From a virus: a stretch of 64,000 nt of DNA. Each line of letters opens with the position of its first letter. Position 1 is the stretch's first letter. The notes under the pieces were generated by a model. The model made no database searches. It was not told the origin of the DNA and was given only the letters and a program-made list of their open reading frames with translations. Where the stretch lies: positions 1 through 64,000 of IMG/VR virus record IMGVR_UViG_3300046710_000150; one strand, given 5' to 3'. Below are positions 1 through 64,000 of the stretch, piece after piece. Made by a program: the position numbers and the translations under genes.

Positions 1-295
1 TGAAGTGAACGCGCTGACGACTGATACCGAGCTGTCGGGCGATGGCGCTCTGGGAGTGGGTCTTCATCATCTCCGCGATGGTTTCTCGGGCCTTCGTCCC
101 ACCGAACAATCCCAGTCGCTGGTGCTCAGCGAAGTGGTGCGTCCTGCACAACCACGTCACGACCAGTGGATGGTCGTACCCGAGATGGTGGTGCCCGTCA
201 CTTTGAAGTGACCCGCAAACCTCGCATGGTTCACGGGTCACTTCCCCGCGCTCAATAGCGCGGTTCAACAGGTTATGAGCCCTGTTGTGGCTCAC
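1..295 (-). CDS. HNH endonuclease-like protein (3' end cut by window edge)
   Basis: GTG at 293-295, three nt after the TGA of the upstream gene. Translation VSHNRAHNLLNRAIERGEVTREPCEVCGSLQSDGHHHLGYDHPLVVTWLCRTHHFAEHQRLG...IARQLGISRQRV shows a CxxC...HHH...WLCxxHH His-Me finger pattern plus an HTH-like tail. Not in the ORF track because it is truncated. Confidence 0.5.
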   Translation of the reverse strand, partial: MSHNRAHNLLNRAIERGEVTREPCEVCGSLQSDGHHHLGYDHPLVVTWLCRTHHFAEHQRLGLFGGTKARETIAEMMKTHSQSAIARQLGISRQRVHF

Positions 296-298
296 TGT

Positions 299-715
299 TC
301 AGGCGACGGGCTTGTCCTCGGGCGTGCCCGGGAGGACGTTGACCGCCACCGCGTCACCCGCGATGACCTCGACGTCGAAGGTCGAGCTGATGACGTCGCC
401 GTCCGACTTGTCGGTCACGGTGACCGGGACGGAGGCGTTGCCGAGGCCGCCCGCACCCGGGGAGGCCACGACGAGGGCCGTGCCGTCACCGTTGTCGGTG
501 ACCGCGACCACGGTCTCGTCCGTGCTCGGGCCGAAGGCCACGGTCACGGCTGCCGGGTTGCCCTCGCTGTCGAGCGCCTCGACCGAGATGGATACCTGCT
601 GGCTGTCACGAAGCTGAAATGCCACGTCTGGTCCCCTTCTGTGCTCGTGAACGTGTTTCGCTACGGCCGTCCCGACCGTGAGTCGCAGTTGGTCTGCTCC
701 GTTCATGGACCTCAT
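299..715 (-). CDS. Ig-like (Big_2-type) domain protein
   Basis: 138-aa ORF. VTVAFGPSTDETVVAVTDNGDGTALVVASPG...VPVTVTDKSDGDVISSTFDVEVI resembles bacterial Ig-like domains found on phage virions. Alternative ATG at 706. Confidence 0.6.
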   Translation of the reverse strand: MRSMNGADQLRLTVGTAVAKHVHEHRRGPDVAFQLRDSQQVSISVEALDSEGNPAAVTVAFGPSTDETVVAVTDNGDGTALVVASPGAGGLGNASVPVTVTDKSDGDVISSTFDVEVIAGDAVAVNVLPGTPEDKPVA

Positions 716-727
716 GCTACACCCGGC

Positions 728-1369
728 TCATGAGCCCACGACCACCTTGGTGGCCTCGGCGAGGTGGATGATCAGGGTGATCAGGCCCAGTACCGAGGCG
801 ATGGTGGAGAAGATCACGGTGGCCGTCAGGCCGATGATCCACCTGCGGTTGGTCTTGCTGTTCTCGGAGCTGCGCTCGGCTGCGTTGGTCAGCTTCTCTG
901 TCGCCTCGGCGATGCCCGACTGCCGAATGTCGACCTTCTCGGTGGCCGCGATTTTCTCGGAGAGGGTCTTGATCGCCAGCTCCGTCTTCTCTCCGAGAGC
1001 ATCGTGCTCACGGTCGGAATCCTCCCGCGTCATCCACTTCCCGGCTTCGATGCGGAAGCGTTCCATGTCAGTCTGGAGCAGGGTGAGGGACTGGAATAGC
1101 GACGAGGCAGCCTTGTCGATGGCGTTCTCGTAGAGCAGGTGCTCCCTCTCGTGGAACTGACGATGCTCCTGCGCCACGATCTCGAGCTGGCCGAACTGGC
1201 CGTCGGTGATCTTCCTCTCGTACTTCAGGGAGGCTTTGCGGACGGCGACCTGTCCCTTGATCGAAACGTCGGTGAGCTTCCTGTTGTAGGCGACGGCCTG
1301 CTTGAGAGCCTTGTTCTCGGCCGCTCCAAGACGGTGTTCATACTCGAGGGCCTGACGGATCTTGCTCAC
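728..1369 (-). CDS. coiled-coil protein with C-terminal transmembrane anchor (lysis-region associated)
   Basis: GTG at 1369 overlaps the upstream stop (GTGA). About 190 aa of charged heptad-like sequence, then the hydrophobic helix WIIGLTATVIFSTIASVLGLITLIIHL. Confidence 0.6.
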   Translation of the reverse strand: MSKIRQALEYEHRLGAAENKALKQAVAYNRKLTDVSIKGQVAVRKASLKYERKITDGQFGQLEIVAQEHRQFHEREHLLYENAIDKAASSLFQSLTLLQTDMERFRIEAGKWMTREDSDREHDALGEKTELAIKTLSEKIAATEKVDIRQSGIAEATEKLTNAAERSSENSKTNRRWIIGLTATVIFSTIASVLGLITLIIHLAEATKVVVGS

Positions 1370-1488
1370 ACTCGCCTCTTCTTGGGGCGGGCGGAGATCA
1401 AGACGCTGCCGCAGTTGGGGCAGGCGATCATCTTGACCCCCGGCAGCTTGAGCCACCCGAAGCCGCATTCGGGCTTCGGGCAGCGCAT
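1366..1488 (-). CDS. small zinc-ribbon protein (40 aa)
   Basis: ATG at 1488. MRCPKPECGFGWLKLPGVKMIACPNCGSVLISARPKKRRV has a CPxxC...CPxC motif. The longer ORF-track version has an Arg/Pro-rich shadow-like N-terminus. Confidence 0.5.
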   Translation of the reverse strand: MRCPKPECGFGWLKLPGVKMIACPNCGSVLISARPKKRRV

Positions 1489-1600
1489 GGGCAGGCCGTA
1501 GTCCTGCGAGGAGATGTGCGGCCTGTCGAGGTAGGACGAGACGTGGCGGCCGGAGCCGCCCGCGCTCACGTCAGGAGGGGGAGGCGCACCCCGTAGGTGC

Positions 1601-2140
1601 TCACTTCGGCTTCGCCGTGCCGCCCGTCGACCGGGTCGAGGACACACGGGCAGGCGGGACCGGCGCAACGAAGGACGAGGCCGGAGGCGATGCGGGAGTG
1701 GCCTGCGGGGCAAGGGGCGGCGAAACGTATGTCTCTGGGGCAAACCCCGGCGAAACGGTCTCCGCAGTCAGTGCGGTCAACGTCACGGGTGTGCCCTTGT
1801 CCTGCGCCACCGTGGTGGCGACGAAGGACCCGGTTGCCTTCGAGATCAAGCTCGCCACCTCCGCAGCGAGAGCCGCGCTCGCACCAGTGATGTATGCAAG
1901 CTCGAGTCCCGTCTTGAGGTTGCCGTCGGCGACGAAGTAGGAAGCGACTCCGAGACCCGCCAGAGGGATGACCTTCTGGAGGACGGTCGAGTCAAGGATC
2001 TGGGGGAGCTTCTTCCAGTCGAACACGCCCTGCTGGATGGAGCGGTACACGCCCAGCAGCATGTCGACGATGGCGACGACGAGCAGGGCGTAGAGCGGAG
2101 CGACCAGAGGGTTGTTCAGGAAATCCGTGATCTGGGTCAC
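1601..2140 (-). CDS. putative holin
   Basis: GTG at 2140 preceded by AGAGGTG. Three hydrophobic segments (PLVAPLYALLVVAIVDMLLGVY, VIPLAGLGVASYFVA, LELAYITGASAALAAEVASLI) followed by a Pro-rich tail. Lies downstream of the tail genes. Confidence 0.55.
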   Translation of the reverse strand: MTQITDFLNNPLVAPLYALLVVAIVDMLLGVYRSIQQGVFDWKKLPQILDSTVLQKVIPLAGLGVASYFVADGNLKTGLELAYITGASAALAAEVASLISKATGSFVATTVAQDKGTPVTLTALTAETVSPGFAPETYVSPPLAPQATPASPPASSFVAPVPPARVSSTRSTGGTAKPK

Positions 2141-2153
2141 GAGTGGGCACCTC

Positions 2154-2552
2154 TTATGGAGCTGCCCCTCCCGGTGCCGCTGGGGTGACGATAGCACGCG
2201 AGCCGGGGGTCAAGGTGCCATTCAGGACCCGCTCCGCGAACTTCTCCTTGGGGTAGCCCCTCGCGAACAGGAAGTGGTACTCCTCGTCCGTCAGCCCCTT
2301 GATCGTCATCCATGCTCGGGCCGCCCAGAATGGCTCGTCACCCAGTCGAGCGACACCCATCCAGCGCAGAGTCGGCGAGAGGACAGGCAGAAAGTCCCGC
2401 ATGCAGACGTAGACGTACTCCATCGGGGCCAGATGTGGGTCGTCGTCCCACGTGTGGTTATACCCGAAGTCGACGGCCTCGTCGCAGTTGACGAACTGCT
2501 TGTAGTGATCGACGAAGTCGGCCAGCGTGTTGAGCTTGGGGTCGAACATCAC
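2154..2552 (-). CDS. hypothetical protein
   Basis: 132-aa ORF. The start overlaps the upstream stop and the gene ends with TAA at 2154. No motif recognised. Confidence 0.6.
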   Translation of the reverse strand: MMFDPKLNTLADFVDHYKQFVNCDEAVDFGYNHTWDDDPHLAPMEYVYVCMRDFLPVLSPTLRWMGVARLGDEPFWAARAWMTIKGLTDEEYHFLFARGYPKEKFAERVLNGTLTPGSRAIVTPAAPGGAAP

Positions 2553-3733
2553 AGCCCCCTGATGTCGTGACCGGCGAGGCGGTCATGGCCTACGTTGGTG
2601 TCGATCTCGCGGGGAGACCGCTTTCCCCTGCTCAGGGTGGCAGCCTGCACGAGGTAGGTCACAATCAGGCGATAGATGCCACCGCACGGATCGGCAGGGA
2701 TCGCGCCGGGTGCGAGCCGGTACGAGCGCCCGCTCTTGTCGCAGGAGTCGTGGACGTAGTCCGTGCCGTACTGGAGCTGCTTCCCGGTGGTGGTGTAGAC
2801 GTTCATCGTCTCCCGGGCTCCGCTCACGTCGACCGAGAACTGCAGATAGGTCTCACTCGACCCGTCCTCCTTGTCGATGGTGTTGTCCTGCACTGGGACC
2901 ATGTCGGTGCCCCAGCCCTCGGTCTGCCCATCGGCAGGTGGATTGAGGTGCGAGATCTGGCCGTTGAGAGCCATCATCGCCGCAGCCTCCGGCCGCCAGC
3001 AGAGGTCGAAGACCCACTCCGCCTCGCACGAGTAGGGTCCGGGGTGGGCGAGGCCAGCGTTGATCCCGAAGGCCCCCCAGAACCCACCGTAGGATTTCGA
3101 CAGGTCCCCCACCGCAGACAGCTTCCCGCCGATCCCGATGTTGGGCTTGTTTCCGCCGAACCCGTTGAGCCCGAAATACTTGTCGTTGAGATAGCCATAC
3201 AGGTTGCCTCCACCGCCGAACCCGTAGGTGGGATAGCCGCTCCCCCCGATCTCGATCTTGGCCGTGTAGTGAAGCGTGGTTGGGATGGCGAAGGGGCAGG
3301 AGTCGTAGAAGAGGTTGGCCGTCCGCCAGTCTCTGCCTCGCATCCACGAGTTGGGGCCCATGAGATCCATGTCGGTCGAGTAGGGCTTCAGGATCCACTC
3401 GTTGGTGCCCTCCCAGCCTGCTTCCTGCAGGGGGGCCCGAGACTCCTGATATGTCATCTTCCAGAACCGGCACGTCTTGAACTGAACTGGGAATGGCAGG
3501 ACGCCTGTCATCAGCTCCTCGCCCGTGTAGACGAGCTGCCAGTCCACTGCCGGAGCGGTCCCCGTGACGAAGCCGGTCTGCGCGTTGACGACCGGGGTCG
3601 CAATGGGGTTGCCTGCCCACAGAGCAGCGCCCTGCAGTCCAGTCCAGCTCCCGATGAAGATGATCCCCGGCCGGTCCTGAATGTTGTTCCAGAACCGCCT
3701 CTGGCCTACCTCGCTCGCACTCGGACTCGGCAC
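2549..3733 (-). CDS. minor tail / fibre-like protein, Gly-rich
   Basis: 394-aa ORF within the tail-tip gene run. Contains a Gly/aromatic-rich central region (GGSGYPTYGFGGGGNLYGYLNDKYFGLNGFGGNKPNIGIGG). Confidence 0.65.
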   Translation of the reverse strand: MPSPSASEVGQRRFWNNIQDRPGIIFIGSWTGLQGAALWAGNPIATPVVNAQTGFVTGTAPAVDWQLVYTGEELMTGVLPFPVQFKTCRFWKMTYQESRAPLQEAGWEGTNEWILKPYSTDMDLMGPNSWMRGRDWRTANLFYDSCPFAIPTTLHYTAKIEIGGSGYPTYGFGGGGNLYGYLNDKYFGLNGFGGNKPNIGIGGKLSAVGDLSKSYGGFWGAFGINAGLAHPGPYSCEAEWVFDLCWRPEAAAMMALNGQISHLNPPADGQTEGWGTDMVPVQDNTIDKEDGSSETYLQFSVDVSGARETMNVYTTTGKQLQYGTDYVHDSCDKSGRSYRLAPGAIPADPCGGIYRLIVTYLVQAATLSRGKRSPREIDTNVGHDRLAGHDIRGL

Positions 3734-5347
3734 TCATCCACCTCCGGTGGTGTCGCCCCGCAGCCCCGGCGTGCTCTCGTTGGGGTAGGGCAGGTAGTCG
3801 TAGATGTTCCACGGTGCCTCGGGGTCGAGGCCCATCACGAGATCGTACTGGGGCAGGGCGAACCACTTCCCGCTGTGGGGCTCCTTGGCGACCGTGAAGC
3901 TGATCTTCAGGGACTGGATCACGAGGTTGAAGCTGACTCCGTAGACCGAAGACTTCACGGTCACCACGTGGCCCGCCTGATAGCCGGGATCCCAGACCGT
4001 GGCCGAGGCATGCACGATGGGATCGTCGAAGCGGAGCATGATCGCCCGCGCTCGCAGCTCGATCCACTTCTGGTGGTGGATGTCCTGCCTGAACTCGGCC
4101 GCCTGCCAGCGTCCGTACTTGGCGATGGAGTCGACGTCCGGGTGGGCCCGAGCGTTGGCGAGGTTCGCCTTGTAGACGATGAGCCGCGCCCGGTGCGCTG
4201 CGAGGGTGTCCTTCTGGTACTTGCTCCGCTTGTTGGCGGGCACCGCGAGGATGTTGTTGATGTACCTCTGGTTCGCCTCCACCGCAGCCAGCCAGTACCG
4301 CTCGAGCCAGTGCCCGTCACCGATCTCGTGGAAGACCATGATCTCGCCTTCGACCGTCTTGGCGAGGGTGCCCCACACGAGGACGTCGTTCATCATCTGG
4401 CTGATGTCGGTAGAGATCGAGAGCCCACGAGAGCTGATACCGCCCAGCCCGTCTGTCAGCGGGAAGGGAGCCGTCACCTTCAGGCGGTCGTGGTACTGCA
4501 GCACCATGTAGGGGTCGATGTGCCAGACGGCCGAGGTGATCTGGCTCACGGACTGCATGAAGCGCCGCAGGTTGGAGCCCGAGGTGGGCATGACCCACGA
4601 CGCGACAGGGGCTGGGGTCGCGACGGCTTCGACCCCGGTCTTGTAGTCGAAGCCCACCGGGAGATCGGGCAGGACGTACGTCCCGAACACCCTGTCGATC
4701 ATCACGCTGTCCATGGTGCCCTGCTTGAAGGCAGGCCACATGCCGTAAGGGCCCATCATCATCTGGCTGCCGTGAGCGAACTCCCACGGGTAGTTGCGGA
4801 CGGCCAGACGGTCGAAGAGGATGTTGAAGTCGGTTCCCCGCAGGATGGTCTTGGGCTGCGCGAAGTCCGAGAAGAAGTAGCCGTCCTCGACGGTGGTGAC
4901 CCAGCCCCCGAACACCCGCAGCTCGTCGATGGAGAAGTGGATCTGCTCGCCGCCCTTGAACTCGGGGTGAGCACCCTTCAGGGTGATCATGAAACTCCCG
5001 GGACCGGTGCGAGCCACCTGCGTGAACTCGCAAGCGTTCCAGATCACGTCCCCGGTGATGTCGTACCAGTCCCTCACCGGCTCGCGGGCGATCCGGTAGC
5101 GGGTCATGGCCGCATCGAACTGGGCCTGCAGCTTCTCGAGCAGAGCGTCCTGAGCGTCTGTCCTCTTCTCGTCGGGGATGATGAGGATGGGATCCATAAG
5201 CCGCTGGATCCGGCCCAGCTCGTCGTACCAGAACTCGACGGGGTCGGTGAGACGGATCGCTGCGAGCTGGCGCTTGTACTCGGCGATCAGGTTCTTGAGG
5301 CGGGTGATCTCCGCCGCGTCCGAGGAGTTGAAGGCGCGTTCCGTCAT
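3734..5347 (-). CDS. minor tail protein (paralogous N-terminal region to 9674..11266)
   Basis: ATG at 5347, just downstream of the stop at 5352. GSFMITLKGAHPEF...LRGTDFNILFDRLAVRNYPWE parallels CQITVRGLHPEI...LHGVDLNILFDKLFLYNRAHP in the 530-aa protein. Confidence 0.7.
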   Translation of the reverse strand: MTERAFNSSDAAEITRLKNLIAEYKRQLAAIRLTDPVEFWYDELGRIQRLMDPILIIPDEKRTDAQDALLEKLQAQFDAAMTRYRIAREPVRDWYDITGDVIWNACEFTQVARTGPGSFMITLKGAHPEFKGGEQIHFSIDELRVFGGWVTTVEDGYFFSDFAQPKTILRGTDFNILFDRLAVRNYPWEFAHGSQMMMGPYGMWPAFKQGTMDSVMIDRVFGTYVLPDLPVGFDYKTGVEAVATPAPVASWVMPTSGSNLRRFMQSVSQITSAVWHIDPYMVLQYHDRLKVTAPFPLTDGLGGISSRGLSISTDISQMMNDVLVWGTLAKTVEGEIMVFHEIGDGHWLERYWLAAVEANQRYINNILAVPANKRSKYQKDTLAAHRARLIVYKANLANARAHPDVDSIAKYGRWQAAEFRQDIHHQKWIELRARAIMLRFDDPIVHASATVWDPGYQAGHVVTVKSSVYGVSFNLVIQSLKISFTVAKEPHSGKWFALPQYDLVMGLDPEAPWNIYDYLPYPNESTPGLRGDTTGGG

Positions 5348-5351
5348 GGCA

Positions 5352-5960
5352 TCACCCGAACATGGTGGCGCAGATGACGCCACCTGAGAAGCCGCGAGCT
5401 GCAGTGCGGAGAGCGATCTCGTCGATGGAGACGGGGCTGGTGCCATTCGACATCAGCGGGTTGTCGACGTAGTACTGACCGTTCTGGTAGGCCACGCCGA
5501 TCTGGTGGAGGCCGTAGAAGCCGTACTGGAGGTAGCCCGGGAGCGCCCCGGAGTTGACGGCCAGAGACGCCACCCAGCCAGCCTTCAGGAGCGATGTGAA
5601 GCCGTTCCAGTCGGTCGAGACGTAGCGGCGGATGTTGGCTCCCGGCCAGCAGCCCTTCGCCCCACGGAAGGTCTGGTCGGCCGTACCACCGGTGGGCCCG
5701 GGGCGATCCGGGTTCATGGCGGCGCGGCGGTACGTGGTGGCGTCCGGTCGGTACGTCTGCCCCGACGCCACCGCAGCCCAGACGGTGGCAACCAACCAGC
5801 AGTCGTCGATGTCGCCCGCGTTGGGGTAGCCGATCTGGCTGATGGCCCCCGGCAGGCTGCTGCCACGGTTGTAGCCGCCACCCGACGGGTTGGGGCTCGG
5901 GCCCTTCACTGCGGTGTAGCCCTGAGGAGTGAAGTTCTCGACGGCGCAGTAGAGCGCGTC
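5352..5960 (-). other. papain/calpain-like cysteine peptidase domain (C-terminus of the 1407-aa protein)
   Basis: Cys1259 in DDCWLVATVW (calpain-type DCW motif; codon at 5799-5801), His1357 in YGLHQIGVAY and Asn1372 in YYVDNP. The order and spacing match a Cys-His-Asn triad. Confidence 0.5.
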
Positions 5961-8900
5961 CAGCTCCGCCTCGGCTTCGAGGATCAGGGTGATCAGGCGC
6001 TCGATCTCCGCGTCGTTGCCGATGGGGATGGGGCGAGGGATCCCTGCCTCGATCTTGATGGAGAACTCACGGCTCAGGGCGGGCGGGTTGCCCAGCGGGT
6101 CGGTCGGAGCACCACCATCCTCGGGGAAGATGATGAAGGACGAGCCCCTGACGTAGGCCCCGATGGTGAACGCACCAAGACCCCCGCCCACGGGCGCGAT
6201 CCATGCGTCGATCCCGAACCATGGGGCCACCATGGCGTCGAGGGTGATAGCAGCAGGCTCCATCGCGATGTTCGCAGCGAGGTAGATCCTCTGACCGCGC
6301 TTCTCTCCGAGCACGAGGGCGTCCAGCGTGAACGATCCGCGCCGGTCCCCGGCCGCCACGATCTCTGCCTCGACCACGAAACTCGCAGCCTTGGTGGGCA
6401 AGTAGGACCATGCGTCGAGGTGGAAGGAGCCAGACCCACCCCGGGTGACGGCAGCGTCGATGTACAGGTAGGGCTGGATGAAGGCGTCGGCCGTGAAGTG
6501 GATCTGATAGAAGCAGGCGTCCAGCGTGAAGCCACGTGCGGCGACGTTCGCGAAGACGTAGAAGAACGCCCCGCCTGCACCCAGAATGCTGGCATCCAGC
6601 AGCCACGAGCCACGTACCTCGCCCTGAGGGGCGATTTCGGCATCGAGAGTGCAGGCTGACTGCTTCGTCAGCCCCACGATCTCCGCGTCGATGGTGATCG
6701 GGTCGCCCAGAGTGCCAACGATCCATGCGTCGATGGTCGGAGCGGGGTACGACAGGATGCGATCTATCTGCTGGCTGTAGGTCAGCAGGCCGCTTCCAGC
6801 CATAGACGGCTTATAGGCACCATCGGTGTAGGCGTAGACGTAGTAGGGCTCGAAGTAGTACGACGGCCAGAAGGTGATGATGGTCGTGGGCCCGCGTACC
6901 ACCGTGATCTGGCCGGGGCCCTGAGCGGAGTCTGCCCCCGGAGCTGGACGCGCCCACAGGTTCTCGTTGGCGGAGTCGATCCCGATGGCCGTCTGCGGGA
7001 TGCTGAGATCGCCCCAGATCGTGATCGTGACCGGCTGGTAAGCCGGGAACCAGATCGGGCCAGAGAGGACGTTATCACCTGCCGACCCATCTGGCAGCAC
7101 CATGTTCGCGCCGGGGAAATCGAGGAGCTGGCTGGCATTCTCGAGAACGCTGACAACCTCTCCCTCGCCCTCGTAGACCACGGTGTGGATGGACGAGATG
7201 AACGCTTCGATCAGGAAGTCCCCGCTACCAGTCCTGACGATGGCGGCGTCGAGGAACATGCTGGTGATCGGCTGCCCCGGCAGGATGATCGCCGCACTGA
7301 CCTTGAACGAGCCAGTGGGGTGGATTGCCTTGATGGCATCGAGGTAGAAATGCGGGTGCAGCCACAGCTCCCAGTACTGGTCCCAGTACGCGGAGGCGTC
7401 GTACTTCTCGGCGAAGATCGTGAACGAGCCGCCCCTCTTCCACGTGTTGGTCTTGTACGCGAAGATCGAGAAGAACGCCTGCTGGCGACCCTTGATCACG
7501 GCGTTGATCAGGAAGCCCGTGATCCCCGCGCTGATCGTGAAGCTGCCCTGCGGGCGGCGGACGATGGCGGAGTCCAGAAGGACCGACCCGAGGGTGACCC
7601 TCAGAAGGGTGGCGTCGAGCCGGAAGTAGCCCTCGATGAAGGCAGCCACGGTGAAGCTGCCGAGCTTCGCGTTGGACACGTAGGCGTCGACGTTGAATGT
7701 CCACGCACTCCGCCCAACGATGACGGCGTCGACCTTGAAGTGGGGTCGGATGCGAGCGTCGATGGTGAAGCTCGAGCTGATCCCCGAGATCTTCCACGCA
7801 TCGAGATGGATGCCACGGTCGTCGTGGCGGTAGTAGGTGATGACCTTGGAGGCATCGACCTCGAAATGCGGCTGGACCCACGACGAGATCGAGAAGAACC
7901 CGAAGACCGGGTGCGTCTTCCACGCCGCCACCGTGAACGCCAATGACCGCGTGCCAATGACAATGGCGTTGATCCTGACAACGCCGCGCACGAAGGCATC
8001 GAGTGTGAAGGACCCCGTGACCCTGCGGCTCAACCATGCGTCGAGGGTGAACTCGCATTTGATCCATGCGTCGATGGAGAAGTGGCGAGACGCGATCCGG
8101 GCGTCGAGGGTGAAGGTCGGCTGGATGAAGGCCCCGATGGTGAACGCTGCTGCCTGTCGACGGCGCAGCGAGGCCGCCACCGTGAAGGTGGAGCCGAAGG
8201 TCCAGACGAACCTTGCGTCGATGGTGAAACGAGGCTGGATGAAGGCCCCGATGGTGAACGGGAGGCCCGTGCTCCAGTCCTTGTACCAACCAGCACCCGT
8301 CAGGGCGGGCCGGTAGACATTGTCCTTGAAGGAGGCGACGTAGTAGACGCCGGGAACGGCGACCACGTCGTGCTCGCCCAGATCCGTGGAGACCGGGTAG
8401 CCAGTGATCGCCCCGGCAATGCTCAGGTCTCCGCCGTCACTCGGGGGCGAGTCGACAACAACGACAGCCTGCTCCCCGGCGCTGATCGGGAACGCGGGGG
8501 ACAGGGCGTTGGCCGTCAGCCCACCACGGGTCCTACTGGTGCCGGGGAAGGCGAGGGGTCGAAGCCCGGGACCAACCGTGGCGAGGATGACCGCGTTGAT
8601 CAGGATGAACGACCCGCCGCCACCCACCTGCGCGTTGACTGCGAACCCAGAGACGATGGTCGCGCCCTTGATCGCGTCGACCCTGAAGTGAGCCGGGACA
8701 GTCTCGGCGTCGAGGGTGAAAGAACCCGCGTAGGTGGTCCTGAAGACCGCCTTGATCGTGAACGATCCTGAGCGCGGCCCGAAGATGGCGGCCTTGGCCG
8801 TGAATGACCCGGTGCGGTGGGCCAGCACGACCGCGTCGGCATGGAACCCGAGGTCGATCCGAGCGTTGATCCAGAAGTAGGGCTGGACGAAGGCGTCGAC

Positions 8901-9575
8901 GTGGACCGGGTGAACGACGAGCTGGGTGAGGATCGCGCCGACGGGGATCGACCCTGTCTGGGTCCTCCAGAGGTCCGCGCTGATCGCGAACGCCTTCTGG
9001 TTCGTCAGCCGGATGACGGCCGCGACGGCGAAGGATCCTGTAGCGGGCTTCGCCCTGATCGCGTCAACGCTGAAGCGAAGCGGAGCGAACGCCGCGTCGA
9101 GGGTGAAGCCAGCACCCGTCCCGATGGCGGCCCAGATCGTGAAGCCTGCGCTCGGGCTCGCCTTGATGACGGCGTCGAAGAGGACTCGACCGTTGGTCCG
9201 CTCGTGCAGAACCTCGATGACCACCTGAGAGACGCGAGCGTAGGCACCAGTCGGCGCGACCAGCACCTCGACCGGAGACTGGCTAACACGGGCTCGAGTC
9301 TCGTTGTCGTAGATGGCGTCGAGGTGGAAAGACCCAGCCTGAGGACCCTTGATGACGGCCTTGAGGGTGAAGCTACCGGTCGGGTTCTTGCGGGCATTGA
9401 GAGTGAAGGAAGAAGAAGCGGTGGCCTTGACGACGGCGTTGATCGAGAAGGCTCGAACCAGAACCGCGTCGATCCTGAATGCCTTGTCCAGCCGGATCTC
9501 AGCGTCGAGGAAAACCCCCAGCCCCGACTCGAAGACCGACAGATCAAAGACGGTAGGGTCGAAAGACGCCGTCAT
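5352..9575 (-). CDS. giant tail protein: ~70 short beta-type repeats plus C-terminal Cys-peptidase-like domain
   Basis: 1407-aa ORF. Repeats of 12-16 aa with core (G)SF(T/A)(L/I/V)(D/N/K)A run through aa ~40-1150. ARVSQxxxEVL motifs near the N-terminus. C-terminal DIDDCWLVA...GLHQIGV...YVDNP. Confidence 0.85.
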   Translation of the reverse strand: MTASFDPTVFDLSVFESGLGVFLDAEIRLDKAFRIDAVLVRAFSINAVVKATASSSFTLNARKNPTGSFTLKAVIKGPQAGSFHLDAIYDNETRARVSQSPVEVLVAPTGAYARVSQVVIEVLHERTNGRVLFDAVIKASPSAGFTIWAAIGTGAGFTLDAAFAPLRFSVDAIRAKPATGSFAVAAVIRLTNQKAFAISADLWRTQTGSIPVGAILTQLVVHPVHVDAFVQPYFWINARIDLGFHADAVVLAHRTGSFTAKAAIFGPRSGSFTIKAVFRTTYAGSFTLDAETVPAHFRVDAIKGATIVSGFAVNAQVGGGGSFILINAVILATVGPGLRPLAFPGTSRTRGGLTANALSPAFPISAGEQAVVVVDSPPSDGGDLSIAGAITGYPVSTDLGEHDVVAVPGVYYVASFKDNVYRPALTGAGWYKDWSTGLPFTIGAFIQPRFTIDARFVWTFGSTFTVAASLRRRQAAAFTIGAFIQPTFTLDARIASRHFSIDAWIKCEFTLDAWLSRRVTGSFTLDAFVRGVVRINAIVIGTRSLAFTVAAWKTHPVFGFFSISSWVQPHFEVDASKVITYYRHDDRGIHLDAWKISGISSSFTIDARIRPHFKVDAVIVGRSAWTFNVDAYVSNAKLGSFTVAAFIEGYFRLDATLLRVTLGSVLLDSAIVRRPQGSFTISAGITGFLINAVIKGRQQAFFSIFAYKTNTWKRGGSFTIFAEKYDASAYWDQYWELWLHPHFYLDAIKAIHPTGSFKVSAAIILPGQPITSMFLDAAIVRTGSGDFLIEAFISSIHTVVYEGEGEVVSVLENASQLLDFPGANMVLPDGSAGDNVLSGPIWFPAYQPVTITIWGDLSIPQTAIGIDSANENLWARPAPGADSAQGPGQITVVRGPTTIITFWPSYYFEPYYVYAYTDGAYKPSMAGSGLLTYSQQIDRILSYPAPTIDAWIVGTLGDPITIDAEIVGLTKQSACTLDAEIAPQGEVRGSWLLDASILGAGGAFFYVFANVAARGFTLDACFYQIHFTADAFIQPYLYIDAAVTRGGSGSFHLDAWSYLPTKAASFVVEAEIVAAGDRRGSFTLDALVLGEKRGQRIYLAANIAMEPAAITLDAMVAPWFGIDAWIAPVGGGLGAFTIGAYVRGSSFIIFPEDGGAPTDPLGNPPALSREFSIKIEAGIPRPIPIGNDAEIERLITLILEAEAELDALYCAVENFTPQGYTAVKGPSPNPSGGGYNRGSSLPGAISQIGYPNAGDIDDCWLVATVWAAVASGQTYRPDATTYRRAAMNPDRPGPTGGTADQTFRGAKGCWPGANIRRYVSTDWNGFTSLLKAGWVASLAVNSGALPGYLQYGFYGLHQIGVAYQNGQYYVDNPLMSNGTSPVSIDEIALRTAARGFSGGVICATMFG

Positions 9576-9590
9576 CAGCGATCACCGGGC

Positions 9591-9617
9591 ACAACAAAAG
9601 AGCCCCTTCCGGGGCTC
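9591..9617 (-). terminator. intrinsic terminator (minus strand)
   Basis: Minus-strand read GAGCCCCggaaGGGGCTC followed by TTTTGTTGT: perfect 7-bp GC stem, 4-nt loop and a U-tract. Lies between the stop at 9674 and the start at 9575. Confidence 0.65.
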
Positions 9618-9630
9618 CTCGTCGTTCTCG

Positions 9631-9666
9631 CCATGGGATTGGTCTTCATTCCGACCATGGGATTGG
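9631..9666. repeat. two copies of 12-mer CCATGGGATTGG (9631-9642, 9655-9666)
   Basis: Exact direct repeat. The same 12-mer pair recurs at 31928-31968. Both pairs sit upstream of a hairpin and of a repeat-protein gene. Confidence 0.8.
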
Positions 9667-9673
9667 CCGCCGA

Positions 9674-11266
9674 TCAGACTGCGTTCGCGTCCAGATTGTG
9701 CCAGACGTGGTACTCGATGTAGGGGCGGCCCGGGGCCGAGGGATCCGTCTGGAAGATGCCCTTGTCGGGGTCGACCTCGATGAAGCCCTTGATCGTGCTG
9801 TCGGGGCTGTTCAACGCGGTCTGTCGGAGGCCCTTCACCACCACCGTCAGGCTGCCCCTGACGTAGGCGTAGGAGCACTGCCACTTCCCGCCAGACATCT
9901 GTGCGGGCCACTCCTTGACCAGCGTCATGGGCGAGGCCACCACGTAGGGGTAGTCGACCTTCGGGTCCTGCCGCGAGATAACGTTGAAGTTGGGCTGGAC
10001 CAGACCCCTCGTGGGAGGACGCTTCAGGGCGAGGAGCAGACCCCACGGATCCTGCGTGTCGTACGAGCACGTCACCTGATACTCGACCGTGGTCGGAGTC
10101 GGGAAGCTCATGGACATGGCCCGGATCGGGAGGTCTACCCCGTCCCTCGTCTGGAGCCCGAACACGGGGTCATACGTGGTGAAAGTGTGGACCCCCGAGA
10201 AGATGCTCACGATCTGGCCCGGGAAGAGGCCGTGCTTGTAGACCGTGAAGGAGGCCCGCATCGCTGGGGTGCCTTCCTGATTGAGGAGCTTGTTCGCCCG
10301 GGCGTTGACCATGCCCTGCATCCAGTCGGAGCCCATCACCTCGCTCCACTGAAAGCGCCCGAACAGGTTCACCGAAGGGTTGTTCACCTTGTGGACGAAC
10401 CTCAGGAACTCCTGCGTCGACGTCGGGGTGGGGTCGAGAGTCCCCGTGAAGACCAGCACGTCGTTCTTGAGCATCGAGATGTCGGTGGTCACCGAGAGGT
10501 TCTTGCAGGCGATGCTCCCGGCGTTGTCGCCTACCGACCACGGAGCCCGCTCGTAGTCCTGCTCTCGCCACACGATGTAGCCGTCGGGGTCGATGTACCA
10601 GATGGCCGATCCCGGCTGGCTGCGGATGATGTTGCTCGAGACGTCGGTGAAGAACGCCCGCAGCGAGGTCCCTGCCGAAGGGGGTGTCCACGTGTTCTGG
10701 GTGTCGCCCGTGTTGATCTCGCTGATGGGGACCATCTTGCAGTCGCTGGGCGCAAAGGGGGCTTGGCCGTACTTGATGGTGGGGCTGACCTTGTTGAGGT
10801 CGAAGTCCTTCATCATGGTCTGGATGTAGGTCTTGTCCATCGTGTGGATGGGGACCGAGACCACGTAGCCCGTGTTCTTGCCGTCGTCGAGCGTCACCTT
10901 CATGCGCTTGTACGTGCCCCCACCGTCGGGGTACTTCACGGGGTGGGCTCGGTTGTACAGGAACAGCTTGTCGAACAGGATGTTCAGGTCGACCCCGTGC
11001 AGGATCAAGCGGGGCTCTGGCTTGTCGGGGAAGACGAACCCCTGCTCCTTGATGAACAGGTAGCCCCACCACATCCTTCGACCGTTGATGTAGAGCGCGA
11101 GGAGATCGCCCTCCGTGATCTCGGGATGGAGCCCCCTCACGGTGATCTGGCAGGACCCCGGCTGAGCAGAGGCCGCCACCTGAAAGTTGGTCTGGGTGAA
11201 GATCACGTCGGCCGAGATGTCGGACGTCCCGGCGGTGATCGTGACGACCGCCTCCTCGACGTCCAT
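9674..11266 (-). CDS. minor tail protein (first gene after tape measure; distal-tail/hub position)
   Basis: 530-aa ORF. Its start codon overlaps the TMP stop at 11266. Synteny places it immediately downstream of the TMP. Confidence 0.8.
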   Translation of the reverse strand: MDVEEAVVTITAGTSDISADVIFTQTNFQVAASAQPGSCQITVRGLHPEITEGDLLALYINGRRMWWGYLFIKEQGFVFPDKPEPRLILHGVDLNILFDKLFLYNRAHPVKYPDGGGTYKRMKVTLDDGKNTGYVVSVPIHTMDKTYIQTMMKDFDLNKVSPTIKYGQAPFAPSDCKMVPISEINTGDTQNTWTPPSAGTSLRAFFTDVSSNIIRSQPGSAIWYIDPDGYIVWREQDYERAPWSVGDNAGSIACKNLSVTTDISMLKNDVLVFTGTLDPTPTSTQEFLRFVHKVNNPSVNLFGRFQWSEVMGSDWMQGMVNARANKLLNQEGTPAMRASFTVYKHGLFPGQIVSIFSGVHTFTTYDPVFGLQTRDGVDLPIRAMSMSFPTPTTVEYQVTCSYDTQDPWGLLLALKRPPTRGLVQPNFNVISRQDPKVDYPYVVASPMTLVKEWPAQMSGGKWQCSYAYVRGSLTVVVKGLRQTALNSPDSTIKGFIEVDPDKGIFQTDPSAPGRPYIEYHVWHNLDANAV

Positions 11267-14200
11267 CAGACGGCCGCACCGCGCAGGCCGAACATCTGAC
11301 CCTTGCGGGCGAGGCTCTTCTCGACTTCGATAGCCACGCAGCGAGCCAGCTCCGCGATGTCCTGCTCATTGCGGACCACGGGCCCGTTGATGTTGACGGT
11401 GACCGGACCAGAGGCCCCGCCGGTCGCCGCCAGAGAGCCAGCACGGGGGTTGCGGAGGACGGCTACGGTCTCGGTTCCAGCTTCGCCGAAGGTGATGTCG
11501 GTGGGCCGAGAGGCGGTAGCCAGATATCCCGTGGCCTTGCCTCCGTCGTTCCGACCGCCGTTCCCGGCGACGATGGGGGAGTACCCGAGGATCTTGCGGA
11601 GGGCGTCGGTGCCGTCCTTGAGGGTGCCCGCGAACTGGCCGACACCCTGCGTGGCGGCCGAGAGGACGTCGCCCCAGTTGCCGGTGGCGGTCCCGAGGAT
11701 GGCGTCCATGCCCGCCACCTTGGTCGCCATGATCTGGCCTTCCTTGGCGATGGCCTCCTGCGCCGCGATGGTGTAGCCCTCGGCGTTGCGCGCCAACTGC
11801 ATGCTGGTGATGGCCTTCTGGGCGTCCGTCGCGGAGCGGTTGGCGTTCTCGATCCAGATCTGCTTCGAGAGGTTGAACTGCTGCGTGGAGATGTTCAACT
11901 GCTCCTGCTGGATCCCGGCCTTGGCGATGGCTTCCTTCTGGGCGAAGAACCGCTCCTCGCCTGTCTGACCGGGAGCTTGGAACTGAGCCTGCGCCAGAGC
12001 GGTGGTGATGCCGCGCTGCTGGAGCTGCAGGCCGAGCTGGGTGCCCTGAATGTCGAGGCGGTGCATCGCCCCTTCCATCTTGCCCAGAGCCGTGCCACCG
12101 GCCTTGCCCAGCATCCCGAGGGCGTCCCCGAGGGTCCGCGTGGCGATACGGATCTGGTTGTCCCAGTTGAACTGACTCGACTCCTGATTGAGCTTGCCCA
12201 TCTTCGTGGTCAGGTCAGCGATCCTCGCCGCCGACATCTGGGACTGGATAGCGAGCATGGCGAAGTTGGGCAGCGAGGCCGGATTGAACTGCCCCACCTG
12301 ATTGAGCGCCTGCACCATGCCCTGACCGGCGATGGCACCCAACCTGACGTTCGACCCAGCCGAGGAGGCCAGAGCCTGCTGGGCCATGCCTGCCGCAGGA
12401 CCGGTCATTCCGGCCGCAGCCGCGCTCGGCTTCCCGGTCGTGGCACCGGGGAAGAACCCGAGGCCCGGAGCGACGAGGGGCTGCTGCAGCAGGTTCTTGG
12501 TCGTGGCGTAGGGGATCTCGAGGGCCATGGTGAGCTGCTGCTGGGCCACCCGGGCCTGCTTCTGGGCGTTGAGCTGGCGCAGGTTCATCTGGGCCCAGAC
12601 ACCGGCCTCGATGATGGTCTTCCCGAAGCTGACCTGAGAGATGGCGTCCGTGTATTCCTTGGCGCTCTTGGCGAGTTCCCCGTTGATCTTGACGATGACG
12701 TGCGACTTCTGGGCGAGGTCGATCCCGCTCTGGTCGTTCGCCTGATTGGCGATGAACGACGCCTTTGCCACCTCGTCGAGGCTGTTGGTGTACTCGTACG
12801 TGACCTTCGTGGTCTTGCCGAGGTTGTCCTGTGCCCGCGACCCGGCGGCATTCAGGTCGTCGAGGTACTTGGTGAGGTTGCCCATCGCCTCAGGCGTGGG
12901 GGTCTTGAAGGCCCCGGGGTTCGGGGGTGGGGGCGAGATCCAATCCATGAGGTCGGCGACGATGGGAGCGCGAGGGATCAGGCTCTTCCCGCCGTTCTGG
13001 GAGTCCACGAATGTCCTGAACGAGTCGCTCGTCAGGTACTTGGTGGCGTTGCTGATGGCCTCGCTTGGACCCCCGCCTCCACCCGGCTGGCTGGCGGTGT
13101 TCACGTCACCTGCGACGATCTCCTGAAAGCCCTTGCCTCCGCCCATCTGCTCTGCGAACAGGCTGGACCCAAGGAAGCCGCCGTACCCACCGAACAGCCC
13201 CTGAGGGGCCTGCTGGTTCTGAGCACCCATGGTGGCGCGGAACAGGTTGGACGTCTCCTGCTGCGCCCTCGCCCCAGCCTTGGCATTGACCGACGCAGAC
13301 AGAGCGTCAGAGACGAACGCGAGCATGTCCTTCGACAGGCCAGCCGTGACCCCAGCCTGCGCCAGCGTGGCCTGTGTGTTGCCGTGGGCCTCGTACGTGG
13401 CCTGTCCGAGGGCCGTCGTGGTGGCGGTGAACGCTGACTTCCAGCCAGTGAACTGGTCGACCACCTTGCCCAACGCCGGGATCGCGGCGTCGGTGATGAC
13501 GGTCGAGGCGAGCTGCATTGCCATGCCGTAAGCAGTGGTGGCCCCGATGATCACGCCGAGGTTCTTGAGGACGCCGCCCGTGGTGGGCATGGCCTTGGCG
13601 GTGGCTTCCTTCAGGACATCCAGCCGCTGGGCCTCGACCCTCTTCGCCTCGCGGATCGGTTCGACGACGCCGCGCAGGGCCTTGGAGTAGTCAGCCTGAT
13701 GGATCCGACCCTCGTCGAGATCCTTCCGCAGGGCGACCTGAGCGGCACGTCCCTCGCCGACAGTCCGGTTGGTCCGGTTGAAGGCCGAGGTGTAGGCGTT
13801 GGCGGCTTCGACGCGCTCGCGCTCCGCCTTCGTCATCTGCTGGACGCCGCCGAAGAGGAACGAGCCGATGGCCGCGACAGCACCTGCAGGGGTGCGAGAC
13901 GGCATCACCTTGCCAGCCCCGGCCCGCATGACCGCCAGCTCCTCGCCCATGTTCTCGCGGGAGGGCATGTACTGGGCGCGGCCGGAACGAGCCTTCTTCA
14001 CCGTGGCGGCGATGATCTTCTCGCGCTCGACGCGCTCGATGGCCTCGACCTCGGGCAGTGCCGAGTACGCAGCGGCTCGCCTCCGGGGCGGAGGAGGGGT
14101 AGCTTCGAGGAAGGGGATGGGTCCGGGCTCTCCCCACACGTCAGCCCGCGCCATAGCCTCCTGAGCTGCTGCCCGCATTCGCTCCGTGCGCGTGCCACGA

Positions 14201-17200
14201 GCTGCATGCGGGACCTGATCCATCAGGCGGTTGGGGACGATGATCCCGTCCTCGGGGGGCGCGAACAGGCTGTTCGGCTTCTGGCCGATCACCTGCATGC
14301 CGCCCTGCGCCTTCGGGATCTGGTCCATGACCTTCTTGGGGATCAGGGGCGTCAGGGGCTTGGGGACGAACAGCTCCCTGCCAATCTCGCCGACGATGTA
14401 CAGGCCCTTGCCGCCGGGAGACAGTTCCTTCGCGGGAAGGTTGTTCTCGAGCGCACGTCGCACCCATGGCGACATGACGGGACCACCGCCCTCGCGACCA
14501 GTGAACTTCGCGAAGATCTCGGCTGCCCGCATGCGCTGCGGATCCACCCGCTCGAGCGAGCGGTTGGCCGAGGCAATCCGGGTGAGCCCGGGGCTCTCGA
14601 TCAGTCCGCCGATGGCGCGAACTGCCGCCTCCGCGTCGGTGCCGGTGGCACGGAGCCGGAGCTGGTCACCCTGCCGCGCACCCAGCGCCAGCAGGTGGTG
14701 CATGTACTTCGCGTCGACCACGCCGCGCTGCGGCATGCCACGGGTCAGGTTCTCGACGCTGATGAAGGCGTCGAAATCGGCCGCCATCCTCGCGAGGTGG
14801 GCCGAGGGACGCATGTGGAGGCCGAGCTGGTCCGCGACCGTGAAGAGGTGGCTGACCGGCCCTCCGCCCTCGCGGTAGATCTTCGGGGGGAGCTTCGACG
14901 TGCGGGCGCGCTTCAACCACTCGGGCTCGAAGGGCTCGACCGGCTTCGGCATTTCGACCTTCGGAGGCTCGGGCAGGCCGAGGATGCGGCGCTGCAGTGG
15001 GCCCAGAACGGGGCCCCCCTCGGCGTGCCCTCCCTTGGTCCAGTTGGTGCCGTAGACGCCGCGCATGTAGTTCCCGGCCAAGGCCCGAGTCCAACGTCGG
15101 GGGTCATTGAGACTCCCCATGGTCTCGTTCCAGCGCCGGTCGCCGACCAGCGTGCCACCCGTGAAGGGAAGAGGCGCTCCGACGAAGTCCTCGTTCAGGC
15201 GGGGAGGTCCGACACGCTCGATACGCTTGGGATTGAAGACACCAGCGCGGTACTGGCGCAGGCGCTCGCGACGACGCTCCCAGTCGCGGTTCGGCACGTA
15301 CCCGCCGCGAGCCTTGTGCTGGGCCGCCTGCTGCTGCCACGCCATGATCGCCATGAAGGGATCGTTGGCCCAGTCGGCAGCGGTCTGGAACATGGACGAG
15401 ACGAACCCGGGCTTGGCGATCTGGTTGAGGGGCGGAGTCATGCCCCCCAGAGCAGGGCCACCAGCGGCTCGATGGAAGGGGATCTCGAGCCCCGGATGAC
15501 GCGGGATCGAGATGCCGCGCTGGGTCCTGAGCCAGTCCGTGCCGAGGCCAGCGCCCTTGTGGGCGGCGTTGACGTTCGTGTCGAGGCCAGACCAGAGGAT
15601 GGCCTGAAACTCGCTCAGGTTGTGGAGGTCCCACCGCTTCGCGTACTCGGGGTAGAGGTCCTCCATCGCCCCGATGCCGAGCTTGCGGATCATGTCGCTC
15701 CCGGCGGGAGCCTTCCAGAAGGTCTTGCTGTTCGGGCCGGTGTGGCGACGAGCAGCGGTGATGATCTGGGACATGCGGGAGTCGTAGGTGATGGCGTTCG
15801 GATCGAGGCCAGTGATGTTCTGGAACATCGCGCCGCGCTTGGGCCCAGTCGGAGAGTCCTCGCGGCCCATCAGGAACGCCCATGCGTCCTCGATGGGGCC
15901 AAGGCCCCGACCGGCGGAGAAGGACGTCTCGCCGAACCCGGGCACGTTGGAGCTGCCGGAGGTTTGGGGGACTCCGGTCTCGAGCAGATGGCGGACGATG
16001 GCACGGTTGGAGCGCCACTCCTGACCCGACGAGGCGGCAGCGAACGCGCCAAGACCCGACAGGGCATCCATCCCGAGCGACTGCCAGCTCGTCTTCCCGC
16101 CGATGATCGGGTCCATGAGGTCACCCACGGCCTGCGCGTGAGCGATGGTCCACCAGTCCCGGGCCTCGTTGACCACCTCGGGCTTGATCGTCTCGGCGTG
16201 GGCACGGATGTTCGCATGGAGATCGCGGGCGTTCTCAGGCAGCCGCATCAGGCCACGGAGGGGGTTCTTGGGAGTGGAGGATGGCACCACCCAGCCGCCG
16301 TCAGCTCGGAGGCCGATGCTGCTGGGGGCGAGGAGAGCGCCGCGAGGGGCGTCGACCGGCGAGCCCGAGAGGCCCACCAGCTTGTAGTGGCGCTTGCTCT
16401 GGGGACCGCTGCTGATCGCGTAGGCGGGCACGGTCTCGAGACCCAGTCGACGAGCCACGGCGAGGCGATGATTGCCATCGTCGACCATGGCCGCGTGGTG
16501 CGACGGGTCGTAACGCAGGGCGATGGGCTTCTGGATGCCACGCGCCGCGATGTCGCCGGTCAGCTCACCGAGATCGGTGGCACCCTGTCCGGTGCGTGGG
16601 TACGTCTCCCGGTCCTCGCGGAGCAGGGGCAGCAGAGTCGACAGGCGGACGTTCTCGACCATTCCCCCCGACTCGCGCTTGCGGCCAGCCATGATGAGCT
16701 GTTGGATCCGCTCGGCGTTGGCGCGCAGCTTGTGGGAGCTGGTCGGGATCTCGTCGAACCGCTTCAGGTCGAAGAACGCGAGCTGCTCCTTGGCGCGAGC
16801 GACCATGTCCGCTTCGCGCTTGCGGCCGAGGACGGCGGCGGGGTCGATGTGGATCTGGCCCTCGTGGAGCCACGTCCCGACGTAGGGCGGGAAGCTGCCA
16901 GCCGCGAGCTGAGACTTCTTCTGGGCGTTGAACTGCTTCAGGAAGTCGCGGAAGTTGCTGGGGTCCTCGACGAGGTGCGACGTTCCGGTCGCGATGCCGA
17001 CGGCGTAGCCCTTGGGCGGCTGTGGCCCACCGGAGAGCGGGAAGGTGCCACCCTCGTTCCCCATCGTGGCCCGGTAGGCCATGGCCCCGAACCCGGCCTT
17101 CTTGATGTTCCGCAGGATCCGCCACGACTCGATCTCGCCCGACGGAGCGTGGAGCTGCACGGCGTAGCCCTTGCCGACAGGAGCCACACCCACGTACCCA

Positions 17201-19053
17201 CCCGGGGCAGAGTGGTCCTGATAGTGGTTGATCGTGTCCTGAATGGCGTGGTAGAGCCCCTCAGGACGTGGGGCGTAGTGAGGTCCGCCGCCGGGGAGGC
17301 GGCTGATCTCGACCGCGCCACCACGAGCACGGAAGCGTACGCCGGGGCGGTCGGGAATGAACTGGTTCTCACCGAATGCTGGGGCAGGCTGGGGGACATG
17401 GGCACGGGCAGGTGAGGGGTTCCACTCCGAGGTGGCAGTCCACGGACCATTCTCCCCGTAGGAGACACGGCGCATCTGCTCCTGTGGATCGTTGCGGCGC
17501 TGCGCCCGAGTTCGAGCCCTCGGCGGAAGGGGCTGGCCGAACAGGGGGGCGGGCTGGGGGACGTGAGCAGGCTGCGACGGGTACAGGGCAGCGGTGGAGG
17601 CCGAGGAGCGGATCGGGGGGACATTACCCGGCCCGTTCCACGGCGTGGCGTCTGGGGCAACCGAGGGGGGGTTGAGGGCTCGACGAGCCGCCGCCATGCG
17701 CTCGAACTCCAACGTACTCCGGTCGTCAGCCTCTTCGCGGGCAGCCGTGGAGAGCACATGTGCGTCAACGGGACGATCCCCGAAGATCTTCCCGAACGGC
17801 CGATCCGGCTGAGCCCAGAACGCCTTACCGCGTGTGAGTTGGACCTTCGAGGGGGCGACGGGACGCCCAGTGAACCGCTCCGTCTTGACGTAGGCTGCAG
17901 TCGCCAGACCCTTCCTGCGGTGCTCGACACCCGTGATCGAGTAGTCAGGGTGGAAGCTCCCTGCGGGAGTGGGGACGCCCCACTGCTCGGGGTCCGAGCG
18001 GTAACTGAAGGGGAAGGTCGCCGCGACCTTGTCGCCCTTCTTGACTACGGCAATGAGCCCGGCCACGTAGTCCTTGGACAGGATGGGGGGCTTCTTGACG
18101 GCCTTGAACAACCGGTTGCTTGGTTCGTTCAGGCCACCACCGAAGTTGCGGATATCGAAGTCGTTGCTCTGGGGGCTGTAGAACTCGATGTGGTAGCCCC
18201 GGGGGAGTCCACCCTTGTGGGCTGGACCGCCGTGAGCGAGATGGGGCAGGCGCTGGGGAGCCTGCTGATCGTGGCGGTCAATAGCCATGTCGAGATGGAG
18301 CAGAGCGGCGTCACGCACGCGCCTGAGGGCGCGACTCGGCGAGAAGCTCTGCAGGTTCCGCTCGTGCTGGCGCTGCTGCTGGTACTCGAGAGCGGCCAGC
18401 TCTGCCTCGCGCTTGCGGAACTGGGCCTGCTTCCGGTAGAACTCCTCGGCGTTGGCGTGGATCGTCCCCGAGGCACGCGGGGTGAAGACCTCTGCACGCC
18501 TCTCCCCCACTAGAACGGCCTGTCCCTGCTGTACAGGGCCACCGTGGGCCCGAGTGGGCATGTTGTTGCGAACGGCCGTCTCAACGGCTCTGGCGGCCCC
18601 TGAGCGCGTTCCAATGGCCGGGGTCGAAACGGCAGAGACGACCTTCTTGGCCTCGTTGGTGGCATTGCTAACGGCCCCCTGAAGAGCCGAACCGATGGAC
18701 TTGGAGAGATCCGCAGATCCCCCCGTACTGCTCGTGGTCAACGTGATCGGGATGGAGCCGATGCCCTTGATGATGGCGGCACGGAGAGTGGCGAGACTCT
18801 CCGCGTTCACCGTCAAGGGGACATTGACAGCGGCCATCTGCGAGGTCGACGGACCAGTGCCGGTGACGGCCCTGCCACCACCGGCCACCTGAGCCCCACC
18901 CGCAGCCCGCATCTGGGACGCGCCGGAGGCAGCTTTCTGGGCCGAGGTGGACATGGCGTTATTGGCCGCCGTGACCGCCTCGGCCTTTCCGATGTAACCA
19001 GCAGCGTCCAGCGTGAGCCTGACGCCAATGGTCTCGACTTCCGTGTTCGACAT
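11266..19053 (-). CDS. tape measure protein, 2595 aa, with embedded globular domains
   Basis: Directly downstream of the G/GT chaperones. The N-terminal 160 aa and C-terminal ~950 aa are Ala/Gly/Gln-rich and helical, as in TMPs. GGxV...VGE..E..P motifs at aa 171-192, 1547-1564 and 2504-2533. Confidence 0.9.
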   Translation of the reverse strand: MSNTEVETIGVRLTLDAAGYIGKAEAVTAANNAMSTSAQKAASGASQMRAAGGAQVAGGGRAVTGTGPSTSQMAAVNVPLTVNAESLATLRAAIIKGIGSIPITLTTSSTGGSADLSKSIGSALQGAVSNATNEAKKVVSAVSTPAIGTRSGAARAVETAVRNNMPTRAHGGPVQQGQAVLVGERRAEVFTPRASGTIHANAEEFYRKQAQFRKREAELAALEYQQQRQHERNLQSFSPSRALRRVRDAALLHLDMAIDRHDQQAPQRLPHLAHGGPAHKGGLPRGYHIEFYSPQSNDFDIRNFGGGLNEPSNRLFKAVKKPPILSKDYVAGLIAVVKKGDKVAATFPFSYRSDPEQWGVPTPAGSFHPDYSITGVEHRRKGLATAAYVKTERFTGRPVAPSKVQLTRGKAFWAQPDRPFGKIFGDRPVDAHVLSTAAREEADDRSTLEFERMAAARRALNPPSVAPDATPWNGPGNVPPIRSSASTAALYPSQPAHVPQPAPLFGQPLPPRARTRAQRRNDPQEQMRRVSYGENGPWTATSEWNPSPARAHVPQPAPAFGENQFIPDRPGVRFRARGGAVEISRLPGGGPHYAPRPEGLYHAIQDTINHYQDHSAPGGYVGVAPVGKGYAVQLHAPSGEIESWRILRNIKKAGFGAMAYRATMGNEGGTFPLSGGPQPPKGYAVGIATGTSHLVEDPSNFRDFLKQFNAQKKSQLAAGSFPPYVGTWLHEGQIHIDPAAVLGRKREADMVARAKEQLAFFDLKRFDEIPTSSHKLRANAERIQQLIMAGRKRESGGMVENVRLSTLLPLLREDRETYPRTGQGATDLGELTGDIAARGIQKPIALRYDPSHHAAMVDDGNHRLAVARRLGLETVPAYAISSGPQSKRHYKLVGLSGSPVDAPRGALLAPSSIGLRADGGWVVPSSTPKNPLRGLMRLPENARDLHANIRAHAETIKPEVVNEARDWWTIAHAQAVGDLMDPIIGGKTSWQSLGMDALSGLGAFAAASSGQEWRSNRAIVRHLLETGVPQTSGSSNVPGFGETSFSAGRGLGPIEDAWAFLMGREDSPTGPKRGAMFQNITGLDPNAITYDSRMSQIITAARRHTGPNSKTFWKAPAGSDMIRKLGIGAMEDLYPEYAKRWDLHNLSEFQAILWSGLDTNVNAAHKGAGLGTDWLRTQRGISIPRHPGLEIPFHRAAGGPALGGMTPPLNQIAKPGFVSSMFQTAADWANDPFMAIMAWQQQAAQHKARGGYVPNRDWERRRERLRQYRAGVFNPKRIERVGPPRLNEDFVGAPLPFTGGTLVGDRRWNETMGSLNDPRRWTRALAGNYMRGVYGTNWTKGGHAEGGPVLGPLQRRILGLPEPPKVEMPKPVEPFEPEWLKRARTSKLPPKIYREGGGPVSHLFTVADQLGLHMRPSAHLARMAADFDAFISVENLTRGMPQRGVVDAKYMHHLLALGARQGDQLRLRATGTDAEAAVRAIGGLIESPGLTRIASANRSLERVDPQRMRAAEIFAKFTGREGGGPVMSPWVRRALENNLPAKELSPGGKGLYIVGEIGRELFVPKPLTPLIPKKVMDQIPKAQGGMQVIGQKPNSLFAPPEDGIIVPNRLMDQVPHAARGTRTERMRAAAQEAMARADVWGEPGPIPFLEATPPPPRRRAAAYSALPEVEAIERVEREKIIAATVKKARSGRAQYMPSRENMGEELAVMRAGAGKVMPSRTPAGAVAAIGSFLFGGVQQMTKAERERVEAANAYTSAFNRTNRTVGEGRAAQVALRKDLDEGRIHQADYSKALRGVVEPIREAKRVEAQRLDVLKEATAKAMPTTGGVLKNLGVIIGATTAYGMAMQLASTVITDAAIPALGKVVDQFTGWKSAFTATTTALGQATYEAHGNTQATLAQAGVTAGLSKDMLAFVSDALSASVNAKAGARAQQETSNLFRATMGAQNQQAPQGLFGGYGGFLGSSLFAEQMGGGKGFQEIVAGDVNTASQPGGGGGPSEAISNATKYLTSDSFRTFVDSQNGGKSLIPRAPIVADLMDWISPPPPNPGAFKTPTPEAMGNLTKYLDDLNAAGSRAQDNLGKTTKVTYEYTNSLDEVAKASFIANQANDQSGIDLAQKSHVIVKINGELAKSAKEYTDAISQVSFGKTIIEAGVWAQMNLRQLNAQKQARVAQQQLTMALEIPYATTKNLLQQPLVAPGLGFFPGATTGKPSAAAAGMTGPAAGMAQQALASSAGSNVRLGAIAGQGMVQALNQVGQFNPASLPNFAMLAIQSQMSAARIADLTTKMGKLNQESSQFNWDNQIRIATRTLGDALGMLGKAGGTALGKMEGAMHRLDIQGTQLGLQLQQRGITTALAQAQFQAPGQTGEERFFAQKEAIAKAGIQQEQLNISTQQFNLSKQIWIENANRSATDAQKAITSMQLARNAEGYTIAAQEAIAKEGQIMATKVAGMDAILGTATGNWGDVLSAATQGVGQFAGTLKDGTDALRKILGYSPIVAGNGGRNDGGKATGYLATASRPTDITFGEAGTETVAVLRNPRAGSLAATGGASGPVTVNINGPVVRNEQDIAELARCVAIEVEKSLARKGQMFGLRGAAV
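14593..14862 (-). other. HPr-like (PTS phosphocarrier fold) domain inside TMP, aa ~1398-1487
   Basis: HLFTVADQLGLHMRPSAHLARMAADFDAFISVENLTRGMPQRGVVDAKYMHHLLALGARQGDQLRLRATGTDAEAAVRAIGGLIES aligns along its whole length with HPr (G-[IL]-H-x-R-P-[AS] active-site loop, DA.V, [NA]-K-S-type loop, G.DE..A). Confidence 0.75.
16399..16656 (-). other. ParB/Srx-like N-terminal domain inside TMP, aa ~800-885
   Basis: IQKPIALRYDPSHHAAMVDDGNHRLAVARRLGLETVPAY matches the ParB-like nuclease domain core (hydrophobic-DG-x-HR...A...G...VP). Confidence 0.65.
17779..18201 (-). other. GNAT-like acetyltransferase fold segment inside TMP, aa ~285-425
   Basis: ITGVEHRRKGLATAAYVKTERFTG...TRGKAFWAQ resembles GNAT motif A (R-x-x-G-x-[GA]) and the following helix/strand. 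Weaker than the HPr and ParB calls. Confidence 0.4.
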
Positions 19054-19070
19054 GATCGCCTCGCCGCGAT

Positions 19071-19651
19071 CTACACCGACTCCCCCTTGAGAGTCTCAGC
19101 GTTGAAATCTATGACGTCGTCGGCCGTGGGCAATCGTTCGCCTTCGGTGCCGATGCTGTTTGCCTTCACCCAGTCCTCGCGCAAGGCGAGGTAGTAGTGA
19201 AAAGGGAGCTGCGCTACCTCGTGAGGCCACTTCCCGTATCGCAGGGCGATGCGGAAGATGAGGTCACGAGTGGTCAGGCGTTTCCCTTGGGGGTCTCCTC
19301 ATCCACGTCGGGCTCGGCGCTCATGGGCTTCTTGGACTCCGGCTCGTCACCGTAGTGCATGCGGTTGACGGTCGTGTTGAGCTTCAAGGCCGCCCGCATC
19401 GGGAAGCTCGCCAGAGTCTCGGGCGTGATCTTGGGGTCGAAGGAGCACTTCAGGACCATCATCTTGAGGAGCACGGCGTTGTCGATGGTCTCGACATCCT
19501 CTCCCGTGATCGGGTTCGTGACCTTCTTGGTGGCCTTGGTCACCAGATCGTCGTAGTCCCCGATGGAGAGTTCCCGCAGGTGGTACGTGATGCCCCGGAT
19601 GTTGACCTCCTCCTCGAGGAAGTCAGGCGTCAGCGGCTGGTTCTTTGGCAT
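19071..19651 (-). CDS. tail assembly chaperone GT fusion (via -1 frameshift)
   Basis: After a slip at GGGAAAC the -1 frame reads GKRLTTRDLIFRIALRYGKWPHEVAQLPFHYYLALREDWVKANSIGTEGERLPTADDVIDFNAETLKGESV and stops at TAG 19071-19073. That frame has no start codon of its own. Confidence 0.75.
19274..19651 (-). CDS. tail assembly chaperone G
   Basis: ATG at 19651 with AGGAG upstream. 125 aa, acidic C-terminus, located just upstream of the TMP. Confidence 0.8.
   Translation of the reverse strand: MPKNQPLTPDFLEEEVNIRGITYHLRELSIGDYDDLVTKATKKVTNPITGEDVETIDNAVLLKMMVLKCSFDPKITPETLASFPMRAALKLNTTVNRMHYGDEPESKKPMSAEPDVDEETPKGNA
19280..19286 (-). other. -1 programmed frameshift slippery heptamer G_GGA_AAC
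   Basis: Minus-strand read ...CCC AAG GGA AAC GCC TGA. A canonical X_XXY_YYZ site four nt before the G stop codon. Confidence 0.75.
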
Positions 19652-20033
19652 TGTGGAAACTCCTGAGGTATGTGATGGCCTTGGCGAGGATCGCCTCCGA
19701 GTCATGGGCATGGCCCAGTAGGAGGTTGCAAGACGGGCAAAGCAAGCCCCGTGGCTCATCTGTGCGGTGATCGTGGTCGATGTGCGTCCCCTTGCGTGAC
19801 GGGTCCAGCACATTCCCACAGATGGCGCATCTGCCAGCCTGACCAACGAGTTGGTCCCTGTACCAATCAGCGGTGACGCCGTGCTGTCGCAGGCGGTGAG
19901 CAGCAACACGCGCCTTCTTCTGGACCAGAGTCATGCCGTGGTACTTGGCTCTGGCCTTGGCTTGAAGCTCTTCGAGGTGGTTCGCGTACCACCGGGCGTA
20001 GTTCCCGTGCTGGGCTTCAGCCGTTCTTGTCAT
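19623..20033 (-). CDS. HNH endonuclease (endonuclease VII type)
   Basis: GRCAICGNVLDPSRKGTHIDHDHRTDEPRGLLCPSCNLLLGHAHDSEAILAKAITYL carries the C-x2-C...DHDH...G.LC..CN signature. Confidence 0.85.
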   Translation of the reverse strand: MTRTAEAQHGNYARWYANHLEELQAKARAKYHGMTLVQKKARVAAHRLRQHGVTADWYRDQLVGQAGRCAICGNVLDPSRKGTHIDHDHRTDEPRGLLCPSCNLLLGHAHDSEAILAKAITYLRSFHNAKEPAADA

Positions 20034-20364
20034 TGTTGTGGATCGTCACTTTCTCTATCAGTAGGCTCCGGCCTTCACGTACCGTTCGCGAGTCTTCGGC
20101 CAACTCGAGCCTGTACTGTCGGTAGGGGTTCAGGTTCAAGAGCACGACCTTGTCGTACTCCGGGTCATTCCAGAGCGCATCACTCAGAAATGAGAAGACG
20201 GCGTGGAGATCGTAGAGGCCCGCATCCGGGTCTTGATCGCCACGCCGCTGGAGAGTCCACGACTGGAGTTCCCCTACCTTCGCACCGAGGAAGGGGATTT
20301 CTACGGTTCCGGCGGGCTTGAAGATCCCTGACCGGATGGTCTTGAACAGATATCCCATCGCCAT
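20017..20364 (-). CDS. hypothetical protein (between tail tube and chaperones)
   Basis: 115-aa ORF, ATG at 20364. No motif recognised. Confidence 0.6.
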   Translation of the reverse strand: MAMGYLFKTIRSGIFKPAGTVEIPFLGAKVGELQSWTLQRRGDQDPDAGLYDLHAVFSFLSDALWNDPEYDKVVLLNLNPYRQYRLELAEDSRTVREGRSLLIEKVTIHNNDKNG

Positions 20365-20375
20365 CCCTTTGTCGT

Positions 20376-20423
20376 GCTGGAGGCGGCAGAAGCCGGGAGG
20401 GGCTTTATTCCACCACCTCCAGC
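20376..20423 (-). terminator. stem-loop downstream of tail-tube gene
   Basis: GCTGGAGGCGG (20376-86) pairs with CCACCTCCAGC (20413-23): 11 bp including one G-U pair, with a 26-nt loop. No clear U-tract. Confidence 0.35.
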
Positions 20424-20444
20424 GCGGATGTTACGAGATTAGGC

Positions 20445-20870
20445 TTAGAGCGATCCGGCCGTGAAGACGGTCCACGCTCCGGCAGCCTTGAAGTTGCCGG
20501 TGGTCTTGATCGCGTCCGAGATGGACGCGGTGATCGCGGCGTCGATCAGGCTCGGGCCGTAGCCGATGAGCAGCTCGGAACCGGCGCGGTCATCCGCGTA
20601 CAGATAGACGTCGATGCTGTCGCTCGTCGCGGCGTTGACCTGATAGTCACCGCTCACGTCGAGGAGACCGGCAAACGTGCCGGAGACGTCCCGAAGACCC
20701 ACGAGGTAGGTCTTGTTCGTGTCGCCGAACACCGTCGCGTCGACATAGTCGCGGTTCAGGTTCAGCGTCCACTCGGTCTTGGTCGTGACCTTCTTGCCGG
20801 TGCCCTTGGGGCCCCAGAGATAGATAGCACCGTTTTTGCCGTGAAGCTTGGTGCCTGCTCCTACTGCCAT
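20445..20870 (-). CDS. major tail (tube) protein, paralog 2
   Basis: 141 aa. KLHGKNGAIYL...TEWTLNLNRDYVDATVFGD.NKTY..GLRDVSGTFAGLLDVSGD...TGNFKAAGAWT is collinear with the 20891..21268 product. Confidence 0.75.
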   Translation of the reverse strand: MAVGAGTKLHGKNGAIYLWGPKGTGKKVTTKTEWTLNLNRDYVDATVFGDTNKTYLVGLRDVSGTFAGLLDVSGDYQVNAATSDSIDVYLYADDRAGSELLIGYGPSLIDAAITASISDAIKTTGNFKAAGAWTVFTAGSL

Positions 20871-20890
20871 GGAGAAGTCCTTTCAGGGGA

Positions 20891-21268
20891 CTAACCGATG
20901 GTCCACGCCCCGGCAGCCTTGAAGTTGCCCGAGCAACGAACCGCGTCGGAGACGCTGGCCGTCACGGATGCGTCCACGTAAGCTGGGCCTGAGGCGACGG
21001 CGGGTTCTCCCTCCCTCGCATACACGGCGATGGTCACTGCTGACCCCGTGTTGCTCTGGACGAGGGCGTCCCCGTCGACGTCCAACAGTCCCGCGAAGGT
21101 CCCGCTGATGTCCATAAGCCCCGCCGCGTACACCTTGTTCCTGTCACGGAACGTGGAGACGTCGGCGTAGTCACGAGCCATCGAGAGAGACCACTCGGTC
21201 TTGTTGGTGACCTTGACCCCGTTGATGTAGATCGCAGCGTTCTTGCCATGCAGTTTCCGCCCAGCCAT
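20891..21268 (-). CDS. major tail (tube) protein, paralog 1
   Basis: ATG at 21268 shares one nt with the upstream stop. MAGRKLHGKNAAIYINGVKVTNKTEWSLSMARDYADVSTFRDRNKVYAAGLMDISGTFAGLLDVDGD...SGNFKAAGAWTIG. Confidence 0.75.
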   Translation of the reverse strand: MAGRKLHGKNAAIYINGVKVTNKTEWSLSMARDYADVSTFRDRNKVYAAGLMDISGTFAGLLDVDGDALVQSNTGSAVTIAVYAREGEPAVASGPAYVDASVTASVSDAVRCSGNFKAAGAWTIG

Positions 21269-21699
21269 CAGGGAGTCCCCAGACGCTGGTCGGTCCAGAT
21301 CGAGTACGTGCCCCCGACCTGATAGATGCGCTTCCCCTCGGAGTCGACGTCTGGCCCCGTTGGCAGATCGGCGACCCGGCGGCAAAGCAGGCTGGTCTGC
21401 CCATCCACACTCAGCACAGCCTCGTTGAGTGCTTCGCAGATGAGCGCGTCAAGGTTATTGGCCTCGACGGGGTTCACCGCATAGGTGGAGATGTCCATCA
21501 GCGCCTTGATCAGCACCCCGGTCCAGTCGTATTCGTACGACGAGGCCACGATCTGGTAGACGCTGAACGGGTACTTCACCTTGCGGGGAGCGATCCCTTC
21601 ATGAATACCGCCTGCGATGGCGGACATGTAGGACGGCGAAGCACGAAGCTTCTGCACGACCGCTCTCTTGACAGGGGCGACGGTGGACGTTGCCGCCAT
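21268..21699 (-). CDS. tail terminator-like protein
   Basis: 143 aa. Position between the gp10-like gene and the tube genes. The N-terminal pattern VKRAVVQKLRASPS...GGIHEGIAP...YPFSVYQ resembles DUF3168-type tail-completion proteins. Confidence 0.5.
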   Translation of the reverse strand: MAATSTVAPVKRAVVQKLRASPSYMSAIAGGIHEGIAPRKVKYPFSVYQIVASSYEYDWTGVLIKALMDISTYAVNPVEANNLDALICEALNEAVLSVDGQTSLLCRRVADLPTGPDVDSEGKRIYQVGGTYSIWTDQRLGTP

Positions 21700-21712
21700 C
21701 AGTCACTCCCTT

Positions 21713-22417
21713 TCACAGCCGCACCACGATCTCGATACTGACGTTCGTGACCCCGTGCGGCAGGGCTCCTCGAACGCCTTCCGCCACCAAGGCGGCTACC
21801 TGACTGCGGCTCTCCTCGGCGGCTGGGCGAAGGAAGGGGTGGGCAGCGTTGTGGCGCGTGCCGTACTCCTGAAACCTGCCGTAGCTCGTCGGGGAGATGA
21901 CCCATATCTCGGCGTGATCGCCGGAGATGCTTGGATCCGTGGCGTAGATCTCGCCACGGAGTCTTCCACCAACCTTGAGGTGCTCCCATGTGGCGAAGTT
22001 GGCTCGCCCGCTGCGAACCTCGTACGCCCCGCGTCTCGAGAGCATCGTCTTCTGAGGAACGAAGCCCGCCTTGCGGCGCTTCATCTCTGTGTCGTACTGG
22101 CTCAGGAGCTTGTTGGCCGCAGCCAGACGACGCTCCCTCCAGTGGACCGGGACCTTCCCTACGGTGGGCGGCTTGCCCGCCCGGGCCATCGCTCCTCGGG
22201 CGTCCCTGAGGGCTTCGACCGTACCGGCCGTCTTGGTGCGGACCCCCTGCCCGCCGGAGAACACGCTGCGAACCGGGGCTCTGGCCTTGGCTCGCTGGAC
22301 CACCACCTGAGAACCCAGCCCGAGGCCCTGAATGGCTCCCTCGTAGGCTCCCTGCAGGATCGCCCCGAAGTCGATCAATCCCGCTTCCTCAGGCTGCACG
22401 TCAGGAACGGCAGCCAC
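21713..22417 (-). CDS. HK97 gp10-like head-tail joining protein
   Basis: C-terminal ...FQEYGTRHNAAHPFLRPAAEE is the gp10-family signature. The start is uncertain: TTG at 22378 would give a TTGA overlap with the upstream stop. Confidence 0.6.
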   Translation of the reverse strand: MAAVPDVQPEEAGLIDFGAILQGAYEGAIQGLGLGSQVVVQRAKARAPVRSVFSGGQGVRTKTAGTVEALRDARGAMARAGKPPTVGKVPVHWRERRLAAANKLLSQYDTEMKRRKAGFVPQKTMLSRRGAYEVRSGRANFATWEHLKVGGRLRGEIYATDPSISGDHAEIWVISPTSYGRFQEYGTRHNAAHPFLRPAAEESRSQVAALVAEGVRGALPHGVTNVSIEIVVRL

Positions 22418-22776
22418 GTGCTCTCGGCGGTGGTGTCGCTGACGGTGTACTCGTCGGTCTTCACGTGGACGTGATCACCCGGGAGGACGTCCGTCCCCAC
22501 CGGCACGTACAGGCGGTAGGTGTTGACCGTGACGATGGCTCCCGAGTCGACCTCCTGAAGGGGAGTCGGGGTCGAGAAGAACCAACCCTTGACGGTGAGT
22601 CTGCGGCTCTCGCTGGTGACCGGGTAGGCGAGGAAGTCGTCCCCGTAATCGCCACCCACCGGGGGTGTCGCCTCAGTCCGCCGCTCGATGGTGATCGTCG
22701 TGGTCATCCCCAGCAGGGGGATGTCGCGGATCCGCTCCATCTGCTTGTCGGTGAAGAACCGGTCCTGCCGAGGCAT
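22375..22776 (-). CDS. head closure / head-tail joining protein
   Basis: ATG at 22776 shares one nt with the upstream stop. 133 aa. Synteny after the adaptor. The ORF-track 454-aa version has a shadow N-terminal extension. Confidence 0.55.
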   Translation of the reverse strand: MPRQDRFFTDKQMERIRDIPLLGMTTTITIERRTEATPPVGGDYGDDFLAYPVTSESRRLTVKGWFFSTPTPLQEVDSGAIVTVNTYRLYVPVGTDVLPGDHVHVKTDEYTVSDTTAESTWLPFLTCSLRKRD

Positions 22777-23687
22777 CAGCGCACCGTGATGTTGTCGTCG
22801 CGGAACGAGGAGAGAAGGATGGCCGCCTCGGGGACGAGGGAGTCGAGCTGCTGGATCAGGGACGAGATGGGGCGCGGGTCGCGCCGCGTCATGGAGATCT
22901 CGGCCACCTTCACGCTCGTGAGGTGGGCCATGCCCCGGGAGTGCAGCTCCGCCTGCCCGTGGAGGTAGGCGACGATGTGGGCAGCTCCGTACTGGATGTC
23001 GGGCGGCAGCTTGTAGTGGTACGAGGCCGTCACGTTGTCGCTGGCGGCGAGCTGCGTGTCGAAGACCACTGTGCCCTCGTTCGAGTCGACGGTGTACCCG
23101 GTCGTGATGACCGTGCCGTTCTTCTTGACCACGGGGGCTCGATCCGTGTCGCTGTACCAGAACTGGTTCTGGGCCCTCCACGTCTGGCCGTCCGTGGCGA
23201 CGAGGGTCTCGTCGACCTCTTGGAGGTCCCAGCCGTAGGTGTAGTTGGTGGCGGCCACCGGGGTGGCGAGTCCCACGTTGGGGATGATGAGAGCGTTGAA
23301 GAGACCGGTCGAGGTGAGCGCCAGAGAGACGACCTCGAAGTAGCGGTCGGTGTTGTTGATCATCAGCTCCGTCGGGCGGATCTCGACGAACTGGGTGTTC
23401 GTGACGTAGATGCGGAACGACTCGACCGAGATGATCGGCCAGTGGAACGGATAGAAGCGCCGCTGCCCGATCTCGAAGGGGGTCACCGGGTAGCGCCAGA
23501 CGTGACGCTCGTTGGTGATGACGCCGCCTCGGAAGTCGTGGGGCTGCGGGATGCGGGGGACGTTGCAGTACCCGTTGACCACAGTCGTGGCCTGAGCGAT
23601 CAGGGCCATCAGTTCGGCGGGGTCGAGTTCGGAGACGTCGATCCCCAGACCCATCTCCATGAACCGCTGCGGGGTCAGGTACTGCAT
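22776..23687 (-). CDS. head-tail connector/adaptor-like protein with extra domain
   Basis: 303 aa, first gene after the capsid gene. The N-terminus LTPQRFMEMGLG...LMALIAQATTVVNGYC resembles gp6-type connectors. Confidence 0.5.
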   Translation of the reverse strand: MQYLTPQRFMEMGLGIDVSELDPAELMALIAQATTVVNGYCNVPRIPQPHDFRGGVITNERHVWRYPVTPFEIGQRRFYPFHWPIISVESFRIYVTNTQFVEIRPTELMINNTDRYFEVVSLALTSTGLFNALIIPNVGLATPVAATNYTYGWDLQEVDETLVATDGQTWRAQNQFWYSDTDRAPVVKKNGTVITTGYTVDSNEGTVVFDTQLAASDNVTASYHYKLPPDIQYGAAHIVAYLHGQAELHSRGMAHLTSVKVAEISMTRRDPRPISSLIQQLDSLVPEAAILLSSFRDDNITVR

Positions 23688-23704
23688 CGTTCCTCCGAGG
23701 AGTG

Positions 23705-23737
23705 GAGAGGGCCGGGGTGGTAGACCTCGGCCCCCTC
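23705..23737 (-). terminator. stem-loop downstream of capsid gene
   Basis: GAGAGGGCCG and CGGCCCCCTC form a 10-bp stem with one mismatch and a 13-nt loop. No U-tract. Confidence 0.3.
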
Positions 23738-23751
23738 AAGCACCAACGAGA

Positions 23752-25092
23752 TCAGGCGACCTTCACCCGGATCTTGTTGTTCCACGGCAGCACCTTCACC
23801 GCGAGGCCGTTCATCATGAAGATGATGAACAGGTGGGTGAGCTGGCCCGAGATGCCGATGGGGATCTCGAGGACCGTGGGGCCCGGGCTGCCGAGGTAGG
23901 GCATCGTGATGCTGCCCTCGTCCAGCATGTACAAGTCGCGGCGCTTCGTCCCACCGCCGTCGGTGTACGAGGCGATGGAGTCGCCCGGAACGACCGCGAA
24001 GGGGATCTGACCGGCGTAGGTGTTGAACGCCTGCGCGGTCGCACCGACACCGATGTTGACGTAGTTCGGGGCGACCAGACGGACGTTGGGGTCCTGCTGC
24101 TCGTCGAACGTGATCTTCTCCTGCGGGTGGCCCCAGATGATCGAGGTCATGCCCTGCGACTGGGTGACCGGGAGAAGGCCGGAGTCCACGGCCCGCCGGA
24201 AGTTACCGGTGGTCGTGGGGTTGGTGGCGGGATCGAGATCCACGGCGTTGGCCGTGTTCAGGATGGAGCGAAGGCCGGTGAAGCCGTTCGCGTCGTAGAG
24301 GCCGCTCTCGTCGGCGGCGGTCCCGGTCGTGACCGTGGACTGCCCCTCGAAGATCGCCTTCTGCATCGTGTGGGCCATGGCACGAAGGCCACCCTGAAGC
24401 TCGATGGCCTCGGGGTTGTAGTTCATGCCACCAGCCATGACGGCGAACTGGCTCTTCAGCGAGATGCCGCGCCGGGTCGCGAGGATCGCCACGTTGGTCG
24501 ACTCGCGATGGAAGACGCTGTTGTCGTCGCTGACGGTGCCCAGCTCCGCCATGAACTTCGCACCACCGTACGAAGTGATCTGGTTCCATGCGTGCAGGAG
24601 GCCGTTGGCCGGTTCCTTCGCGATCCGGTCGTAGGCCGGGAAGGAGCGGATAAAGACCTCGTACAGCATCGGCTCGAGATCCTGCCGGATCAGTGCGCCG
24701 ACGGCTCCCGTGTCGAGGGCCTTGGCGATGTCCGGGTCGAGCTTGCTGCCGAGCTGGTTGAAGACGTTCTGGGCCGCGAAGCCCGCCGTGTTCAGCCAGA
24801 GACCGAGCGGGATGCCCGTGTTCTCCTTCGACGCCTGCTTGGTGATCAGGGTCGTGATCTCGGCGATGGACTTGGTGCGAAGGGTCGAGAAGAGGGTGTC
24901 CCTCTCATCGGGGGTGATGTAGCGACGGTTGGTCTCGGGAGCTGCGGCACTCTGCTGCTCCATCCCGACGGCCGGAGCCGGGGGAGTCGCAACATTGGGG
25001 GCCTCGTTCAGCTTGAGCAGAGTCGCGCCGATCTGCTCCTGCGTCTCGAGAACTCCCTTGAGAAGGGCCGCCAGCTCAGGTGAAAGCACCAT
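23752..25092 (-). CDS. major capsid protein (HK97-fold type)
   Basis: 446 aa, immediately after the protease-scaffold gene. N-terminal helical delta-like region. Length and composition are typical of HK97-family capsid proteins. Confidence 0.85.
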   Translation of the reverse strand: MVLSPELAALLKGVLETQEQIGATLLKLNEAPNVATPPAPAVGMEQQSAAAPETNRRYITPDERDTLFSTLRTKSIAEITTLITKQASKENTGIPLGLWLNTAGFAAQNVFNQLGSKLDPDIAKALDTGAVGALIRQDLEPMLYEVFIRSFPAYDRIAKEPANGLLHAWNQITSYGGAKFMAELGTVSDDNSVFHRESTNVAILATRRGISLKSQFAVMAGGMNYNPEAIELQGGLRAMAHTMQKAIFEGQSTVTTGTAADESGLYDANGFTGLRSILNTANAVDLDPATNPTTTGNFRRAVDSGLLPVTQSQGMTSIIWGHPQEKITFDEQQDPNVRLVAPNYVNIGVGATAQAFNTYAGQIPFAVVPGDSIASYTDGGGTKRRDLYMLDEGSITMPYLGSPGPTVLEIPIGISGQLTHLFIIFMMNGLAVKVLPWNNKIRVKVA

Positions 25093-25097
25093 GCTGG

Positions 25098-26669
25098 TTA
25101 CGTACCTTTCTTCAGGAGGGTGAGGAACTCCTCGCTGTAGACCGACTTGAGGCTGGCGAACGTGTCGCTCGACTCGCGGAAGACAGCGCGGCGACCCACA
25201 GGGGTCTTGGACAGGCCCTTCAGGATCACGTCCATGTTCTTGAGGACCATCTCGGTCGCCTCCATGGCCTGATCCCTCTCGGCGGTGACGTCGACGAGCG
25301 CCGCCTTGGTGGTGATCAGCTCGCTGGTGATCGCCTTCAGGAGGTCACTCGAGGTACGAAGCGAGGCGATGACGGTGGGCTCCAGTGCATGGAGCGCCGC
25401 GTCGACCTCTGCCACCTCGGGCTGCCCGGTGAGGTCACTTGCGGTGACCCCTTCCTCGTTCTCAGGGACGCTCTCGGGAGCTTCCTGCGAGGCCGTGACG
25501 ACACCATCGCCGTCAACGGGTTCGATGTAGGGGACGGCATACGCCGCCAGATGCTCGACCAGCTCATCACCGGTCATGGTGATGTCGGGCTCGGCACCCT
25601 TGGTGGACTCGTCATGCGGGTGTTCGTTGTTCCCGTAGGAGTCCATGTGGCTGTGGTCGTGCTCGCTGCCCTGCTTGTCGTCCACGTGCTCATGGGCGTC
25701 GTCGTGGGCATGCGAGTGGGTGTGGGCGTGCTCGTGGGAATGGGAGATCCCGTTCCAGTGGTCGTGAGCGTGGTCGTGCTCGTGGGCGTGGGGATGCTGG
25801 TGGTCGGCAGGCTTCTTGGCCGCCGTGAGATCCGGCTCGACGCCCTTCTCGGTGGACTCCCGCACGGGGACGTCCTTGCCCTCGCTGGCGGGGTTGCCAT
25901 CGTCCTGACCGGTCAGCTCATGCTGCTCGATGGGCTCGCCCACCACCAGCTCGCCGGGGATCGGCTCGGGCGTCCGCAGGCGGTCGCTCTTCTCCTCGTC
26001 CGTCTCGCCCTTCGCAATGGCCGCGTCGATGGCATCGACGTGATCGCGAACCACGAGCACGCCGTTCTCGAGGGAGGTGTCCGTGCCGTTCGTGATCCCG
26101 TTCAGGCTCTTCACCGCGTACTCGACCCACGAGCGCGGGTTCGCCGGGACGCCCACGAGGGAGGTCTCCATCAGGTTGACGTGCTCGATGACGAAGGCAC
26201 CCGTCTTCTTGTCGCGGTGCGCTCCGCCCTCGGGGATCTGGGCCCCGATGGAGAGACCGAGCTGCGTTCCCTTCTGGATCGCCTGCCATGCGTTGACCGC
26301 ACGCGGGTTCGCCTCGTTGACCACGATGTCGAGGACCAGATCCTTGATCGCCGGATCCGTGGGATGGGAGCGGATGCTGGCCCGCTCGACCGATCCCGCC
26401 ACGTCTTCGGGGACCTTGTACTCGTGGTTGAGGAAGATCGTCATGTTGTTGCTGGCCGACGTCTCCATGTCGCCCAATGCGGACGCGGTGATCACGTGCC
26501 CCTGCCGGTCGAGGACCGTAGAGGAGGCAATGCCGTGGAGCCGCATCTTCCCGTCGGAGTCGAGGCTCGCCTTGAGCATCGGCGCGAAGATCTTGAAGAG
26601 CGTGTCGGGGACGATCCGCGAGGATCCCTCGATACCGGGCCACGGGCCCATGTTCTTGGGGAGTGTCAT
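25098..26669 (-). CDS. prohead serine protease fused to scaffold-like C-terminal region
   Basis: The N-terminal ~200 aa (LHGIASSTVLDRQGHVI...FLNHEYKVPEDVAGSV...SIGAQIPEG) is like HK97-family S78 proteases. The C-terminal part is helical and acidic. Confidence 0.8.
   Translation of the reverse strand: MTLPKNMGPWPGIEGSSRIVPDTLFKIFAPMLKASLDSDGKMRLHGIASSTVLDRQGHVITASALGDMETSASNNMTIFLNHEYKVPEDVAGSVERASIRSHPTDPAIKDLVLDIVVNEANPRAVNAWQAIQKGTQLGLSIGAQIPEGGAHRDKKTGAFVIEHVNLMETSLVGVPANPRSWVEYAVKSLNGITNGTDTSLENGVLVVRDHVDAIDAAIAKGETDEEKSDRLRTPEPIPGELVVGEPIEQHELTGQDDGNPASEGKDVPVRESTEKGVEPDLTAAKKPADHQHPHAHEHDHAHDHWNGISHSHEHAHTHSHAHDDAHEHVDDKQGSEHDHSHMDSYGNNEHPHDESTKGAEPDITMTGDELVEHLAAYAVPYIEPVDGDGVVTASQEAPESVPENEEGVTASDLTGQPEVAEVDAALHALEPTVIASLRTSSDLLKAITSELITTKAALVDVTAERDQAMEATEMVLKNMDVILKGLSKTPVGRRAVFRESSDTFASLKSVYSEEFLTLLKKGT
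25614..25805 (-). other. histidine-rich segment (about 26 His in 64 aa) inside protease-scaffold protein
   Basis: aa 289-352: DHQHPHAHEHDHAHDHWNGISHSHEHAHTHSHAHDDAHEHVDDKQGSEHDHSHMDSYGNNEHPHDE. Confidence 0.9.
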
Positions 26670-27925
26670 GAGATCGCCTCCGGCGCTTCAGTACTCGCGG
26701 GAGGCTGGTTCACCAGCGCCGTGAGGTACTCGTCGAACTTCTGGGCTGCAAAGTCCCAGCTAAAGGTCTTGGCGTGGGCCGCCCCGGCCGCCCCGAGATC
26801 TCGCCTCAACCCCTTGGAGTGGTAGAGACGCTCGATGGCGTTGGTGAATGCCGGTGCATCCGGTAGCCAGTTGTCCTCGCCCGCAGGAGTCGTAATCAGA
26901 TCCTTGGGCTCGAGGAGGATCCCGCCGGGTCCGACCACCTCAGGGATGGCGGACACGTTCTGGGCCACGATGGGGATGCCGCATGCTGCGGCTTCGAGGA
27001 GGGTCAGGCCGAAGCCCTCGCCCCTTGAGGTTGAAACGAAGCAGTCGAAAGCCGAGTACAGGACGTTGAGGTCCGCGAGCGGCCAGCCCTCGTAGCTCGA
27101 GTGCAGGCCCGGGAAATGGAAGCGCATCGGGTCAACCGTCGCGCTCTCCCGGGAGAGCATTGCCTGAAACCTGATCCCGACGCCGCTTCCCTCGTCCTCG
27201 CACTGGAAGTGGCAGTCGATGTCGGTGTACTTCTTCATCAGCGGCCAGAGCGCCTTCACCAGAGCCGGGTAGTCCTTACGGCCAGAGTTGGTGTCGACCC
27301 TTCCGACGAGGAAGTGGTCAGGGTCGAAGTTGAAGGCCCGCTTGCAGTCAGCCTTGGTCTTGCAGACGATCCCATTCGAGGTGACCTTCGGCCTCTCTTC
27401 GATGGGCCAGAAGACCTCCGGGTCCACCCCGTGGTAGACGAGCTTGCTGCCCTCGTACGCCTGCTGGCCGTGCTTGCTCATCGCCACGACGTTGGTGACC
27501 TTGGGCACGATGGTCGTCCAGCGCGGAGGAAGGTTGATCCCGTCGTCGGGGATGTACGAGAGGATCGGCCGGTACTGCAGCAGGACGTTCTGGGGGTCGT
27601 ACTGGTTCTTGAACAGCAGGGTGAGGATGACCGCCGGGTCGAAGAGCATCACCACGGCGTCCGGTTCGAGCTTCCCCAGCATCTCGAGGATGCGAGACTG
27701 ACCGTAGAGATCCGATCCAACGATGGTGTCGGGCCGGAACAGACGAAGCGGTGTCGGGTGGTCGTGACCCGGTCGCTCGCAGGACCATGAGTCTCCTCGG
27801 TGGTTGACGGCCAGCACGCTGATCTGGTGCCCGTAGTCCTCCACGAGCCTCTCGCCAATGGCGTGGGTCACGCGGGCGAACCCCGTCGTGCAGCCCGCGT
27901 CGGACAACCACAATATCCTGCTCAT
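26666..27925 (-). CDS. glycosyltransferase, GT-B fold (GT4-like)
   Basis: 419 aa. EGFGLTLLEAAACGIPIVAQNVSAIPEVV matches the GT4 E-x7-E nucleotide-sugar binding region. Confidence 0.8.
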   Translation of the reverse strand: MSRILWLSDAGCTTGFARVTHAIGERLVEDYGHQISVLAVNHRGDSWSCERPGHDHPTPLRLFRPDTIVGSDLYGQSRILEMLGKLEPDAVVMLFDPAVILTLLFKNQYDPQNVLLQYRPILSYIPDDGINLPPRWTTIVPKVTNVVAMSKHGQQAYEGSKLVYHGVDPEVFWPIEERPKVTSNGIVCKTKADCKRAFNFDPDHFLVGRVDTNSGRKDYPALVKALWPLMKKYTDIDCHFQCEDEGSGVGIRFQAMLSRESATVDPMRFHFPGLHSSYEGWPLADLNVLYSAFDCFVSTSRGEGFGLTLLEAAACGIPIVAQNVSAIPEVVGPGGILLEPKDLITTPAGEDNWLPDAPAFTNAIERLYHSKGLRRDLGAAGAAHAKTFSWDFAAQKFDEYLTALVNQPPASTEAPEAIS

Positions 27926-27954
27926 GACAGAGCCCCGGTGTTATACTGCCCTGC

Positions 27955-28713
27955 ATGGAATGCGCGATCAGGGACTGTTCCACCGAAGCCGTGTGCCGTG
28001 GCTGGTGCCAGAAGCACTACACCCGCTGGAAGCGGACTGGTGATCCAGAGAAGCTGCTGCGTGTCTATCGGGAGCCTCCTCGTCCGCCGTCGATCCCGAA
28101 GCGCGAACGCTGGGAAACGAAGGTCGATAAGAGCGGTGACTGCTGGTTGTGGAAAGGAGCAACCAACAGGTTTGGATACGGCCAGTTGAGGACCGGGCAT
28201 AAGGGGCTGATCGAGTTCGCCCACCGCTTGGGGTGGGAGTTCTACCGGGGACCGATCCCTGCGGGGATGCAAGTCCTCCACCGTTGCGACAATCCGCCCT
28301 GCGTGAACCCCGACCACCTCTGGCTGGGGACTCCCAAGGAAAACGCCCTCGACCGGCAGGCCAAAGGGCGTCAGAACAGGCGATCAGGTGATCTCAGGAA
28401 GACCGTCCCCACTCGCGAGAACGGACGATGGAGGGGTGGCAGACCAGCCACAGAACCTTCACTTCACCTCCACGCCCGAGGGCTCATGGGTAACAGGGGA
28501 CGCTGGGGGTCGCGGCAAGAGCTAAGTCGATGCCGCAAAGCCACGAAACTCGTTCACTCAGCCGGATCTATTTCTAGAGCTGGTCCAGTGGACAACGCTC
28601 TCGCTACCCCAGCGCCCTCATATGGTGGAAGGCACCAGAGCGCGAAACGCTCCATGGTGCCCACGGTGCCCCAGTGGATGGCTGCAATAGCCAGTCCACT
28701 TGCATTCCTGTAG
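27955..28713 (+). CDS. HNH endonuclease (HNH_3-like); 3' end uncertain
   Basis: Only plus-strand gene in the late block. DKSGDCWLWKGATNRFGYGQL...AHRLGWEFYRGPIPAGMQVLHRCDNPPCVNPDHLWLGTPKEN. Sequence after about aa 140 is low quality and overlaps the LuxR gene. Confidence 0.75.
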   Translation: MECAIRDCSTEAVCRGWCQKHYTRWKRTGDPEKLLRVYREPPRPPSIPKRERWETKVDKSGDCWLWKGATNRFGYGQLRTGHKGLIEFAHRLGWEFYRGPIPAGMQVLHRCDNPPCVNPDHLWLGTPKENALDRQAKGRQNRRSGDLRKTVPTRENGRWRGGRPATEPSLHLHARGLMGNRGRWGSRQELSRCRKATKLVHSAGSISRAGPVDNALATPAPSYGGRHQSAKRSMVPTVPQWMAAIASPLAFL

Positions 28714-28935
28714 GTGCTCTTCGCCGGGAATGCGGACCCAGCCCAGCTTCTGGGCTGCATCCATGGCACAGCAAACGTCCAGCCTGCCGTACAGCTCGGA
28801 CATCTGGTTCTTGACGGTCGAGTTGGCAACGCCCAGCTTGCTGGCAGCCGCCTTGAGAGACCCCTCGCGAACGTAGGCAGCGAAGACCCGAAGCATCCCC
28901 TCCGTCGGAGGAAGGTCAGGGCGGGGCTCGTTCAC
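28618..28935 (-). CDS. LuxR/GerE-type HTH regulator
   Basis: GSLKAAASKLGVANSTVKNQMSELYGRLDVCCAMDAAQKLGW matches the LuxR C-terminal HTH pattern. Confidence 0.6.
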   Translation of the reverse strand: MNEPRPDLPPTEGMLRVFAAYVREGSLKAAASKLGVANSTVKNQMSELYGRLDVCCAMDAAQKLGWVRIPGEEHLQECKWTGYCSHPLGHRGHHGAFRALVPSTI

Positions 28936-29256
28936 CTACTGGCGGCGGACGGTCACCGTCACCTCTGGCACGGTCGTCTGGATGCGACCGCCCAGATGAG
29001 TGATCTCCCACTGGACTACGTACGTACCCGGTACGGAGAGGTCGTTCGCTCCCCACGAGTAGCTGACCTTGCCGTTGGGCCCGTCAATGACAGACCCGGC
29101 CGCGTTCACCGTGTACCGGTTGTCATTCAGGCGGCGCATCTGGAACCGCACCCCAAGGACCGTCGAGAGGTCGATGATCGAGAGGGGGTTGTCCTCCTCG
29201 TGGATGACGGCGGTGATATCTGGGGCGGTGTCACCTTGGACGAAGGTCAGGGACAT
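28936..29256 (-). CDS. Ig-like structural protein (BppU-N-like)
   Basis: 106 aa. MSLTFVQGDTAPDITAVI...VRFQMRR...GKVSYSWGANDLSVPGTYVVQWEI is typical of small siphophage Ig-fold tail components. Confidence 0.5.
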   Translation of the reverse strand: MSLTFVQGDTAPDITAVIHEEDNPLSIIDLSTVLGVRFQMRRLNDNRYTVNAAGSVIDGPNGKVSYSWGANDLSVPGTYVVQWEITHLGGRIQTTVPEVTVTVRRQ

Positions 29257-29258
29257 GG

Positions 29259-29354
29259 CTATCCGATCTTGATGGGATGGCCCAGCAGGATGAAGAGCAC
29301 GAGGATCAGGATGGCCGCGATGACCAGCCAGAGCCAGTTCGGGACGTTGTTCAC
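29259..29354 (-). CDS. 31-aa transmembrane peptide
   Basis: GTG at 29354 overlaps the upstream stop (GTGA). VNNVPNWLWLVIAAILILVLFILLGHPIKIG, with high GC3. Confidence 0.5.
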   Translation of the reverse strand: MNNVPNWLWLVIAAILILVLFILLGHPIKIG

Positions 29355-30499
29355 GGTCGCACCTCGATGATGGCGTTGAGACTGAAGACTCCGGCGATCC
29401 ATGCCCCCACGACGAACGGCGAACGCCGCGTGAGGAGCCACGTGAACTCGATGGTCGCCGCGCTCAGGGTAGAGGCGGTGGTGACTGCCGAGAAAGTTGC
29501 CTCGAGGGTGGCAGCGGAGGCTGTGGCTGCGATGGTGGCGGCTGAGAACGTCGCCTCGGCGTGCTTGGTGATGCGGAGGCTGATCGAGGCATCGGCAGGG
29601 AACGTCCCGTAGAACGTCCGCAGGAATGTCGAGTCGAGGGTGAAATCGCCGTACTGCGGAGAGAGCTTCGCAGCGACGATGAAGTAGTGGGCGACCTCTG
29701 TCCTCAGGCGGATCGCGTCGACGACGAACGATCCCGCCTCGTGAGCGAGGACGATCCCGTCAGCTCCGAAGCTCCCCGTGAGGGTGGTGCGGAGGATGGC
29801 GGATGCGCTGAAAGACCCAAACCGATGCCAGAGATCCTTCTCGGCATCGACAGGGAAGAAAGAGTGCTGGGGGGACAGGAAGACGGCGCTGGTGGCAAAC
29901 CCGCCCATTCGGGTGGCTTGGACGGTCGCTGCGACCCCAAAGCCTGCCTGATACGTCGTCTTCTTCGTGGACTCGACGGGGAACTGACCACTTCGAGTTC
30001 CCCGCAGAACCGAGTCCACCAAGATGGTAGCAGACGCTGATCCACTGACAACGGCGTTCGCGTGGAATGTTCCAGTGATGGTGCCGAGGACCCACGCACC
30101 AACCGTGAAGGACGACGAGGACCCGCTCTGGACCACGGCGTCAAACGTGACGTGGCCCTTGGCGATGTCGCCGATGAAGCAATCGACGGAGAAGGACCCC
30201 GTCGGAGTGCCCGCGATGCTGGCACTGACGGTGAAGTACGGGACGAGGTAGGCGTCGAGGGAGAGGAAGGCTGGGACCGCCGCGACAACGACGGCGTCAA
30301 CACTAGCCGCGCTCGTCTGTCCCCCGAGGATCGCTGCCGCCACAGGAAGCCCGCTGACGGCCGTCCTGACCAGAGTGGCAGAGATGGTCAGGGATCCGCT
30401 GCTCGTTGCCCTGAGGGCTGCGGCGACGGTGTAGGACCCCGTCTGGCTGGCTTCGACTCCCCAGAGGACGTCGAAGACGCCGGGGTCGAAGGTGCTCAC
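29351..30499 (-). CDS. beta-repeat protein (paralog of 5352..9575 repeats)
   Basis: 382 aa. N-terminal STFDPGVFD, as in the 1407-aa protein (SFDPTVFD). GSF(T/S/G)(V/A)(D/A)A-type repeats throughout. Confidence 0.8.
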   Translation of the reverse strand: MSTFDPGVFDVLWGVEASQTGSYTVAAALRATSSGSLTISATLVRTAVSGLPVAAAILGGQTSAASVDAVVVAAVPAFLSLDAYLVPYFTVSASIAGTPTGSFSVDCFIGDIAKGHVTFDAVVQSGSSSSFTVGAWVLGTITGTFHANAVVSGSASATILVDSVLRGTRSGQFPVESTKKTTYQAGFGVAATVQATRMGGFATSAVFLSPQHSFFPVDAEKDLWHRFGSFSASAILRTTLTGSFGADGIVLAHEAGSFVVDAIRLRTEVAHYFIVAAKLSPQYGDFTLDSTFLRTFYGTFPADASISLRITKHAEATFSAATIAATASAATLEATFSAVTTASTLSAATIEFTWLLTRRSPFVVGAWIAGVFSLNAIIEVRP

Positions 30500-31866
30500 T
30501 CGAACACCCCCGGAAGGCTGAAGGAGCGCCGCATGATGACGGCGTCCAGCGTCAGGGCTCCAACGTCATGACGGGCCACGATGGCCGCAACCGTGAACGT
30601 CACGTGATCGTCCGCGAGGATCGCAGCAGACAGCGTGAACGAGCCCGTGGAGGGGGCGAAGATGCGAGCGTCAATGCGGAACGAGAAGAGCTTCAGGAAG
30701 GCATCGACCCCGAAGGATCCGCTGCCGCCGCGTGTGATGATGGCGTCGGTCGTCAGGCTAGGCTGACTTGTTCGCCGAACGACGGCGTCAAGGGTTCGTC
30801 CCGACGTCGTTTCACGCCTGACGACCGCACCCACCGTGAACGAGCCCGCGACCGGGTTGCGGACCATCGCCCCCACCGTGAACGAGGACTCCACGTGGCG
30901 GGCGATCTGGGCCCCCAGCGCGAAGGATCCGGTGGTGGTCTTCCCGATGATGGCCTTCGTCACGAACGCTCCGAGACCCCAGATGAAAAGCATCGCGTCG
31001 ATGCTGGTCGAGGTGGAACGCGGGAGGCGGATGACGGCGTCGACGTTGGCGGCCCTCACCACGGTGCCAGACGCCCTGAGGCGAGCAGCGATCTTGAAGG
31101 AGCCGGTGCGGCGCAGGACGAGAGCAGCGTCCAGCGTCATGCCCGGGCCCACGCCGGGGGTCTGCAGCGAGAAGTAGATCGAGTCCGAGTAGATGGTCGC
31201 GTTGCCCTTGGTGGGGAGGACCGTCAGGACGTAGCGGCCGGAGCGAGCAGCCTCCCTGTACCAGCCGTCGAACTCCCACTCGTGACCGGTCTTGTTGTTG
31301 CCAGCGTCCGTGCCGTCGCTCTGGGGGTCGGTGAACCAGAGAGAGAGTCCGCTGACACCGTCACGGCGGAGGCGGACGATCTCCTTCTTGTCGACGTTCC
31401 ACTGGAAGTGGCTCTGCCAGACATCCCAGATGATCGTGACGGCGGCACCCGCAACCACGGGGATTGTGAGATTGCAGCCGGGAATGATCGTCTCGACGGC
31501 GTTCTTCGTGTGGCCGTCGTAGATCTTGATCGCGGATCCTGAGTAGGCGTAGGTGACGTCCCTCGTCCCGCGAACCATCGTGGCCTTGATGACGGCATTG
31601 ATCGTCTTCGACGAGGTCTGGGTCTTCCGCAGGATGGCGTCTGCATGGGTGTGCCCGACGATGGGCTGCTTGATCAGCACCTCGACCGCAACCTGACTGG
31701 CGCGGGCGTACTCGTCGGTCGGGGAGATCAGGACTTCGAGGGGGAGCTGCGAGACTCGAGCGGACCCATCCGTCGGCGAGATGAGAACCTCGAGGGGGGC
31801 CTGCGAGACGCGGGCGTACTGCAGCCCATCCGTGATGACGGCGTCGAGCTTGAAGGTCGCCATCAC
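30496..31866 (-). CDS. beta-repeat protein with triple ARVSQxxxEVLISPTD motif
   Basis: 456 aa. YARVSQAPLEVLISPTDGSARVSQLPLEVLISPTDEYARASQVAVEVLI, then a central unique domain, then GSFTVGA/TLDAV repeats. Start is GTG 31866 or ATG 31863. Confidence 0.8.
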   Translation of the reverse strand: MMATFKLDAVITDGLQYARVSQAPLEVLISPTDGSARVSQLPLEVLISPTDEYARASQVAVEVLIKQPIVGHTHADAILRKTQTSSKTINAVIKATMVRGTRDVTYAYSGSAIKIYDGHTKNAVETIIPGCNLTIPVVAGAAVTIIWDVWQSHFQWNVDKKEIVRLRRDGVSGLSLWFTDPQSDGTDAGNNKTGHEWEFDGWYREAARSGRYVLTVLPTKGNATIYSDSIYFSLQTPGVGPGMTLDAALVLRRTGSFKIAARLRASGTVVRAANVDAVIRLPRSTSTSIDAMLFIWGLGAFVTKAIIGKTTTGSFALGAQIARHVESSFTVGAMVRNPVAGSFTVGAVVRRETTSGRTLDAVVRRTSQPSLTTDAIITRGGSGSFGVDAFLKLFSFRIDARIFAPSTGSFTLSAAILADDHVTFTVAAIVARHDVGALTLDAVIMRRSFSLPGVFE

Positions 31867-31875
31867 ACAGCAAAG

Positions 31876-31895
31876 CCCCGGCCCTGCGGCCGAGG
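31876..31895 (-). terminator. hairpin plus T-rich tract just upstream of the 30496..31866 start
   Basis: Minus-strand read CCTCGGCCgcagGGCCGGGG (8 bp with one G-U pair) followed by CTTTGCTGTGTG and the start codon. Same architecture as 9591-9617. Confidence 0.45.
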
Positions 31896-31927
31896 CTCAT
31901 CCTTGTTCGCGATGTTCAGGAAGTCGG

Positions 31928-31968
31928 CCATGGGATTGGCCCTTCGTGTTGTTGCCCCATGGGATTGG
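31928..31968. repeat. two copies of 12-mer CCATGGGATTGG (31928-31939, 31957-31968)
   Basis: Exact copies of the 12-mer also present twice at 9631-9666. Confidence 0.8.
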
Positions 31969-31978
31969 AGCTATCGGT

Positions 31979-33379
31979 CTATCGCGCCTTGTAGATCTGG
32001 AAGTTGCCGACGCCCATATAGGCGTTGCCGTTGTTCGCGCTCACGTTGAGCTGGTAGTAGAGGTAGGACCCCGGCGAGCCGACGGTGAAAGTCACCCAGT
32101 CGTTCGCGTTTGCCGAAGCCCAGTTGGTCTGGGTATCGAGCGTCGTCCACGTCGTCCCGTCGTTGGATCCCTCGAACGTCCACGTCTTCGGAGTGCGACC
32201 GGGATAGCTGTCCACCCACCATGGACGAATGGCGTAGGCCAGCGCCGTGATCGCAGAGGGGAACTGGTAGCGGAGCCAGCCTGTCTGGGATCCGTTCGTG
32301 ATCCAACCGTGCCCACCGTTGCCGTCGTTGGGGTTTGATCCCGTGAAAGCGGTCCATGGGGGGGTCGAGCCGTAGCTCGACGAAGCCGAGCACACTCCTG
32401 ACGGAGCCGTGTTCGAGGTCATCACCGGGATGGCATCTACGTACGCCATGCCAGAGAACCGGATCCAGTCGAAGTACGCCTCTAGCGCGACGGAGTTGTT
32501 CTCGGAGGTCGCGAGGAGCCCCACGTTGCCGAAAGCGAAGCCGGGGAGAATGTTCTGGACCGCGTACCAGACGAGTCCATTGAGGGATGCCTGCGTGACG
32601 ACGGAATATGGGGAAACGACGACCAACCGGATGTAGTACGGACGAATGGAGACGTACTGCGTGATGTCGCCATACCAAGCAGCACGACTCGTCCGGTTGG
32701 TCCAGAGGCCCGAACCGACGTTGTTGTAGCCCGACCAGTACATGTTTCCGAACTCGAAAAGCTTCCCGGGGGAAGCCTCAAGGAGCATAAGGCCGTACCG
32801 ATGGTAGTTGGCAGTCAACGCAGCGGCGGTGATGCGCGTTGTCACCGTGAACGGCGGGGTCGGAGCCGCCTTGTAGATCCCGAACACCGTCCACGCAGGC
32901 GTAGAGGAGACCCGCAGGTGGTAGTGGCTCGGGGTTACGTTGGCATCGCTGATGTCGAGCGTCCCCAGCGCGGACCAACCACTCAGTGCAGCATCGAACT
33001 CGTCGTCATAGGCCGAGGGGGAGACGGGAGCCCGGTCGGCGGCCCAGAGCCCCGGAATGCGAAGATTGCCGCCACCCGACATCCCCTGAGCGATGTCAGC
33101 CGCACCGCCAACCTGAGCCCACGTTCCCGGTGAACCAGCTCCGGTGCAGAGCCAGACCTTCCCGTCCTGAGCGATCACGAAGTCGTTCACGGCAAAGGTG
33201 CCGGTGATCGGTGCTCCGCTCACCGTGCCACCGACGAAGCGGGCAGGGGTCGTGGCTCCCGTCAGGCCGGTGGGGGCGAAGACATCCGCGAGGTGATCAG
33301 CATTCCAGTTGGTGGCACGCACGAGCGCCGCGTCAGAACCATCGCCCTTGTCGCTCGTGAAGGCGTGCTTGACGGCCAT
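31979..33379 (-). CDS. fibre / receptor-binding-like protein with C-terminal discoidin (F5/8 type C) domain
   Basis: 466 aa. The N-terminal ~310 aa are paralogous to 33380..34297. C-terminus (31982-32428): GWITNGSQTGWLRYQFPSAITALAYAIRPW...TPKTWTFEGSNDGTTWTTLDTQ...YYQLNVSANNG. Confidence 0.7.
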   Translation of the reverse strand: MAVKHAFTSDKGDGSDAALVRATNWNADHLADVFAPTGLTGATTPARFVGGTVSGAPITGTFAVNDFVIAQDGKVWLCTGAGSPGTWAQVGGAADIAQGMSGGGNLRIPGLWAADRAPVSPSAYDDEFDAALSGWSALGTLDISDANVTPSHYHLRVSSTPAWTVFGIYKAAPTPPFTVTTRITAAALTANYHRYGLMLLEASPGKLFEFGNMYWSGYNNVGSGLWTNRTSRAAWYGDITQYVSIRPYYIRLVVVSPYSVVTQASLNGLVWYAVQNILPGFAFGNVGLLATSENNSVALEAYFDWIRFSGMAYVDAIPVMTSNTAPSGVCSASSSYGSTPPWTAFTGSNPNDGNGGHGWITNGSQTGWLRYQFPSAITALAYAIRPWWVDSYPGRTPKTWTFEGSNDGTTWTTLDTQTNWASANANDWVTFTVGSPGSYLYYQLNVSANNGNAYMGVGNFQIYKAR

Positions 33380-34297
33380 CTACGAGAACCTGATCCAGTC
33401 GAAGAACCCGTCCACGGTCCCGCTAAGGTCGTTGGTGCTCCCGGCCAGACCGACGCTCCCGATGGTGAAGCCGGGGTTCTGGGCCGTCCCGAAGTTCAAC
33501 CAGATGAGCCCATCCCGAGAGTACTGGCACTGCACGCTCGTGCTGGACGTGACGATCATTCGGATCCAGCGCATGAGTCCGCCCACATCAGCATCGGCTG
33601 TTGATGCTCGGCTAGTACGACTGTTCCAGACCGAATAGTAGATGTGCGGGCCATTGACCCAGATCGGCCCGGACATGAACAGCTTCCCCGGAGTAGCCTC
33701 TCCGAGCATCAGGCCGTGGAACTGATAGTTGGCCTCGTACCGGCAGTCGGCGATCTTGGCGGTCACGGTGAACGGCATCGACGGACATGCCTTGTAGATC
33801 CCGTCCACGTCCCATGAAGTCACTGCCCGCTTGATGTGGACGTGGCTCGCGACATCCGTGACGTTCAGCACGTCGAGCGTCCCCAGCGTGGTCCAGCCCG
33901 TCAGGGCGTTGAACTCGTCGTCGTAGGCCGAGGGGCTGGCGGGCACGCGGTCGAGGGAGCCGCTGAGACCGGGGACGCGGACGTTGCCAGCACCAGAGGC
34001 AACCTGAACGAGATCCGCTCCGCCGGAGACGGCCACCCACGTACCGGGAGAACCAGCAACGGTGCAGATGTAGATCTTGCCGTCCTGCGAGATCACGAAG
34101 TCGTTGGCGGCGAAGGTGCCTGTCACGGGAGCACCAGCGACGGTGCCGCCCACGAACCTCGCGGGCGTGGTGGCCCCCGTCAGGCCCGAGGGCGCAGCAG
34201 CGTCCAGAACGTGATCGGCGTTCCAGTCGTTTGCCCGAACGAGAGTCGCGTCTGGGCCTTGACTCTTCGCGCTGGTCATCGCGTGCTTGATCGCCAT
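33380..34297 (-). CDS. fibre / receptor-binding-like protein (paralog)
   Basis: ATG at 34297 shares one nt with the upstream stop. MAIKHAMTSAKSQGPDATLVRANDWNADH...LTGATTPARFVGGTVAGAPVTGTF is collinear with the 466-aa protein. Ends ...FFDWIRFS. Confidence 0.75.
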   Translation of the reverse strand: MAIKHAMTSAKSQGPDATLVRANDWNADHVLDAAAPSGLTGATTPARFVGGTVAGAPVTGTFAANDFVISQDGKIYICTVAGSPGTWVAVSGGADLVQVASGAGNVRVPGLSGSLDRVPASPSAYDDEFNALTGWTTLGTLDVLNVTDVASHVHIKRAVTSWDVDGIYKACPSMPFTVTAKIADCRYEANYQFHGLMLGEATPGKLFMSGPIWVNGPHIYYSVWNSRTSRASTADADVGGLMRWIRMIVTSSTSVQCQYSRDGLIWLNFGTAQNPGFTIGSVGLAGSTNDLSGTVDGFFDWIRFS

Positions 34298-35307
34298 CAG
34301 GCTGTCACCTTGACCCCGTACTCCATGGCGTTGATCTCGGAGATCGTCCATGCCGCTGCGGTCGCGGGGCTCAGCTCCTTGACTTCACGAGTGAAAACGT
34401 AGGAGGTCCCGAGGCTCGTGTCACTGCCGACATAGTCAGCCCCACCGATCCTCGCGACGGGTGCCGTCTTCCTCGTCCCCGCGTTGTCCTTGCGGGCATA
34501 CCCGAGGTACTGGACTCCGTAGATCAGGCCAGTCGCGGCGACGAGATCCGCCATCGCGTAGGTGTCGACCTGACCCACCGTGTTGGACTTGTTGTAGTCC
34601 GTGTCTCCGTTGGCTGGGGTCTCATCGACGTTCTGATAGTTGGCTCCAGAGACGGGCGTCCACTGTGTCTCGGCACCAGCACCGGAGGGGTACAGACACT
34701 CTACCCGGCAGTCGCCCAAGAAGGTCCCGTCCGACTTGGCGTAAACGTCATCAAAATACATCTGAGCTGCATTGTTTCGGAACTGGAACGAGTCGGCGAT
34801 GCCAGTTCCGGCGTTCCGGGTGTCCAAACCAGAACCACTGATAGACGTGTTCCCGTTGACGCGCAACTCGAATGATCCGCCACTGTCGGCGATACTGAAC
34901 GAGAACTCGATGTAATACCAGTATCCGGGGATCAGGCTGATGGTCCCAGTTCCAAGCAGCGTCCCGTTCCCTCGGTACACGGACAGAAAGCCGGGAGCCG
35001 ACCAGTTCAGGTAAAGCTGGGCAATGACACCATCCCAGAGAACCAAAACCCCTCCCCAAGTGCTCTGGGTGGCCCCGTTGTCGTACTTGAAAGCGAAGCC
35101 AATGCACCCGGTAGATCCGATAGAGAGATATTGGCGCAGTAGGGAAGGACGAGACTCCCACCCGCTGCCAGAAGTGAGTAGAGTCGCACCTCCTGCGAAC
35201 CTACCCACAGCACTGATGGTGGGGATGTAGAACGAGCCAGAGGTGTCCCATCCCTTGTCGGCCGGAGCCGTGTAGTGATCAAAGCTGTCCATGAACAGGA
35301 GCGCCAC
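34297..35307 (-). CDS. LamG/concanavalin-like jelly-roll structural protein
   Basis: 336 aa. MALLFMDSFDHYT... and ...GYWYYIEFSFSIADSGGSFELRVNG... fit a lectin/LamG-type beta-sandwich. Assignment is tentative. Confidence 0.45.
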   Translation of the reverse strand: MALLFMDSFDHYTAPADKGWDTSGSFYIPTISAVGRFAGGATLLTSGSGWESRPSLLRQYLSIGSTGCIGFAFKYDNGATQSTWGGVLVLWDGVIAQLYLNWSAPGFLSVYRGNGTLLGTGTISLIPGYWYYIEFSFSIADSGGSFELRVNGNTSISGSGLDTRNAGTGIADSFQFRNNAAQMYFDDVYAKSDGTFLGDCRVECLYPSGAGAETQWTPVSGANYQNVDETPANGDTDYNKSNTVGQVDTYAMADLVAATGLIYGVQYLGYARKDNAGTRKTAPVARIGGADYVGSDTSLGTSYVFTREVKELSPATAAAWTISEINAMEYGVKVTA

Positions 35308-35309
35308 GG

Positions 35310-35717
35310 CTATCCTCCGAGCATCCTCGAGGCGACGATGTCCACATCGTCTCCGCCGCAGACCACCCCGTTCGGCAAGAGCCAGAGCCGGGTCATGTCT
35401 CCGTTACGGTGCTTCTTCCCGATGCCGACAGCGACGATCTCGCTGCCCGCCATCAGGTTCCCCACGTGGTGTTTCGTGAAGTATGGCTGATCGCCCTGCT
35501 CCACGATCATGCAGAAGAGGGGGCGGCTCGTTTCCTTGTGGTACAGCACCCACGTCGAGGGTGCCCGCATGAGAGAGAGGTTCGCGGCGATCCATCCCGG
35601 CTGGTCGAGGTCGATCCCGGTGTTGCCGTTGGAGCGGTCGTCTGGCTCGATGACGAGGAAGAAGGGGAAGTCCCCGTGCCACTGGCTGGCGACGGCCTCT
35701 TCGGTGACTACTTCCAT
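35310..35717 (-). CDS. hypothetical protein
   Basis: 135-aa ORF with high GC3. Overlaps the upstream gene by 10 nt. Confidence 0.6.
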   Translation of the reverse strand: MEVVTEEAVASQWHGDFPFFLVIEPDDRSNGNTGIDLDQPGWIAANLSLMRAPSTWVLYHKETSRPLFCMIVEQGDQPYFTKHHVGNLMAGSEIVAVGIGKKHRNGDMTRLWLLPNGVVCGGDDVDIVASRMLGG

Positions 35718-36571
35718 CCGACCTTCTCCATCGCCTCTTCGCGGGTCATGACGGTCTCGCCGATCTCCTCGAGAACGGCTTCGCGGAACGCGCTGGCGGC
35801 AGGGTCTCGGAAGACGATCTCCCGCAGGAAGGTGCCCTCGGTGATGATCTGCTCACCGACGTGACCGACCTTGACGGACGTGTCCACGAAGATCTTGCTG
35901 CCGGATGCCTTGGCCTCGCGGCAGAACAGGAAGTCCTCGCCGTACTCCTCCTCCCAGCGGAAGAAGGGAGCTGGGCGCTGGCCCTTGCGGTCCTTGAACT
36001 CGGGGAACGTGCCCGCCCCGTTGGCGGTCAGGATCCGGCCGAAGACGCGCTTGTGGATCAGGCAGAAGGCCATCCCCGTCGCGTCCACCTCGACCGCCGC
36101 ATCCGCAGGCCACCGCTCGAGGAAGGTGTACCCGTGGTTGTCGTCGGCCGCCGTCTTGTACATGGTGGGCTGGTAGGGGTCGCCTCTCTGGAAGCACAGA
36201 CCGCCGACCATGTCGAGATCGAACTTCTCGCGAGTCTCGACGAGGACGCGGGTGGCCTCGGGCTGCCAGACCATGTCGGAGTCGATGAAGAGGATCCAGT
36301 CCCCCTCCATCTCGTTGATGCACTGGTTGCGCTGGAACGTGAGGATGTTCCCCACGATGATGAACCGCTTGATGTACTGCCCGGGCCGCAGGTAGGTCCG
36401 GTCGTCCATCATCAGGCTCACGGCGGTCGCTGCAGCCAGCGTACCGCGAGTGACCATGGCGACGGTGCCCACGCACTCCTGCGCGTACGCAGGGTTCTCG
36501 TGGACCTCGAGGATCTCCATGTCCAGACCGTTGATCCCGGCCCCTTTCGGGACCTTAGGCTTCGCGACCAT
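35708..36571 (-). CDS. glycosyltransferase, GT-A fold (GT2-like)
   Basis: 287 aa. ...GDWILFIDSDMVWQPE... is a DxD-type motif in a GT-A context. Confidence 0.7.
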   Translation of the reverse strand: MVAKPKVPKGAGINGLDMEILEVHENPAYAQECVGTVAMVTRGTLAAATAVSLMMDDRTYLRPGQYIKRFIIVGNILTFQRNQCINEMEGDWILFIDSDMVWQPEATRVLVETREKFDLDMVGGLCFQRGDPYQPTMYKTAADDNHGYTFLERWPADAAVEVDATGMAFCLIHKRVFGRILTANGAGTFPEFKDRKGQRPAPFFRWEEEYGEDFLFCREAKASGSKIFVDTSVKVGHVGEQIITEGTFLREIVFRDPAASAFREAVLEEIGETVMTREEAMEKVGWK

Positions 36572-36574
36572 CGG

Positions 36575-36913
36575 TCAGGCGACGACGATGGTGGCCGCGT
36601 CGAGGACGGCGATCTCGTTGGTGGGATCCGTCACGTTGTAGAGCTGCACGGTGTAGCTCCCGGCGGACGGGAAGATGTAGCTGTTGAACTCGAACGCGCC
36701 GTCCGGGGTCGTCCCGAACACCTGCGTCCGCCCGACCTCGACCCCGCCGACCTTGAAGGTCATGGCAAAGCGGTTCTCGGGATCCGCCGGGTACTTCGCG
36801 GCGTCGTGCGACCCGGTGTCGTTGGGCGACGTGCCCGCGATGGCGAAGGTGCAGACCGTCTTCTTGGCGGTGATGCTCCCACTGGCGGGGGTGACTGTGA
36901 TCGCTGCGGCCAT
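36575..36913 (-). CDS. Ig-like / beta-sandwich protein
   Basis: 112 aa. AAITVTPASGSITAKKTVCTFAIAG...GSYTVQLYNVTDPTNEIAVLDAATIVVA. Confidence 0.5.
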   Translation of the reverse strand: MAAAITVTPASGSITAKKTVCTFAIAGTSPNDTGSHDAAKYPADPENRFAMTFKVGGVEVGRTQVFGTTPDGAFEFNSYIFPSAGSYTVQLYNVTDPTNEIAVLDAATIVVA

Positions 36914-37743
36914 TAGATTGCCTCCACTGTCACGTCTACGAGCTGATGCTCGTAGGGTACGACGACTTCATCGCGGAACATCTGCTCCTTACGATCAGCG
37001 AACCTCCAGAGCGGGCACTTCGAGCACCTCGAGAACACGACACCGTTGAACACATCCGGCTCCCAGTCGTGCTCGCCCACGCATGTGTTGGTGGGCCCCT
37101 GCGCCCTGTGCGGTGACTGCAGGGGGTGCCACGCGAACGGTGGCTCCTCGATCAGGATCATGGGCCCGCACATCCTCTTTGCGAGGTTCTGGTCTTCGCT
37201 GCCGTGACGGCCGAGGAAGAGCATGTCGAAGCCCTGATGCTTCAGGAGCGTCTCTCTCTCGGCGGCGAAGCAGCCCGCGTAGCCGCTCTGGTAGGTGTGG
37301 AAGCGGTTGGCCTCGTGCTCCCTCGAGCGCCCGATGGAGGGATCCGCATCGAGCAGATCCGCCGGGTCGTTGAGGTCGAAGTCGACGAAGCGATGGTGGC
37401 CCCAGACCCACGGCTCGTTCTCGAGGAGCGCCTCGAAATCCCGCACCATGTGACGGGGAGCGAGCTGGTCGTCGTCCTGAAAGATGATGACGTCGGCGTC
37501 TGACTCCCAGATCCCGATGTTCCTCCGCAGAGCCACGTCCCTGTAGCCGTACGGGTAGTCCTCGCTGGTGAAGCCCAGCCTCCGAACAGGGATCGGGTAG
37601 TGGTATCTCTGCCCAGACGCCATCTCCCACCAGCGCCAGTTGCCAACCACGGTGACCTGATCCGGTGGTCGTGACTGCTGGGTGAGGGACCACAGGAGCC
37701 GCGAAGGGTTCCCGACACTCGGGATGACGACGTCGATCTTCAT
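36913..37743 (-). CDS. glycosyltransferase, GT-A fold (GT2-like)
   Basis: 276 aa. KIDVVIPSVGNPSRLLWSL...DVIIFQDDDQLAP is a GT-A signature. Confidence 0.65.
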   Translation of the reverse strand: MKIDVVIPSVGNPSRLLWSLTQQSRPPDQVTVVGNWRWWEMASGQRYHYPIPVRRLGFTSEDYPYGYRDVALRRNIGIWESDADVIIFQDDDQLAPRHMVRDFEALLENEPWVWGHHRFVDFDLNDPADLLDADPSIGRSREHEANRFHTYQSGYAGCFAAERETLLKHQGFDMLFLGRHGSEDQNLAKRMCGPMILIEEPPFAWHPLQSPHRAQGPTNTCVGEHDWEPDVFNGVVFSRCSKCPLWRFADRKEQMFRDEVVVPYEHQLVDVTVEAI

Positions 37744-38327
37744 CCGTGCTCCTGACGCCAGAGCTGCTGATCCGCTCGGATCAACGGCCCCAGCTCATCC
37801 TTCCTGCGCTCCGCCGACGTGCTCTGGTCATGGGAGAGCGGGAGCCCGTTGACTCTCCCCACCTGCAGGCCCTCCGCCCTGACCTCGGACTCGAACTGGT
37901 CATCCCCGAACCACCAGTTGTAGCGTTCGTCGAAGGGGATCATTAGCCCCCTCCTGAACATGAAGCAGAACCCGGTCATGCCCCCTACGCGGGCCGAGCC
38001 CTCGGTGAGTTGGATCTGGATCTTCTCCGGCAGCCCTCCCTCAAGAGGTGCGTGCTGGTCTGGGTAGACCACCCCAATCTTGGGCTGGGCTTCGAGGATC
38101 TTCGCCATCAGGGGGAGCGTCCCCGGCAGGATCTTGATGTCGTCGTTCAGGATGGCGATGTAGTCGCCCTCCGCCATCTCGACCCCCGCGTTCCACATGC
38201 GGTAGATCTTGTGGTCGTACTGGCCCGACTCCAGCAGGTTGACCTCCACTCCATCGTGCTCGAGCACCGCCAGCAGCATAGCGAGCTGCGGCGGGTGGTA
38301 CAGGGTCGGGATGACGGCCGAGATCAT
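37740..38327 (-). CDS. glycosyltransferase, GT-A fold (GT2-like)
   Basis: 195 aa. ISAVIPTLYHP...DYIAILNDDIKILPG. Confidence 0.7.
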   Translation of the reverse strand: MISAVIPTLYHPPQLAMLLAVLEHDGVEVNLLESGQYDHKIYRMWNAGVEMAEGDYIAILNDDIKILPGTLPLMAKILEAQPKIGVVYPDQHAPLEGGLPEKIQIQLTEGSARVGGMTGFCFMFRRGLMIPFDERYNWWFGDDQFESEVRAEGLQVGRVNGLPLSHDQSTSAERRKDELGPLIRADQQLWRQEHG

Positions 38328-39100
38328 GCCTGCGTGATCCGAATGAAGGTCTCGAGCTGCTTGCGGAACAGTTCCTTCAGGGTCTGCTGCGCCTTGAGGA
38401 AGACCGCGCTGTCGAATGGAGGCGGGATCTCACCCCATCCCAGACCGGCCCAGCCGACCCACTGGTCGTACTGCTCCCACGTGTACTCCCCGTTCGGAAC
38501 GAGGTAGACCGGGCATCCACAGAGGCGGGCGATGTCGATCATCCCCGTCACGTTGTCGAAGCAGTACATGAGCACGGACCTGTTCAGGAGGTCCGCCAGC
38601 CCCTCGCGGTTCGCCTTGATCTCGTTCGTTATCTCCACCGAGCCCGGGAGGTCGAACGCCTTGCTCCCCTTGCCGACGTAGAACGCCACCCTGTCGCGGA
38701 TCAGGTGCCGGTCGAAGTAGATGTCCGTCTCGATGGTGGGCAGGCACAGGAGCCGCTCCGGTCCCACGTGCATGTCGTTGAACAGCTCCGAGAACGTGAA
38801 CACGATCTCAGACGGGTCGTAGACCTTGTCACCCTGCTGCAGCTTACCGGGGTTGTTCAGGACCCAGCGCACCACCCGGGGTGCCTCCCACGGGTTGCCA
38901 GCGACGATCTCCGGGTAGACCGCGATCCAGTCGTCGCCCTCGAAGGGCTCGTGGTACGGGGTGTTCCACTCGGGGTTGGTCTTCTCGTGGCTGACGTACG
39001 CCTCCTGCCCAGCCTCGTTCAGCTCGTGGCAGAGGCGATGGAGCACCTTGGGTCCACCGGAGTCATGCCGGTAGTCATAGCTCCAGATCAGGTACTTCAC
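38324..39100 (-). CDS. hypothetical protein, possibly glycosyltransferase-related
   Basis: 258-aa ORF embedded among GT genes. No firm motif. Confidence 0.35.
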   Translation of the reverse strand: MKYLIWSYDYRHDSGGPKVLHRLCHELNEAGQEAYVSHEKTNPEWNTPYHEPFEGDDWIAVYPEIVAGNPWEAPRVVRWVLNNPGKLQQGDKVYDPSEIVFTFSELFNDMHVGPERLLCLPTIETDIYFDRHLIRDRVAFYVGKGSKAFDLPGSVEITNEIKANREGLADLLNRSVLMYCFDNVTGMIDIARLCGCPVYLVPNGEYTWEQYDQWVGWAGLGWGEIPPPFDSAVFLKAQQTLKELFRKQLETFIRITQA

Positions 39101-39573
39101 CGCCGCTTCCCGACGAGCTGCGGCCCCCCTCCAACCTGTGGATCGCTCCTCGAGTCGAGGATGTCACACCCCGCCATGTCCATGAGCAGGGGCCACGTGT
39201 CGTCGAGGAAGCGGTAGAAGTCGGGCGGGTTGTGGGGCGGGAAGCCCGTGGTGTGGGTGGTCAGGATGAAGTGACCACCGGGTCGAAGAACGCGCCTGAC
39301 CTCGTCCAGCGAGCGCCAGAAGGTCGGATCGTGTTCCAACTGGGAGGTCGAGACTACGACGTCGAACATGGCATCGGGGAAGATCAGGTTGGAGGCGTCC
39401 ATGACCATGTCGACCCCGGGCCCTGCCTCTCGGTCGATACCGATGTAGTCGCCCTTGAAGAGCTGCCTGACGCTGCCGTTGACGTTGTAGCTGCCGATCT
39501 CGAGCACCTTCTTGTGCCTGAGGTCGAACGTCTTGACTGCCAGCGCGACGTATTCCATCACTGACTGGTGCAT
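39097..39573 (-). CDS. class I SAM-dependent methyltransferase
   Basis: ATG at 39573. KVLEIGSYNVNGSVRQL...IGIDREAGPGVDMVMDASNL...FDVVVSTSQLEHD...LRPGGHFILT. The ORF-track N-terminal 79 aa are shadow sequence. Confidence 0.7.
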   Translation of the reverse strand: MHQSVMEYVALAVKTFDLRHKKVLEIGSYNVNGSVRQLFKGDYIGIDREAGPGVDMVMDASNLIFPDAMFDVVVSTSQLEHDPTFWRSLDEVRRVLRPGGHFILTTHTTGFPPHNPPDFYRFLDDTWPLLMDMAGCDILDSRSDPQVGGGPQLVGKRR

Positions 39574-39588
39574 TGGTCCCTCGAGGGT

Positions 39589-39623
39589 GGGGTGCCGCAG
39601 GGGGGTGGGCGCTGCGGCACCCC
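39589..39623 (-). terminator. strong GC stem-loop (12-bp perfect stem)
   Basis: GGGGTGCCGCAG (39589-600) pairs with CTGCGGCACCCC (39612-23), 11-nt loop. Lies between the TAA at 39630 and the ATG at 39573. No U-tract. Confidence 0.5.
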
Positions 39624-39629
39624 GGAGGA

Positions 39630-39965
39630 TTACGCCTTGACGACGTCGTCGCGCTCGATCTCGAGCGTGGCGCTGGCAAGATCCTTCTTGCCGTCGGTGA
39701 ACGTGACCTTGTAGGTCCCGTAGCCCTGCACCATGAACTGGGCGCGGAGAGGACGTTCCACTCCGCAACGCAGGGTGTCGTTGATCCCCGGTCCTTCGAC
39801 CCGGAACCAACCCTCGTCGACCTTGTCGTGACCGTTGAGGGTCATGTCGACGAAGTCGCCGGGGCGGTAGACCGTCGCGACGGGGCCGATGGTGACGTTG
39901 CCAGTCTTCGCCACCTTCGTCTCGCCCCGATCCTTGAGGGGCTTGACCTCGATGTCATCTGCCAT
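39630..39965 (-). CDS. hypothetical small beta-rich protein
   Basis: 111-aa ORF ending with TAA, followed by a strong hairpin. Confidence 0.6.
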   Translation of the reverse strand: MADDIEVKPLKDRGETKVAKTGNVTIGPVATVYRPGDFVDMTLNGHDKVDEGWFRVEGPGINDTLRCGVERPLRAQFMVQGYGTYKVTFTDGKKDLASATLEIERDDVVKA

Positions 39966-39968
39966 GAG

Positions 39969-40556
39969 CTACTCCTCGTGCTGTGGCGGGAACTCACCGC
40001 CCATCTCGACGATGATGTTCTGGAGGATCTTGATGTACTCAGCCTCACGCCGACGGTGGAGGTGAATATGCTCCGCCACCGTCAGTCTCGTGAGGTTCTC
40101 GCGCCGGTCGTCACTCTCGTCACCATTCCGGTGATGAATGACATGCCCCTTGCCAATGAGTTCGCCCGGATGAGCCTCCCGCCAGACGAACCACGCTCTC
40201 GGGAAGTACCTCTTCCGATCCGGATCCCACAGGTAGACCCGCTTGCCGATGGTCTTCGTGCCACCCTTCCAGTTGGGGGCATCAGGGCCACGCTTGCCCT
40301 TGTTGGGGCTCGCTCGCCCGATCTGGGACTGTCCGATCTTCGGGCCCCATGAATGATGACCGCCCCTCGCGACGGGCGTCGGGTTGGCGGTGTAGGGGCG
40401 GCCCGCGATCCCCGCCGCGATCATCCAGCGTCGAACCGTTTTCTGGCTGACTCCGAACGATGCGGCGAGATCGCGAGTCGATTGGCCTTGCTCGTACAAC
40501 AGCCTGAGATCCGAGGCATCTGGCTGGGGGATCAGGCCCCCTTTTCGACGACCCAT
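39969..40556 (-). CDS. HNH endonuclease with N-terminal HTH
   Basis: STRDLAASFGVSQKTVRRWM (HTH) and GKGHVIHHRNGDESDDRRENLTRLTVAEHIHLH (HNH). Confidence 0.8.
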   Translation of the reverse strand: MGRRKGGLIPQPDASDLRLLYEQGQSTRDLAASFGVSQKTVRRWMIAAGIAGRPYTANPTPVARGGHHSWGPKIGQSQIGRASPNKGKRGPDAPNWKGGTKTIGKRVYLWDPDRKRYFPRAWFVWREAHPGELIGKGHVIHHRNGDESDDRRENLTRLTVAEHIHLHRRREAEYIKILQNIIVEMGGEFPPQHEE

Positions 40557-40603
40557 GCAGCACCTCCTTGGTGCTGCCAGTCTACCAGATATGCCGCCTC
40601 GTA

Positions 40604-41095
40604 TCAGGCTTCATCATAGCTGTAGTTCGCGGTCTGCTGCGTCCAGTTGCCCGGGCCAGCCGTTGCCCCGACCTGAAGCTGCATCACGAGGTACTTGGTG
40701 TAGGCGTTGAGCTGACCGGCCGTGTACTGGGCGTTGTCCCAGATGGCCTTGTTGCCCGACGTGTACGTGGTGGCGTTCGCACTCGCCACCGTGGAGGTCG
40801 CCGTGGTGCCCTGCTGGTACGTCACGAAGGCCCCGGTGAAGTTCAACGTCGTCGACGTGTCGACGGTGGAGTTGAACCACGCCTTGAACGACTGGACGTA
40901 GTTGGCTGGGGTGGCGGTGATCTTGAGGCGGGCCCACTTCTCGTACGAGTTGGTGCCCACCGTGATGGGGTTCGCCTGCCGGTTGGCGAGCGTGTTGAGC
41001 GCGTTGTCGGCGCTGATCATGTCGATGCCGGTCACGGAGTCCGTGACGGTCGGACCTGACGACGTCGAGACGCTCAGGACGATGGTTGCGGCCAC
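40604..41095 (-). CDS. Ser/Thr-rich structural-looking protein
   Basis: 163 aa, immediately after the portal gene. About one third of residues are S/T/N/A, with no charged clusters. Confidence 0.6.
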   Translation of the reverse strand: MAATIVLSVSTSSGPTVTDSVTGIDMISADNALNTLANRQANPITVGTNSYEKWARLKITATPANYVQSFKAWFNSTVDTSTTLNFTGAFVTYQQGTTATSTVASANATTYTSGNKAIWDNAQYTAGQLNAYTKYLVMQLQVGATAGPGNWTQQTANYSYDEA

Positions 41096-41098
41096 TGG

Positions 41099-42484
41099 CT
41101 ACTCCTTGCTGATGCCCTTGCTCGACGACTTGGCTGGCGTCTTGCTCGACGGTCCAGCCGCCGGGGCGGGCGGAGGCGTTGCCACCTCCTTGGCGCTGAG
41201 AACGTCGTCGACGGTCACCACGCCAAGAGGTGTGTTCGCCATGAGCTTGTTGTACGGGTTGTTCTCGTCGTTGGGGTCGCCCATCGGTGGGCGTCCGTCG
41301 TCCATCCGCGCCTCGTTGATCGGCTTCCAAGGCATGCCTGCGAGCGCCAGCTTGTTGATGCTGGCCTTTGACATGGACTCCTTGATGTTGAGCCGGAGGA
41401 ACCGGAAGGCGAGGTTGTTCTCAGGGCCACCGTAGGACTCGTCCCAGACGATCTCCCGCGTCATGAAGTCCTGCCCGAGCGCCAGCAGAGGGCGGAGACC
41501 ACGATCCTCGGTCATGTCCGCCTGTGTCTCTGCGTTCGCCCTGTTCACATCCATGGTCAGGCCCAGATCCTGAGGCGAAAGGCCGTAGACGGCCGCCACC
41601 TTGCGGACCAGATAGACCAGCCACTCTTGGTACTGCATGTCTCGGTTCGAGCCCCGGAAGGGCACGAACTTCGCACCCTTGGAGCCGCCGATGAACGCCA
41701 TGGCACCCTTGCCAGCCACCTCGTTGAGCCAGTAAGAGCGGAAGCTCTCCACGGACTCTGGACGGGCGGTCTCGCCGAGGTCGAGCATCCCGTCAGGTGC
41801 AGCGTTGGTGACCTGTCGCGTGTTGTACTGGGAGCCCATCAGCTCCGCGTCGATGGTCAGCTTCAGGGTCTCGAGTGGCGAGAGCCCCATGACGCTGTAC
41901 GTCCTCGGGTTCGCCATGATGTAGACCATGTCGCGGTTCTTGAAGGGCACCTCGTAGGTGGGCGTCGGGCACCACCAGTAGCGGTTCTCGTCGGGGTCGC
42001 CGTCCCAGATCGTCGAGACCTTGATCCTGCCCCCGTCGGTGGCGTGCAGGTAAGCCAGAGAGCCGTCGAGCGTGCGCTCCTTCTCGATCACGCCCGCGTC
42101 GAGGACAAGGATGTCCTCCATGATCGGCTCGATCCACGAGCGGAACGACTCGACCATCGGGTTGGGCTGGTTGAACAGTGCCCGCAGCTCCTTCTGGAGC
42201 GGCTTGCTGTAGTCCTGCGTGGAGTCGAAGGGGACGATGTCCCACTCCGCCGAGGACACCTGCGTCTTGCGGATGTTGATCGCGGCCCGGATCCACTCCG
42301 AGTGCTCGGCCCAGTTACGGAACAACGCCGCAGACGACTTCGAGGCCCGCCCCTTGTCCTGATAGGCCAGCGAGGCGCTGCCCTTCGGCTGGTTCTTGGG
42401 CGAGGTGCGATACCCATACAGGGACTTCCTCAGGGCCACTCGCCCCTGAGGCGTCAGCAGGCCCGGTGGGGCGGTCAAGGCCAT
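41099..42484 (-). CDS. portal protein
   Basis: 461 aa, two small genes after terL. Size and sequence character are typical of the Phage_portal family. Confidence 0.8.
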   Translation of the reverse strand: MALTAPPGLLTPQGRVALRKSLYGYRTSPKNQPKGSASLAYQDKGRASKSSAALFRNWAEHSEWIRAAINIRKTQVSSAEWDIVPFDSTQDYSKPLQKELRALFNQPNPMVESFRSWIEPIMEDILVLDAGVIEKERTLDGSLAYLHATDGGRIKVSTIWDGDPDENRYWWCPTPTYEVPFKNRDMVYIMANPRTYSVMGLSPLETLKLTIDAELMGSQYNTRQVTNAAPDGMLDLGETARPESVESFRSYWLNEVAGKGAMAFIGGSKGAKFVPFRGSNRDMQYQEWLVYLVRKVAAVYGLSPQDLGLTMDVNRANAETQADMTEDRGLRPLLALGQDFMTREIVWDESYGGPENNLAFRFLRLNIKESMSKASINKLALAGMPWKPINEARMDDGRPPMGDPNDENNPYNKLMANTPLGVVTVDDVLSAKEVATPPPAPAAGPSSKTPAKSSSKGISKE

Positions 42485-42696
42485 CAGCGCGGCTCCTTGA
42501 AGTGCGCCGCAAGGACTTTGTCCTGCTGGGCGTTGATGAAATCGGACTCGAGCTTCTTGTTGGCGGCGGCGATTGCCTCGTCGTAGGTCAGGCGGTACGT
42601 CTCGATCCCCGCGAGCAGGCTGGCGATGTAGGGCGGGACCGTGCGCTTCCCGTCACGGAACTCCAGCTCGACAGGCTCATCCCGCTGCAGCATCAC
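42484..42696 (-). CDS. hypothetical protein
   Basis: 70-aa ORF with overlapping stop/start codons on both sides. Confidence 0.55.
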   Translation of the reverse strand: MMLQRDEPVELEFRDGKRTVPPYIASLLAGIETYRLTYDEAIAAANKKLESDFINAQQDKVLAAHFKEPR

Positions 42697-42935
42697 GCAC
42701 GTCCCGTGAAGTAGGTCACCTTGATGTCGTGAATGGGGCAGCTCCCGAGGTAGTTGTCACCCCGGTTCGGGGGACAGGTGCAAACCTGCGAGACCGTGAG
42801 AGGCGGCTGAACGAAGGGGGTCCAGCGCCACGGAACCTCCATGGGGGCCGTGCTGGTCCCTGTCGTGTTCACGGGACAGCGATGCTCCATCCCCTGCCAC
42901 CACGTCCCGCAATCCGGGCGCTTCAACATCGCCAT
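42693..42935 (-). CDS. Cys-rich small protein
   Basis: 80-aa ORF with seven Cys residues (CGTWW...HRCP...CTCPP...CPIHD). Confidence 0.5.
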   Translation of the reverse strand: MAMLKRPDCGTWWQGMEHRCPVNTTGTSTAPMEVPWRWTPFVQPPLTVSQVCTCPPNRGDNYLGSCPIHDIKVTYFTGRA

Positions 42936-44419
42936 CAGGCTGCTCTCACTTTCAGGCTGCCGAAGAAGAACTCCTGCCCGCCGAGATCCATCGAGTACCC
43001 GAGGGAGTCCACGAAGTCGTCGTGGCCCTTGGGGAAGGAGAGAAGCTCGACCTCGAACGCCGAGCCCTTGAGGGAGGCATGGTGAAAGACCTTGTGGGCC
43101 TCGTACTTCGCGGCCACCGCACGAGCACGGGTCGTCTTGTCGACGTCGGCCTTCTTGCCCTCGATGGGGATCTTGGGGTAGGTCTCCATGACCTCTTGGA
43201 TCAGGGTCGACTGGAACTGCTGGCTCTCGACGATCACGAGGCTGATGTTGGGGTACGCCATCCAGCCGTCGTGGACGAACTCAGAGTGATGCGACTCGCG
43301 CTTGTCGCGGTAGGCCGAGAGGACGTAGAAGTCGCCCGAGTCGAGGTTCTCAGCCGTTGTCACTCGAGCCGTGAAGTCGGCCCGCTCGCGAACAGAGGAG
43401 GCGAGGTCAACTCCCATCCGAAGGAGCCACCTCCCGGGAGGAAGGACGGTGAAGTGGTCGAAGGGCCCGTGGAAGATGTTGCCCTCGAGGAGTCCACTGA
43501 TGTCGTTCTGGTAGGCGCAGGAGAAGAGCGGAGAGCCCATCTCGTCCTTCTCCTTGAGCAGTCGATCAACCGACCAGTACTCAGGCCAGTACGAAACGAG
43601 CCTCCCATCAGGTCCCTCCGTGAGCGACGACACCACGTGACTCCGCCAGCCCATCCCGCCGTCCGCGAGTGGCTTCATGAAGATCTCGTACAGGTCTTCC
43701 TCGCCCCACCGCGTGCCGATGGCGACCACCACCCCGTCCGGGGAGAGGCACGGCTTGAGGGTCTTCTTGAACCAGACCTCGACCGCCTGACGTTGATCGA
43801 CGCTCTGGGTGTTCTCTTCGTCGAGGATGTCGTCCATCAGGATCAGATCGAGGCGCTTGCTGATGATCGCGCCGCCAACGCCGACGGCGAACATCGTGAC
43901 GTCCTTGGATCCATGCCAGCGCGATCCAGCGCAGAGCCATTCCTTGTCCGTCCACTTCGACGGTGAGGGCTTGCTGTCGGGGAAGACCTCGCGGTGCAGG
44001 GGGTTCGCCTCCACCGTGTACTTGACGGCCCTGCTGAAGTCCTTTGCCTGCGTGTCGGTATTCGAGACCATCCCGATGCGGAGATCCGGGTACTTCCCCA
44101 CCAGCCACGAGCACAGGATGGTGTTGTCCCACGTGGTCTTGGCCCCGCCACGGGGCAGCAGGTACAGCTCGTTCTCGCGCCGATACAGGGCGTCGAGGGT
44201 CTCGGTGACCATCGCCCTGTGGTGGGCGGCAGGCACGTACCCGAAGACGTATTCCCCGTAGGCGAAAACCGCCTCTGGACCGTCAGTTCGTGCGAGGGTC
44301 ACCAAGGCGTGGGAGCGGAGACTCACCAGAGTCTCCTCTGACGAGCCCGCGAGTTGCCTCGACAATGCCTCGAAGAATGTCGGGTCCGAGTCCTCCGGTG
44401 GCGGAGAGGCTGACACCAA
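42935..44419 (-). CDS. terL: terminase large subunit
   Basis: LLPRGGAKTTW Walker-A-like motif, ILMDDILDE Walker-B-like motif and a C-terminal nuclease-like half. The start is uncertain: GTG at 44302 would cut the overlap with terS to 20 nt. Confidence 0.85.
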   Translation of the reverse strand: MVSASPPPEDSDPTFFEALSRQLAGSSEETLVSLRSHALVTLARTDGPEAVFAYGEYVFGYVPAAHHRAMVTETLDALYRRENELYLLPRGGAKTTWDNTILCSWLVGKYPDLRIGMVSNTDTQAKDFSRAVKYTVEANPLHREVFPDSKPSPSKWTDKEWLCAGSRWHGSKDVTMFAVGVGGAIISKRLDLILMDDILDEENTQSVDQRQAVEVWFKKTLKPCLSPDGVVVAIGTRWGEEDLYEIFMKPLADGGMGWRSHVVSSLTEGPDGRLVSYWPEYWSVDRLLKEKDEMGSPLFSCAYQNDISGLLEGNIFHGPFDHFTVLPPGRWLLRMGVDLASSVRERADFTARVTTAENLDSGDFYVLSAYRDKRESHHSEFVHDGWMAYPNISLVIVESQQFQSTLIQEVMETYPKIPIEGKKADVDKTTRARAVAAKYEAHKVFHHASLKGSAFEVELLSFPKGHDDFVDSLGYSMDLGGQEFFFGSLKVRAA

Positions 44420-44855
44420 GAGATCGCTCCTCCGTGATGTTGCTGGGCTTCCCGAAGAGGATCTGGAGCCGGTCGATCAGCAGCGCCACGTCAGCGGGCT
44501 TGATCACCACGAGGGGCTCTTCGATCCACTCCCCGGCCCGGAAGACCTTCCGGGTGCCCTTCATGTCCTCGCGCATCTTCATGATCGCTTCGTCGATGGC
44601 GTCGATGGCGTGGTCGCGGACCTCCGCTTCGCGGGCGATCTTGCGACCCTCGGCCGAGGCCATCAGGGACTGGGCCTTGTCCATGGCCCGCTCCTGAAAC
44701 TCCTGCCGCTTGCGAGCCCACTCGCGTCTCTTCGACTGGATGGCGATCAGGGAGTGGTTGTTGACGCCGAACTGGCGGGCCAGCTCACGCAGGCCCATGT
44801 CACCGGAGATGTAAGCCCGCTCGATGGCGTCGTAGTCGTACTTGCTGTTGCTCAC
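44283..44855 (-). CDS. terS: terminase small subunit
   Basis: GTG at 44855 overlaps the upstream stop (GTGA). N-terminal HTH YDAIERAYISGDMGLRELARQFGV, then a coiled-coil region. Lies upstream of terL. Confidence 0.7.
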   Translation of the reverse strand: MSNSKYDYDAIERAYISGDMGLRELARQFGVNNHSLIAIQSKRREWARKRQEFQERAMDKAQSLMASAEGRKIAREAEVRDHAIDAIDEAIMKMREDMKGTRKVFRAGEWIEEPLVVIKPADVALLIDRLQILFGKPSNITEERSLGVSLSATGGLGPDILRGIVEATRGLVRGDSGESPLPRLGDPRTN

Positions 44856-45190
44856 CGGATCTCCCTCGTGATCCCGACCCGGTAGTCGTCGTCGATCCAC
44901 ACCTGAACATCGGTCAGGCGTGGCCTACGTGTCAGGAGGCGCTCCATGATCCACGCGGCAATGCCGGAGAGAGTTTGGGAGCCGCCCACGAGCATATCTC
45001 CGAGTGGATGACCCTCCAGCTCGAGTAGGACAGCCCGTAGATCAGCCGGTAGGTCAGTCCTGACACCCGCGTCTGTGCCCTGCTCGGTGGCACTCACCCA
45101 GAAGCGGTGCCCATGGACATGGGGACCGTGATCCGGGTCGAGATGGGTAGAGTCGAAATGCTGCTCCGACGCGCAGAAAAACTTGCTCAC
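44852..45190 (-). CDS. QueD / 6-pyruvoyl-tetrahydropterin synthase-like protein
   Basis: 112 aa. VHGHRFWV corresponds to the HGH-x-[FY]-x-V zinc motif, and TLSGIAAWIMERL...VQVWIDDD parallels the QueD C-terminal half. Confidence 0.55.
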   Translation of the reverse strand: MSKFFCASEQHFDSTHLDPDHGPHVHGHRFWVSATEQGTDAGVRTDLPADLRAVLLELEGHPLGDMLVGGSQTLSGIAAWIMERLLTRRPRLTDVQVWIDDDYRVGITREIR

Positions 45191-45447
45191 GCCGTGACGG
45201 GCTCCTCCGGCGCTGCGACCGGCTCGGTGTAGTCGACGTCATCGAAGACCTCGACGTCACCCTTGATGGCGAGGAGGCGGAGGCAGTTGTCGCAGACGAA
45301 GTCCGTGACGCTCACGCTGTCGACGACCTCGTCGTCCTCACCGACCTCGAGGCCGCACACGGTCTCGGACGTCTTGCGGGGACGAAGAGCGTGGTGCAGG
45401 TGACCATGGAAACCCTGCTTCATCCTGACCCAGAGCGTGTCGGCCAT
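45187..45447 (-). CDS. hypothetical protein
   Basis: ATG at 45447 with AGGAGG six nt upstream. 86 aa. Confidence 0.6.
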   Translation of the reverse strand: MADTLWVRMKQGFHGHLHHALRPRKTSETVCGLEVGEDDEVVDSVSVTDFVCDNCLRLLAIKGDVEVFDDVDYTEPVAAPEEPVTA

Positions 45448-45459
45448 GAGATCCTCCTG

Positions 45460-45499
45460 AACGAGAAAGACGGGTCGCCCTACAAGAGAGCGACCCGTC
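45460..45499 (-). terminator. intrinsic terminator (minus strand)
   Basis: GACGGGTCGC (45469-78) pairs with GCGACCCGTC (45490-99): perfect 10-bp stem, 11-nt loop. Followed on the minus strand by TTTCTCGTT. Confidence 0.6.
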
Positions 45500-45589
45500 C
45501 ATTCGGGGCTACCAGCGGCTCGACCAGCCTCGGAGGTCAACCAAGAGAAGGGGGAGCCAGCGAACCCGTATGCAGTTGTACCACGGAGC

Positions 45590-45862
45590 CTACACCACGG
45601 GCAACCCCGTCTCGCTGTCCACCTGTTCAGGTTTGGGCATGCTGACGTCTACCCACTGGTCAGTTTCAGCGTTGTACCTCCAGTCGAGGAGGAAGGTGTT
45701 GAGCGGCAAGACGGTCACCCCGCCGTCCTCGACGAGCACGAGACCAGCCACTCCGTACTCGGAAGTCTGGACGACTCCGAGCAGGAGGCCGTTCCGGTAG
45801 TCGTACTCGAGCCCCTTGATCGAGACACGAGGCGGCTCGTCAAAGAGGGCGATCCCGCTCAC
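45590..45862 (-). CDS. hypothetical protein
   Basis: GTG at 45862 overlaps the upstream stop (GTGA). 90 aa. Confidence 0.55.
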   Translation of the reverse strand: MSGIALFDEPPRVSIKGLEYDYRNGLLLGVVQTSEYGVAGLVLVEDGGVTVLPLNTFLLDWRYNAETDQWVDVSMPKPEQVDSETGLPVV

Positions 45863-46116
45863 CGGATCCCCGCGCACTTGGCGCAGACAGGCGGTGACAC
45901 GATGGCCTCGCCGAGGCCGATGTCGAAGCAGACGCGGCGCTGACCACACGCCATGCACTTCATGCGGGGATGACGATGGAGTGCGATCACCATCGTGATC
46001 GCGAGGGGGCCGAAGGTCATGTCCAGCGGCGACGGGAACGCCGTCAACTGGTCAGGGTGGTGGGGCTTCGGGATCTCTTGGCGCAGGGGTGAGACTACTG
46101 CCCCGAACTCGATCAT
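45859..46116 (-). CDS. small zinc-ribbon-like protein
   Basis: ATG at 46116 with AAGGAGA upstream. C-terminal CMACG...CAKC. Confidence 0.6.
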   Translation of the reverse strand: MIEFGAVVSPLRQEIPKPHHPDQLTAFPSPLDMTFGPLAITMVIALHRHPRMKCMACGQRRVCFDIGLGEAIVSPPVCAKCAGIR

Positions 46117-46134
46117 TGAGTCTCCTTGCCTAGC

Positions 46135-46416
46135 TCAGGCGTCATCGAATTCATCCGCATACTCCTCGCCCCCCTCTTCCTCTCGTAGCTCTTCGACCAG
46201 CTCCTGCGCTTCCTCGAACAGATCCTCGGACTCGCGCTCGAGCGTCGACGCCTCTTCCTTCAGGCCCTCCGCTTCATCCTGCTTCCCCTCGCCCTGCGCC
46301 TTCAGGGTCTTGATCCGGTCGATCAGAGACTGGACGCGGGCAGAAGGAGCGTCCCCAAGCGGTTGCGGAGGGCCGAGAATGTCCCATGGGTGGTCGACCA
46401 ACTTAGCCATGGTCAT
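46135..46416 (-). CDS. acidic coiled-coil protein
   Basis: Start at ATG 46416 or 46410. C-terminus EEAQELVEELREEEGGEEYADEFDDA. Confidence 0.55.
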   Translation of the reverse strand: MTMAKLVDHPWDILGPPQPLGDAPSARVQSLIDRIKTLKAQGEGKQDEAEGLKEEASTLERESEDLFEEAQELVEELREEEGGEEYADEFDDA

Positions 46417-46714
46417 GGAACAGGGGATCCGAGCAGGGGGTGTCTTGCTTGATCTCGCGCAGATCCTTCGCGATCTGGCGGAACATGTCGGCAATGTCGA
46501 GGGACGGATAGACGTGGCCGGGGCCAATCTCCGCCTCGAGGACGTCCTCGATGCCGACCACCTTGACGGCGGCTCCGATTTCCGTGACAGAGTCAGGCTC
46601 GAACCCGACCGGATAGTAGTAGCCCCGGATGTCCTTGTACCGCTTGATCGCGACGGGCTCGGTCAGCTCCTCGAAGTTCGCTCGCTTGAACTCGGCGCTG
46701 GTCATTTCCTTCAT
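46403..46714 (-). CDS. hypothetical protein (weak Phd/YefM-like N-terminus)
   Basis: ATG at 46714 (ATGA overlap). MKEMTSAEFKRANFEELTEPVAIKRYKDIRGYYYP. Confidence 0.5.
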   Translation of the reverse strand: MKEMTSAEFKRANFEELTEPVAIKRYKDIRGYYYPVGFEPDSVTEIGAAVKVVGIEDVLEAEIGPGHVYPSLDIADMFRQIAKDLREIKQDTPCSDPLFHDHG

Positions 46715-46998
46715 GGCAGATCCTTTGTTCTGTCGGCGTTCAGGCGGGCCTGTGCTTCGACGTTTGCCTTCTGGAGGTTCGCCACCATCACCTTCGTGCG
46801 CTCGAGGGACTTGATCCACGGGACCGTTTCCCCAACGGGAGTGGATGGCGCAGCAATCCGCGCCACCCACTCCTCCTCCGTCGGGGCGGGGTCACAGGCT
46901 CCTCTCCAGTGACCCCATGGGGCAGCCTCGATCCCCCCAGAGACCAGAGACGCCCCTGAGAAAAGCCTGTTCACGTGCATTCCTTTCATGCTTGCCAT
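46711..46998 (-). CDS. hypothetical protein
   Basis: 95-aa ORF. Confidence 0.5.
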   Translation of the reverse strand: MASMKGMHVNRLFSGASLVSGGIEAAPWGHWRGACDPAPTEEEWVARIAAPSTPVGETVPWIKSLERTKVMVANLQKANVEAQARLNADRTKDLP

Positions 46999-47276
46999 GC
47001 GATGACGTTGCCCACCGCGCCGAGAAGTCCGATGGAGGCCCCGAATGCGGCGGTGGCGAAGCGGAGTCTCGAGTCGGCCTTCACCAGCCCGACTCCGTAC
47101 AGGATCACGACCGTAAGCGCGATCTTGAGGACCCCCACAGCGATCAGGCCGAACCTGATGTACGCCTGCGCCATCAGGGGGTTCTGCTCGGCCCCGATCC
47201 CGACGTGGGGCACGATCAGGGCGAAGGTCAGCAGGTCGAGGCCCATGCAGGTGGCGACGAGAGCGAAGGGCTTCAT
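46986..47276 (-). CDS. membrane protein (3 TM)
   Basis: ATG at 47276 (ATGA overlap). MKPFALVATCMGLDLLTFALIVPHVG...LIAVGVLKIALTVVILYGVGLV...ASIGLLGAVGNVIAW. Confidence 0.6.
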   Translation of the reverse strand: MKPFALVATCMGLDLLTFALIVPHVGIGAEQNPLMAQAYIRFGLIAVGVLKIALTVVILYGVGLVKADSRLRFATAAFGASIGLLGAVGNVIAWQA

Positions 47277-47704
47277 CCTGCGGTCAGGAGGGGCACCCCC
47301 CCCGCCTCCATCCACTCGCCCAGCGTCTCGCCCGACTTCAGGACGGTGTAGGGCATGAACTCCAGCTCGAGCGTGGTGTCGCCTCCCTCGATGAACTCCA
47401 GCTTGGCCTTGATCAGGAGGACGTGAGCCCTCCAGCGTCGTCGCCACTCGTCGGTGGCCTTGGTCTTCCAGTCGATGTTGTGGGGGTAGGTGTACCTCTC
47501 GCCGTCTCGCTCCCGCATCTCCTCTGGGGTCGGCTTGTTGATCGAGAAACGGAAGAGGTGGCCGCCCAACGCGAACTGCAGCGTGTCCCCCGTCGGCGTG
47601 GTCCCCCATGCCATGGTCATGCAGCCGTGCTGGGCGAGGATCCCGCTGATCTCGCCACGAGACTTGTCCACCGTGACCGGGGTTCCCTCGGCGAACCTAC
47701 GCAC
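47273..47704 (-). CDS. hypothetical protein
   Basis: 143-aa ORF with high GC3. Confidence 0.65.
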   Translation of the reverse strand: MRRFAEGTPVTVDKSRGEISGILAQHGCMTMAWGTTPTGDTLQFALGGHLFRFSINKPTPEEMRERDGERYTYPHNIDWKTKATDEWRRRWRAHVLLIKAKLEFIEGGDTTLELEFMPYTVLKSGETLGEWMEAGGVPLLTAG

Positions 47705-47909
47705 TGGCCTTGACCGCCTCTGCCTTGCGGTGAGCCGCGAACGCTGCAGCCAGCGCGTTGTGGCCGATCTCGACCGGCAGCTCCGGCTCGATCTTCACCG
47801 TGAACTCTTCGTCGCAATCACATTCGACCCAGCCTTTCTTGAAAGAGATACCTACGACACGATGGCCCGTGAAGCGCGGCTTGTCAGGAATGGTTGACCG
47901 CCTCTTCAA
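47697..47909 (-). CDS. hypothetical protein
   Basis: 70-aa ORF. TTG is the only possible start, and it overlaps the upstream gene by 26 nt. Some low-GC3 codons. Confidence 0.4.
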   Translation of the reverse strand: MKRRSTIPDKPRFTGHRVVGISFKKGWVECDCDEEFTVKIEPELPVEIGHNALAAAFAAHRKAEAVKASA

Positions 47910-48198
47910 GCGCCCGGGCGATGGCGGCGAGGATCGAGGCGCGGGAGACTTGCGCTGCGGCGAGGCGTTCGTCGCGACTGACGGCTCGATACGACTGGTC
48001 CCACGTCATCGGCATCCCCTCCACCTCCGAGCGAAGGGCTTCGAGGGCGGCGCGGCGACCGTTGTCGAAGGCTTCCCCGACGAGGGGCGAGTAGAACGCG
48101 CGCTCGTTAGCCGCCGCTCCGCCTGCGACAGCGGCGCAACCCGGACAATCATCCTGCCGATGTTCGAGTGAACGGTGCCAGCCGGTGCGCGGGGTCAT
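47884..48198 (-). CDS. hypothetical protein
   Basis: ATG at 48198 (ATGA overlap). 104 aa. Confidence 0.55.
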   Translation of the reverse strand: MTPRTGWHRSLEHRQDDCPGCAAVAGGAAANERAFYSPLVGEAFDNGRRAALEALRSEVEGMPMTWDQSYRAVSRDERLAAAQVSRASILAAIARALEEAVNHS

Positions 48199-48548
48199 AG
48201 CTCGCTCGGGGCGAGGGCGGCGCGGGTCATCAAACAGATCGGCACGTCGCACATCGCCCACGTTCTCGGATGCAGAGAGTGGTAGGCGTGAATGAACTCG
48301 CCTTGCTTGGTCAACGCCTCCCGCAGCCGCTCGATCTCGGCCTCTACGGCTTCCACGAGCCGGATCTGTTCGGCCGCCTCCGCGGCGTCCACGGGCACGG
48401 CGAGCGTCAGGCGGGGTTCGGCGGCCAAGATTGCGGCGGCAAGCTGCGCCGCCGCTGTGGGACTGTCGGACTCCGCGAAGTCCGTGTAGTCGGGTCTCTG
48501 GTTGGCGACGGCCTGCAGCCGCATGATCAGGGCTTCTTTCGCGCTCAC
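48195..48548 (-). CDS. hypothetical protein
   Basis: 117-aa ORF. Confidence 0.6.
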   Translation of the reverse strand: MSAKEALIMRLQAVANQRPDYTDFAESDSPTAAAQLAAAILAAEPRLTLAVPVDAAEAAEQIRLVEAVEAEIERLREALTKQGEFIHAYHSLHPRTWAMCDVPICLMTRAALAPSEL

Positions 48549-48958
48549 ACCAACCCCGCCAGCGCAGCTTCGATGGGGCCCCAGAAGTCGTTGAACGCCT
48601 TCTCGACGCGGGCCTTGTCGACCCCCTCGATGTGGATGAACGAGTCCTTCCCCTGACAGATGTAGGGCTTCCCGTCGGTGTTACACGCCATGTCCCACGG
48701 CCACTTCACCTGCACGTTGCCGTAGGGCTCGCCCCAGACCTTCTGGGACTTCCCCTTGTCGATGTACACGTTGCGGCTGACGATCCCCATGAAGTAGACC
48801 GTCCAGCGAACCGGGACTGCGTCGTACATGACGAAGGACTCGACCTGAAAGTAGTCGCTCGTGGCGGCCACCTTCTGTGCCAGCTCCCTCGTCTCGAAGG
48901 TCGCCAAGACCCTGTAGTCGGAATAGCTACCCTGAGCGACGGCCCAGACGGTCTTCAT
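48545..48958 (-). CDS. hypothetical protein
   Basis: 137-aa ORF. Confidence 0.65.
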   Translation of the reverse strand: MKTVWAVAQGSYSDYRVLATFETRELAQKVAATSDYFQVESFVMYDAVPVRWTVYFMGIVSRNVYIDKGKSQKVWGEPYGNVQVKWPWDMACNTDGKPYICQGKDSFIHIEGVDKARVEKAFNDFWGPIEAALAGLV

Positions 48959-49326
48959 CCCTTCACCACGTAGCTAAGCAGGGCCGCGATGACAGCAGGG
49001 TCGTCCCTCAACAAACCGAGGGCCCGATTGCAATCCGAACACAGAAGCCCTCGCCATCGACCGGTTGCGTGATCATGGTCAACAGCAAGCGAAAACAAAG
49101 TGCCTGACTTGTGGCGCTTGGACTCGGGTCGACCACAAGTGGCGCATACACCCCCTTGAGCGGCAAGCATTTCGCTGTAGGTAGCAACAGTCATACCGTG
49201 ACTCTTGCGAAGATTGGATGCCCGTAGACTGGCGCTACCTTCAGGTGTTGCGTTCCACTTGGCCTTAGATCTGGCTACCCTATCTGGATACCGCTGGCGG
49301 TAGTCACGCTGGTGCTGAGCACTCAT
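48955..49326 (-). CDS. HNH endonuclease (endonuclease VII type)
   Basis: GGVCATCGRPESKRHKSGTLFSLAVDHDHATGRWRGLLCSDCNRALGLLRDDPAVIAALLSYV. The region has lower GC than its surroundings. Confidence 0.85.
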   Translation of the reverse strand: MSAQHQRDYRQRYPDRVARSKAKWNATPEGSASLRASNLRKSHGMTVATYSEMLAAQGGVCATCGRPESKRHKSGTLFSLAVDHDHATGRWRGLLCSDCNRALGLLRDDPAVIAALLSYVVKG

Positions 49327-49329
49327 GGC

Positions 49330-50499
49330 CTAGCCTTTCACCACCCCCACCGGGTAGAGCTTCATGGTCGAAGTCACGAGATCGGTCGAGTCGGCCATGA
49401 CCAGCTCGATGTCCTTGTAGGCGATGGAGGACTCGTCGATGACAGAGGTGCGATCCGGCGTCACGAGAGTCACGTGGGCCTCGGCCATCTGGGTGTCCAT
49501 GGCGGCGAGGTTGGTCATGCGGCGGGTGTCACCCCGGCTCCGAGCGCGGCCAGCGCCGTGCTGGCAGCTCGAGAAGCTGTCTGCGTTGCCATGGCCCATC
49601 CCGACGTAGCTCGCGGTCCCCATGGAGCCCGGGATCAGCACCACATCCTCCACACCGGCCTTGACCGCTCCCTTGCGGTGGACGATGCCGTTCCGGCCCC
49701 AGTGGTTCTCCCACGCCGCGTAGTTGTGGTGGATGTCGACCACCTGCCATGCCTTGGCGTCGAAGATGCGCCCGAAGGCGGAGACCACCTTCCCGGTCAT
49801 CCGGCGGCGGTTCTCCTCGGCCCAGCGCATCGCCTGCTCCATGTCGTTGAAGTAGCCCTGCGCCTCCTCGGTCTCCCACGGAAGGTAGGCCAACTCCTTG
49901 TCGGGGAGCTTGGAGAACCAACGCTGGTTCAGCATGAGGGCGACCTTGTGCCACATGTCACAGGTCTTCTTGCCCACCGAGCGCGAGCCGGAGTGCAGCA
50001 TGAACCAGATCCGACCGTCCTCGCTGCGCTGCAGCTCCAGAAAGTGGTTTCCTCCCCCGAGCGTCCCGAGCTGGACCTCGGCGCTCTCCATCGCCATGGC
50101 GCAGACGCCCGACACGGATCCGACGGGCTCGAAGGGCTCGACCTCGGGCGAGCGGTGCTGGGCCGCAGGGCCGTTCCCCACGGGGACGTCACGCAGGATC
50201 TGCTGCAGGAAGGCCGGGACTTTGTCCTCGAGCTGATCCACGACCATGTCGGTCTCGATCAGGGTCACGCCGCAGCCAATGTCGACCCCCACCGCGTAGG
50301 GGACGACGGCCTTGTCAGCGAACAGGACTCCCCCGATGGGCATCCCGTAGCCCGGGTGGGCATCCGGCATCAGGGCGATCCACTTCTGGGCGAAGGGGAG
50401 CTGCGAGAGGTTGATCGCCTGCTTCCACGCGACCTCTTCGATCTGGGACGCCCAGCTCTTCACCGGGATCCCATTATCGACACGGACTTCGTTCACCAT
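49330..50499 (-). CDS. rtcB: RtcB-family RNA ligase
   Basis: ATG at 50499. Motifs: LMPDAHPGYGMPIGGV, GVDIGCG, LGGGNHFLELQ, LHSGSRSVG, HHNYA, VHRKGA, LIPGSMGTASY, SSCQHGAGR. Confidence 0.9.
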   Translation of the reverse strand: MVNEVRVDNGIPVKSWASQIEEVAWKQAINLSQLPFAQKWIALMPDAHPGYGMPIGGVLFADKAVVPYAVGVDIGCGVTLIETDMVVDQLEDKVPAFLQQILRDVPVGNGPAAQHRSPEVEPFEPVGSVSGVCAMAMESAEVQLGTLGGGNHFLELQRSEDGRIWFMLHSGSRSVGKKTCDMWHKVALMLNQRWFSKLPDKELAYLPWETEEAQGYFNDMEQAMRWAEENRRRMTGKVVSAFGRIFDAKAWQVVDIHHNYAAWENHWGRNGIVHRKGAVKAGVEDVVLIPGSMGTASYVGMGHGNADSFSSCQHGAGRARSRGDTRRMTNLAAMDTQMAEAHVTLVTPDRTSVIDESSIAYKDIELVMADSTDLVTSTMKLYPVGVVKG

Positions 50500-50996
50500 T
50501 TCCGGTTCTCCTCCCAGTGGTAGGCGAGCACCCAGTGACTGCAGCCCTGATAGCACTCGGCTGGATCCTCGTGGCGCTCGTAGCAGAGATTGGTCCTCAC
50601 TTTGCCCTTGTAGACGAGAGTGCCGTCGTCTGGGATTGAATACGAGAGACAGCCCTCCACGATGCCGCGAGCCTGCAGGTACGGGATGGTGGCAGGAACC
50701 CACCAGTCCCCGTCCTCGTTGAGGTACGGGCCCAGATCATTCGGGAAGCCCAGACCATTCGGGAAGCCCAGACCATCGGTGGCCGTGACTCCTACCGCTT
50801 CGAGCGCGGGTCGATCCATCATTCGAGCTTGATCCTCACATCCACTTCCCCGTCGGTGAGGTTGAAACCGACGTACTTGACCTTCCCTGACGTCCAGCCC
50901 AAGCTGGGCAGCCATCGCCTCGAGTTCGGCAACCTCACCCTCGAGTGTCGCCACTTGGGGAGCGAGGGCCTCGTACCGCTTCTTCCACTTGCTCAC
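50493..50996 (-). CDS. hypothetical protein (N-terminal 30 aa duplicated in 51118..51414)
   Basis: GTG at 50996 with AGGAGG nine nt upstream. Contains the tandem GLGFPN GLGFPN. Confidence 0.65.
   Translation of the reverse strand: MSKWKKRYEALAPQVATLEGEVAELEAMAAQLGLDVREGQVRRFQPHRRGSGCEDQARMMDRPALEAVGVTATDGLGFPNGLGFPNDLGPYLNEDGDWWVPATIPYLQARGIVEGCLSYSIPDDGTLVYKGKVRTNLCYERHEDPAECYQGCSHWVLAYHWEENRKW
50738..50773. repeat. 18-bp tandem duplication x2 (cattcgggaagcccagac)
   Basis: Exact adjacent copies at 50738-55 and 50756-73, encoding GLGFPNGLGFPN. Confidence 0.85.
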
Positions 50997-51121
50997 TTCG
51001 CCTTGGCCTCCTGCTCGTGAAACTTCCTGATCAGCTCCTGAAGCGCCTCCTCGACCGTGCTGCCAAGTCCCTCTATCGGCTGATTGCTGACCTCCCAGCT
51101 CGCGTTGTAGGGATCGGCTAT
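50906..51121. repeat. 216-bp perfect direct repeat, copy 1
   Basis: Identical base for base to 51324-51539 (offset 418 bp). Spans a gene 3' end remnant, an SD and the first 30 codons of the next gene. Confidence 0.9.
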
Positions 51122-51414
51122 AACCCCAGCCGCTTCATCGTCTCGGACCAGACGGCGAGATCGAACGTCATCCCGTCATCGGTCGGCTCGGCCCCGGGGA
51201 ACTTCTTCTCGTAGGCCGCCGAGAGGTACTCGGCCTCCTCCCCGACGATGCGGGTCAGGGTGTCCTCGTCGACGATCTTCGCGTCGAGAAGGATCTTGGT
51301 CAGGGCGTTGACCTCGGCTCGCAGGGCAGCCATCGCCTCGAGTTCGGCAACCTCACCCTCGAGTGTCGCCACTTGGGGAGCGAGGGCCTCGTACCGCTTC
51401 TTCCACTTGCTCAC
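51118..51414 (-). CDS. hypothetical coiled-coil protein
   Basis: GTG at 51414 (GTGA overlap with the upstream stop). VSKWKKRYEALAPQVATLEGEVAELEAMAA is identical to the start of the 50493..50996 product and then diverges. Confidence 0.6.
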   Translation of the reverse strand: MSKWKKRYEALAPQVATLEGEVAELEAMAALRAEVNALTKILLDAKIVDEDTLTRIVGEEAEYLSAAYEKKFPGAEPTDDGMTFDLAVWSETMKRLGL

Positions 51415-51539
51415 TTCGCCTTGGCCTCCTGCTCGTGAAACTTCCTGATCAGCTCCTGAAGCGCCTCCTCGACCGTGCTGCCAAGTCCCTCTATCGGCTG
51501 ATTGCTGACCTCCCAGCTCGCGTTGTAGGGATCGGCTAT
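51324..51539. repeat. 216-bp perfect direct repeat, copy 2
   Basis: See copy 1. Confidence 0.9.
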
Positions 51540-51833
51540 CGCCTGCCACTTGATCCCTTCGGGCAATCTCCACGGACCCACGATCTTGATCCGGCCATGG
51601 TCGAAATGGCGCGAGAGCGGGCCCTTGACGTTGATCATCAGCACCGCTTCTTGCAGGAGGGACTCGAGGGGTGAGAGGCGAGCATTCAGGTCGACCTTGA
51701 ACTGCTCGAAGACAGCTCCGCGAATGATCTCCCACTTGATCTGGGGGATCTGCTGCAGCAGGTGGTCCTTCGTCCAGTGATCACCGCCACAGGTCTTGCA
51801 CATCTCCCACGGCGGGGTGAGGGGATCAGTCAT
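51411..51833 (-). CDS. hypothetical protein
   Basis: ATG at 51833 (ATGA overlap). MTDPLTPPWEMCKTCGGDHW... The ORF-track 239-aa version fuses it to upstream out-of-frame sequence. Confidence 0.6.
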   Translation of the reverse strand: MTDPLTPPWEMCKTCGGDHWTKDHLLQQIPQIKWEIIRGAVFEQFKVDLNARLSPLESLLQEAVLMINVKGPLSRHFDHGRIKIVGPWRLPEGIKWQAIADPYNASWEVSNQPIEGLGSTVEEALQELIRKFHEQEAKAK

Positions 51834-52130
51834 CGGTACTCCGTCGCTCTCCACTCGCGGATCGAGGTCAAGGGGATGTGACGGCGCTCGTCGTCGTAGC
51901 TCACCTTCAGGTGCAGGATCCCGTCCCTGACCCACGGCTCCCCGAGGCACTCGATCTTCGTCTGGCTCCCGTCCAACCAGATGACCCAGACTGCGGTGGT
52001 CACGAACGGCCTCCGACTCCCCATCCCCACGAAGACGGGTTCCAAGCTGCCACCCGGCAAAGACCGAGCGCCACTTGCAGAGCCGGTTCAGGCTGGCACG
52101 GGCCGCATAGGCAATGAGCGGATCGGTCAT
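51830..52130 (-). CDS. hypothetical protein with apparent +1 frame break near 52038-52062
   Basis: ATG at 52130 (ATGA overlap) opens a GC3-rich frame for ~28 codons. The GC3 signal then moves to the frame of ORF 51830..52060, which carries the stop. Confidence 0.4.
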
Positions 52131-52378
52131 CTCGTCCTCGTGTTCGTCTCGGGCAACTTCTGCAGGATGGCGTCCCGCTGCTGCTGGGTGAGCTTCCCGA
52201 TCACGTCATCCCCCGGCAGGTAGTGATACCCGCTGACGCCCTTGTACTCCTTCACGGTGGCTCTCCCGTCTTCGATCACGATCAGCGCGGTAGCGTCCTT
52301 GCCGTTCGCGAGGTCCACCCCGAGCTTGGCTCTCCGGTTCCGCTGGTACTCGGTGTTCTGCTCCTTGGTGCGGGCCAT
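52127..52378 (-). CDS. hypothetical protein
   Basis: ATG at 52378 shares one nt with the upstream stop (TGATG-type overlap). MARTKEQNTEYQRNRRAKLGV... Confidence 0.6.
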   Translation of the reverse strand: MARTKEQNTEYQRNRRAKLGVDLANGKDATALIVIEDGRATVKEYKGVSGYHYLPGDDVIGKLTQQQRDAILQKLPETNTRTR

Positions 52379-52578
52379 CAGACCTCCTTGTCCAACCAAC
52401 TGATCCGGTTCTGGATGTACCCGAGACGCTCCTCGATGGCGAGCAGGGCGTAGACCTTCGCCATCTCCGCGTACAGGCGCATTGCCTCGATATCACGCTG
52501 GGTCATCGGGCGCGCCACCCGCTCCTCGATGGTCTCGACCATGGATCGGGCGTGGATGCGGTGCTCGACGAAGCTCAT
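52378..52578 (-). CDS. hypothetical protein
   Basis: 66-aa ORF. Confidence 0.55.
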   Translation of the reverse strand: MSFVEHRIHARSMVETIEERVARPMTQRDIEAMRLYAEMAKVYALLAIEERLGYIQNRISWLDKEV

Positions 52579-52799
52579 GGCTTCTCCTTCAGGAACGCCT
52601 CGAGAGCCGCGAGCCCCTCCTCATCGAGAACAGTCTCCACGCCGTCCTCGATATTCAGGTGCAGCTCCCTCACCTGCTCCGACTTCGGCAGCTCGGTCCC
52701 CAGAGGGCGCATCTCGAGGATCAGGTTGTTGTAGGCGCGGTCCCTGTCGATCAGGGCTCCGTCGATCTCGGCGTGGACAGATCTCCACGAAGTTCGCAT
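52575..52799 (-). CDS. first gene of leftward block, hypothetical
   Basis: ATG at 52799 directly preceded by GGAGGTCAAC. The ORF-track N-terminal extension is just translation of the 11-mer repeats. Confidence 0.6.
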   Translation of the reverse strand: MRTSWRSVHAEIDGALIDRDRAYNNLILEMRPLGTELPKSEQVRELHLNIEDGVETVLDEEGLAALEAFLKEKP

Positions 52800-52818
52800 G
52801 TTGACCTCCATGTTGCAC

Positions 52819-52871
52819 GTGTTACATCCGGTGTTACAGCCGGAGGCCGTGTTACAGCCGGTGTTACAGCC
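52819..52871. promoter_or_regulatory. four direct 11-mers GTGTTACA(G/T)CC (iteron/operator-like)
   Basis: Copies start at 52819, 52831, 52849 and 52861 (spacing 12/18/12). They lie in the leader of the leftward operon, downstream of a TACATT -10-like hexamer on the minus strand. Confidence 0.7.
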
Positions 52872-53417
52872 ATGGTAGACGGGGGCACCGGAAATGTACA
52901 GCCACATCTGGTTCATGTTGGGTATGAGTCAGGTGGTCAGGTGCAATATTTCGACGCCGCTCGACACCCCCGCTCAGTCCTCTGGACTTCGACGACCGGG
53001 GGCCGTCGGCATACTCCCCCGGAGTATCGCCAGCCGCGCTGCGCTCACGCTCGGCTGAGCACGACAGAAGCGCCGTCCAGCGTGCCCCCAGACGCTCTAG
53101 GAGCCACGCAGAGCCACGATCCACCACGAACGGGTATGCGGGCATGGCACGGGTCGAAGAGGGGATGTGCAGAAGGAGGGGGTGCGGCGGCGCAACCCTA
53201 CGCACCCGCTCGCCGACGGAGGCGTGGGACACCATGGGACAAGGGGTAGACGAGGGTGACGTGGCTGGGTGCGGCGCTTCCCTGAGGGCACCTTGAGGGG
53301 TGGCGGCCGAGGTAGGGCGGATAGCAGGGATGGTGACCATGCCCTGAGCGTGGGGGTGGGGATGCGGCGATCCACGTCACGCACGATGCGCTCAACACGT
53401 TCCCCACTCGTGGGGGA

Positions 53418-53446
53418 TTGACAGCCCAACACGATCCGTCCAGCAT
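53418..53446 (+). promoter_or_regulatory. weak candidate rightward promoter
   Basis: TTGACA (53418-23), 17-nt spacer starting gCCCAACAC, then CAGCAT. The -10 is poor. Confidence 0.25.
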
Positions 53447-53708
53447 CTGGGGTGCAGGGACGCTGCCCGGAGTACCAGATCCGCAGTCGAAGGAGGTCGC
53501 GAGCCGAGAGCCACCACCGCCCCCATTGGCCCGTCGTGAGACGCAGCCGCTCACAGTCGCGACGATGCGCGAACTGGCCCGCAAGGCCCACCCGCCCACC
53601 GCCGGACACGAACCCCGACACCAGCAGGGCCGCCCCCGCACCCGTCACCCGGGTGTCTGGGCAGTGCCTGAGAAGGTCTGGCAGATCGGACGCTGATCCA
53701 TTCGCCAC

Positions 53709-53769
53709 GAGCCGCCGACATGCTCTGCGGCTCTGGCGAGCGGAGGAGCCGCTCACATGGAGGTCAACC
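53709..53769 (+). promoter_or_regulatory. conserved structured leader, copy A
   Basis: GAGCCGC(1)-11 nt-GCGGCTC(2)-tgGCGAGCGGAGGAGCCGCTCA-ca-CATGGAGGTCAACC. Elements 1:2, 2:3 and GAGCGG/CCGCTC can pair alternatively. Near-identical to 54630-54687. Confidence 0.6.
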
Positions 53770-53844
53770 ATGAGCCTGTTCCTGTTCCTCGCCGTGATGG
53801 TGCTCCTCGTCGCGAGCGCCCTCATGCAGACCGAGATCGACTGA
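53770..53844 (+). CDS. 24-aa transmembrane peptide
   Basis: ATG one nt after GGAGGTCAAC. MSLFLFLAVMVLLVASALMQTEID, with GC3 near 100%. The overlapping MEVNHEPVP... frame has low GC3. Confidence 0.6.
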   Translation: MSLFLFLAVMVLLVASALMQTEID

Positions 53845-54620
53845 TGACCTGCCGCGAGGCCATCGTCGACGGTCAACTCGCCGATCTCTGGCAGGCAGAG
53901 GCCAAGACCGCCGACCAGATCCGGCGCGACATCAACTACATCCACGAGGCGCTGGGTGAGCGCCGCCCGCGCCGCCCCGACTGGACCGAGGGTGAGTGGC
54001 CCACCACGCTGTCGGAGGCCGTGAACGCGGCCCGCACGCTGGCTGGCAAGGCTCGCCACGACCGCGACTACGACAAGTACACGCAGGAGACGTGGGCAGC
54101 GATCAAGGCCGAGGAGCGGCTCGCCGCCTACGACGAGGACGTGATCCACGCTCACGGGCTGCGCGCCCAGTCTCAGCCGCTTGAGGCCGAGTACGAGGCC
54201 GTCCGGTGGAGCCGGTTCTTCCTCGTGGTCAACGCCAACGGCCACATCCATCGCAACATGCACTGCAGCACCACGTTCCCCACCACGCTGTGGGCGTGGC
54301 TGCCAGACCTGTCTGGCCTGACCGAGGCAGACGCGGTGCAGGCCGAGGGCACGCGCCTCTGCAGCGTGTGCTTCCCCTCCGCGCCGGTCGAGTGGACCGT
54401 GGGCCTGCCGCCCAAGGTCGACCCGCTGCGCTGCCCGGGATCCGGTCAGCCGGTCAAGGGCGTCGAGCGCGAGTACACCCTCCGCAACCCGCGCACGGGT
54501 GAGACGCGCAAGGCCACCACGATGGACCTGTTCTGCCCCGTCTGTGGGCAGCGGGCCACCGAGACCCGGATGGGCGACACCCGGGTCCATCGCTCGCCCA
54601 AGGTCAAGAAGGGTTCCTGA
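53844..54620 (+). CDS. hypothetical Cys-containing protein
   Basis: ATG at 53844 (TGATG overlap). 258 aa. HCSTTFP...CSVCFP...CPGSG...CPVCG. Confidence 0.65.
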   Translation: MTCREAIVDGQLADLWQAEAKTADQIRRDINYIHEALGERRPRRPDWTEGEWPTTLSEAVNAARTLAGKARHDRDYDKYTQETWAAIKAEERLAAYDEDVIHAHGLRAQSQPLEAEYEAVRWSRFFLVVNANGHIHRNMHCSTTFPTTLWAWLPDLSGLTEADAVQAEGTRLCSVCFPSAPVEWTVGLPPKVDPLRCPGSGQPVKGVEREYTLRNPRTGETRKATTMDLFCPVCGQRATETRMGDTRVHRSPKVKKGS

Positions 54621-54629
54621 CTCTCACGC

Positions 54630-54687
54630 GAGCCGCTCACGGGCGGCTCTCGCGAGCGGAGGAGCCGCTCAGGCATGGAGGTCAACC
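54630..54687 (+). promoter_or_regulatory. conserved structured leader, copy B
   Basis: GAGCCGC-tcacgg-GCGGCTC-tcGCGAGCGGAGGAGCCGCTCA-gg-CATGGAGGTCAACC. The first hairpin sits directly after the stop at 54620. Confidence 0.6.
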
Positions 54688-55650
54688 GTGGGACACGGGA
54701 TGGACATGACTCAGGAGGAGGTCCACGCCCTGTACGCCAGCATCGTCGCCGAGCACCGGTCGTACCCGTGCATCTGGCCGAGCGGCTGTGATCAGGTGAT
54801 CGAGTATCAGGACAACACCTACTGCCCCGAGCACATGGTGGCGGTGCGCGCCATGTACGACGCACCGTTCGTGGGCGCAGGGCTGGAAGCCCCCACCCGT
54901 GGGCGCAAGGCCGCTGACATGAGCCCCGAGGCGGTCGAGGCTCGCAAGGTGGCGAAGGCACGCGAGGTCGAAGCCATCGCATGGGTCGCGGCCTACACCG
55001 GGTCGTGGGGCCTGCCGCTGGACATCCGCGCCAGCGAGCGATGGGGCACCAAGTACATGCACCTGAGCGAGAAGCAGGTGGATGCGCTCATCGCGGGCAA
55101 GGCTCGAGATGCCGCACGCGCAGCCGAGGCTGCCACGCTCGTCGACGACCCGCTCGTGCTCTGGCTCAAGGGCCTGACGGGCCACATGGGTGGCTTCCTC
55201 GCCAGCCTGCAGGAGCAGGCGCAGCGTGGACGCACCCTGAGCCCTCGCCAGCGCGAGGTAGCCCAGCGGATCATGGACGAACAGACCGTTCGCCCTGAGG
55301 CCCCCAGCGGCCCCGTGCAGCCTGCTGCACCGGTCTCCGAGGGCATGTACCGCGACCCCCAGACCGACACGATCTGGAAGGTCGTGGTGGCCGTCCACGG
55401 CTCCGGTCGCCTGTACGCACAGCGTCTGGTGGCTGGGACGAAGACCGTCGGCGATCTCGCCATCCCCGAAGGGCACTTCGAGTACGACGGCGGTGCCATC
55501 CGCCGGATCAATCCCGCGTGGCGGCTCTCTCTCGAAGAGGCCAAGACGCTGGGCAGCCTGTACGGGTTCTGCGTCCGGTGCGGGGCAACCCTCACCGATG
55601 ACGTCTCGATCAAGGCCGGGATCGGCCCCATCTGTGCGAAGAGGTTCTGA
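54688..55650 (+). CDS. hypothetical protein with DUF6011-like C-terminus
   Basis: GTG one nt after GGAGGTCAAC. The C-terminal GFCVRCGATLTDDVSIKAGIGPICAKRF matches the DUF6011 pattern seen in actinobacterial phages. Confidence 0.65.
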   Translation: MGHGMDMTQEEVHALYASIVAEHRSYPCIWPSGCDQVIEYQDNTYCPEHMVAVRAMYDAPFVGAGLEAPTRGRKAADMSPEAVEARKVAKAREVEAIAWVAAYTGSWGLPLDIRASERWGTKYMHLSEKQVDALIAGKARDAARAAEAATLVDDPLVLWLKGLTGHMGGFLASLQEQAQRGRTLSPRQREVAQRIMDEQTVRPEAPSGPVQPAAPVSEGMYRDPQTDTIWKVVVAVHGSGRLYAQRLVAGTKTVGDLAIPEGHFEYDGGAIRRINPAWRLSLEEAKTLGSLYGFCVRCGATLTDDVSIKAGIGPICAKRF

Positions 55651-55937
55651 TGAACGCCTACCAGCCGCGCCTGTCCACGGTCCAGTTGCTGGCCGACATC
55701 AAGCGGCTCCCCCGCGTGACCGGAGCGCGGATCGTGGCCCCCACCCACGGCACCCATCCGGCTCCGGCTCGCATCCGGGTCGAGTCGAACCGCACCCGCT
55801 ACCTGAGCCTCGCCGAGGCTCGCGTCCTGACCATCCCCCAGACCGTGACCACCGTCGGTGGTCGCGAGATCGTGATCGCCCCCACGGGTGACTTCGACGC
55901 ACTGGGCAACCCCGTCTACGCAGAGGTGTCGAAGTGA
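55650..55937 (+). CDS. hypothetical protein
   Basis: 95-aa ORF with TGATG overlap. Confidence 0.6.
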   Translation: MNAYQPRLSTVQLLADIKRLPRVTGARIVAPTHGTHPAPARIRVESNRTRYLSLAEARVLTIPQTVTTVGGREIVIAPTGDFDALGNPVYAEVSK

Positions 55938-56203
55938 TCGGATCCATTCTCCTGTGCGACCGCTGCGGCGATACCGGCGGCGCTCGCGCATCCGGCTCCG
56001 GGCGCGAGTCTCGGCTGGCTCGCAACCGGGGCACCATCCGCCGGGTCAAGTTGGGGCGCACGTTCCACAGCGGCAGCACCCGGACGAGCCTCAGGTCGCT
56101 CGACCTGTGCAAGCGGTGCGACCGTCCTGACGTCATCGCCGAGGCCCAGACCCGGCAGGAGAGCCACGCGAACCGCTTCGGTGATCGCTTCGTGAGAGCC
56201 TGA
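55934..56203 (+). CDS. small CxxC...CxxC protein
   Basis: GTG at 55934 (GTGA overlap). LCDRCG...LCKRC. Confidence 0.55.
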   Translation: MIGSILLCDRCGDTGGARASGSGRESRLARNRGTIRRVKLGRTFHSGSTRTSLRSLDLCKRCDRPDVIAEAQTRQESHANRFGDRFVRA

Positions 56204-56212
56204 CGCTCGCCA

Positions 56213-56231
56213 GTGCCACCTTGGGTGGCAC
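56213..56231 (+). terminator. perfect 8-bp stem-loop after stop at 56203
   Basis: GTGCCACC ttg GGTGGCAC. No U-tract. Followed by the GGAGGTCAAC element. Confidence 0.45.
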
Positions 56232-56271
56232 GGGTGAGCCCCAGACTGGGACTCAGATGGAGGTCAACCAC

Positions 56272-56436
56272 GTGTGCGAGAAGCACGGCACCACGTTCCA
56301 CGTCGTGTGCGGCGAGCCCATGTGCGGCATGTGCTTCGCCGAGGAGTTCCTCGGCCCCGAGCCCACCCGCAGGCAGCGGCCCCCCAAGGTCAAGGTCGAG
56401 ATGAAGATGCGGCACCACCGGGTGAGCAGGCACTGA
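56272..56436 (+). CDS. small Cys-rich protein
   Basis: GTG three nt after GGAGGTCAAC (an in-frame ATG at 56257 is also possible). VCEKHGTTFHVVCGEPMCGMCF... Confidence 0.5.
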   Translation: MCEKHGTTFHVVCGEPMCGMCFAEEFLGPEPTRRQRPPKVKVEMKMRHHRVSRH

Positions 56437-56437
56437 C

Positions 56438-56656
56438 ATGAAGACCAAGACCTACCGGTTCACGGTCCACATCAACCCAGCCCGCGACATGCCGGGGTTC
56501 CTCGACATGCTCCGATACGACGGGGCCACGGTCGCCGACTGGAACGGCTTCCCAATCGACCGGTTCCGTGTCGTCCTGACCGGCCCGCGCTGCACGCCTG
56601 ACCGCTGGGAGTCATTCGGGCTGCGCGTCCGCGACATCGAAGAGGAGATCCGGTGA
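56438..56656 (+). CDS. hypothetical protein
   Basis: 72-aa ORF. ATG two nt after the upstream TGA. Confidence 0.6.
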   Translation: MKTKTYRFTVHINPARDMPGFLDMLRYDGATVADWNGFPIDRFRVVLTGPRCTPDRWESFGLRVRDIEEEIR

Positions 56657-56937
56657 GCGTGACCACCGTGCGCTACGACAACATGCCCGGGCAGCCCTTC
56701 GGGGCCGAGCCCACCCCCGACCACCCGTTCGTCGTGATGATCTACGAACGGCCCTGCATCTCGGGCTACGGCCCTCACGAGCACGTCCGCGAGGGCGTCC
56801 GCAACGGTCTGTCCTTCGAGACGGCCAACGATGCCCGCGCCTACGCCTTCGATCTGGCGGGACGCTGGTTCGGCTTCGACCACTGGGCCGTCGTCAACCA
56901 CCTGACCGGCAAAGACTTCACGGAGGCGGCCAAGTGA
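56653..56937 (+). CDS. hypothetical protein
   Basis: GTG at 56653 (GTGA overlap). 94 aa. Confidence 0.6.
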   Translation: MSVTTVRYDNMPGQPFGAEPTPDHPFVVMIYERPCISGYGPHEHVREGVRNGLSFETANDARAYAFDLAGRWFGFDHWAVVNHLTGKDFTEAAK

Positions 56938-57239
56938 TCGCGGACGTCGGCGACCTCGTCGCATACGAGGATCAGGCCAACCCGCGCACGGTCTACCGCG
57001 TCGTGGCGCTGCCAGCCGTCCTCCGCATAGGTGGACAGCCCAATCAGACCGACTACCGGCTCCACGAGGTCGAGACCGAAGAGGTCACGTGGTCCGATCT
57101 CAGGCAGGCGGGCTGGACCCGCGTCTGCAGCGAGTGCGACCGCGTCAAGGCCAACGGCGGCTTCGGCCCTCCCCACAACGCCAGCCCACGCTGCCAGTCT
57201 GGCGGCCACAACCACTGCACGTGCGATACTTGTTTCTAG
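56934..57239 (+). CDS. hypothetical Cys-rich protein
   Basis: GTG at 56934 (GTGA overlap). 101 aa, ending ...CQSGGHNHCTCDTCF. Confidence 0.6.
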   Translation: MIADVGDLVAYEDQANPRTVYRVVALPAVLRIGGQPNQTDYRLHEVETEEVTWSDLRQAGWTRVCSECDRVKANGGFGPPHNASPRCQSGGHNHCTCDTCF

Positions 57240-57258
57240 AAGCACATCCCGCTGTACA

Positions 57259-57693
57259 ATGGGTGTCATGAAGCGCACCTGCCGGTTCTGCGGCACCAAT
57301 GACCAAGCCGCGTTCTACGACCCCACCACCACATCTGGCATTGCCGCCGGTCATTGCTGCCGATCCTGCTGGGTCGAGAAGAGCGTGGAGTGGCGGCGAA
57401 CGCATCGAGACCAATGGAACCGGAAGCGCCATCGCACGATGACCATCAGGAAGTTGGGCATCGACGGCGAGACGTACGACGCGCTCATGGTCGAGGCTAG
57501 GTGCGCCGCCTGCGGAGCCACGGAGGGTCAGGTCAGGAACGGCAAGCCGTCCCGGCTGGCCATAGACCACGACCACGCTACAGGCCGCATCCGGGGCATC
57601 CTCTGCCACTCCTGCAACTTGGCTCTAGCCAACGCCAACGACGACCCGGCCATCCTTCGGGGGCTGATCGTCTATCTCGATACGTGCTTCTGA
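57259..57693 (+). CDS. HNH endonuclease (endonuclease VII type)
   Basis: ATG at 57259 or 57268. CAACGATEGQVRNGKPSRLAIDHDHATGRIRGILCHSCNLALANANDDPAILRGLIVYL. Confidence 0.85.
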   Translation: MGVMKRTCRFCGTNDQAAFYDPTTTSGIAAGHCCRSCWVEKSVEWRRTHRDQWNRKRHRTMTIRKLGIDGETYDALMVEARCAACGATEGQVRNGKPSRLAIDHDHATGRIRGILCHSCNLALANANDDPAILRGLIVYLDTCF

Positions 57694-57703
57694 GGAGGTC
57701 AAC

Positions 57704-57940
57704 ATGAAGCGTTTCGTGCTCAATCCGACGGAGGAGCGGCTCCTCCTCCACGTCCTGTCTGAGTACAGGGCGGCCCGCTTCGGTCGCGACCGAGCCAAGG
57801 CCAACCTCGCCAACGTCAACGATCACATCGGCTGGCGGCGCGAATTCGAGCGCGGCCTCGCCACGGAGAGCCTCAACATCAACCGCGAGTCGATCCGCAT
57901 CCTCACCGACGTCACCAGCATCCTGAGGACCCAACGATGA
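57704..57940 (+). CDS. hypothetical protein
   Basis: ATG directly after GGAGGTCAAC. 78 aa. Confidence 0.6.
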   Translation: MKRFVLNPTEERLLLHVLSEYRAARFGRDRAKANLANVNDHIGWRREFERGLATESLNINRESIRILTDVTSILRTQR

Positions 57941-58113
57941 CGACTCAGGAAGAGAACCTCGCCGTGATGGCGAGCGAGATGCGGGCAGCCCGGAACCTCA
58001 ACACGAGGCTCCACGACATCTGCCCGAAGTGCCGCCAGTGCCTCCGCAACCACGGGCAGCCCCGGCCACCCTCCCACCTCGACACGTGCCCAAACAAGGA
58101 GCCCCAGCCATGA
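57937..58113 (+). CDS. 58-aa CxxC protein (below ORF-track cutoff)
   Basis: ATGA overlap at both ends. MTTQEENLAVMASEMRAARNLNTRLHDICPKCRQCLRNHGQPRPPSHLDTCPNKEPQP. Confidence 0.5.
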   Translation: MTTQEENLAVMASEMRAARNLNTRLHDICPKCRQCLRNHGQPRPPSHLDTCPNKEPQP

Positions 58114-58763
58114 TGTCCGCGCAGTTGATCAAGGACGTCTCCGACGTCGCAGCCTACCGAGCGGCCGAAGAGGGACGCGTCCCTCTCTCGATCTGGGGCA
58201 AGCGTGACGCCACCCACATCCCCTTCCTCGGGGACTACACCCCCGAAGGATGGCGGCGAGCCCTCTGGTCCGACTTCTACACCACCCCCCGGGTGGGCTG
58301 GCCGTGGCGCGAGGACGAGGAGGCCACCTTCATGGTGGACACCTCCGGCTTCGGTGCCCCAGACGAGCCCGCGCTCACCATCGGGGAGTTCCAGACATTC
58401 GTGACCACCCCCCAGCGCCCCCAGAACGACTACGGCTGGGCCATCCGCGAGAGCGGCCAGTTCCAGATCGTCGTGGGTGCCTACATCGCGGATCCCGAGT
58501 CAAAGGGCAACCCGGCTCCGAGCGAGGACGACGTGACGTGCGAGGACTGCGGCACGGTCCACGACGGCATGGAGGAGTGCGACGAGGACGGCCTCAGGCA
58601 GATGTGTTCGCACGAGAACACCGAGACCGAGGACGAGGCAGACGGGGTCGCATTCGGAGCCGCCGTTCACCACGACGTGACGCGCTGCCTCGACTGCGGT
58701 GCCGAGCTACAGGACGTGGGGCCCGACGAGGACGGCCACGTGATCTGGGAGGTCGTGGACTGA
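58110..58763 (+). CDS. hypothetical protein, acidic C-terminus with Cys pairs
   Basis: ATG at 58110. 217 aa. Confidence 0.65.
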   Translation: MMSAQLIKDVSDVAAYRAAEEGRVPLSIWGKRDATHIPFLGDYTPEGWRRALWSDFYTTPRVGWPWREDEEATFMVDTSGFGAPDEPALTIGEFQTFVTTPQRPQNDYGWAIRESGQFQIVVGAYIADPESKGNPAPSEDDVTCEDCGTVHDGMEECDEDGLRQMCSHENTETEDEADGVAFGAAVHHDVTRCLDCGAELQDVGPDEDGHVIWEVVD

Positions 58764-58897
58764 TGCGGAACCCCAAGACGATCCCCGCCCCGGGCCAGAA
58801 GTGCTCCTCGTGCGGGGCCAAGGCCAACTTCCAGTGCTCCTGCGGCTGCGGAGCCGCAGGCTGCTTCAAGTGCAAGCGTGAAGGGAAGATCGGATGA
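58763..58897 (+). CDS. 44-aa Cys-rich peptide
   Basis: TGATG overlap. MRNPKTIPAPGQKCSSCGAKANFQCSCGCGAAGCFKCKREGKIG. Confidence 0.5.
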   Translation: MRNPKTIPAPGQKCSSCGAKANFQCSCGCGAAGCFKCKREGKIG

Positions 58898-59178
58898 CTG
58901 AGCGCGTAGGCCCTGACATGAGCGCCCTCTACCGCGAGGACGCCACCTTCGAGGAGACCATCGAGGTCTACCAGTACATGATCGACACCGGTCAGGCGTG
59001 GCACATGGAGGGCCACGTCGGCCGCACCGCCGCCCGCCTGATCGAGGACGGCTTCTGCACGCTGGGTCCGAAGCGCGTCAAGGACTACTGGGGTTCTGTG
59101 GTACCATCTCGCTATGATGTCACCCCCGGAACCAAAGGCTCAGACGAGTTCGTCGCCCCTCATCGAGAACAAGGATGA
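58894..59178 (+). CDS. hypothetical protein whose 3' end is supplied by the HNH cassette
   Basis: 94 aa. The last 20 codons (DVTPGTKGSDEFVAPHREQG) use low-GC3 codons and are a diverged duplicate of the orphan 59628-59690 (DVVPGTKGSAEYAQQRQAAR). Confidence 0.65.
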   Translation: MTERVGPDMSALYREDATFEETIEVYQYMIDTGQAWHMEGHVGRTAARLIEDGFCTLGPKRVKDYWGSVVPSRYDVTPGTKGSDEFVAPHREQG

Positions 59179-59608
59179 CGGCAAGTGGTGCCCCCGTTGC
59201 GGGGAGATCAAACCACTGGACAGCTTCCCACCCGATCCAAGAGGCAAGGCGGGTCGGTACTCCTATTGCTGGCCGTGCAAACGTGCCTACGAGCAAGCCA
59301 ACGCACGTCAGCGAGACCCTCAGAAGAAGCAAGAACACGAACGAGCGCGGACCCTCCGCCGGAAGGGGATCACCCCCGAGCAATACGACACGCTCCTCCG
59401 TGCTCAGGGTGGCGGCTGTGGGATATGCGGGTGCCTCGCCCCAAGGCACCGCCCCAACCAAAACCTGTTCATCGACCACAACCACCAAACAGGCCGAGTG
59501 CGCGGGATCCTCTGCGACCGCTGTAACTACGCGCTGGGATGGCTCAATAACGACCCAGCCCTATGCGAAGCAGCCGCAGGGTACCTACGTCGCACCTCGA
59601 CGCCCTAG
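59114..59608 (+). CDS. HNH endonuclease (endonuclease VII type)
   Basis: GGGCGICGCLAPRHRPNQNLFIDHNHQTGRVRGILCDRCNYALGWLNNDPALCEAAAGYL. Confidence 0.85.
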   Translation: MMSPPEPKAQTSSSPLIENKDDGKWCPRCGEIKPLDSFPPDPRGKAGRYSYCWPCKRAYEQANARQRDPQKKQEHERARTLRRKGITPEQYDTLLRAQGGGCGICGCLAPRHRPNQNLFIDHNHQTGRVRGILCDRCNYALGWLNNDPALCEAAAGYLRRTSTP

Positions 59609-59627
59609 CACCATCCCGGCCATCACC
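59116..59627 (+). mobile_element. 512-bp HNH insertion cassette
   Basis: Deleting exactly 59116-59627 joins ...VVPSRY in frame to DVVPGTKGSAEYAQQRQAAR-stop, whose TGA overlaps the GTG of the next gene, as at other junctions. Confidence 0.6.
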
Positions 59628-59686
59628 GACGTGGTGCCGGGGACGAAGGGCAGCGCGGAGTACGCGCAGCAGAGGCAGGCGGCGCG

Positions 59687-59968
59687 GTGATCACCCACGA
59701 GGCCATCCACGCGAGTACCGTCTACCGCCTCCACGTCATCGACGAGCCCGTGATGGAGACGTGGGACATCACGGTCAACTGGACACGCTACATCCTCGCC
59801 GAGACCGGCTGGGAGCGCGGCCATGGCGAGTGGATCACGCTCAGCGAAGACTCCATCGCATGGAGCTACATCGCCGAGAAGATGCCCCAGCTTGCCCAGC
59901 GCATCGGCGACAGGCCCGGGTGGGTCAAGGCGTTCGCCTTGGCCGGGGTCGAGGTCTTCGGCTGGTGA
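59687..59968 (+). CDS. hypothetical protein
   Basis: GTG at 59687 (GTGA overlap with the orphan 3' end). 93 aa. Confidence 0.6.
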   Translation: MITHEAIHASTVYRLHVIDEPVMETWDITVNWTRYILAETGWERGHGEWITLSEDSIAWSYIAEKMPQLAQRIGDRPGWVKAFALAGVEVFGW

Positions 59969-60138
59969 AGGTCTACCGCGTCACCTACTGGAAGGGCCAC
60001 GGCCTGACCACCACCGTCACAGTGCCCGCCCGGAGCGCGCAGGAGGCGCGTGAGGAGGCCCAGCGCCGCGACCCGAAGTACATCGTCAACGCCAAGCCGC
60101 CCCGCATCGTGGGCGAACAGGAGGTCAACCGATCATGA
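59965..60138 (+). CDS. 57-aa protein
   Basis: GTGA overlap. VKVYRVTYWKGHGLTTTVTVPARSAQEAREEAQRRDPKYIVNAKPPRIVGEQEVNRS. Confidence 0.5.
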   Translation: MKVYRVTYWKGHGLTTTVTVPARSAQEAREEAQRRDPKYIVNAKPPRIVGEQEVNRS

Positions 60139-60446
60139 GCGAGCTTCACTTCCTCGTTGTCTTCGACACCGAGACCAAGAGCTTCCGGGTGGGCGATCTG
60201 GGCGAGATGCCCGTCGACTCCGACGAGTCCGTCTGGGACGCGGCGGCCGACGAGTGGCGCAGGCCCACCGACGAAGAGTCCAGCCTCGCGGTCGATGCCG
60301 AGGGCGTCCTGATCCACGCGGTCCACGGCATCGGTGCCGAGATCACGATCTCGGCGCATGTCGAGACTCAGGTCTCCGTCACAGATGGCATCCCGGTCCA
60401 CGCCGAGCCCGGATCTCTCGCCGACCGACTGGCCGGTGGGCTATGA
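60135..60446 (+). CDS. acidic hypothetical protein
   Basis: ATG five nt after GGAGGTCAAC. 103 aa. Confidence 0.6.
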   Translation: MSELHFLVVFDTETKSFRVGDLGEMPVDSDESVWDAAADEWRRPTDEESSLAVDAEGVLIHAVHGIGAEITISAHVETQVSVTDGIPVHAEPGSLADRLAGGL

Positions 60447-60547
60447 CCGCCCGAGAGATCGAGAAGTACATCATCACGGGCGTGGCACTCGCCCTGATCG
60501 GCTACCTGTGGCTGATCACCGTCCTCGTGCAGGGGCCGAAGCCGTGA
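60443..60547 (+). CDS. 34-aa transmembrane peptide
   Basis: ATGA overlap. MTAREIEKYIITGVALALIGYLWLITVLVQGPKP. Confidence 0.5.
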   Translation: MTAREIEKYIITGVALALIGYLWLITVLVQGPKP

Positions 60548-60642
60548 AGTGCAAGTGGTGCAGCAGGCCGCTCTGGACCCACCCGAGCGGCTGGCTGATC
60601 TGCGTCAACCCTCGCTGCATTCGCTTCTGGAAAGGAGCCTGA
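60544..60642 (+). CDS. 32-aa CxxC...C..C peptide
   Basis: GTGA overlap. VKCKWCSRPLWTHPSGWLICVNPRCIRFWKGA. Confidence 0.45.
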   Translation: MKCKWCSRPLWTHPSGWLICVNPRCIRFWKGA

Positions 60643-60644
60643 AC

Positions 60645-61193
60645 ATGGGCCAGTACCACCTCATCGTGAACCTCGACAAGGGCGAATACATCCACCCCCA
60701 CAAGCTGGGCGACGGCCTCAAGTGGGGCGAGCAGGCAAGCTCCGAGCTGGGCATCATGACCGCGCTCTGGGGCGCGATCACCTGCCCCGAGCCGCGTGGC
60801 GGCGGCGATCCGAACGCGCATCCGTGGGTGGGCCGCTGGTACGGCGACCGCGTCGTGATGGTCGGCGACTACGCCGAGGACAAGGACCGCCCCGACGTCC
60901 CGCAGTGGGGAGCCCTGTACCACCGCTGCACCGACTCCTTCGCCGAGTGGGTCGAGGGGGAGCGCGCACGCCTCGTCGAGACCCACAGCTACTTCCAGTA
61001 CCGCAAGACGCCCGAGCGGATCGACGCGGTCGAGAAGGCGGGCCCGATCACCGACATGTCGGCAGTCGCCCGCGACTTCCTCAAGGTCCAGTTCGGCCTG
61101 AGGTTCAGCGGCACGGGCTGGCTGCAGCGCACCCGCCCCGGCAGCAGGGCTCCGCGAACCGCTCTGGCCCCCGACCTGATCATCCGAGGGTAG
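60645..61193 (+). CDS. hypothetical protein
   Basis: ATG at 60645 with AAGGAG upstream. 182 aa. Confidence 0.65.
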   Translation: MGQYHLIVNLDKGEYIHPHKLGDGLKWGEQASSELGIMTALWGAITCPEPRGGGDPNAHPWVGRWYGDRVVMVGDYAEDKDRPDVPQWGALYHRCTDSFAEWVEGERARLVETHSYFQYRKTPERIDAVEKAGPITDMSAVARDFLKVQFGLRFSGTGWLQRTRPGSRAPRTALAPDLIIRG

Positions 61194-61219
61194 ACATTCC
61201 CAACATGGACGTCTAAGAT
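61191..61219 (+). promoter_or_regulatory. sigma70-type promoter candidate
   Basis: TAGACA (61191-96), 17-nt spacer ttCCCAACATggacgtc, TAAGAT (61214-19). Followed by AGGAGGTCAAC and the ATG at 61241. Confidence 0.5.
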
Positions 61220-61240
61220 ACCCAACATAGGAGGTCAACT

Positions 61241-61519
61241 ATGGAGCCCGAGGTCCGCGTCGTTCCCCGACGCATCTTCCGCGTCACCTTCACCACGGCG
61301 ACAGGCGTCAAGCACTGGCGCTTCGTTCGCTGCCCGTATCAGGTCAAGTCCCCAGAGGACTGGGCCGACTCCCTCATCGGGATGCAGACCAAGCTCTCCG
61401 AGATGGTCCTGACCGGCGAGGTCGACCGGTTCACCATCTCGGCGGTCGTGCCCGAGCGCACCCACGCGGCGGCATCCCGGTCCATGCGCTGGCACGAAGT
61501 GCTGGGGCTGGTGGCCTGA
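61241..61519 (+). CDS. hypothetical protein
   Basis: ATG one nt after GGAGGTCAAC. 92 aa. Confidence 0.65.
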   Translation: MEPEVRVVPRRIFRVTFTTATGVKHWRFVRCPYQVKSPEDWADSLIGMQTKLSEMVLTGEVDRFTISAVVPERTHAAASRSMRWHEVLGLVA

Positions 61520-61635
61520 TGCTGTTCGCCCTGTTCCTCGGCGGGATCCTCCTCTACGCCATCGGCTCCGTCATGGACCGCCACGAGCGGGCCGAGCGCG
61601 AACGCCAGTGGCAGAAGCGCCGCCGACTCCGATGA
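61519..61635 (+). CDS. 38-aa transmembrane peptide
   Basis: TGATG overlap. MLFALFLGGILLYAIGSVMDRHERAERERQWQKRRRLR. Confidence 0.5.
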   Translation: MLFALFLGGILLYAIGSVMDRHERAERERQWQKRRRLR

Positions 61636-62072
61636 CCCGAACCTACGGTGGGCTGATCCGCGAACTGGGCCTCACCCCATGTCACGGCATCACGCCCACC
61701 GGCCACTACTGCCCCCTCACGTCGTACGAGCACGACCGGGGCACATGGTCGCGCACCATGAACGGCCTCGACATCGTCCACATCCTCGACGGACCCATCG
61801 ACGTCGGGTACGCCCACTGGGCCGACATGAAGCGGTTCCTGCTGATCTGTGCCCGCGCCCTCGACTACTCCCTCAACCCGGACATCCCCGAGCCGATCTG
61901 GCGCAAGGTCTACCGGGGCAACATGGCCGCCCGCGCCGTGGGGAAGCGGCTCCACATCCGCGTGCCCGCCCGCTACCACCGCTTCGACAAGACGGTGGTG
62001 CTGATGGGCACGACCGGCCTCGCCAACGACGTGCCCTTCCGCAAGGAAGCCTACGACTGGGCGAGGCGGTAG
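61632..62072 (+). CDS. hypothetical protein
   Basis: ATG at 61632 (ATGA overlap). 146 aa, ending with TAG. The next gene follows in the same frame. Confidence 0.6.
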   Translation: MTRTYGGLIRELGLTPCHGITPTGHYCPLTSYEHDRGTWSRTMNGLDIVHILDGPIDVGYAHWADMKRFLLICARALDYSLNPDIPEPIWRKVYRGNMAARAVGKRLHIRVPARYHRFDKTVVLMGTTGLANDVPFRKEAYDWARR

Positions 62073-63023
62073 GTGGGCATCCGCGACGTCCCCATCAACA
62101 TGCAGAAGGGCGGCCCCGGAACGAGCCCGGGGCGCTACGTCCTGCCCGGGACCAAGCTCCTCCGCCGGATCGGGGACCGCGACATGGTCGTGGTCAACGA
62201 CGACCTCGCGAAGGACAGCGTCATCCACTACACCCGGGGCAAGGTCGCCTGCAAGCGATGCGGCGAGCCCCGCCGAGCCGACGCCCTCGACGAGGAAGGA
62301 GTGTGCCGTTCGATCAACGTCTGTCTCCGGTATCAGCATCAGGAAGTGGAGATCATGACCTCAACACTCACCGTCGACTGGAAGAAGGACAACACCATCC
62401 CGCCATCGCAACAACGACGAGGTGGCGAAGATCATGCGGGACGAAGGTGTCACCCGCAGGCACGCCTACTCGATCCTGCGAAGGCGCAGCGAGGAGTCGG
62501 TCGAAGCCTGCGCTCCCTCATGGCGGCGCAGGAGGCCGAGGCATCCGTGGCGCTCGACGAGAGCCCGGAGGGCGCACACACGGCCAAGGGCGACAACCAC
62601 GCCCTGTTCGTCACCCAGAGCGGCGAGGTGTTCGACCCGGTCACCAACGTGGGCCCCGATCAGCAGGGGCAGGCCCACGACATCGCACACGAGCATGCAG
62701 CCAACGTGGCGAGGGCCATCGAGAACGCCCGCAAGCTCCAGCAGGAAGCCATCGCTCTGGGCGCTGGGACATCGAACTCCGGTGAGCCGGTCGACCCGTC
62801 GGACCACCGCCCGTGGCCTCAGGGCGACCTGAGTAGCTGGCCGAGGTTCAGCGAGATCCGCACCCGGGCCATCCGGGCCAAGAAGCTCAATCAGGCAGCC
62901 GATCTGCTGCAGGAAGTGGGAGGCCACGACGACGCAGTCCTGACGATCATGTCCGAGACCGAGTTCTCGGATCTCGAGAGCGAGGTTCTGGACCTCCTGA
63001 CCATGTACGGAGAGATCGAATGA
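62073..63023 (+). CDS. hypothetical protein with internal frame anomaly (HTH-like segment encoded in +1 frame at ~62410-62520)
   Basis: 316-codon open frame. Between about 62410 and 62520, GC3 is ~50% in this frame and ~84% in the +1 frame, which reads NNDEVAKIMRDEGVTRRHAYSILRRRSEESVEA. Confidence 0.5.
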   Translation: MGIRDVPINMQKGGPGTSPGRYVLPGTKLLRRIGDRDMVVVNDDLAKDSVIHYTRGKVACKRCGEPRRADALDEEGVCRSINVCLRYQHQEVEIMTSTLTVDWKKDNTIPPSQQRRGGEDHAGRRCHPQARLLDPAKAQRGVGRSLRSLMAAQEAEASVALDESPEGAHTAKGDNHALFVTQSGEVFDPVTNVGPDQQGQAHDIAHEHAANVARAIENARKLQQEAIALGAGTSNSGEPVDPSDHRPWPQGDLSSWPRFSEIRTRAIRAKKLNQAADLLQEVGGHDDAVLTIMSETEFSDLESEVLDLLTMYGEIE

Positions 63024-63319
63024 GGAAGCTCCTCGTCTTCGGCGAGAAGACGTTCAAGATCAGCATCCCCGACGACTCGAAGATCGCCTTGACGCCCGCG
63101 CTGGCGTACGACAGCCCCAAGGCGCTGTCGGGCACCCTGCGCGTCTACGAGAACGCCAAGACCGGGGCCAGCGTCCTCGCGGTGTTCAACGGCGTGAGCG
63201 GCTACCGCGACCTGTCTCTCGGCTATGCCGAGGAGGTCGCCAAGGAAGAGGGCGCAACGCTCTGGAAGAGCGATGAGCACGGCTACGAGCGCGAGGAGCG
63301 CGTGTCCGCGAAGACCTAG
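63020..63319 (+). CDS. hypothetical protein ending at in-frame amber
   Basis: ATGA overlap at the start. 99 aa up to TAG 63317-19. Confidence 0.65.
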   Translation: MRKLLVFGEKTFKISIPDDSKIALTPALAYDSPKALSGTLRVYENAKTGASVLAVFNGVSGYRDLSLGYAEEVAKEEGATLWKSDEHGYEREERVSAKT

Positions 63320-63400
63320 TGGGTCGACTCGGCGAAGCTCCTCGGCGACGGCAAGAAGAAGCGCGGCAAGAAGGCCGCAGAGAAGGAGGTCGAGTTCTAG
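63320..63400 (+). other. 26 coding-quality codons in frame after the amber (read-through extension or nonsense-truncated tail)
   Basis: WVDSAKLLGDGKKKRGKKAAEKEVEF-TAG. GC3 is 25/26, there is no start codon in this frame, and the second TAG overlaps the GTG of the next gene. Confidence 0.6.
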
Positions 63401-63732
63401 TGGGCATCAGCCTCAAGATCGAGATCACGTCCCCGATGGACGAGCGCGACCACGAGCTGCTCTCGGGCATCGCGGTCATGACGCTCGCCATCGCCAACCA
63501 CGAGCTGGCGCGGGCCAAGTTCCCCGAGGCGTTCACGGACGAGGAGACGCCCGCCCCGGAGGAGCCGACCGACGAGGAGCCGACCGCGCCCGTGAAGCTC
63601 TGCGGCGTCATCGCCCCGCCCCCTGACGGAGACATGATCTGCGTCAGCGAGGTGGGCCCGAGCGGCCTCCACAAGGGTCGCCACAAGTTCCGCCAGATCC
63701 CCGACGCCCGCGTCGGCATTCTGGAGAACTGA
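63400..63732 (+). CDS. hypothetical protein
   Basis: GTG at 63400 with AAGGAGG upstream. 110 aa. The ORF-track start at 63319 adds 27 low-GC3 codons. Confidence 0.6.
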   Translation: MGISLKIEITSPMDERDHELLSGIAVMTLAIANHELARAKFPEAFTDEETPAPEEPTDEEPTAPVKLCGVIAPPPDGDMICVSEVGPSGLHKGRHKFRQIPDARVGILEN

Positions 63733-63735
63733 TCC

Positions 63736-63972
63736 ATGCCCCCTCTACCGGCAGAGGGGCAGGCGCAGCGCGAGCTGCTCCTGCTCCTCCGCCACCACAT
63801 CGACACCGCCATGCGGTATCCCTCGTACGAAGCCGTCACCCTCGCGGTCGACTTCGCCAAGAGCCACCCTCGTGCCCTGCGGGGTGGTCACTTCGCGCAC
63901 CTCCTCGGCGTTCGCCGCTGGAAGTGGTTGGCAGAGCAAGGCATCTACCCAGAGCAGGAGGTCAACCGATGA
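63736..63972 (+). CDS. hypothetical protein
   Basis: 78-aa ORF. Confidence 0.6.
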   Translation: MPPLPAEGQAQRELLLLLRHHIDTAMRYPSYEAVTLAVDFAKSHPRALRGGHFAHLLGVRRWKWLAEQGIYPEQEVNR

Positions 63973-64000
63973 GTCGCACCATCGTTCGCTACGGTCCCGA
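63969..64000 (+). CDS. hypothetical protein (5' end only)
   Basis: ATG two nt after GGAGGTCAAC (ATGA overlap). MSRTIVRYGP... runs off the window. Confidence 0.4.
   Translation, partial: MSRTIVRYGP

Follow-up and report, generated by a model that had tools for sequence, protein, structure and literature searches.

A putative giant tape measure protein of an uncultivated siphovirus, with exchangeable domain cassettes bounded by a peptide resembling the T5 pb2 cleavage element

Tail tape measure proteins (TMPs) occasionally carry a cell-wall hydrolase. Mycobacteriophage TMPs, that of TM4 among them, reportedly bear embedded peptidoglycan-hydrolase motifs, in the accounts of Piuri and Hatfull from 2006 and of Pedulla from 2003. 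The polyvalent proteins of phages and conjugative elements are said to be giant chains that combine many unrelated conflict-type domains, including ParB-like, methylase and zincin peptidase domains, and Iyer, Burroughs, Anand, de Souza and Aravind reportedly proposed in 2017, in J Bacteriol, that they enter the host with the DNA and are processed by proteolysis. TMP-related effectors, namely Tme and Sle1, are known from actinobacterial contractile injection systems (CIS) (PMC11126660, PMC13277306). Processing of a TMP was demonstrated experimentally for T5 pb2, which is cleaved after R1127 into pb2* and pb2C, the tail retaining the latter (Linares et al. 2023, PMC10038345). Lambda gpH is likewise cut once, in its Gly-rich C-terminal region, to give gpH* and gpHC (~14 kDa; PMC12617516).

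Here we analysed one window, by which we mean the whole stretch of 64,000 nucleotides at positions 1 to 64,000 of the IMG/VR virus record IMGVR_UViG_3300046710_000150. The original prediction had placed a 2595-aa TMP at positions 11266–19053; these coordinates are correct, to which we add that the gene lies on the minus strand, with its ATG at 19053 and its stop codon at 11266–11268. The ORF and its context are the following.

11266..19053, minus strand: whole giant ORF, 2595 aa, in the tape-measure position (ORF call, synteny and GC3)
20445..21385, minus strand: two major-tail-protein-like genes, upstream context (PHROG major tail protein matches)
19274..20364, minus strand: small ORFs in the chaperone position, split by an Endonuclease VII/HNH ORF, context (arranged likewise in the relative L001)
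5352..11266, minus strand: downstream 530-aa ORF (Dit position) and 1407-aa ORF (Tal position), context

Each 150-codon block of the giant ORF has a GC3 of 0.74–0.91, and this uniformly high value indicates a single continuous coding frame; a fusion created by assembly is excluded since 19 independent giants have a similar architecture. The genes run in the order tail completion, major tail genes, two small ORFs, giant ORF, ~525-aa ORF and 1407-aa ORF, which is identical in two relatives (L001 and L002) on 76.6-kb contigs, both of which keep the 520–530 aa neighbour. The giant ORF lies where a TMP is expected, downstream of the major tail protein and between the genes at the chaperone and the Dit/Tal positions, and it is surrounded by genes for capsid proteins, a prohead protease and a siphovirus-type tail.

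No match to a named TMP family was detected in Pfam, PHROGs or NCBIfam for the query and 17 relatives, and the PHROGs scan of 18 members gave zero families labelled tape measure. Searches of PDB chains by phmmer and by profiles, with the motif segments and a C-terminal profile, found no TMP chain, while the matches of the profile search with the C-terminal region were unnamed fragments. Among 50,697 phage records, tblastn with the C-terminal core gave nothing at E<=1, and megablast and tblastn with the whole protein and this core gave one match, to a cargo module. Since a link to a named TMP family was not found, the TMP identity is argued from synteny, size and composition and from the T5-type element described below. 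The best explanation is that the giant ORF encodes the TMP of a siphovirus that is uncultivated and high in GC, and that this TMP belongs to a rare family of giants.

We identified 18 giant relatives of 2146–3325 aa, all of them environmental. The comparison with related TMPs that the original prediction had proposed revealed that the proteins of this family consist of an N-core, a cargo region and a presumed C-terminal ruler: aa 1–235 and aa 1546–2595 are collinear in the relatives, and between these cores cassettes are gained, lost and re-ordered. The conserved parts are listed here.

18550..19053, minus strand: conserved N-core, aa 1–168 (collinear in 18/18 relatives; phrog_30701 in 17/18 members scanned)
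18478..18552, minus strand: full T5-type maturation element, aa 168–192, R followed by AHGGPVQQGQAVLVGERRAEVFTP (strict pattern, spacing as in T5)
11539..14310, minus strand: C-core, presumed ruler, aa 1582–2505 (collinear in all relatives; Ala-rich, poor in aromatic residues and Pro)
11269..11538, minus strand: C-terminal element with a pb2C-like tail of 89–90 aa, aa 2506–2595, ATGYL...FGEAGTETVAVLRNPR... (strongly conserved family-wide)

The C-core contains 16% Ala, 5.7% aromatic residues and 4.4% Pro, and its presumed ruler character is a matter of composition. The same holds for the helical ends proposed in the original prediction, whereas the globular middle proposed with them was borne out for three stretches, namely aa 654–776, aa 928–1196 and the HPr module.

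The T5 cleavage context is NSFVPR↓AEGGMMYPGVSYQMGEHGTEVVTP (the arrow marks the cut in T5 and, in other sequences, the corresponding position), and the T5 element reads R1127↓AEGG...MGEHGTEVVTP. A strict pattern, R-A-x-G-G-x9-[VM]GE-x3-EV-x-TP, matches both T5 aa 1127–1151 and window-protein aa 168–192, which makes the two elements equivalent at the level of sequence, and 17/18 relatives carry the N-core copy of the full element. The three full versions of the element predicted from the DNA are all real, with the one at aa 171–192 being exact, but the other two lack a strict GGxV: aa 1547–1564 reads GGKG plus IVGEIGRELFVP, and aa 2504–2533 reads ATGYL...FGEAGTETVAVL. The latter, K2505↓ATGYL...FGEAGTETVAVL, is a degenerate copy with one Gly, located 89 aa from the C-terminus as compared with 92 aa in T5.

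The window protein and pb2 share the same peptide element with the same spacing and a C-terminal copy ~90 aa from the end; cleavage of pb2 splits a functional domain off the ruler, and the fragment is retained in the T5 tail. Whereas pb2 has a single site that yields a single small C-terminal fragment, ~9–10 sites are present in the window protein, mostly in the N-terminal 60%, which bound ~8 unrelated cassettes, and the two proteins show no overall sequence similarity. In lambda gpH we found two copies of A-T-G-G-[F/Y], at aa 734 and 779, in the Gly-rich C-terminal region where gpH is processed; a hypothetical cut before A734 would give products of 79.8 and 12.5 kDa, near the reported sizes of gpH* and gpHC. 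Lambda gpH differs from the window protein in having no cargo domains. The motif had been supposed to occur normally once, near a TMP C-terminus, and this holds for the one copy of T5 pb2 but not for lambda gpH with its two copies, nor for SPP1 gp18, TP901-1 TMP, HK97 gp16 and L5 gp26, in which the motif is absent. Because these four well-studied TMPs lack it, the element is not a universal TMP feature.

Counted by the first Gly, the GG-x-V copies of the window protein lie at aa 171, 578, 618, 796, 919, 1250, 1346, 1397 and 1523, and all 9 copies are preceded by [R/A/E]-x, while shuffling predicts 1.5 GGxV and 0.4 [RAE]xGGxV (maximum 3, 2000 shuffles). Most of the ten sites listed in the original prediction are exact and the enrichment is real, but aa 275 reads GGPA, aa 1584 reads GGMQV and the copy at aa 618 had been missed. 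This copy lies inside a small domain, where it is conserved, and, because the free-standing homologues of that domain have it too, it is not a junction. The junctions of the cargo region, together with the middle full element, are as follows.

17311..17331, minus strand: RARGGAV, first Gly aa 578 (motif count, family consensus, HSP ends)
16657..16677, minus strand: RESGGMV, first Gly aa 796 (motif count, collinearity of relatives, HSP ends)
16288..16308, minus strand: RADGGWV, first Gly aa 919 (motif count, collinearity of relatives, HSP ends)
15295..15315, minus strand: KARGGYV, first Gly aa 1250 (in a predicted non-helical break between two helices)
15007..15027, minus strand: HAEGGPV, first Gly aa 1346 (motif count, relatives)
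14854..14874, minus strand: REGGGPV, first Gly aa 1397 (motif count, relatives)
14476..14496, minus strand: REGGGPV, first Gly aa 1523 (motif count)
14311..14493, minus strand: middle full element, aa 1521–1581, GGKGLYIVGEIGRELFVP (at the start of the collinear C-core)
14293..14313, minus strand: degenerate junction KAQGGMQV, first Gly aa 1584 (motif scan)

Refined over the family, the motif is R-[A/M]-x-G-G-[P]-V, with position -3 being Arg in 84 and Lys in 16 of 138 family sites. The N-part and cargo together carry 4.25 motif sites per 1000 aa, as compared with 0.5 in the C-core (123 and 11 sites, respectively, in the 19 proteins). Judged by its residues, the junction peptide is the N-terminal half of the T5 pb2 cleavage element.

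Between the junctions, the cargo region contains the following modules.

17734..18231, minus strand: GNAT-like minimal module, aa 275–440, HRRKGLATAAY (PDB GNAT profile matches, free-standing homologues)
17329..17733, minus strand: Pro-rich linker, aa 441–575, with a duplicated AHVPQPAP[L/A]FG (sequence, composition)
17104..17328, minus strand: small domain, aa 576–650, with an internal conserved APGGYVGIAP (free-standing homologues of 76–145 aa)
16726..17094, minus strand: alpha/beta domain of unknown function, aa 654–776, phrog_17808 (AlphaFold2, free-standing homologues)
16306..16665, minus strand: ParB N-domain-like module, aa 797–916, DDGNHR (sub-threshold Pfam, PDB profile matches)
15313..16305, minus strand: DUF7178-like module, aa 917–1247 (AlphaFold2; PF23802 recorded in relatives)
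15025..15312, minus strand: module of mostly low-confidence or disordered prediction, aa 1248–1343
14872..15024, minus strand: conserved 51-aa mini-module, aa 1344–1394, GPLQRRILGLP...EPEWLKRARTSKLPPKIYR (at least 9 giants, two copies in the relative P0002)
14494..14871, minus strand: HPr (PTS phosphocarrier) module, aa 1395–1520 (Pfam PF00381, PDB HPr chains)

The HPr module matches PF00381 over profile positions 4–80 of 81 with E=2.3e-18 and 66.4 bits (cut-off 23); TIGR01003 (HPr) falls slightly under its cut-off (45.8 vs 47.9), and PDB HPr chains were matched at E=1e-5. The GLHMRP active site (His15/Arg17) is invariant in 8/8 divergent HPr copies of the giants. Ser46 of HPr is required only for HprK/CcpA-type regulation; at this position the window copy has Tyr (DAKYMHH), and Ser is found in some relatives. 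An HPr with an intact active site is a notable cargo because genome entry of lambda and HK97 depends on PTS permeases (ManYZ, PtsG).

The profile of the ParB N-domain-like module matched ParB, Noc, Spo0J and KorB chains in PDB (E=7e-6 to 4e-2), with the Pfam ParB_N score, 17.6 bits, being below the cut-off of 26.3; the [DE]-G-N-x-R motif is conserved in this module, the window version being DDGNHR. The GNAT-like profile matched EctA and AAC(3) GNATs over motif A only (E=1e-3 to 0.03), and in length the module falls short of a complete GNAT domain. Its free-standing homologues have ~120 aa. For the small domain at aa 576–650 a PDB sequence match was not found. AlphaFold2 predicted confident folds for aa 654–776 (pLDDT 92, pTM 0.81) and, within the DUF7178-like module, for aa 928–1196 (pLDDT >90), although the Foldseek search that had been proposed for such segments, run here against PDB with the models of aa 654–776 and aa 919–1400, returned nothing significant, and the DUF7178-like module has no PDB match. 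Against BFVD, the sole match was an uncharacterised protein of Mycobacterium phage Myrna. Pfam matches in the non-redundant cargo of the relatives were limited to DUF7178 and a weak GNAT match.

Free-standing homologues were found for aa 338–437, 575–650, 654–775 and 797–919. Those of the alpha/beta domain are ~115–130 aa and include gp46 of Arthrobacter phage CallinAllBarbz, and one free-standing homologue sits in the non-structural arm of an Arthrobacter phage. Several non-TMP giants have single modules in common with the window protein, yet lack the TMP cores and the junction motifs.

Among the relatives, homologous modules stand in different places: the HPr module lies at 991–1092 in P0003, 529–630 in P0004 and 369–487 in P0010, and the ParB-like module precedes the aa 650–799 module in P0005, P0006 and P0010. 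The relative P0001 is ~77% identical to the window protein over aa 575–780. In the variable regions, 334/1219 BLAST HSP ends fall <=8 aa from a motif, as compared with 79 expected, with peaks at -3 and +3 relative to the motif. The proposal that the motifs are module boundaries is strongly supported by the re-ordering of modules and by this clustering of alignment ends. The best explanation is that the cargo region, aa 169–1581, strings together ~8 autonomous cassettes (the GNAT-like core, two small domains of unknown function, the modules resembling a ParB N-domain and DUF7178, the 51-aa mini-module and HPr) that are gained, lost and re-ordered between relatives, with each one starting directly after a junction peptide.

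As in the mycobacteriophage TMPs, non-ruler functional domains lie inside a TMP, their delivery at infection being described there and inferred here. Those TMPs have one to three cell-wall-acting motifs and no delimiting junction peptides, whereas the cargo of the window protein is numerous, shuffled and of cytoplasmic type (HPr, ParB-N, GNAT-like), and a peptidoglycan-hydrolase domain was not detected in it with Pfam and PHROGs. Like the polyvalent proteins, the window protein fuses many unrelated effector-type domains into one giant protein, but its carrier is a tail tape measure in which the ruler C-core is conserved and the junction peptide is defined. It shares with Tme and Sle1 a TMP-like carrier in a tail-like tube that bears an exchangeable functional domain; they differ in that Tme and Sle1 belong to CIS loci and have one C-terminal functional domain, while the window cassettes are multiple and N-proximal. 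Moreover, a CIS cluster has a sheath and no capsid genes, and the window gene sits among the capsid, protease and tail genes of a phage genome.

A delivery vehicle for effector domains, as the original prediction suggested, is plausible, since free-standing homologues exist for the cytoplasmic-type cargo and Cys is almost absent from the giants (0–3 Cys per 2100–3300 aa, with one Cys in the window protein). We lean towards a TMP polyprotein that is cut after the junction Arg and whose cassette cargo is ejected into the host ahead of the DNA. Cutting after Arg is favoured because the junction peptide corresponds to the N-terminal half of the T5 cleavage element; the idea that the motifs are processing sites therefore gains from the identity with the T5 pb2 site at R1127, with cleavage in the window protein being argued by analogy. 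We infer that, during tail maturation, the TMP would be cut after Arg (or Lys) at some or all junctions, and that the pieces would remain in the tail lumen, like T5 pb2C. Together with the TMP they would then leave the tail for the host cell shortly before the DNA, and there they might act as ready-made effectors that target host DNA, host proteins and the PTS. We rejected a built-in protease in the window protein, where none is evident: it has no HExxH and a single Cys.

Several observations speak against cleavage. The -3 residue is variable and non-basic at some sites, such as aa 1343 (His) and aa 272 (Leu); Pro is frequent at +2 of the junctions; in most junctions the downstream GE...E..P is missing, so that the T5 element is represented by its short half; and no protease was identified. 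Folded trimeric cargo may also be too large for the ~4 nm tail lumen, which counts against packaging. It is conceivable, though in our view unlikely, that the protein stays uncut, its junction peptides serving as flexible hinges or turns, or as sites that dock onto, for instance, the tail assembly chaperone or the tube lumen, while the string of inserted domains is threaded into the tail, with the likeness to T5 reflecting a shared structural role; the prediction of the aa 1250 junction as a short break between helices fits such hinges. However, the sole experimental datum on this peptide is cleavage in T5, exactly at R↓A, conservation is strongest at Arg and GG, which resembles the signature of a protease site, and the cassettes match free-standing proteins, with the embedded copies beginning immediately after the motif.

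Processing might instead take place in the infected cell, where the cargo would be freed as late proteins and only the ~1014-aa C-core would enter the tail as a ruler. By itself, the C-core (aa 1582–2595) would give an ordinary tail of ~150 nm, and the cargo domains are of cytoplasmic type. We nevertheless find this improbable: T5 keeps its cleaved fragment in the tail, discarding the whole N-part would make a conserved N-core upstream of the cargo difficult to account for, the near absence of Cys fits particle-borne, translocated proteins, and takeover-type domains made late and in stoichiometric amounts have no obvious use.

It is less probable still that the motif is chiefly a DNA-level or evolutionary device, an in-frame linker for cassette recombination that does nothing for the protein itself. 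Exchange of cassettes at the motif points is clear, but the copies vary freely at synonymous positions, with all four Gly codons being used and the Val and Arg codons being mixed, and the 21-nt motif core has a mean pairwise nucleotide identity of 0.53, which is too low, over too short a length, for homologous recombination. This diversity of synonymous codons led us to reject a DNA-level recombination signal, and it implies, together with the low identity, selection on the peptide. Finally, the reading as a very long but ordinary ruler TMP, or as an artefact of assembly or annotation, with the motif recurring by chance or low complexity, has nothing in its favour except the missing matches to named TMP families and is refuted by the motif excess (9 vs 0.4 expected), an HPr far above the Pfam threshold, confidently predicted globular folds, 19 independent giants of the same architecture and a continuous coding signal.

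If the polyprotein reading with cleavage and ejection is true, a non-contractile tail would deliver a changeable set of cytoplasmic effectors, following the logic of polyvalent proteins and CIS cargo. The giant family turns the single cleavage event of T5 or lambda into a repeated comparative data set, in which R↓[A/M]-x-G-G is suggested as the cleavage signal by ~120 junctions from 19 proteins; this yields a testable prediction for the unmapped lambda gpH site, namely a cut before A734. A short, portable junction peptide together with a tolerant cargo region could offer a route to the protein loading of phage tails. More tentatively, and with doubt outweighing confidence, the siphovirus tail might be a multi-effector injection device whose TMP is cut at ~9 R↓A-x-G-G junctions, so that the tail lumen is filled with an interchangeable set of ready-made proteins that enter the cytoplasm earlier than the genome. 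Among them, HPr would tamper with the host PTS or dock onto it, and the junction peptide would be a general, portable processing signal of TMPs that would also locate the lambda gpH cleavage site and could serve engineered cargo loading.

The claimed novelty of this combination of inserts agrees with our searches: no cultured-phage relative was found, and the literature searches, which covered HPr in TMPs, TMP polyproteins and TMP effector cargo, returned no earlier description of an HPr in a TMP or of the window architecture. HE[FVYM]GH modules are present in 8/18 relatives. In an attempt to assign a host, zero tRNAs were found; the best match of the capsid protein was to a Bacillus jumbo phage (23% identity), and the single match among species-representative genomes was a phage-like contig binned in a Thermotogae MAG.

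The 2595-aa ORF is read on the minus strand from an ATG at 19053 to a stop at 11266-11268, and its GC content at the third codon position lies between 0.74 and 0.91 across all 150-codon blocks, indicating one coding frame along its whole length. Nine GG-x-V copies were identified (first Gly at aa 171, 578, 618, 796, 919, 1250, 1346, 1397 and 1523), 9/9 of them preceded by [R/A/E]-x, against 1.5 GGxV and 0.4 [RAE]xGGxV expected in the shuffled protein. The original prediction had listed ten motif sites as possible module boundaries or processing sites; two of these proved inexact (GGPA at aa 275 and GGMQV at aa 1584). The copy at aa 618, absent from that list, is a conserved internal feature of a small domain and not a junction, since free-standing homologues have it as well.

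The same-strand neighbours of the ORF form a siphovirus structural module:
25098-26669 and 23752-25092, minus strand: prohead protease and capsid genes
21268-21699, minus strand: tail-completion gene
20891-21385 and 20445-20870, minus strand: two adjacent major-tail-like genes, both matching major tail protein PHROGs (phrog_10528, phrog_9522, phrog_1407)
between these and the giant ORF, minus strand: two small ORFs in the chaperone position, split by an Endonuclease VII/HNH ORF
following the giant ORF in gene order, minus strand: a 530-aa ORF and a 1407-aa ORF

The gene order is identical in two relatives on 76.6-kb contigs. Neither the window protein nor its relatives matched a named tape measure protein (TMP) family in Pfam, PHROGs, NCBIfam or PDB chains, or by tblastn against 50,697 phage records; thus the TMP assignment rests on position, size, composition and a T5-type element. 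The phage is far removed from those in culture: the best match of its capsid protein showed 23% identity.

The Endonuclease VII/HNH-type ORF wedged between the small ORFs (19623-20033, minus strand; CAICG...HIDHDH...CPSCN) matches in position a PF02945 ORF of L001, a locus with a relative, and could be a homing endonuclease, either conserved or domesticated. The two major-tail-like genes are a possible tube protein duplication. A glycosyltransferase gene (26666-27925, minus strand; phrog_2170, E=2e-32) adjoins the protease and capsid genes on their upstream side, and L001 and a second such locus, L002, have a GT4-type gene at the equivalent place, which suggests virion glycosylation.

Only 18 relatives, 2146-3325 aa long and each of metagenomic origin or from an unnamed assembly, were found in 5.8 billion proteins searched, and IMG/VR contributed 13 further loci. 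By BLASTP, all relatives align collinearly with aa 1-235 and aa 1546-2595 (N-core and C-core, the latter the presumed ruler), and the intervening region is a mosaic. In P0005, P0006 and P0010, the ParB-like module (window protein aa 800-922) precedes the aa 650-799 module; the HPr module (aa 1394-1497) lies at 991-1092 in P0003, 529-630 in P0004 and 369-487 in P0010. All-against-all comparison gave 1219 HSP ends in the variable regions; 334 of them lay no more than 8 aa from a junction motif (79 expected), with peaks at its Arg (-3) and Val (+3). Of the 138 family sites behind the consensus R-[A/M]-x-G-G-[P]-V, 84 have Arg at -3 and 16 have Lys there. Per 1000 aa, the motif occurs 4.25 times in the N-terminal part plus cargo and 0.5 times in the C-core. 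The variable region is flanked by two full elements, in which a GE...E..P half follows the GG part: GGPV...LVGE[RK]xxEV close to aa 170 and IVGEIGxEL close to aa 1550. Giants sharing single modules but lacking the TMP cores had no junction motifs. The motif copies draw on all four Gly codons, and their Val and Arg codons are mixed too; selection is thus on the peptide rather than on a DNA signal.

Among the cargo, the HPr module (aa 1403-1486) matched Pfam PF00381 (E=2.3e-18, 66 bits versus a cut-off of 23) as well as PDB HPr chains; its active site, G-[LI]-H-x-R-P, is invariant in eight divergent copies among the giants, and the Ser46 position is Tyr in the window protein. The ParB N-domain-like module (aa 797-916) alone fell below the Pfam cut-off; a profile built with its free-standing homologues matched ParB, Noc and Spo0J chains at E=7e-6, and the module keeps [DE]-G-N-x-R (DDGNHR in the window protein). 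A weak profile match of aa 275-440 to GNAT acetyltransferases was confined to motif A. Predicted folds without PDB neighbours were obtained for aa 654-776 (pLDDT 92), whose sole cultured-phage homologue is gp46 of Arthrobacter phage CallinAllBarbz, encoded in that phage's non-structural arm, and for the DUF7178-like module (aa 917-1247; pLDDT above 90). For the latter, the one neighbour among viral structures was a protein of Mycobacterium phage Myrna, itself uncharacterised. A 51-aa mini-module (aa 1344-1394; window 14872-15024, minus strand; GPLQRRILGLP...EPEWLKRARTSKLPPKIYR) with junctions on both sides is kept in at least nine giants, duplicated in P0002, and looks like a short docking peptide. 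In an exhaustive search of 1.84 billion representatives, modules of the window protein occurred elsewhere as independent small proteins, those of the aa 576-650 module being 76-145 aa long. The relatives carry HE[FVYM]GH zincin modules (8 of 18), GNAT-like modules, a weak DNA-methyltransferase match and more unknown modules.

Two free-standing homologues of the aa 576-650 module, P0083 and P0092, have a Cys-rich, Zn-ribbon-like C-terminal tail that the embedded copy (window 17104-17328, minus strand) lacks, consistent with the 0-3 Cys per 2100-3300 aa of all giants. A Pro-rich, probably disordered linker (aa 441-575; window 17329-17733, minus strand) with a duplicated AHVPQPAP[L/A]FG separates the GNAT-like module from the junction that follows it.

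Junctions adjoin the first beta-strand of the following module in the HPr, ParB-like and aa 576-650 modules. In an AlphaFold2 model of aa 919-1400, a break separates two helices at the aa 1250 junction, and the junction at aa 1346 lies between a disordered stretch and the mini-module.

Maturation cleavage of the T5 TMP, pb2, after R1127 was mapped by mass spectrometry, and the 92-aa fragment pb2C is retained in the tail (Linares et al., PMC10038345). The T5 cut separates NSFVPR from AEGGMMYPGVSYQMGEHGTEVVTP; at aa 168-192 of the window protein, R is followed by AHGGPVQQGQAVLVGERRAEVFTP, and both fit R-A-x-G-G-x9-[VM]-G-E-x3-E-V-x-T-P with identical spacing. The C-terminal copy of the giants (K2505, then ATGYL...FGEAGTETVAVL) lies 89 aa from the end, compared with 92 aa in T5. 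In lambda gpH, about 14 kDa is removed from the Gly-rich C-terminal region, with site and protease unknown (PMC12617516). Two A-T-G-G-[F/Y] peptides fall in that region (HFATGGFTG...GIVHRGEFVF at aa 734 and RGYATGGYVG at aa 779), and a cut before A734, with computed fragments of 79.8 and 12.5 kDa, fits the published sizes. The element was not found in SPP1 gp18, TP901-1 TMP, HK97 gp16 or L5 gp26, and is thus recurrent among TMPs but not universal.

The best-supported reading of the window protein is a TMP polyprotein, for which we infer cleavage, virion retention, ejection and cargo function. Cutting after the basic -3 residue of the junctions would give ten pieces.

Predicted pieces of the window protein
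aa 1-168: N-core
aa 169-575: GNAT-like module and Pro-rich linker
aa 576-793: two small domains, function unknown
aa 794-916: ParB-like module
aa 917-1247: DUF7178-like module
aa 1248-1343: mostly disordered module
aa 1344-1394: mini-module
aa 1395-1520: HPr
aa 1521-1581: middle full element
aa 1582-2595: 1014-aa ruler

It is possible that the junctions are instead uncleaved hinges or docking sites, as the T5 element's second half is missing from most of them and no protease was identified. It is less likely that processing frees the cargo in the producer cell, given that T5 pb2C stays in the tail, the N-core is conserved and the giants are nearly Cys-free. A DNA recombination signal is rejected on synonymous-codon diversity, and chance or assembly artefact on motif enrichment, folds and the family.

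In T5-like phages the TMP N-terminus is head-proximal and touches the DNA end (PMC10713586), so N-terminal cargo of a TMP polyprotein would be the last to exit, immediately before the genome, which would suit proteins acting in the cytoplasm. According to a statement in PMC6832061 citing Cumby 2015, genome entry of lambda and HK97 needs the PTS permeases ManYZ and PtsG, in HK97 via the TMP; this makes HPr on a TMP suggestive, and any role for it here is speculation.

Embedded TMP domains that target the cell wall are known from TM4 and T5, and polyvalent proteins are a known comparator class. TMP-related effectors of CIS have one swappable C-terminal domain (PMC11126660, PMC13277306). What is new here is that the cargo is numerous, shuffled and of cytoplasmic type, that the tape measure itself is the carrier and that the T5-type maturation site is repeated, with a copy delimiting each cassette. 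In the literature searched, neither HPr in a TMP nor a TMP polyprotein was described.

At 1-1048, L002 (CAYHBG010000001.1) carries another giant gene, of 2622 aa, on the upstream side of its head genes; it had no Pfam match, and no counterpart was seen in the window. The 76.6-kb phage-like contig L010 (CAYHBG010000001.1) was deposited within an 'uncultured Thermotogae bacterium' MAG, probably a binning artefact, and is therefore not usable as host evidence. On IMGVR_UViG_3300028802_000007 (130,935 bp; L016 and L018), two divergent giant-gene copies lie about 74 kb apart on one viral contig, which is either two related genomes joined in assembly or a genome with two tape measures.

Follow-up and report, generated by a model that had tools for sequence, protein, structure and literature searches.

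The 64,000-nt window, that is, the whole stretch of DNA analysed here, belongs to an uncultured high-GC siphovirus. Its portal protein is at most 24% identical to that of any isolate, and searches among genomes gave two MAG contigs of phage size, one labelled Thermotogae and the other Lysinibacter. On the minus strand, genes for the portal, capsid, adaptor and tail completion proteins are followed by those for two major tail proteins and by small ORFs, and then by a giant ORF, a 530-aa gene, a 1407-aa gene and a gene bearing BppU_N. The product of 20445-20870 (minus strand) matched a PHROG major tail protein (E=8.5e-9), and that of 20891-21385, on the same strand, is visibly paralogous to it. 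A small ORF of ~125 aa (19274..19650, minus strand; likely start M-P-K-N-Q) is chaperone-like in position and size, as in the related locus L001, where a 125-aa gene also precedes the giant ORF; it had no family match in NCBIfam. This region is interrupted by a gene for Endonuclease VII.

The giant ORF (11266..19053, minus strand) is a single open frame encoding 2595 aa. It is the longest tail gene, lying downstream of the major tail protein genes and the chaperone-like ORF and upstream of the distal tail genes, and the gene order around the giant protein of L001 is identical. This is where a siphovirus tail module has its tape measure gene, and the name of putative tape measure protein, which we use here, is a purely positional one. 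The original prediction had placed an HPr-like domain in a tape measure protein. Its embedding in a giant protein at the tape-measure position stood; that protein matched no named tape-measure family in Pfam, PHROGs (whole protein and segments) or NCBIfam. A PDB profile search with the C-terminus of the giant protein gave no tape-measure homology, and hhalign against lambda gpH revealed no homology either. When the conserved C3 block served as a profile for searching a large protein database, only unnamed fragments came back, and neither the gene nor the C-terminal 894 aa found a match by megablast and tblastn among 50,697 phage records. By eye, the junction motif described below and a V-G-E..E-F-V-P motif look like A-T-G-G-F-T-G, A-T-G-G-Y-V-G and G-E-F-V-F of gpH. 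The likeness was dropped because gpH scored no higher against a motif HMM than did 2000 shuffles.

An HPr domain within the giant protein

Translation of 14593-14862 on the minus strand gave the peptide GPVSHLFTVADQLGLHMRPSAHLARMAADFDAFISVENLTRGMPQRGVVDAKYMHHLLALGARQGDQLRLRATGTDAEAAVRAIGGLIES, corresponding to aa 1398-1487 of the uninterrupted giant ORF; reading the same interval on the plus strand gave no meaningful product. When the giant ORF was searched with the Pfam profile PF00381 (PTS-HPr), a match was obtained at E=2.3e-18, its 66.4 bits exceeding the cut-off of 23. The match covers profile positions 4-80 of 81 and sets the domain proper at aa 1403-1486 (14596..14847, minus strand). 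By phmmer, 27 HPr, NPr or Crh sequences in the PDB were matched, the best being 3le1 (1.7e-7). The NCBIfam search returned HPr-type families only, with TIGR01003, the HPr subfamily, at 45.8 bits, just under its cut-off of 47.9. A word-indexed protein search with the 110-aa HPr domain alone as query returned no matches.

The AlphaFold2 model of the HPr cassette, of moderate confidence (pLDDT 66), has the element order b-a-b-b-a-b-a in an open-faced beta-sandwich, with the histidine immediately ahead of helix 1, as in HPr. When this model was compared with the PDB by Foldseek, the best 39 matches were all HPr, Crh or NPr (target-normalised TM ~0.8, rmsd ~2.2 A). The HPr-like domain that had been proposed from the sequence is thus real by profile, phmmer, NCBIfam and fold comparison, two of the checks suggested at the time, an HMM search and a structure prediction, having come out in its favour. 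The resemblance goes well past anything expected by chance, and we conclude that aa 1403-1486 form a genuine HPr domain, of the PTS phosphocarrier family.

The finer points of the prediction were borne out when the domain was aligned with HPr of E. coli and of B. subtilis. The domain is collinear with bacterial HPr over ~85 aa, apart from a 6-residue insertion preceding helix 2. The phospho-histidine loop G-L-H-x-R-P is intact as G-L-H-M-R-P (14806..14823, minus strand), with His1413 (14815-14817) at the His15 position and Arg1415 (14809-14811) at the Arg17 position. The G-x-D-E helix is present as T-G-T-D-A-E-A-A, and the Ser46 position is indeed occupied by tyrosine. Ser46 is the site of HPr kinase in Firmicute-type HPr and in Crh, a feature that not every member of the HPr family has. 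Among phage cassettes the position holds Tyr here, Gln in P0002a and Ser in P0003, P0004 and P0030. The H, R and P of the loop never vary among the phage HPr cassettes and are the same in the two bacterial HPr sequences. The phage cassettes fall into three types with 35-43% mutual identity, all of which keep G-L-H-[MI]-R-P.

Comparison of the cassette with its L001 copy over 88 codons gave a dN of 0 and a dS of 0.207, and close pairs of type-B HPr cassettes had dN/dS values of 0.06-0.08. Judged from these codon comparisons, the HPr cassette is under strong purifying selection.

The domain thus has the fold and the G-[LI]-H-x-R-P loop of bacterial HPr, NPr and FPr. Its best NCBIfam matches were FruB and DhaM, in which HPr is fused within larger PTS proteins. 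Unlike bacterial HPr, however, it is located inside a tail protein of 2595 aa, and searches of that protein and of the 59 further ORFs of the window brought up neither EI nor EIIA nor any other PTS family.

Cassettes, junctions and relatives

Some 20 homologous giant proteins, 2100-3300 aa long, share their N-terminus and C-terminal half, and comparison with them divided the giant protein into three parts. The N-terminal frame (aa 1-270; 18244..19053, minus strand), conserved in 17-18 family members, includes the first junction, followed by V-G-E-R-R-A-E-V-F-T-P. The C-terminal frame of ~1080 aa (aa 1519-2595; 11269..14499, minus strand), present in all members, contains a second such block (V-G-E-I-G-R-E-L-F-V-P), a hydrophobic segment and a Q/A-rich region, and ends with G-E-A-G-x-E-x-V-A-V-L-R-N-P-R ... 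R-K-G-Q-M-F-G-L-R-G. Between the frames is a variable cargo region (aa 271-1518; 14500..18243, minus strand), whose cassettes are patchily distributed among relatives and whose identity to one of them, P0002, is mosaic.

Each module of the cargo region begins with a short motif, R-x-x-G-G-P-V. The copy R-E-G-G-G-P-V at aa 1394-1400 (14854..14874, minus strand) opens the HPr cassette, and the next, of the same sequence, at aa 1520-1526 (14476..14496, minus strand), closes it and leads into the conserved M10 block. Within the giant protein, 12 occurrences of the motif compare with 1.7 expected from shuffling, a ~7-fold enrichment, and 9 of the gene's 10 cassette-boundary motifs lie within the cargo region. 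The other proteins of the window gave 2 matches in 11,842 aa, making the giant protein ~40-fold richer. All HPr cassettes found, in 12 proteins or loci, start 3-6 residues past R-x-x-G-G-P-[VI]. Since the DNA of the motif copies averages only 49% nucleotide identity, the constraint on the junction acts on the protein, and a role of the junctions as recombination hot spots is ruled out. Single-linkage clustering of the inter-junction segments placed all of them in one cluster.

The HPr cassette is the last in the cargo order of GNAT-like, unknown module, ParB/Srx-like, DUF7178-like and HPr, so that several unrelated globular domains are carried by one protein, together with further unassigned cassettes such as those at aa 573-795 and 1246-1345. 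The ParB/Srx N-domain-like cassette (aa 796-918; 16300..16668, minus strand) on its own matched Pfam ParB_N at E=0.004 and 17.6 bits, under the cut-off of 26.3. A profile built from eight copies of this cassette matched ParB (2.2e-6), Noc (5e-5) and Spo0J (1e-3) in the PDB, and D-G-N-H-R, corresponding to the conserved G-x-x-R motif of the ParB N-terminal domain, is invariant in these cassettes. The DUF7178-like cassette (aa 915-1192; 15478..16311, minus strand) aligned to the DUF7178 region of P0002 (E=4e-6) and matched phrog_3842 at E=5e-4. On the basis of an AlphaFold2 model (pLDDT 71), aa 275-480 (17614..18231, minus strand) may be weakly assigned as GNAT-like: essentially all of the top ~50 Foldseek matches were GNAT-type acetyltransferases or acetyl-CoA-binding proteins, at E values of 0.007-0.1 and TM scores of 0.3-0.4, and no significant sequence match was found in Pfam or the PDB. 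The remaining cargo cassettes gave nothing significant against the PDB.

An HPr cassette is present in seven of the 21 family proteins, at differing positions, and absent from the other 14. P0002 and L004 each carry two HPr cassettes of different types within one protein, which suggests that the types are not redundant; the type-B cassette of P0002 is at aa 844-951. In P0002, an HPr cassette occupies the exact slot of the ParB-like cassette of this phage. Identity to P0002 varies from 20 to 100% by block, and the high similarity of some blocks could partly reflect recent block exchange rather than constraint alone. Other giant HPr-bearing proteins recovered in an exhaustive search (P0023, P0027, P0028, P0029, P0031 and P0096) were unrelated metabolic multidomain proteins. 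HPr matches in the phage collection were no real parallels; the one examined, 'Acinetobacter phage MD-2021a', is bacterial chromosome, carrying panBC, rapZ-like yhbJ, ptsO and thrS.

A patchy domain of this kind might be an artefact, either of chimeric assembly or of the erroneous in-frame fusion of a host gene fragment, and the cargo part, at 0.68, has a marginally higher GC than the rest of the window. However, the same in-frame architecture, with HPr directly following a junction motif, is seen again in independent contigs of ENA, NCBI, JGI and IMG/VR, and the cassette is conserved as a protein while diverging at synonymous sites. The nearest cellular HPr proteins, from Chloroflexota, Kiritimatiellota and Planctomycetota, are only 41-48% identical, contrary to the fusion of a host fragment, and no clear donor lineage emerged among the cellular matches. 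An artefactual origin is barely credible; the recurring architecture and the synonymous divergence, both read from sequence, effectively refute it.

Possible roles of the HPr cassette

The tape measure of a siphovirus leaves through the tail at infection. If the giant protein is expelled in this way, its cargo cassettes would reach the cytoplasm just before the DNA, perhaps freed, more speculatively, by cleavage at the G-G motifs. The HPr cassette, which has kept His15, Arg17 and Pro18, might then bind enzyme I, EIIA domains or HPr-binding regulators, and as a phosphoryl sink or decoy it would reset sugar uptake and carbon signalling early in infection. We therefore propose the HPr cassette as an accessory effector, borne into the cell by the tape measure and acting on the host PTS, and give this proposal roughly even prospects. 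The ParB/Srx and GNAT-like cassettes carried alongside, having cytoplasmic substrates, are counted in its favour. Against it count the negative searches for a named tape-measure family, for a peptidase domain in the giant protein and for another PTS gene in the window, together with the tyrosine at the Ser46 position, the NCBIfam subfamily score just under its cut-off and the weakness of the GNAT assignment.

The original prediction had offered two roles, docking onto the PTS at DNA entry and interference with carbon signalling at injection, of which the second appears to fit the evidence better. As an entry adaptor, the HPr domain would dock the tape measure on a PTS permease or on enzyme I and so form or position the DNA channel. 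A conserved surface loop is what docking would want, and a passage of PMC6832061, citing Cumby et al. (2015), describes siphovirus DNA entry as dependent on PTS permeases, with specificity mapped to the tape measure. Yet the cassette is absent from two-thirds of the homologous giant proteins (14 of 21), and unrelated cassettes take its place, which argues that it is not core to the entry machine; being dispensable and replaceable, it is less likely to have an essential docking role. It also lies in the cargo region, outside the conserved C-terminal frame that holds the hydrophobic segment and that, by analogy with lambda and T5, would be expected at the tail tip. Because the known partners of HPr (EI, EIIA and regulators) are cytoplasmic, docking from outside the membrane would be topologically awkward. 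We consider an adaptor function unlikely.

The free variation of cassette number and content among relatives, and the many cassettes without recognisable function, would also suit passive filler, the cassettes serving as fast-folding bulk, as length spacers or as folded plugs in the tail lumen, with no activity towards the PTS. Filler would not need catalytic residues, however, and His15, Arg17 and Pro18 are invariant across types that have otherwise diverged to 35-43% identity, with dN/dS of the HPr cassette near zero. Such a passive role seems improbable, to about the same degree as that of an adaptor.

The intact active site could alternatively be used in the producing cell, where the giant protein is made in a cytoplasm that presumably contains EI. 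Late in infection, host EI~P would phosphorylate the domain, and the assembly of tails or the processing of the tape measure would thereby become coupled to the energy state of the cell. There is no precedent for this in the literature searched, and a swappable accessory cassette, accompanied by ParB- and GNAT-type cargo, suits a delivered effector better; we regard a role in the producing cell as very unlikely.

The proposal of a delivered effector can be taken further. The tape measure may be a programmable delivery polyprotein: exchangeable, cytoplasm-targeted effectors, arrayed on a conserved helical and membrane frame, would be threaded through the tail ahead of the DNA and released by cuts at R-x-x-G-G|P-V. 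The R-x-x-G-G-P-V motif would on this account be a cleavage site, which is speculative. HPr cassettes, of two specialised types, would hijack the PTS phosphorelay seconds into infection, draining enzyme I~P or mimicking phosphorylated or unphosphorylated HPr towards EIIA or transcription regulators. In this full form the proposal is tentative, and we believe it more probably wrong than right. If it were true, siphovirus tape measures could deliver effectors that are folded on arrival to the cytoplasm, ahead of phage gene expression. By injecting a mimic of HPr, the phage would also strike directly at the PTS, the central relay by which bacteria sense carbon. Neither a description of an HPr cassette in a tape measure nor an example of phage attack on the PTS through an injected HPr mimic was found in the literature searched. 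The short junction motif and the logic of the cassettes suggest a natural scaffold for engineered protein delivery by phage tails.

Precedents for cargo in tape measures and injected proteins

Domains embedded in tape measures have so far been described as acting on the cell wall. Mycobacteriophage TM4 can assemble virions without the peptidoglycan-hydrolase motif embedded in its tape measure; the motif acts on the host at infection (PMC1796659). Motifs of this type target the wall, whereas the HPr, ParB/Srx and GNAT-like domains found here have cytoplasmic partners, and TM4 has one embedded motif as compared with ~8-10 cassettes sharing a junction motif in the giant protein.

In lambda and HK97, the tape measure (gpH in lambda) is linked to the host PTS (ManYZ/PtsG) at DNA entry (PMC6832061). 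The entry factor there is a membrane permease and the phage protein carries no PTS domain, in contrast to the giant protein, which itself showed no homology to gpH.

Polyvalent proteins, of which ParB-like and GNAT domains are typical, are proposed to enter the cell together with the DNA by injection (Iyer et al., 2017; PMC5512222, a paper with 0 mentions of the tape measure protein and 0 of HPr). Like the giant protein, they combine many unrelated effector-type domains in one giant polypeptide whose gene lies among those for late or virion functions. The phage examples are packaged in association with the head or portal (MuF) and often have a zincin peptidase, whereas the carrier described here occupies the tape-measure position and matched no peptidase or MuF family in Pfam, PHROGs or NCBIfam.

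The Sle1-type effectors of actinobacterial contractile injection systems (PMC13277306) consist of a tape-measure-related scaffold with a lineage-specific, exchangeable domain. The scaffold is tape-measure-like, helical and packed in a tail-like tube, and so provides a precedent for exchangeable delivered domains. It belongs to a cellular nanomachine and has a single C-terminal functional domain, HPr not being among those reported, whereas the giant protein is a phage protein with an internal array of multiple cassettes.

HPr domain in the tape-measure-position protein

A peptide resembling HPr, the phosphocarrier of the sugar phosphotransferase system (PTS), had been predicted at 14593-14862 within a tape measure protein. 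The peptide is present, but on the minus strand: translation of 14593-14862 (-) matched it as aa 1398-1487 of a single 2595-aa ORF (11266-19053, -), and a plus-strand reading gave no meaningful peptide. The segment matched PF00381 with E=2.3e-18 and 66.4 bits (cut-off 23) over profile positions 4-80 of 81, and a phmmer search of the PDB matched 27 HPr, NPr or Crh sequences. In NCBIfam, HPr-type models were matched exclusively, the HPr subfamily model falling slightly short of its cut-off (45.8 as compared with 47.9). An AlphaFold2 model built from five cassette sequences, of moderate confidence (pLDDT 66), had the secondary-structure order b-a-b-b-a-b-a with the histidine immediately ahead of helix 1; its best 39 Foldseek matches in the PDB were HPr, Crh or NPr without exception (TM ~0.8 on target, rmsd ~2.2 Å). 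Alignment with E. coli and B. subtilis HPr placed the G-L-H-M-R-P loop, containing His1413 (14815-14817, -), at His15, Arg17 and Pro18, confirmed Tyr at the Ser46 position and revealed a 6-residue insertion ahead of helix 2. As judged from sequence and model, the HPr assignment is robust. The nearest cellular HPr proteins were 41-48% identical and came from scattered phyla.

The window is part of a phage genome, and the ORF encoding this giant protein is at the canonical tape-measure position. On the minus strand, the portal gene (PF04860) is followed by glycosyltransferase genes, protease/capsid genes, an adaptor gene and a tail-completion gene, and then by two paralogous major tail protein genes. 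Between these and the giant ORF come a 115-aa ORF, an Endonuclease VII gene and a chaperone-like ORF of ~125 aa; beyond the giant ORF are a 530-aa gene (weakly YQBQ-like), a 1407-aa gene and one that matches BppU_N. Gene order is identical in the related contig L001. Searches of Pfam, PHROGs, NCBIfam and PDB profiles matched the giant protein to no named tape-measure family, and comparison with 50,697 phage records (tblastn) and with lambda gpH (hhalign) revealed no tape-measure homology. Because no named family matched, 'tape measure protein' is a positional assignment. The portal is at most 24% identical to that of any isolate, placing the phage far from all of them.

The two adjacent major tail protein genes (20445-20870 and 20891-21385, both -) share K-L-H-G-K-N-[GA]-A-I-Y and N-F-K-A-A-G-A-W-T. 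The Endonuclease VII/HNH gene (19623-20033, -) sits after the major tail protein genes and before the chaperone-like gene, a short distance upstream of the giant ORF, an arrangement repeated in L001; a second Endonuclease_7 gene lies elsewhere in the window. These Endonuclease VII genes are probably homing endonucleases.

Mosaic architecture of the giant proteins

Eighteen relatives of 2100-3300 aa were found in a large protein database, an exhaustive profile search added P0019 and P0030, and seven further viral contigs came from IMG/VR. Other giant HPr-bearing proteins from the exhaustive search were rejected as unrelated metabolic fusions. Mapping of giant-protein blocks onto all relatives defined a conserved N-terminal frame (aa 1-270), a variable middle whose blocks each occur in some relatives only (aa 271-1518) and a conserved C-terminal frame (aa 1519-2595). 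Identity with the relative P0002 was 55% overall, in a mosaic of 96-100% blocks alternating with 20-35% blocks. GC content was 0.68 in the cargo-encoding part of the gene (14001-18000) as compared with 0.62-0.66 in the remaining window. Three relatives (P0001, P0003 and P0012) carry an additional ~250-aa module in the C-terminal ~400 aa, flanked by two copies of V-G-E-A-G-x-E-x-[IV]-A-[IV]-L-x-N-P-R; cassettes are therefore also inserted outside the central region.

A short peptide, [RK]-x-x-G-G-[P/x]-[VA], opens every block of the giant protein and of all its relatives, and ten such cassette-boundary sites lie within 14476-18552 (-), for example at 18532-18552, 16657-16677 and 14854-14874. 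The giant protein contains 12 copies, as compared with 1.7 expected from shuffling (highest shuffle 7); the other window proteins contain two in 11,842 aa. Nearly all relatives are enriched (P0015 marginally), mostly in the N-terminal ~1700 aa. DNA identity among copies averages 49%, which rules out a recombination sequence and indicates that constraint acts on the peptide. By analogy with the G-G sites of polyproteins the motif could be a protease site, or else a structural hinge.

Among the other cassettes, a ParB/Srx N-domain (aa 796-918) has an invariant D-G-N-H-R, and its eight-copy profile matched PDB ParB at 2e-6. A DUF7178-like cassette (aa 915-1192) aligned to the DUF7178 region of P0002 (E=4e-6). 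A weakly assigned GNAT-like cassette (aa 275-480) includes E-H-R-R-K-G-L-A; the top ~50 fold matches of its model (pLDDT 71) were essentially all GNAT-type acetyltransferases or acetyl-CoA-binding proteins, at weak scores (E 0.007-0.1, TM 0.3-0.4). The sole match of aa 573-795 was an unannotated PHROG. A short cassette, S-S-M-F-Q-T-A-A-D-W-A-N-D-P-F-M-A-I-M-A-W (aa 1219-1263; 15265-15399, -), occurs in nine family members and resembles residues 271-315 of the solved portal protein 9khx_X (F-Q-S-A-A-D-G-Q-S-D-P-F-M-A-M-I-G-W), at a weak E-value of 0.41.

Distribution and proposed role of the HPr cassette

The HPr cassette is found in seven of the 21 family proteins (the giant protein, P0001, P0002 with two copies, P0003, P0004, P0019 and P0030) and in open frames of the related loci L002-L008, L004 having two copies. 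All copies begin 3-6 residues past R-x-x-G-G-P-[VI], at positions ranging from aa 288 to aa 1411, and in P0002 a type-B HPr cassette occupies the exact slot of the giant protein's ParB-like cassette. There are three sequence types of 35-43% mutual identity, each keeping G-L-H-[MI]-R-P. Selection on the cassette is purifying: dN=0 and dS=0.207 over 88 codons between the giant-protein and L001 copies, with dN/dS of 0.06-0.08 for close type-B pairs and 0.28-0.41 for more distant pairs. In two lineages, L004 (IMGVR_UViG_3300037011_000103, 6455-13435) and P0002/L001 (10001-17998), two types (~36-41% identical) occur in one giant protein, which hints at specialisation for different partners.

The original prediction of an HPr domain in a tape-measure-position protein was borne out by PF00381, fold matches and gene order. 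Its proposal that the domain docks onto the host PTS has precedents in lambda/ManY and HK97/PtsG (PMC6832061), but is weakened because the cassette is dispensable and the partners of HPr are cytoplasmic. The domain is dispensable, replaceable and sometimes duplicated in two types, its active site is intact, and it adjoins domains with known cytoplasmic substrates. These features favour an accessory effector over a core component of the entry machinery. Domain identity and modular architecture are solid; the mechanism that we infer for such an effector is as follows. Siphovirus tape measures leave the tail ahead of DNA, so the cargo cassettes would enter the cell first. Once inside, the HPr cassette may interact with enzyme I, EIIA or HPr-binding regulators and serve as a phosphoryl sink or decoy. 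Its release by cleavage at the G-G motifs would be speculative, and no peptidase for this was found in the giant protein. No further PTS genes were found within the window.

Known systems and neighbouring genes

Both polyvalent effector proteins and tape measures that contain embedded domains are already known, and the giant protein is a variation on the two. Injected polyvalent proteins typically include ParB-like and GNAT domains (PMC5512222), a concept that the giant protein fits with its ParB-like and weakly assigned GNAT-like cassettes. HPr and tape measure proteins are absent from that paper. The recently described Sle1 effectors of actinobacterial contractile injection systems are a parallel, being tape-measure-related with exchangeable functional domains (PMC13277306). 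Our literature searches, which covered tape measures with HPr, phage-encoded HPr, tape measures as polyvalent proteins and DUF7178, found no description of such an arrangement. HPr-like matches in the phage collection were few, comprising nine records; the single one checked, L012 (CAKLQH020000014.1, 'Acinetobacter phage MD-2021a'), was rejected as bacterial chromosome (pcnB, folK, panBC, yhbJ, ptsO, thrS).

Among the genes from portal to capsid are several for glycosyltransferases and one for a SAM-methyltransferase (26666-27925, -; 35708-36571, -; and neighbours). This set suggests that the virion is glycosylated, which has been reported for some actinophages. The window also encodes a full-length RtcB RNA ligase (49330-50703, -; PF01139, E=1e-104), which could mend tRNA cleaved by anticodon nucleases of the host.
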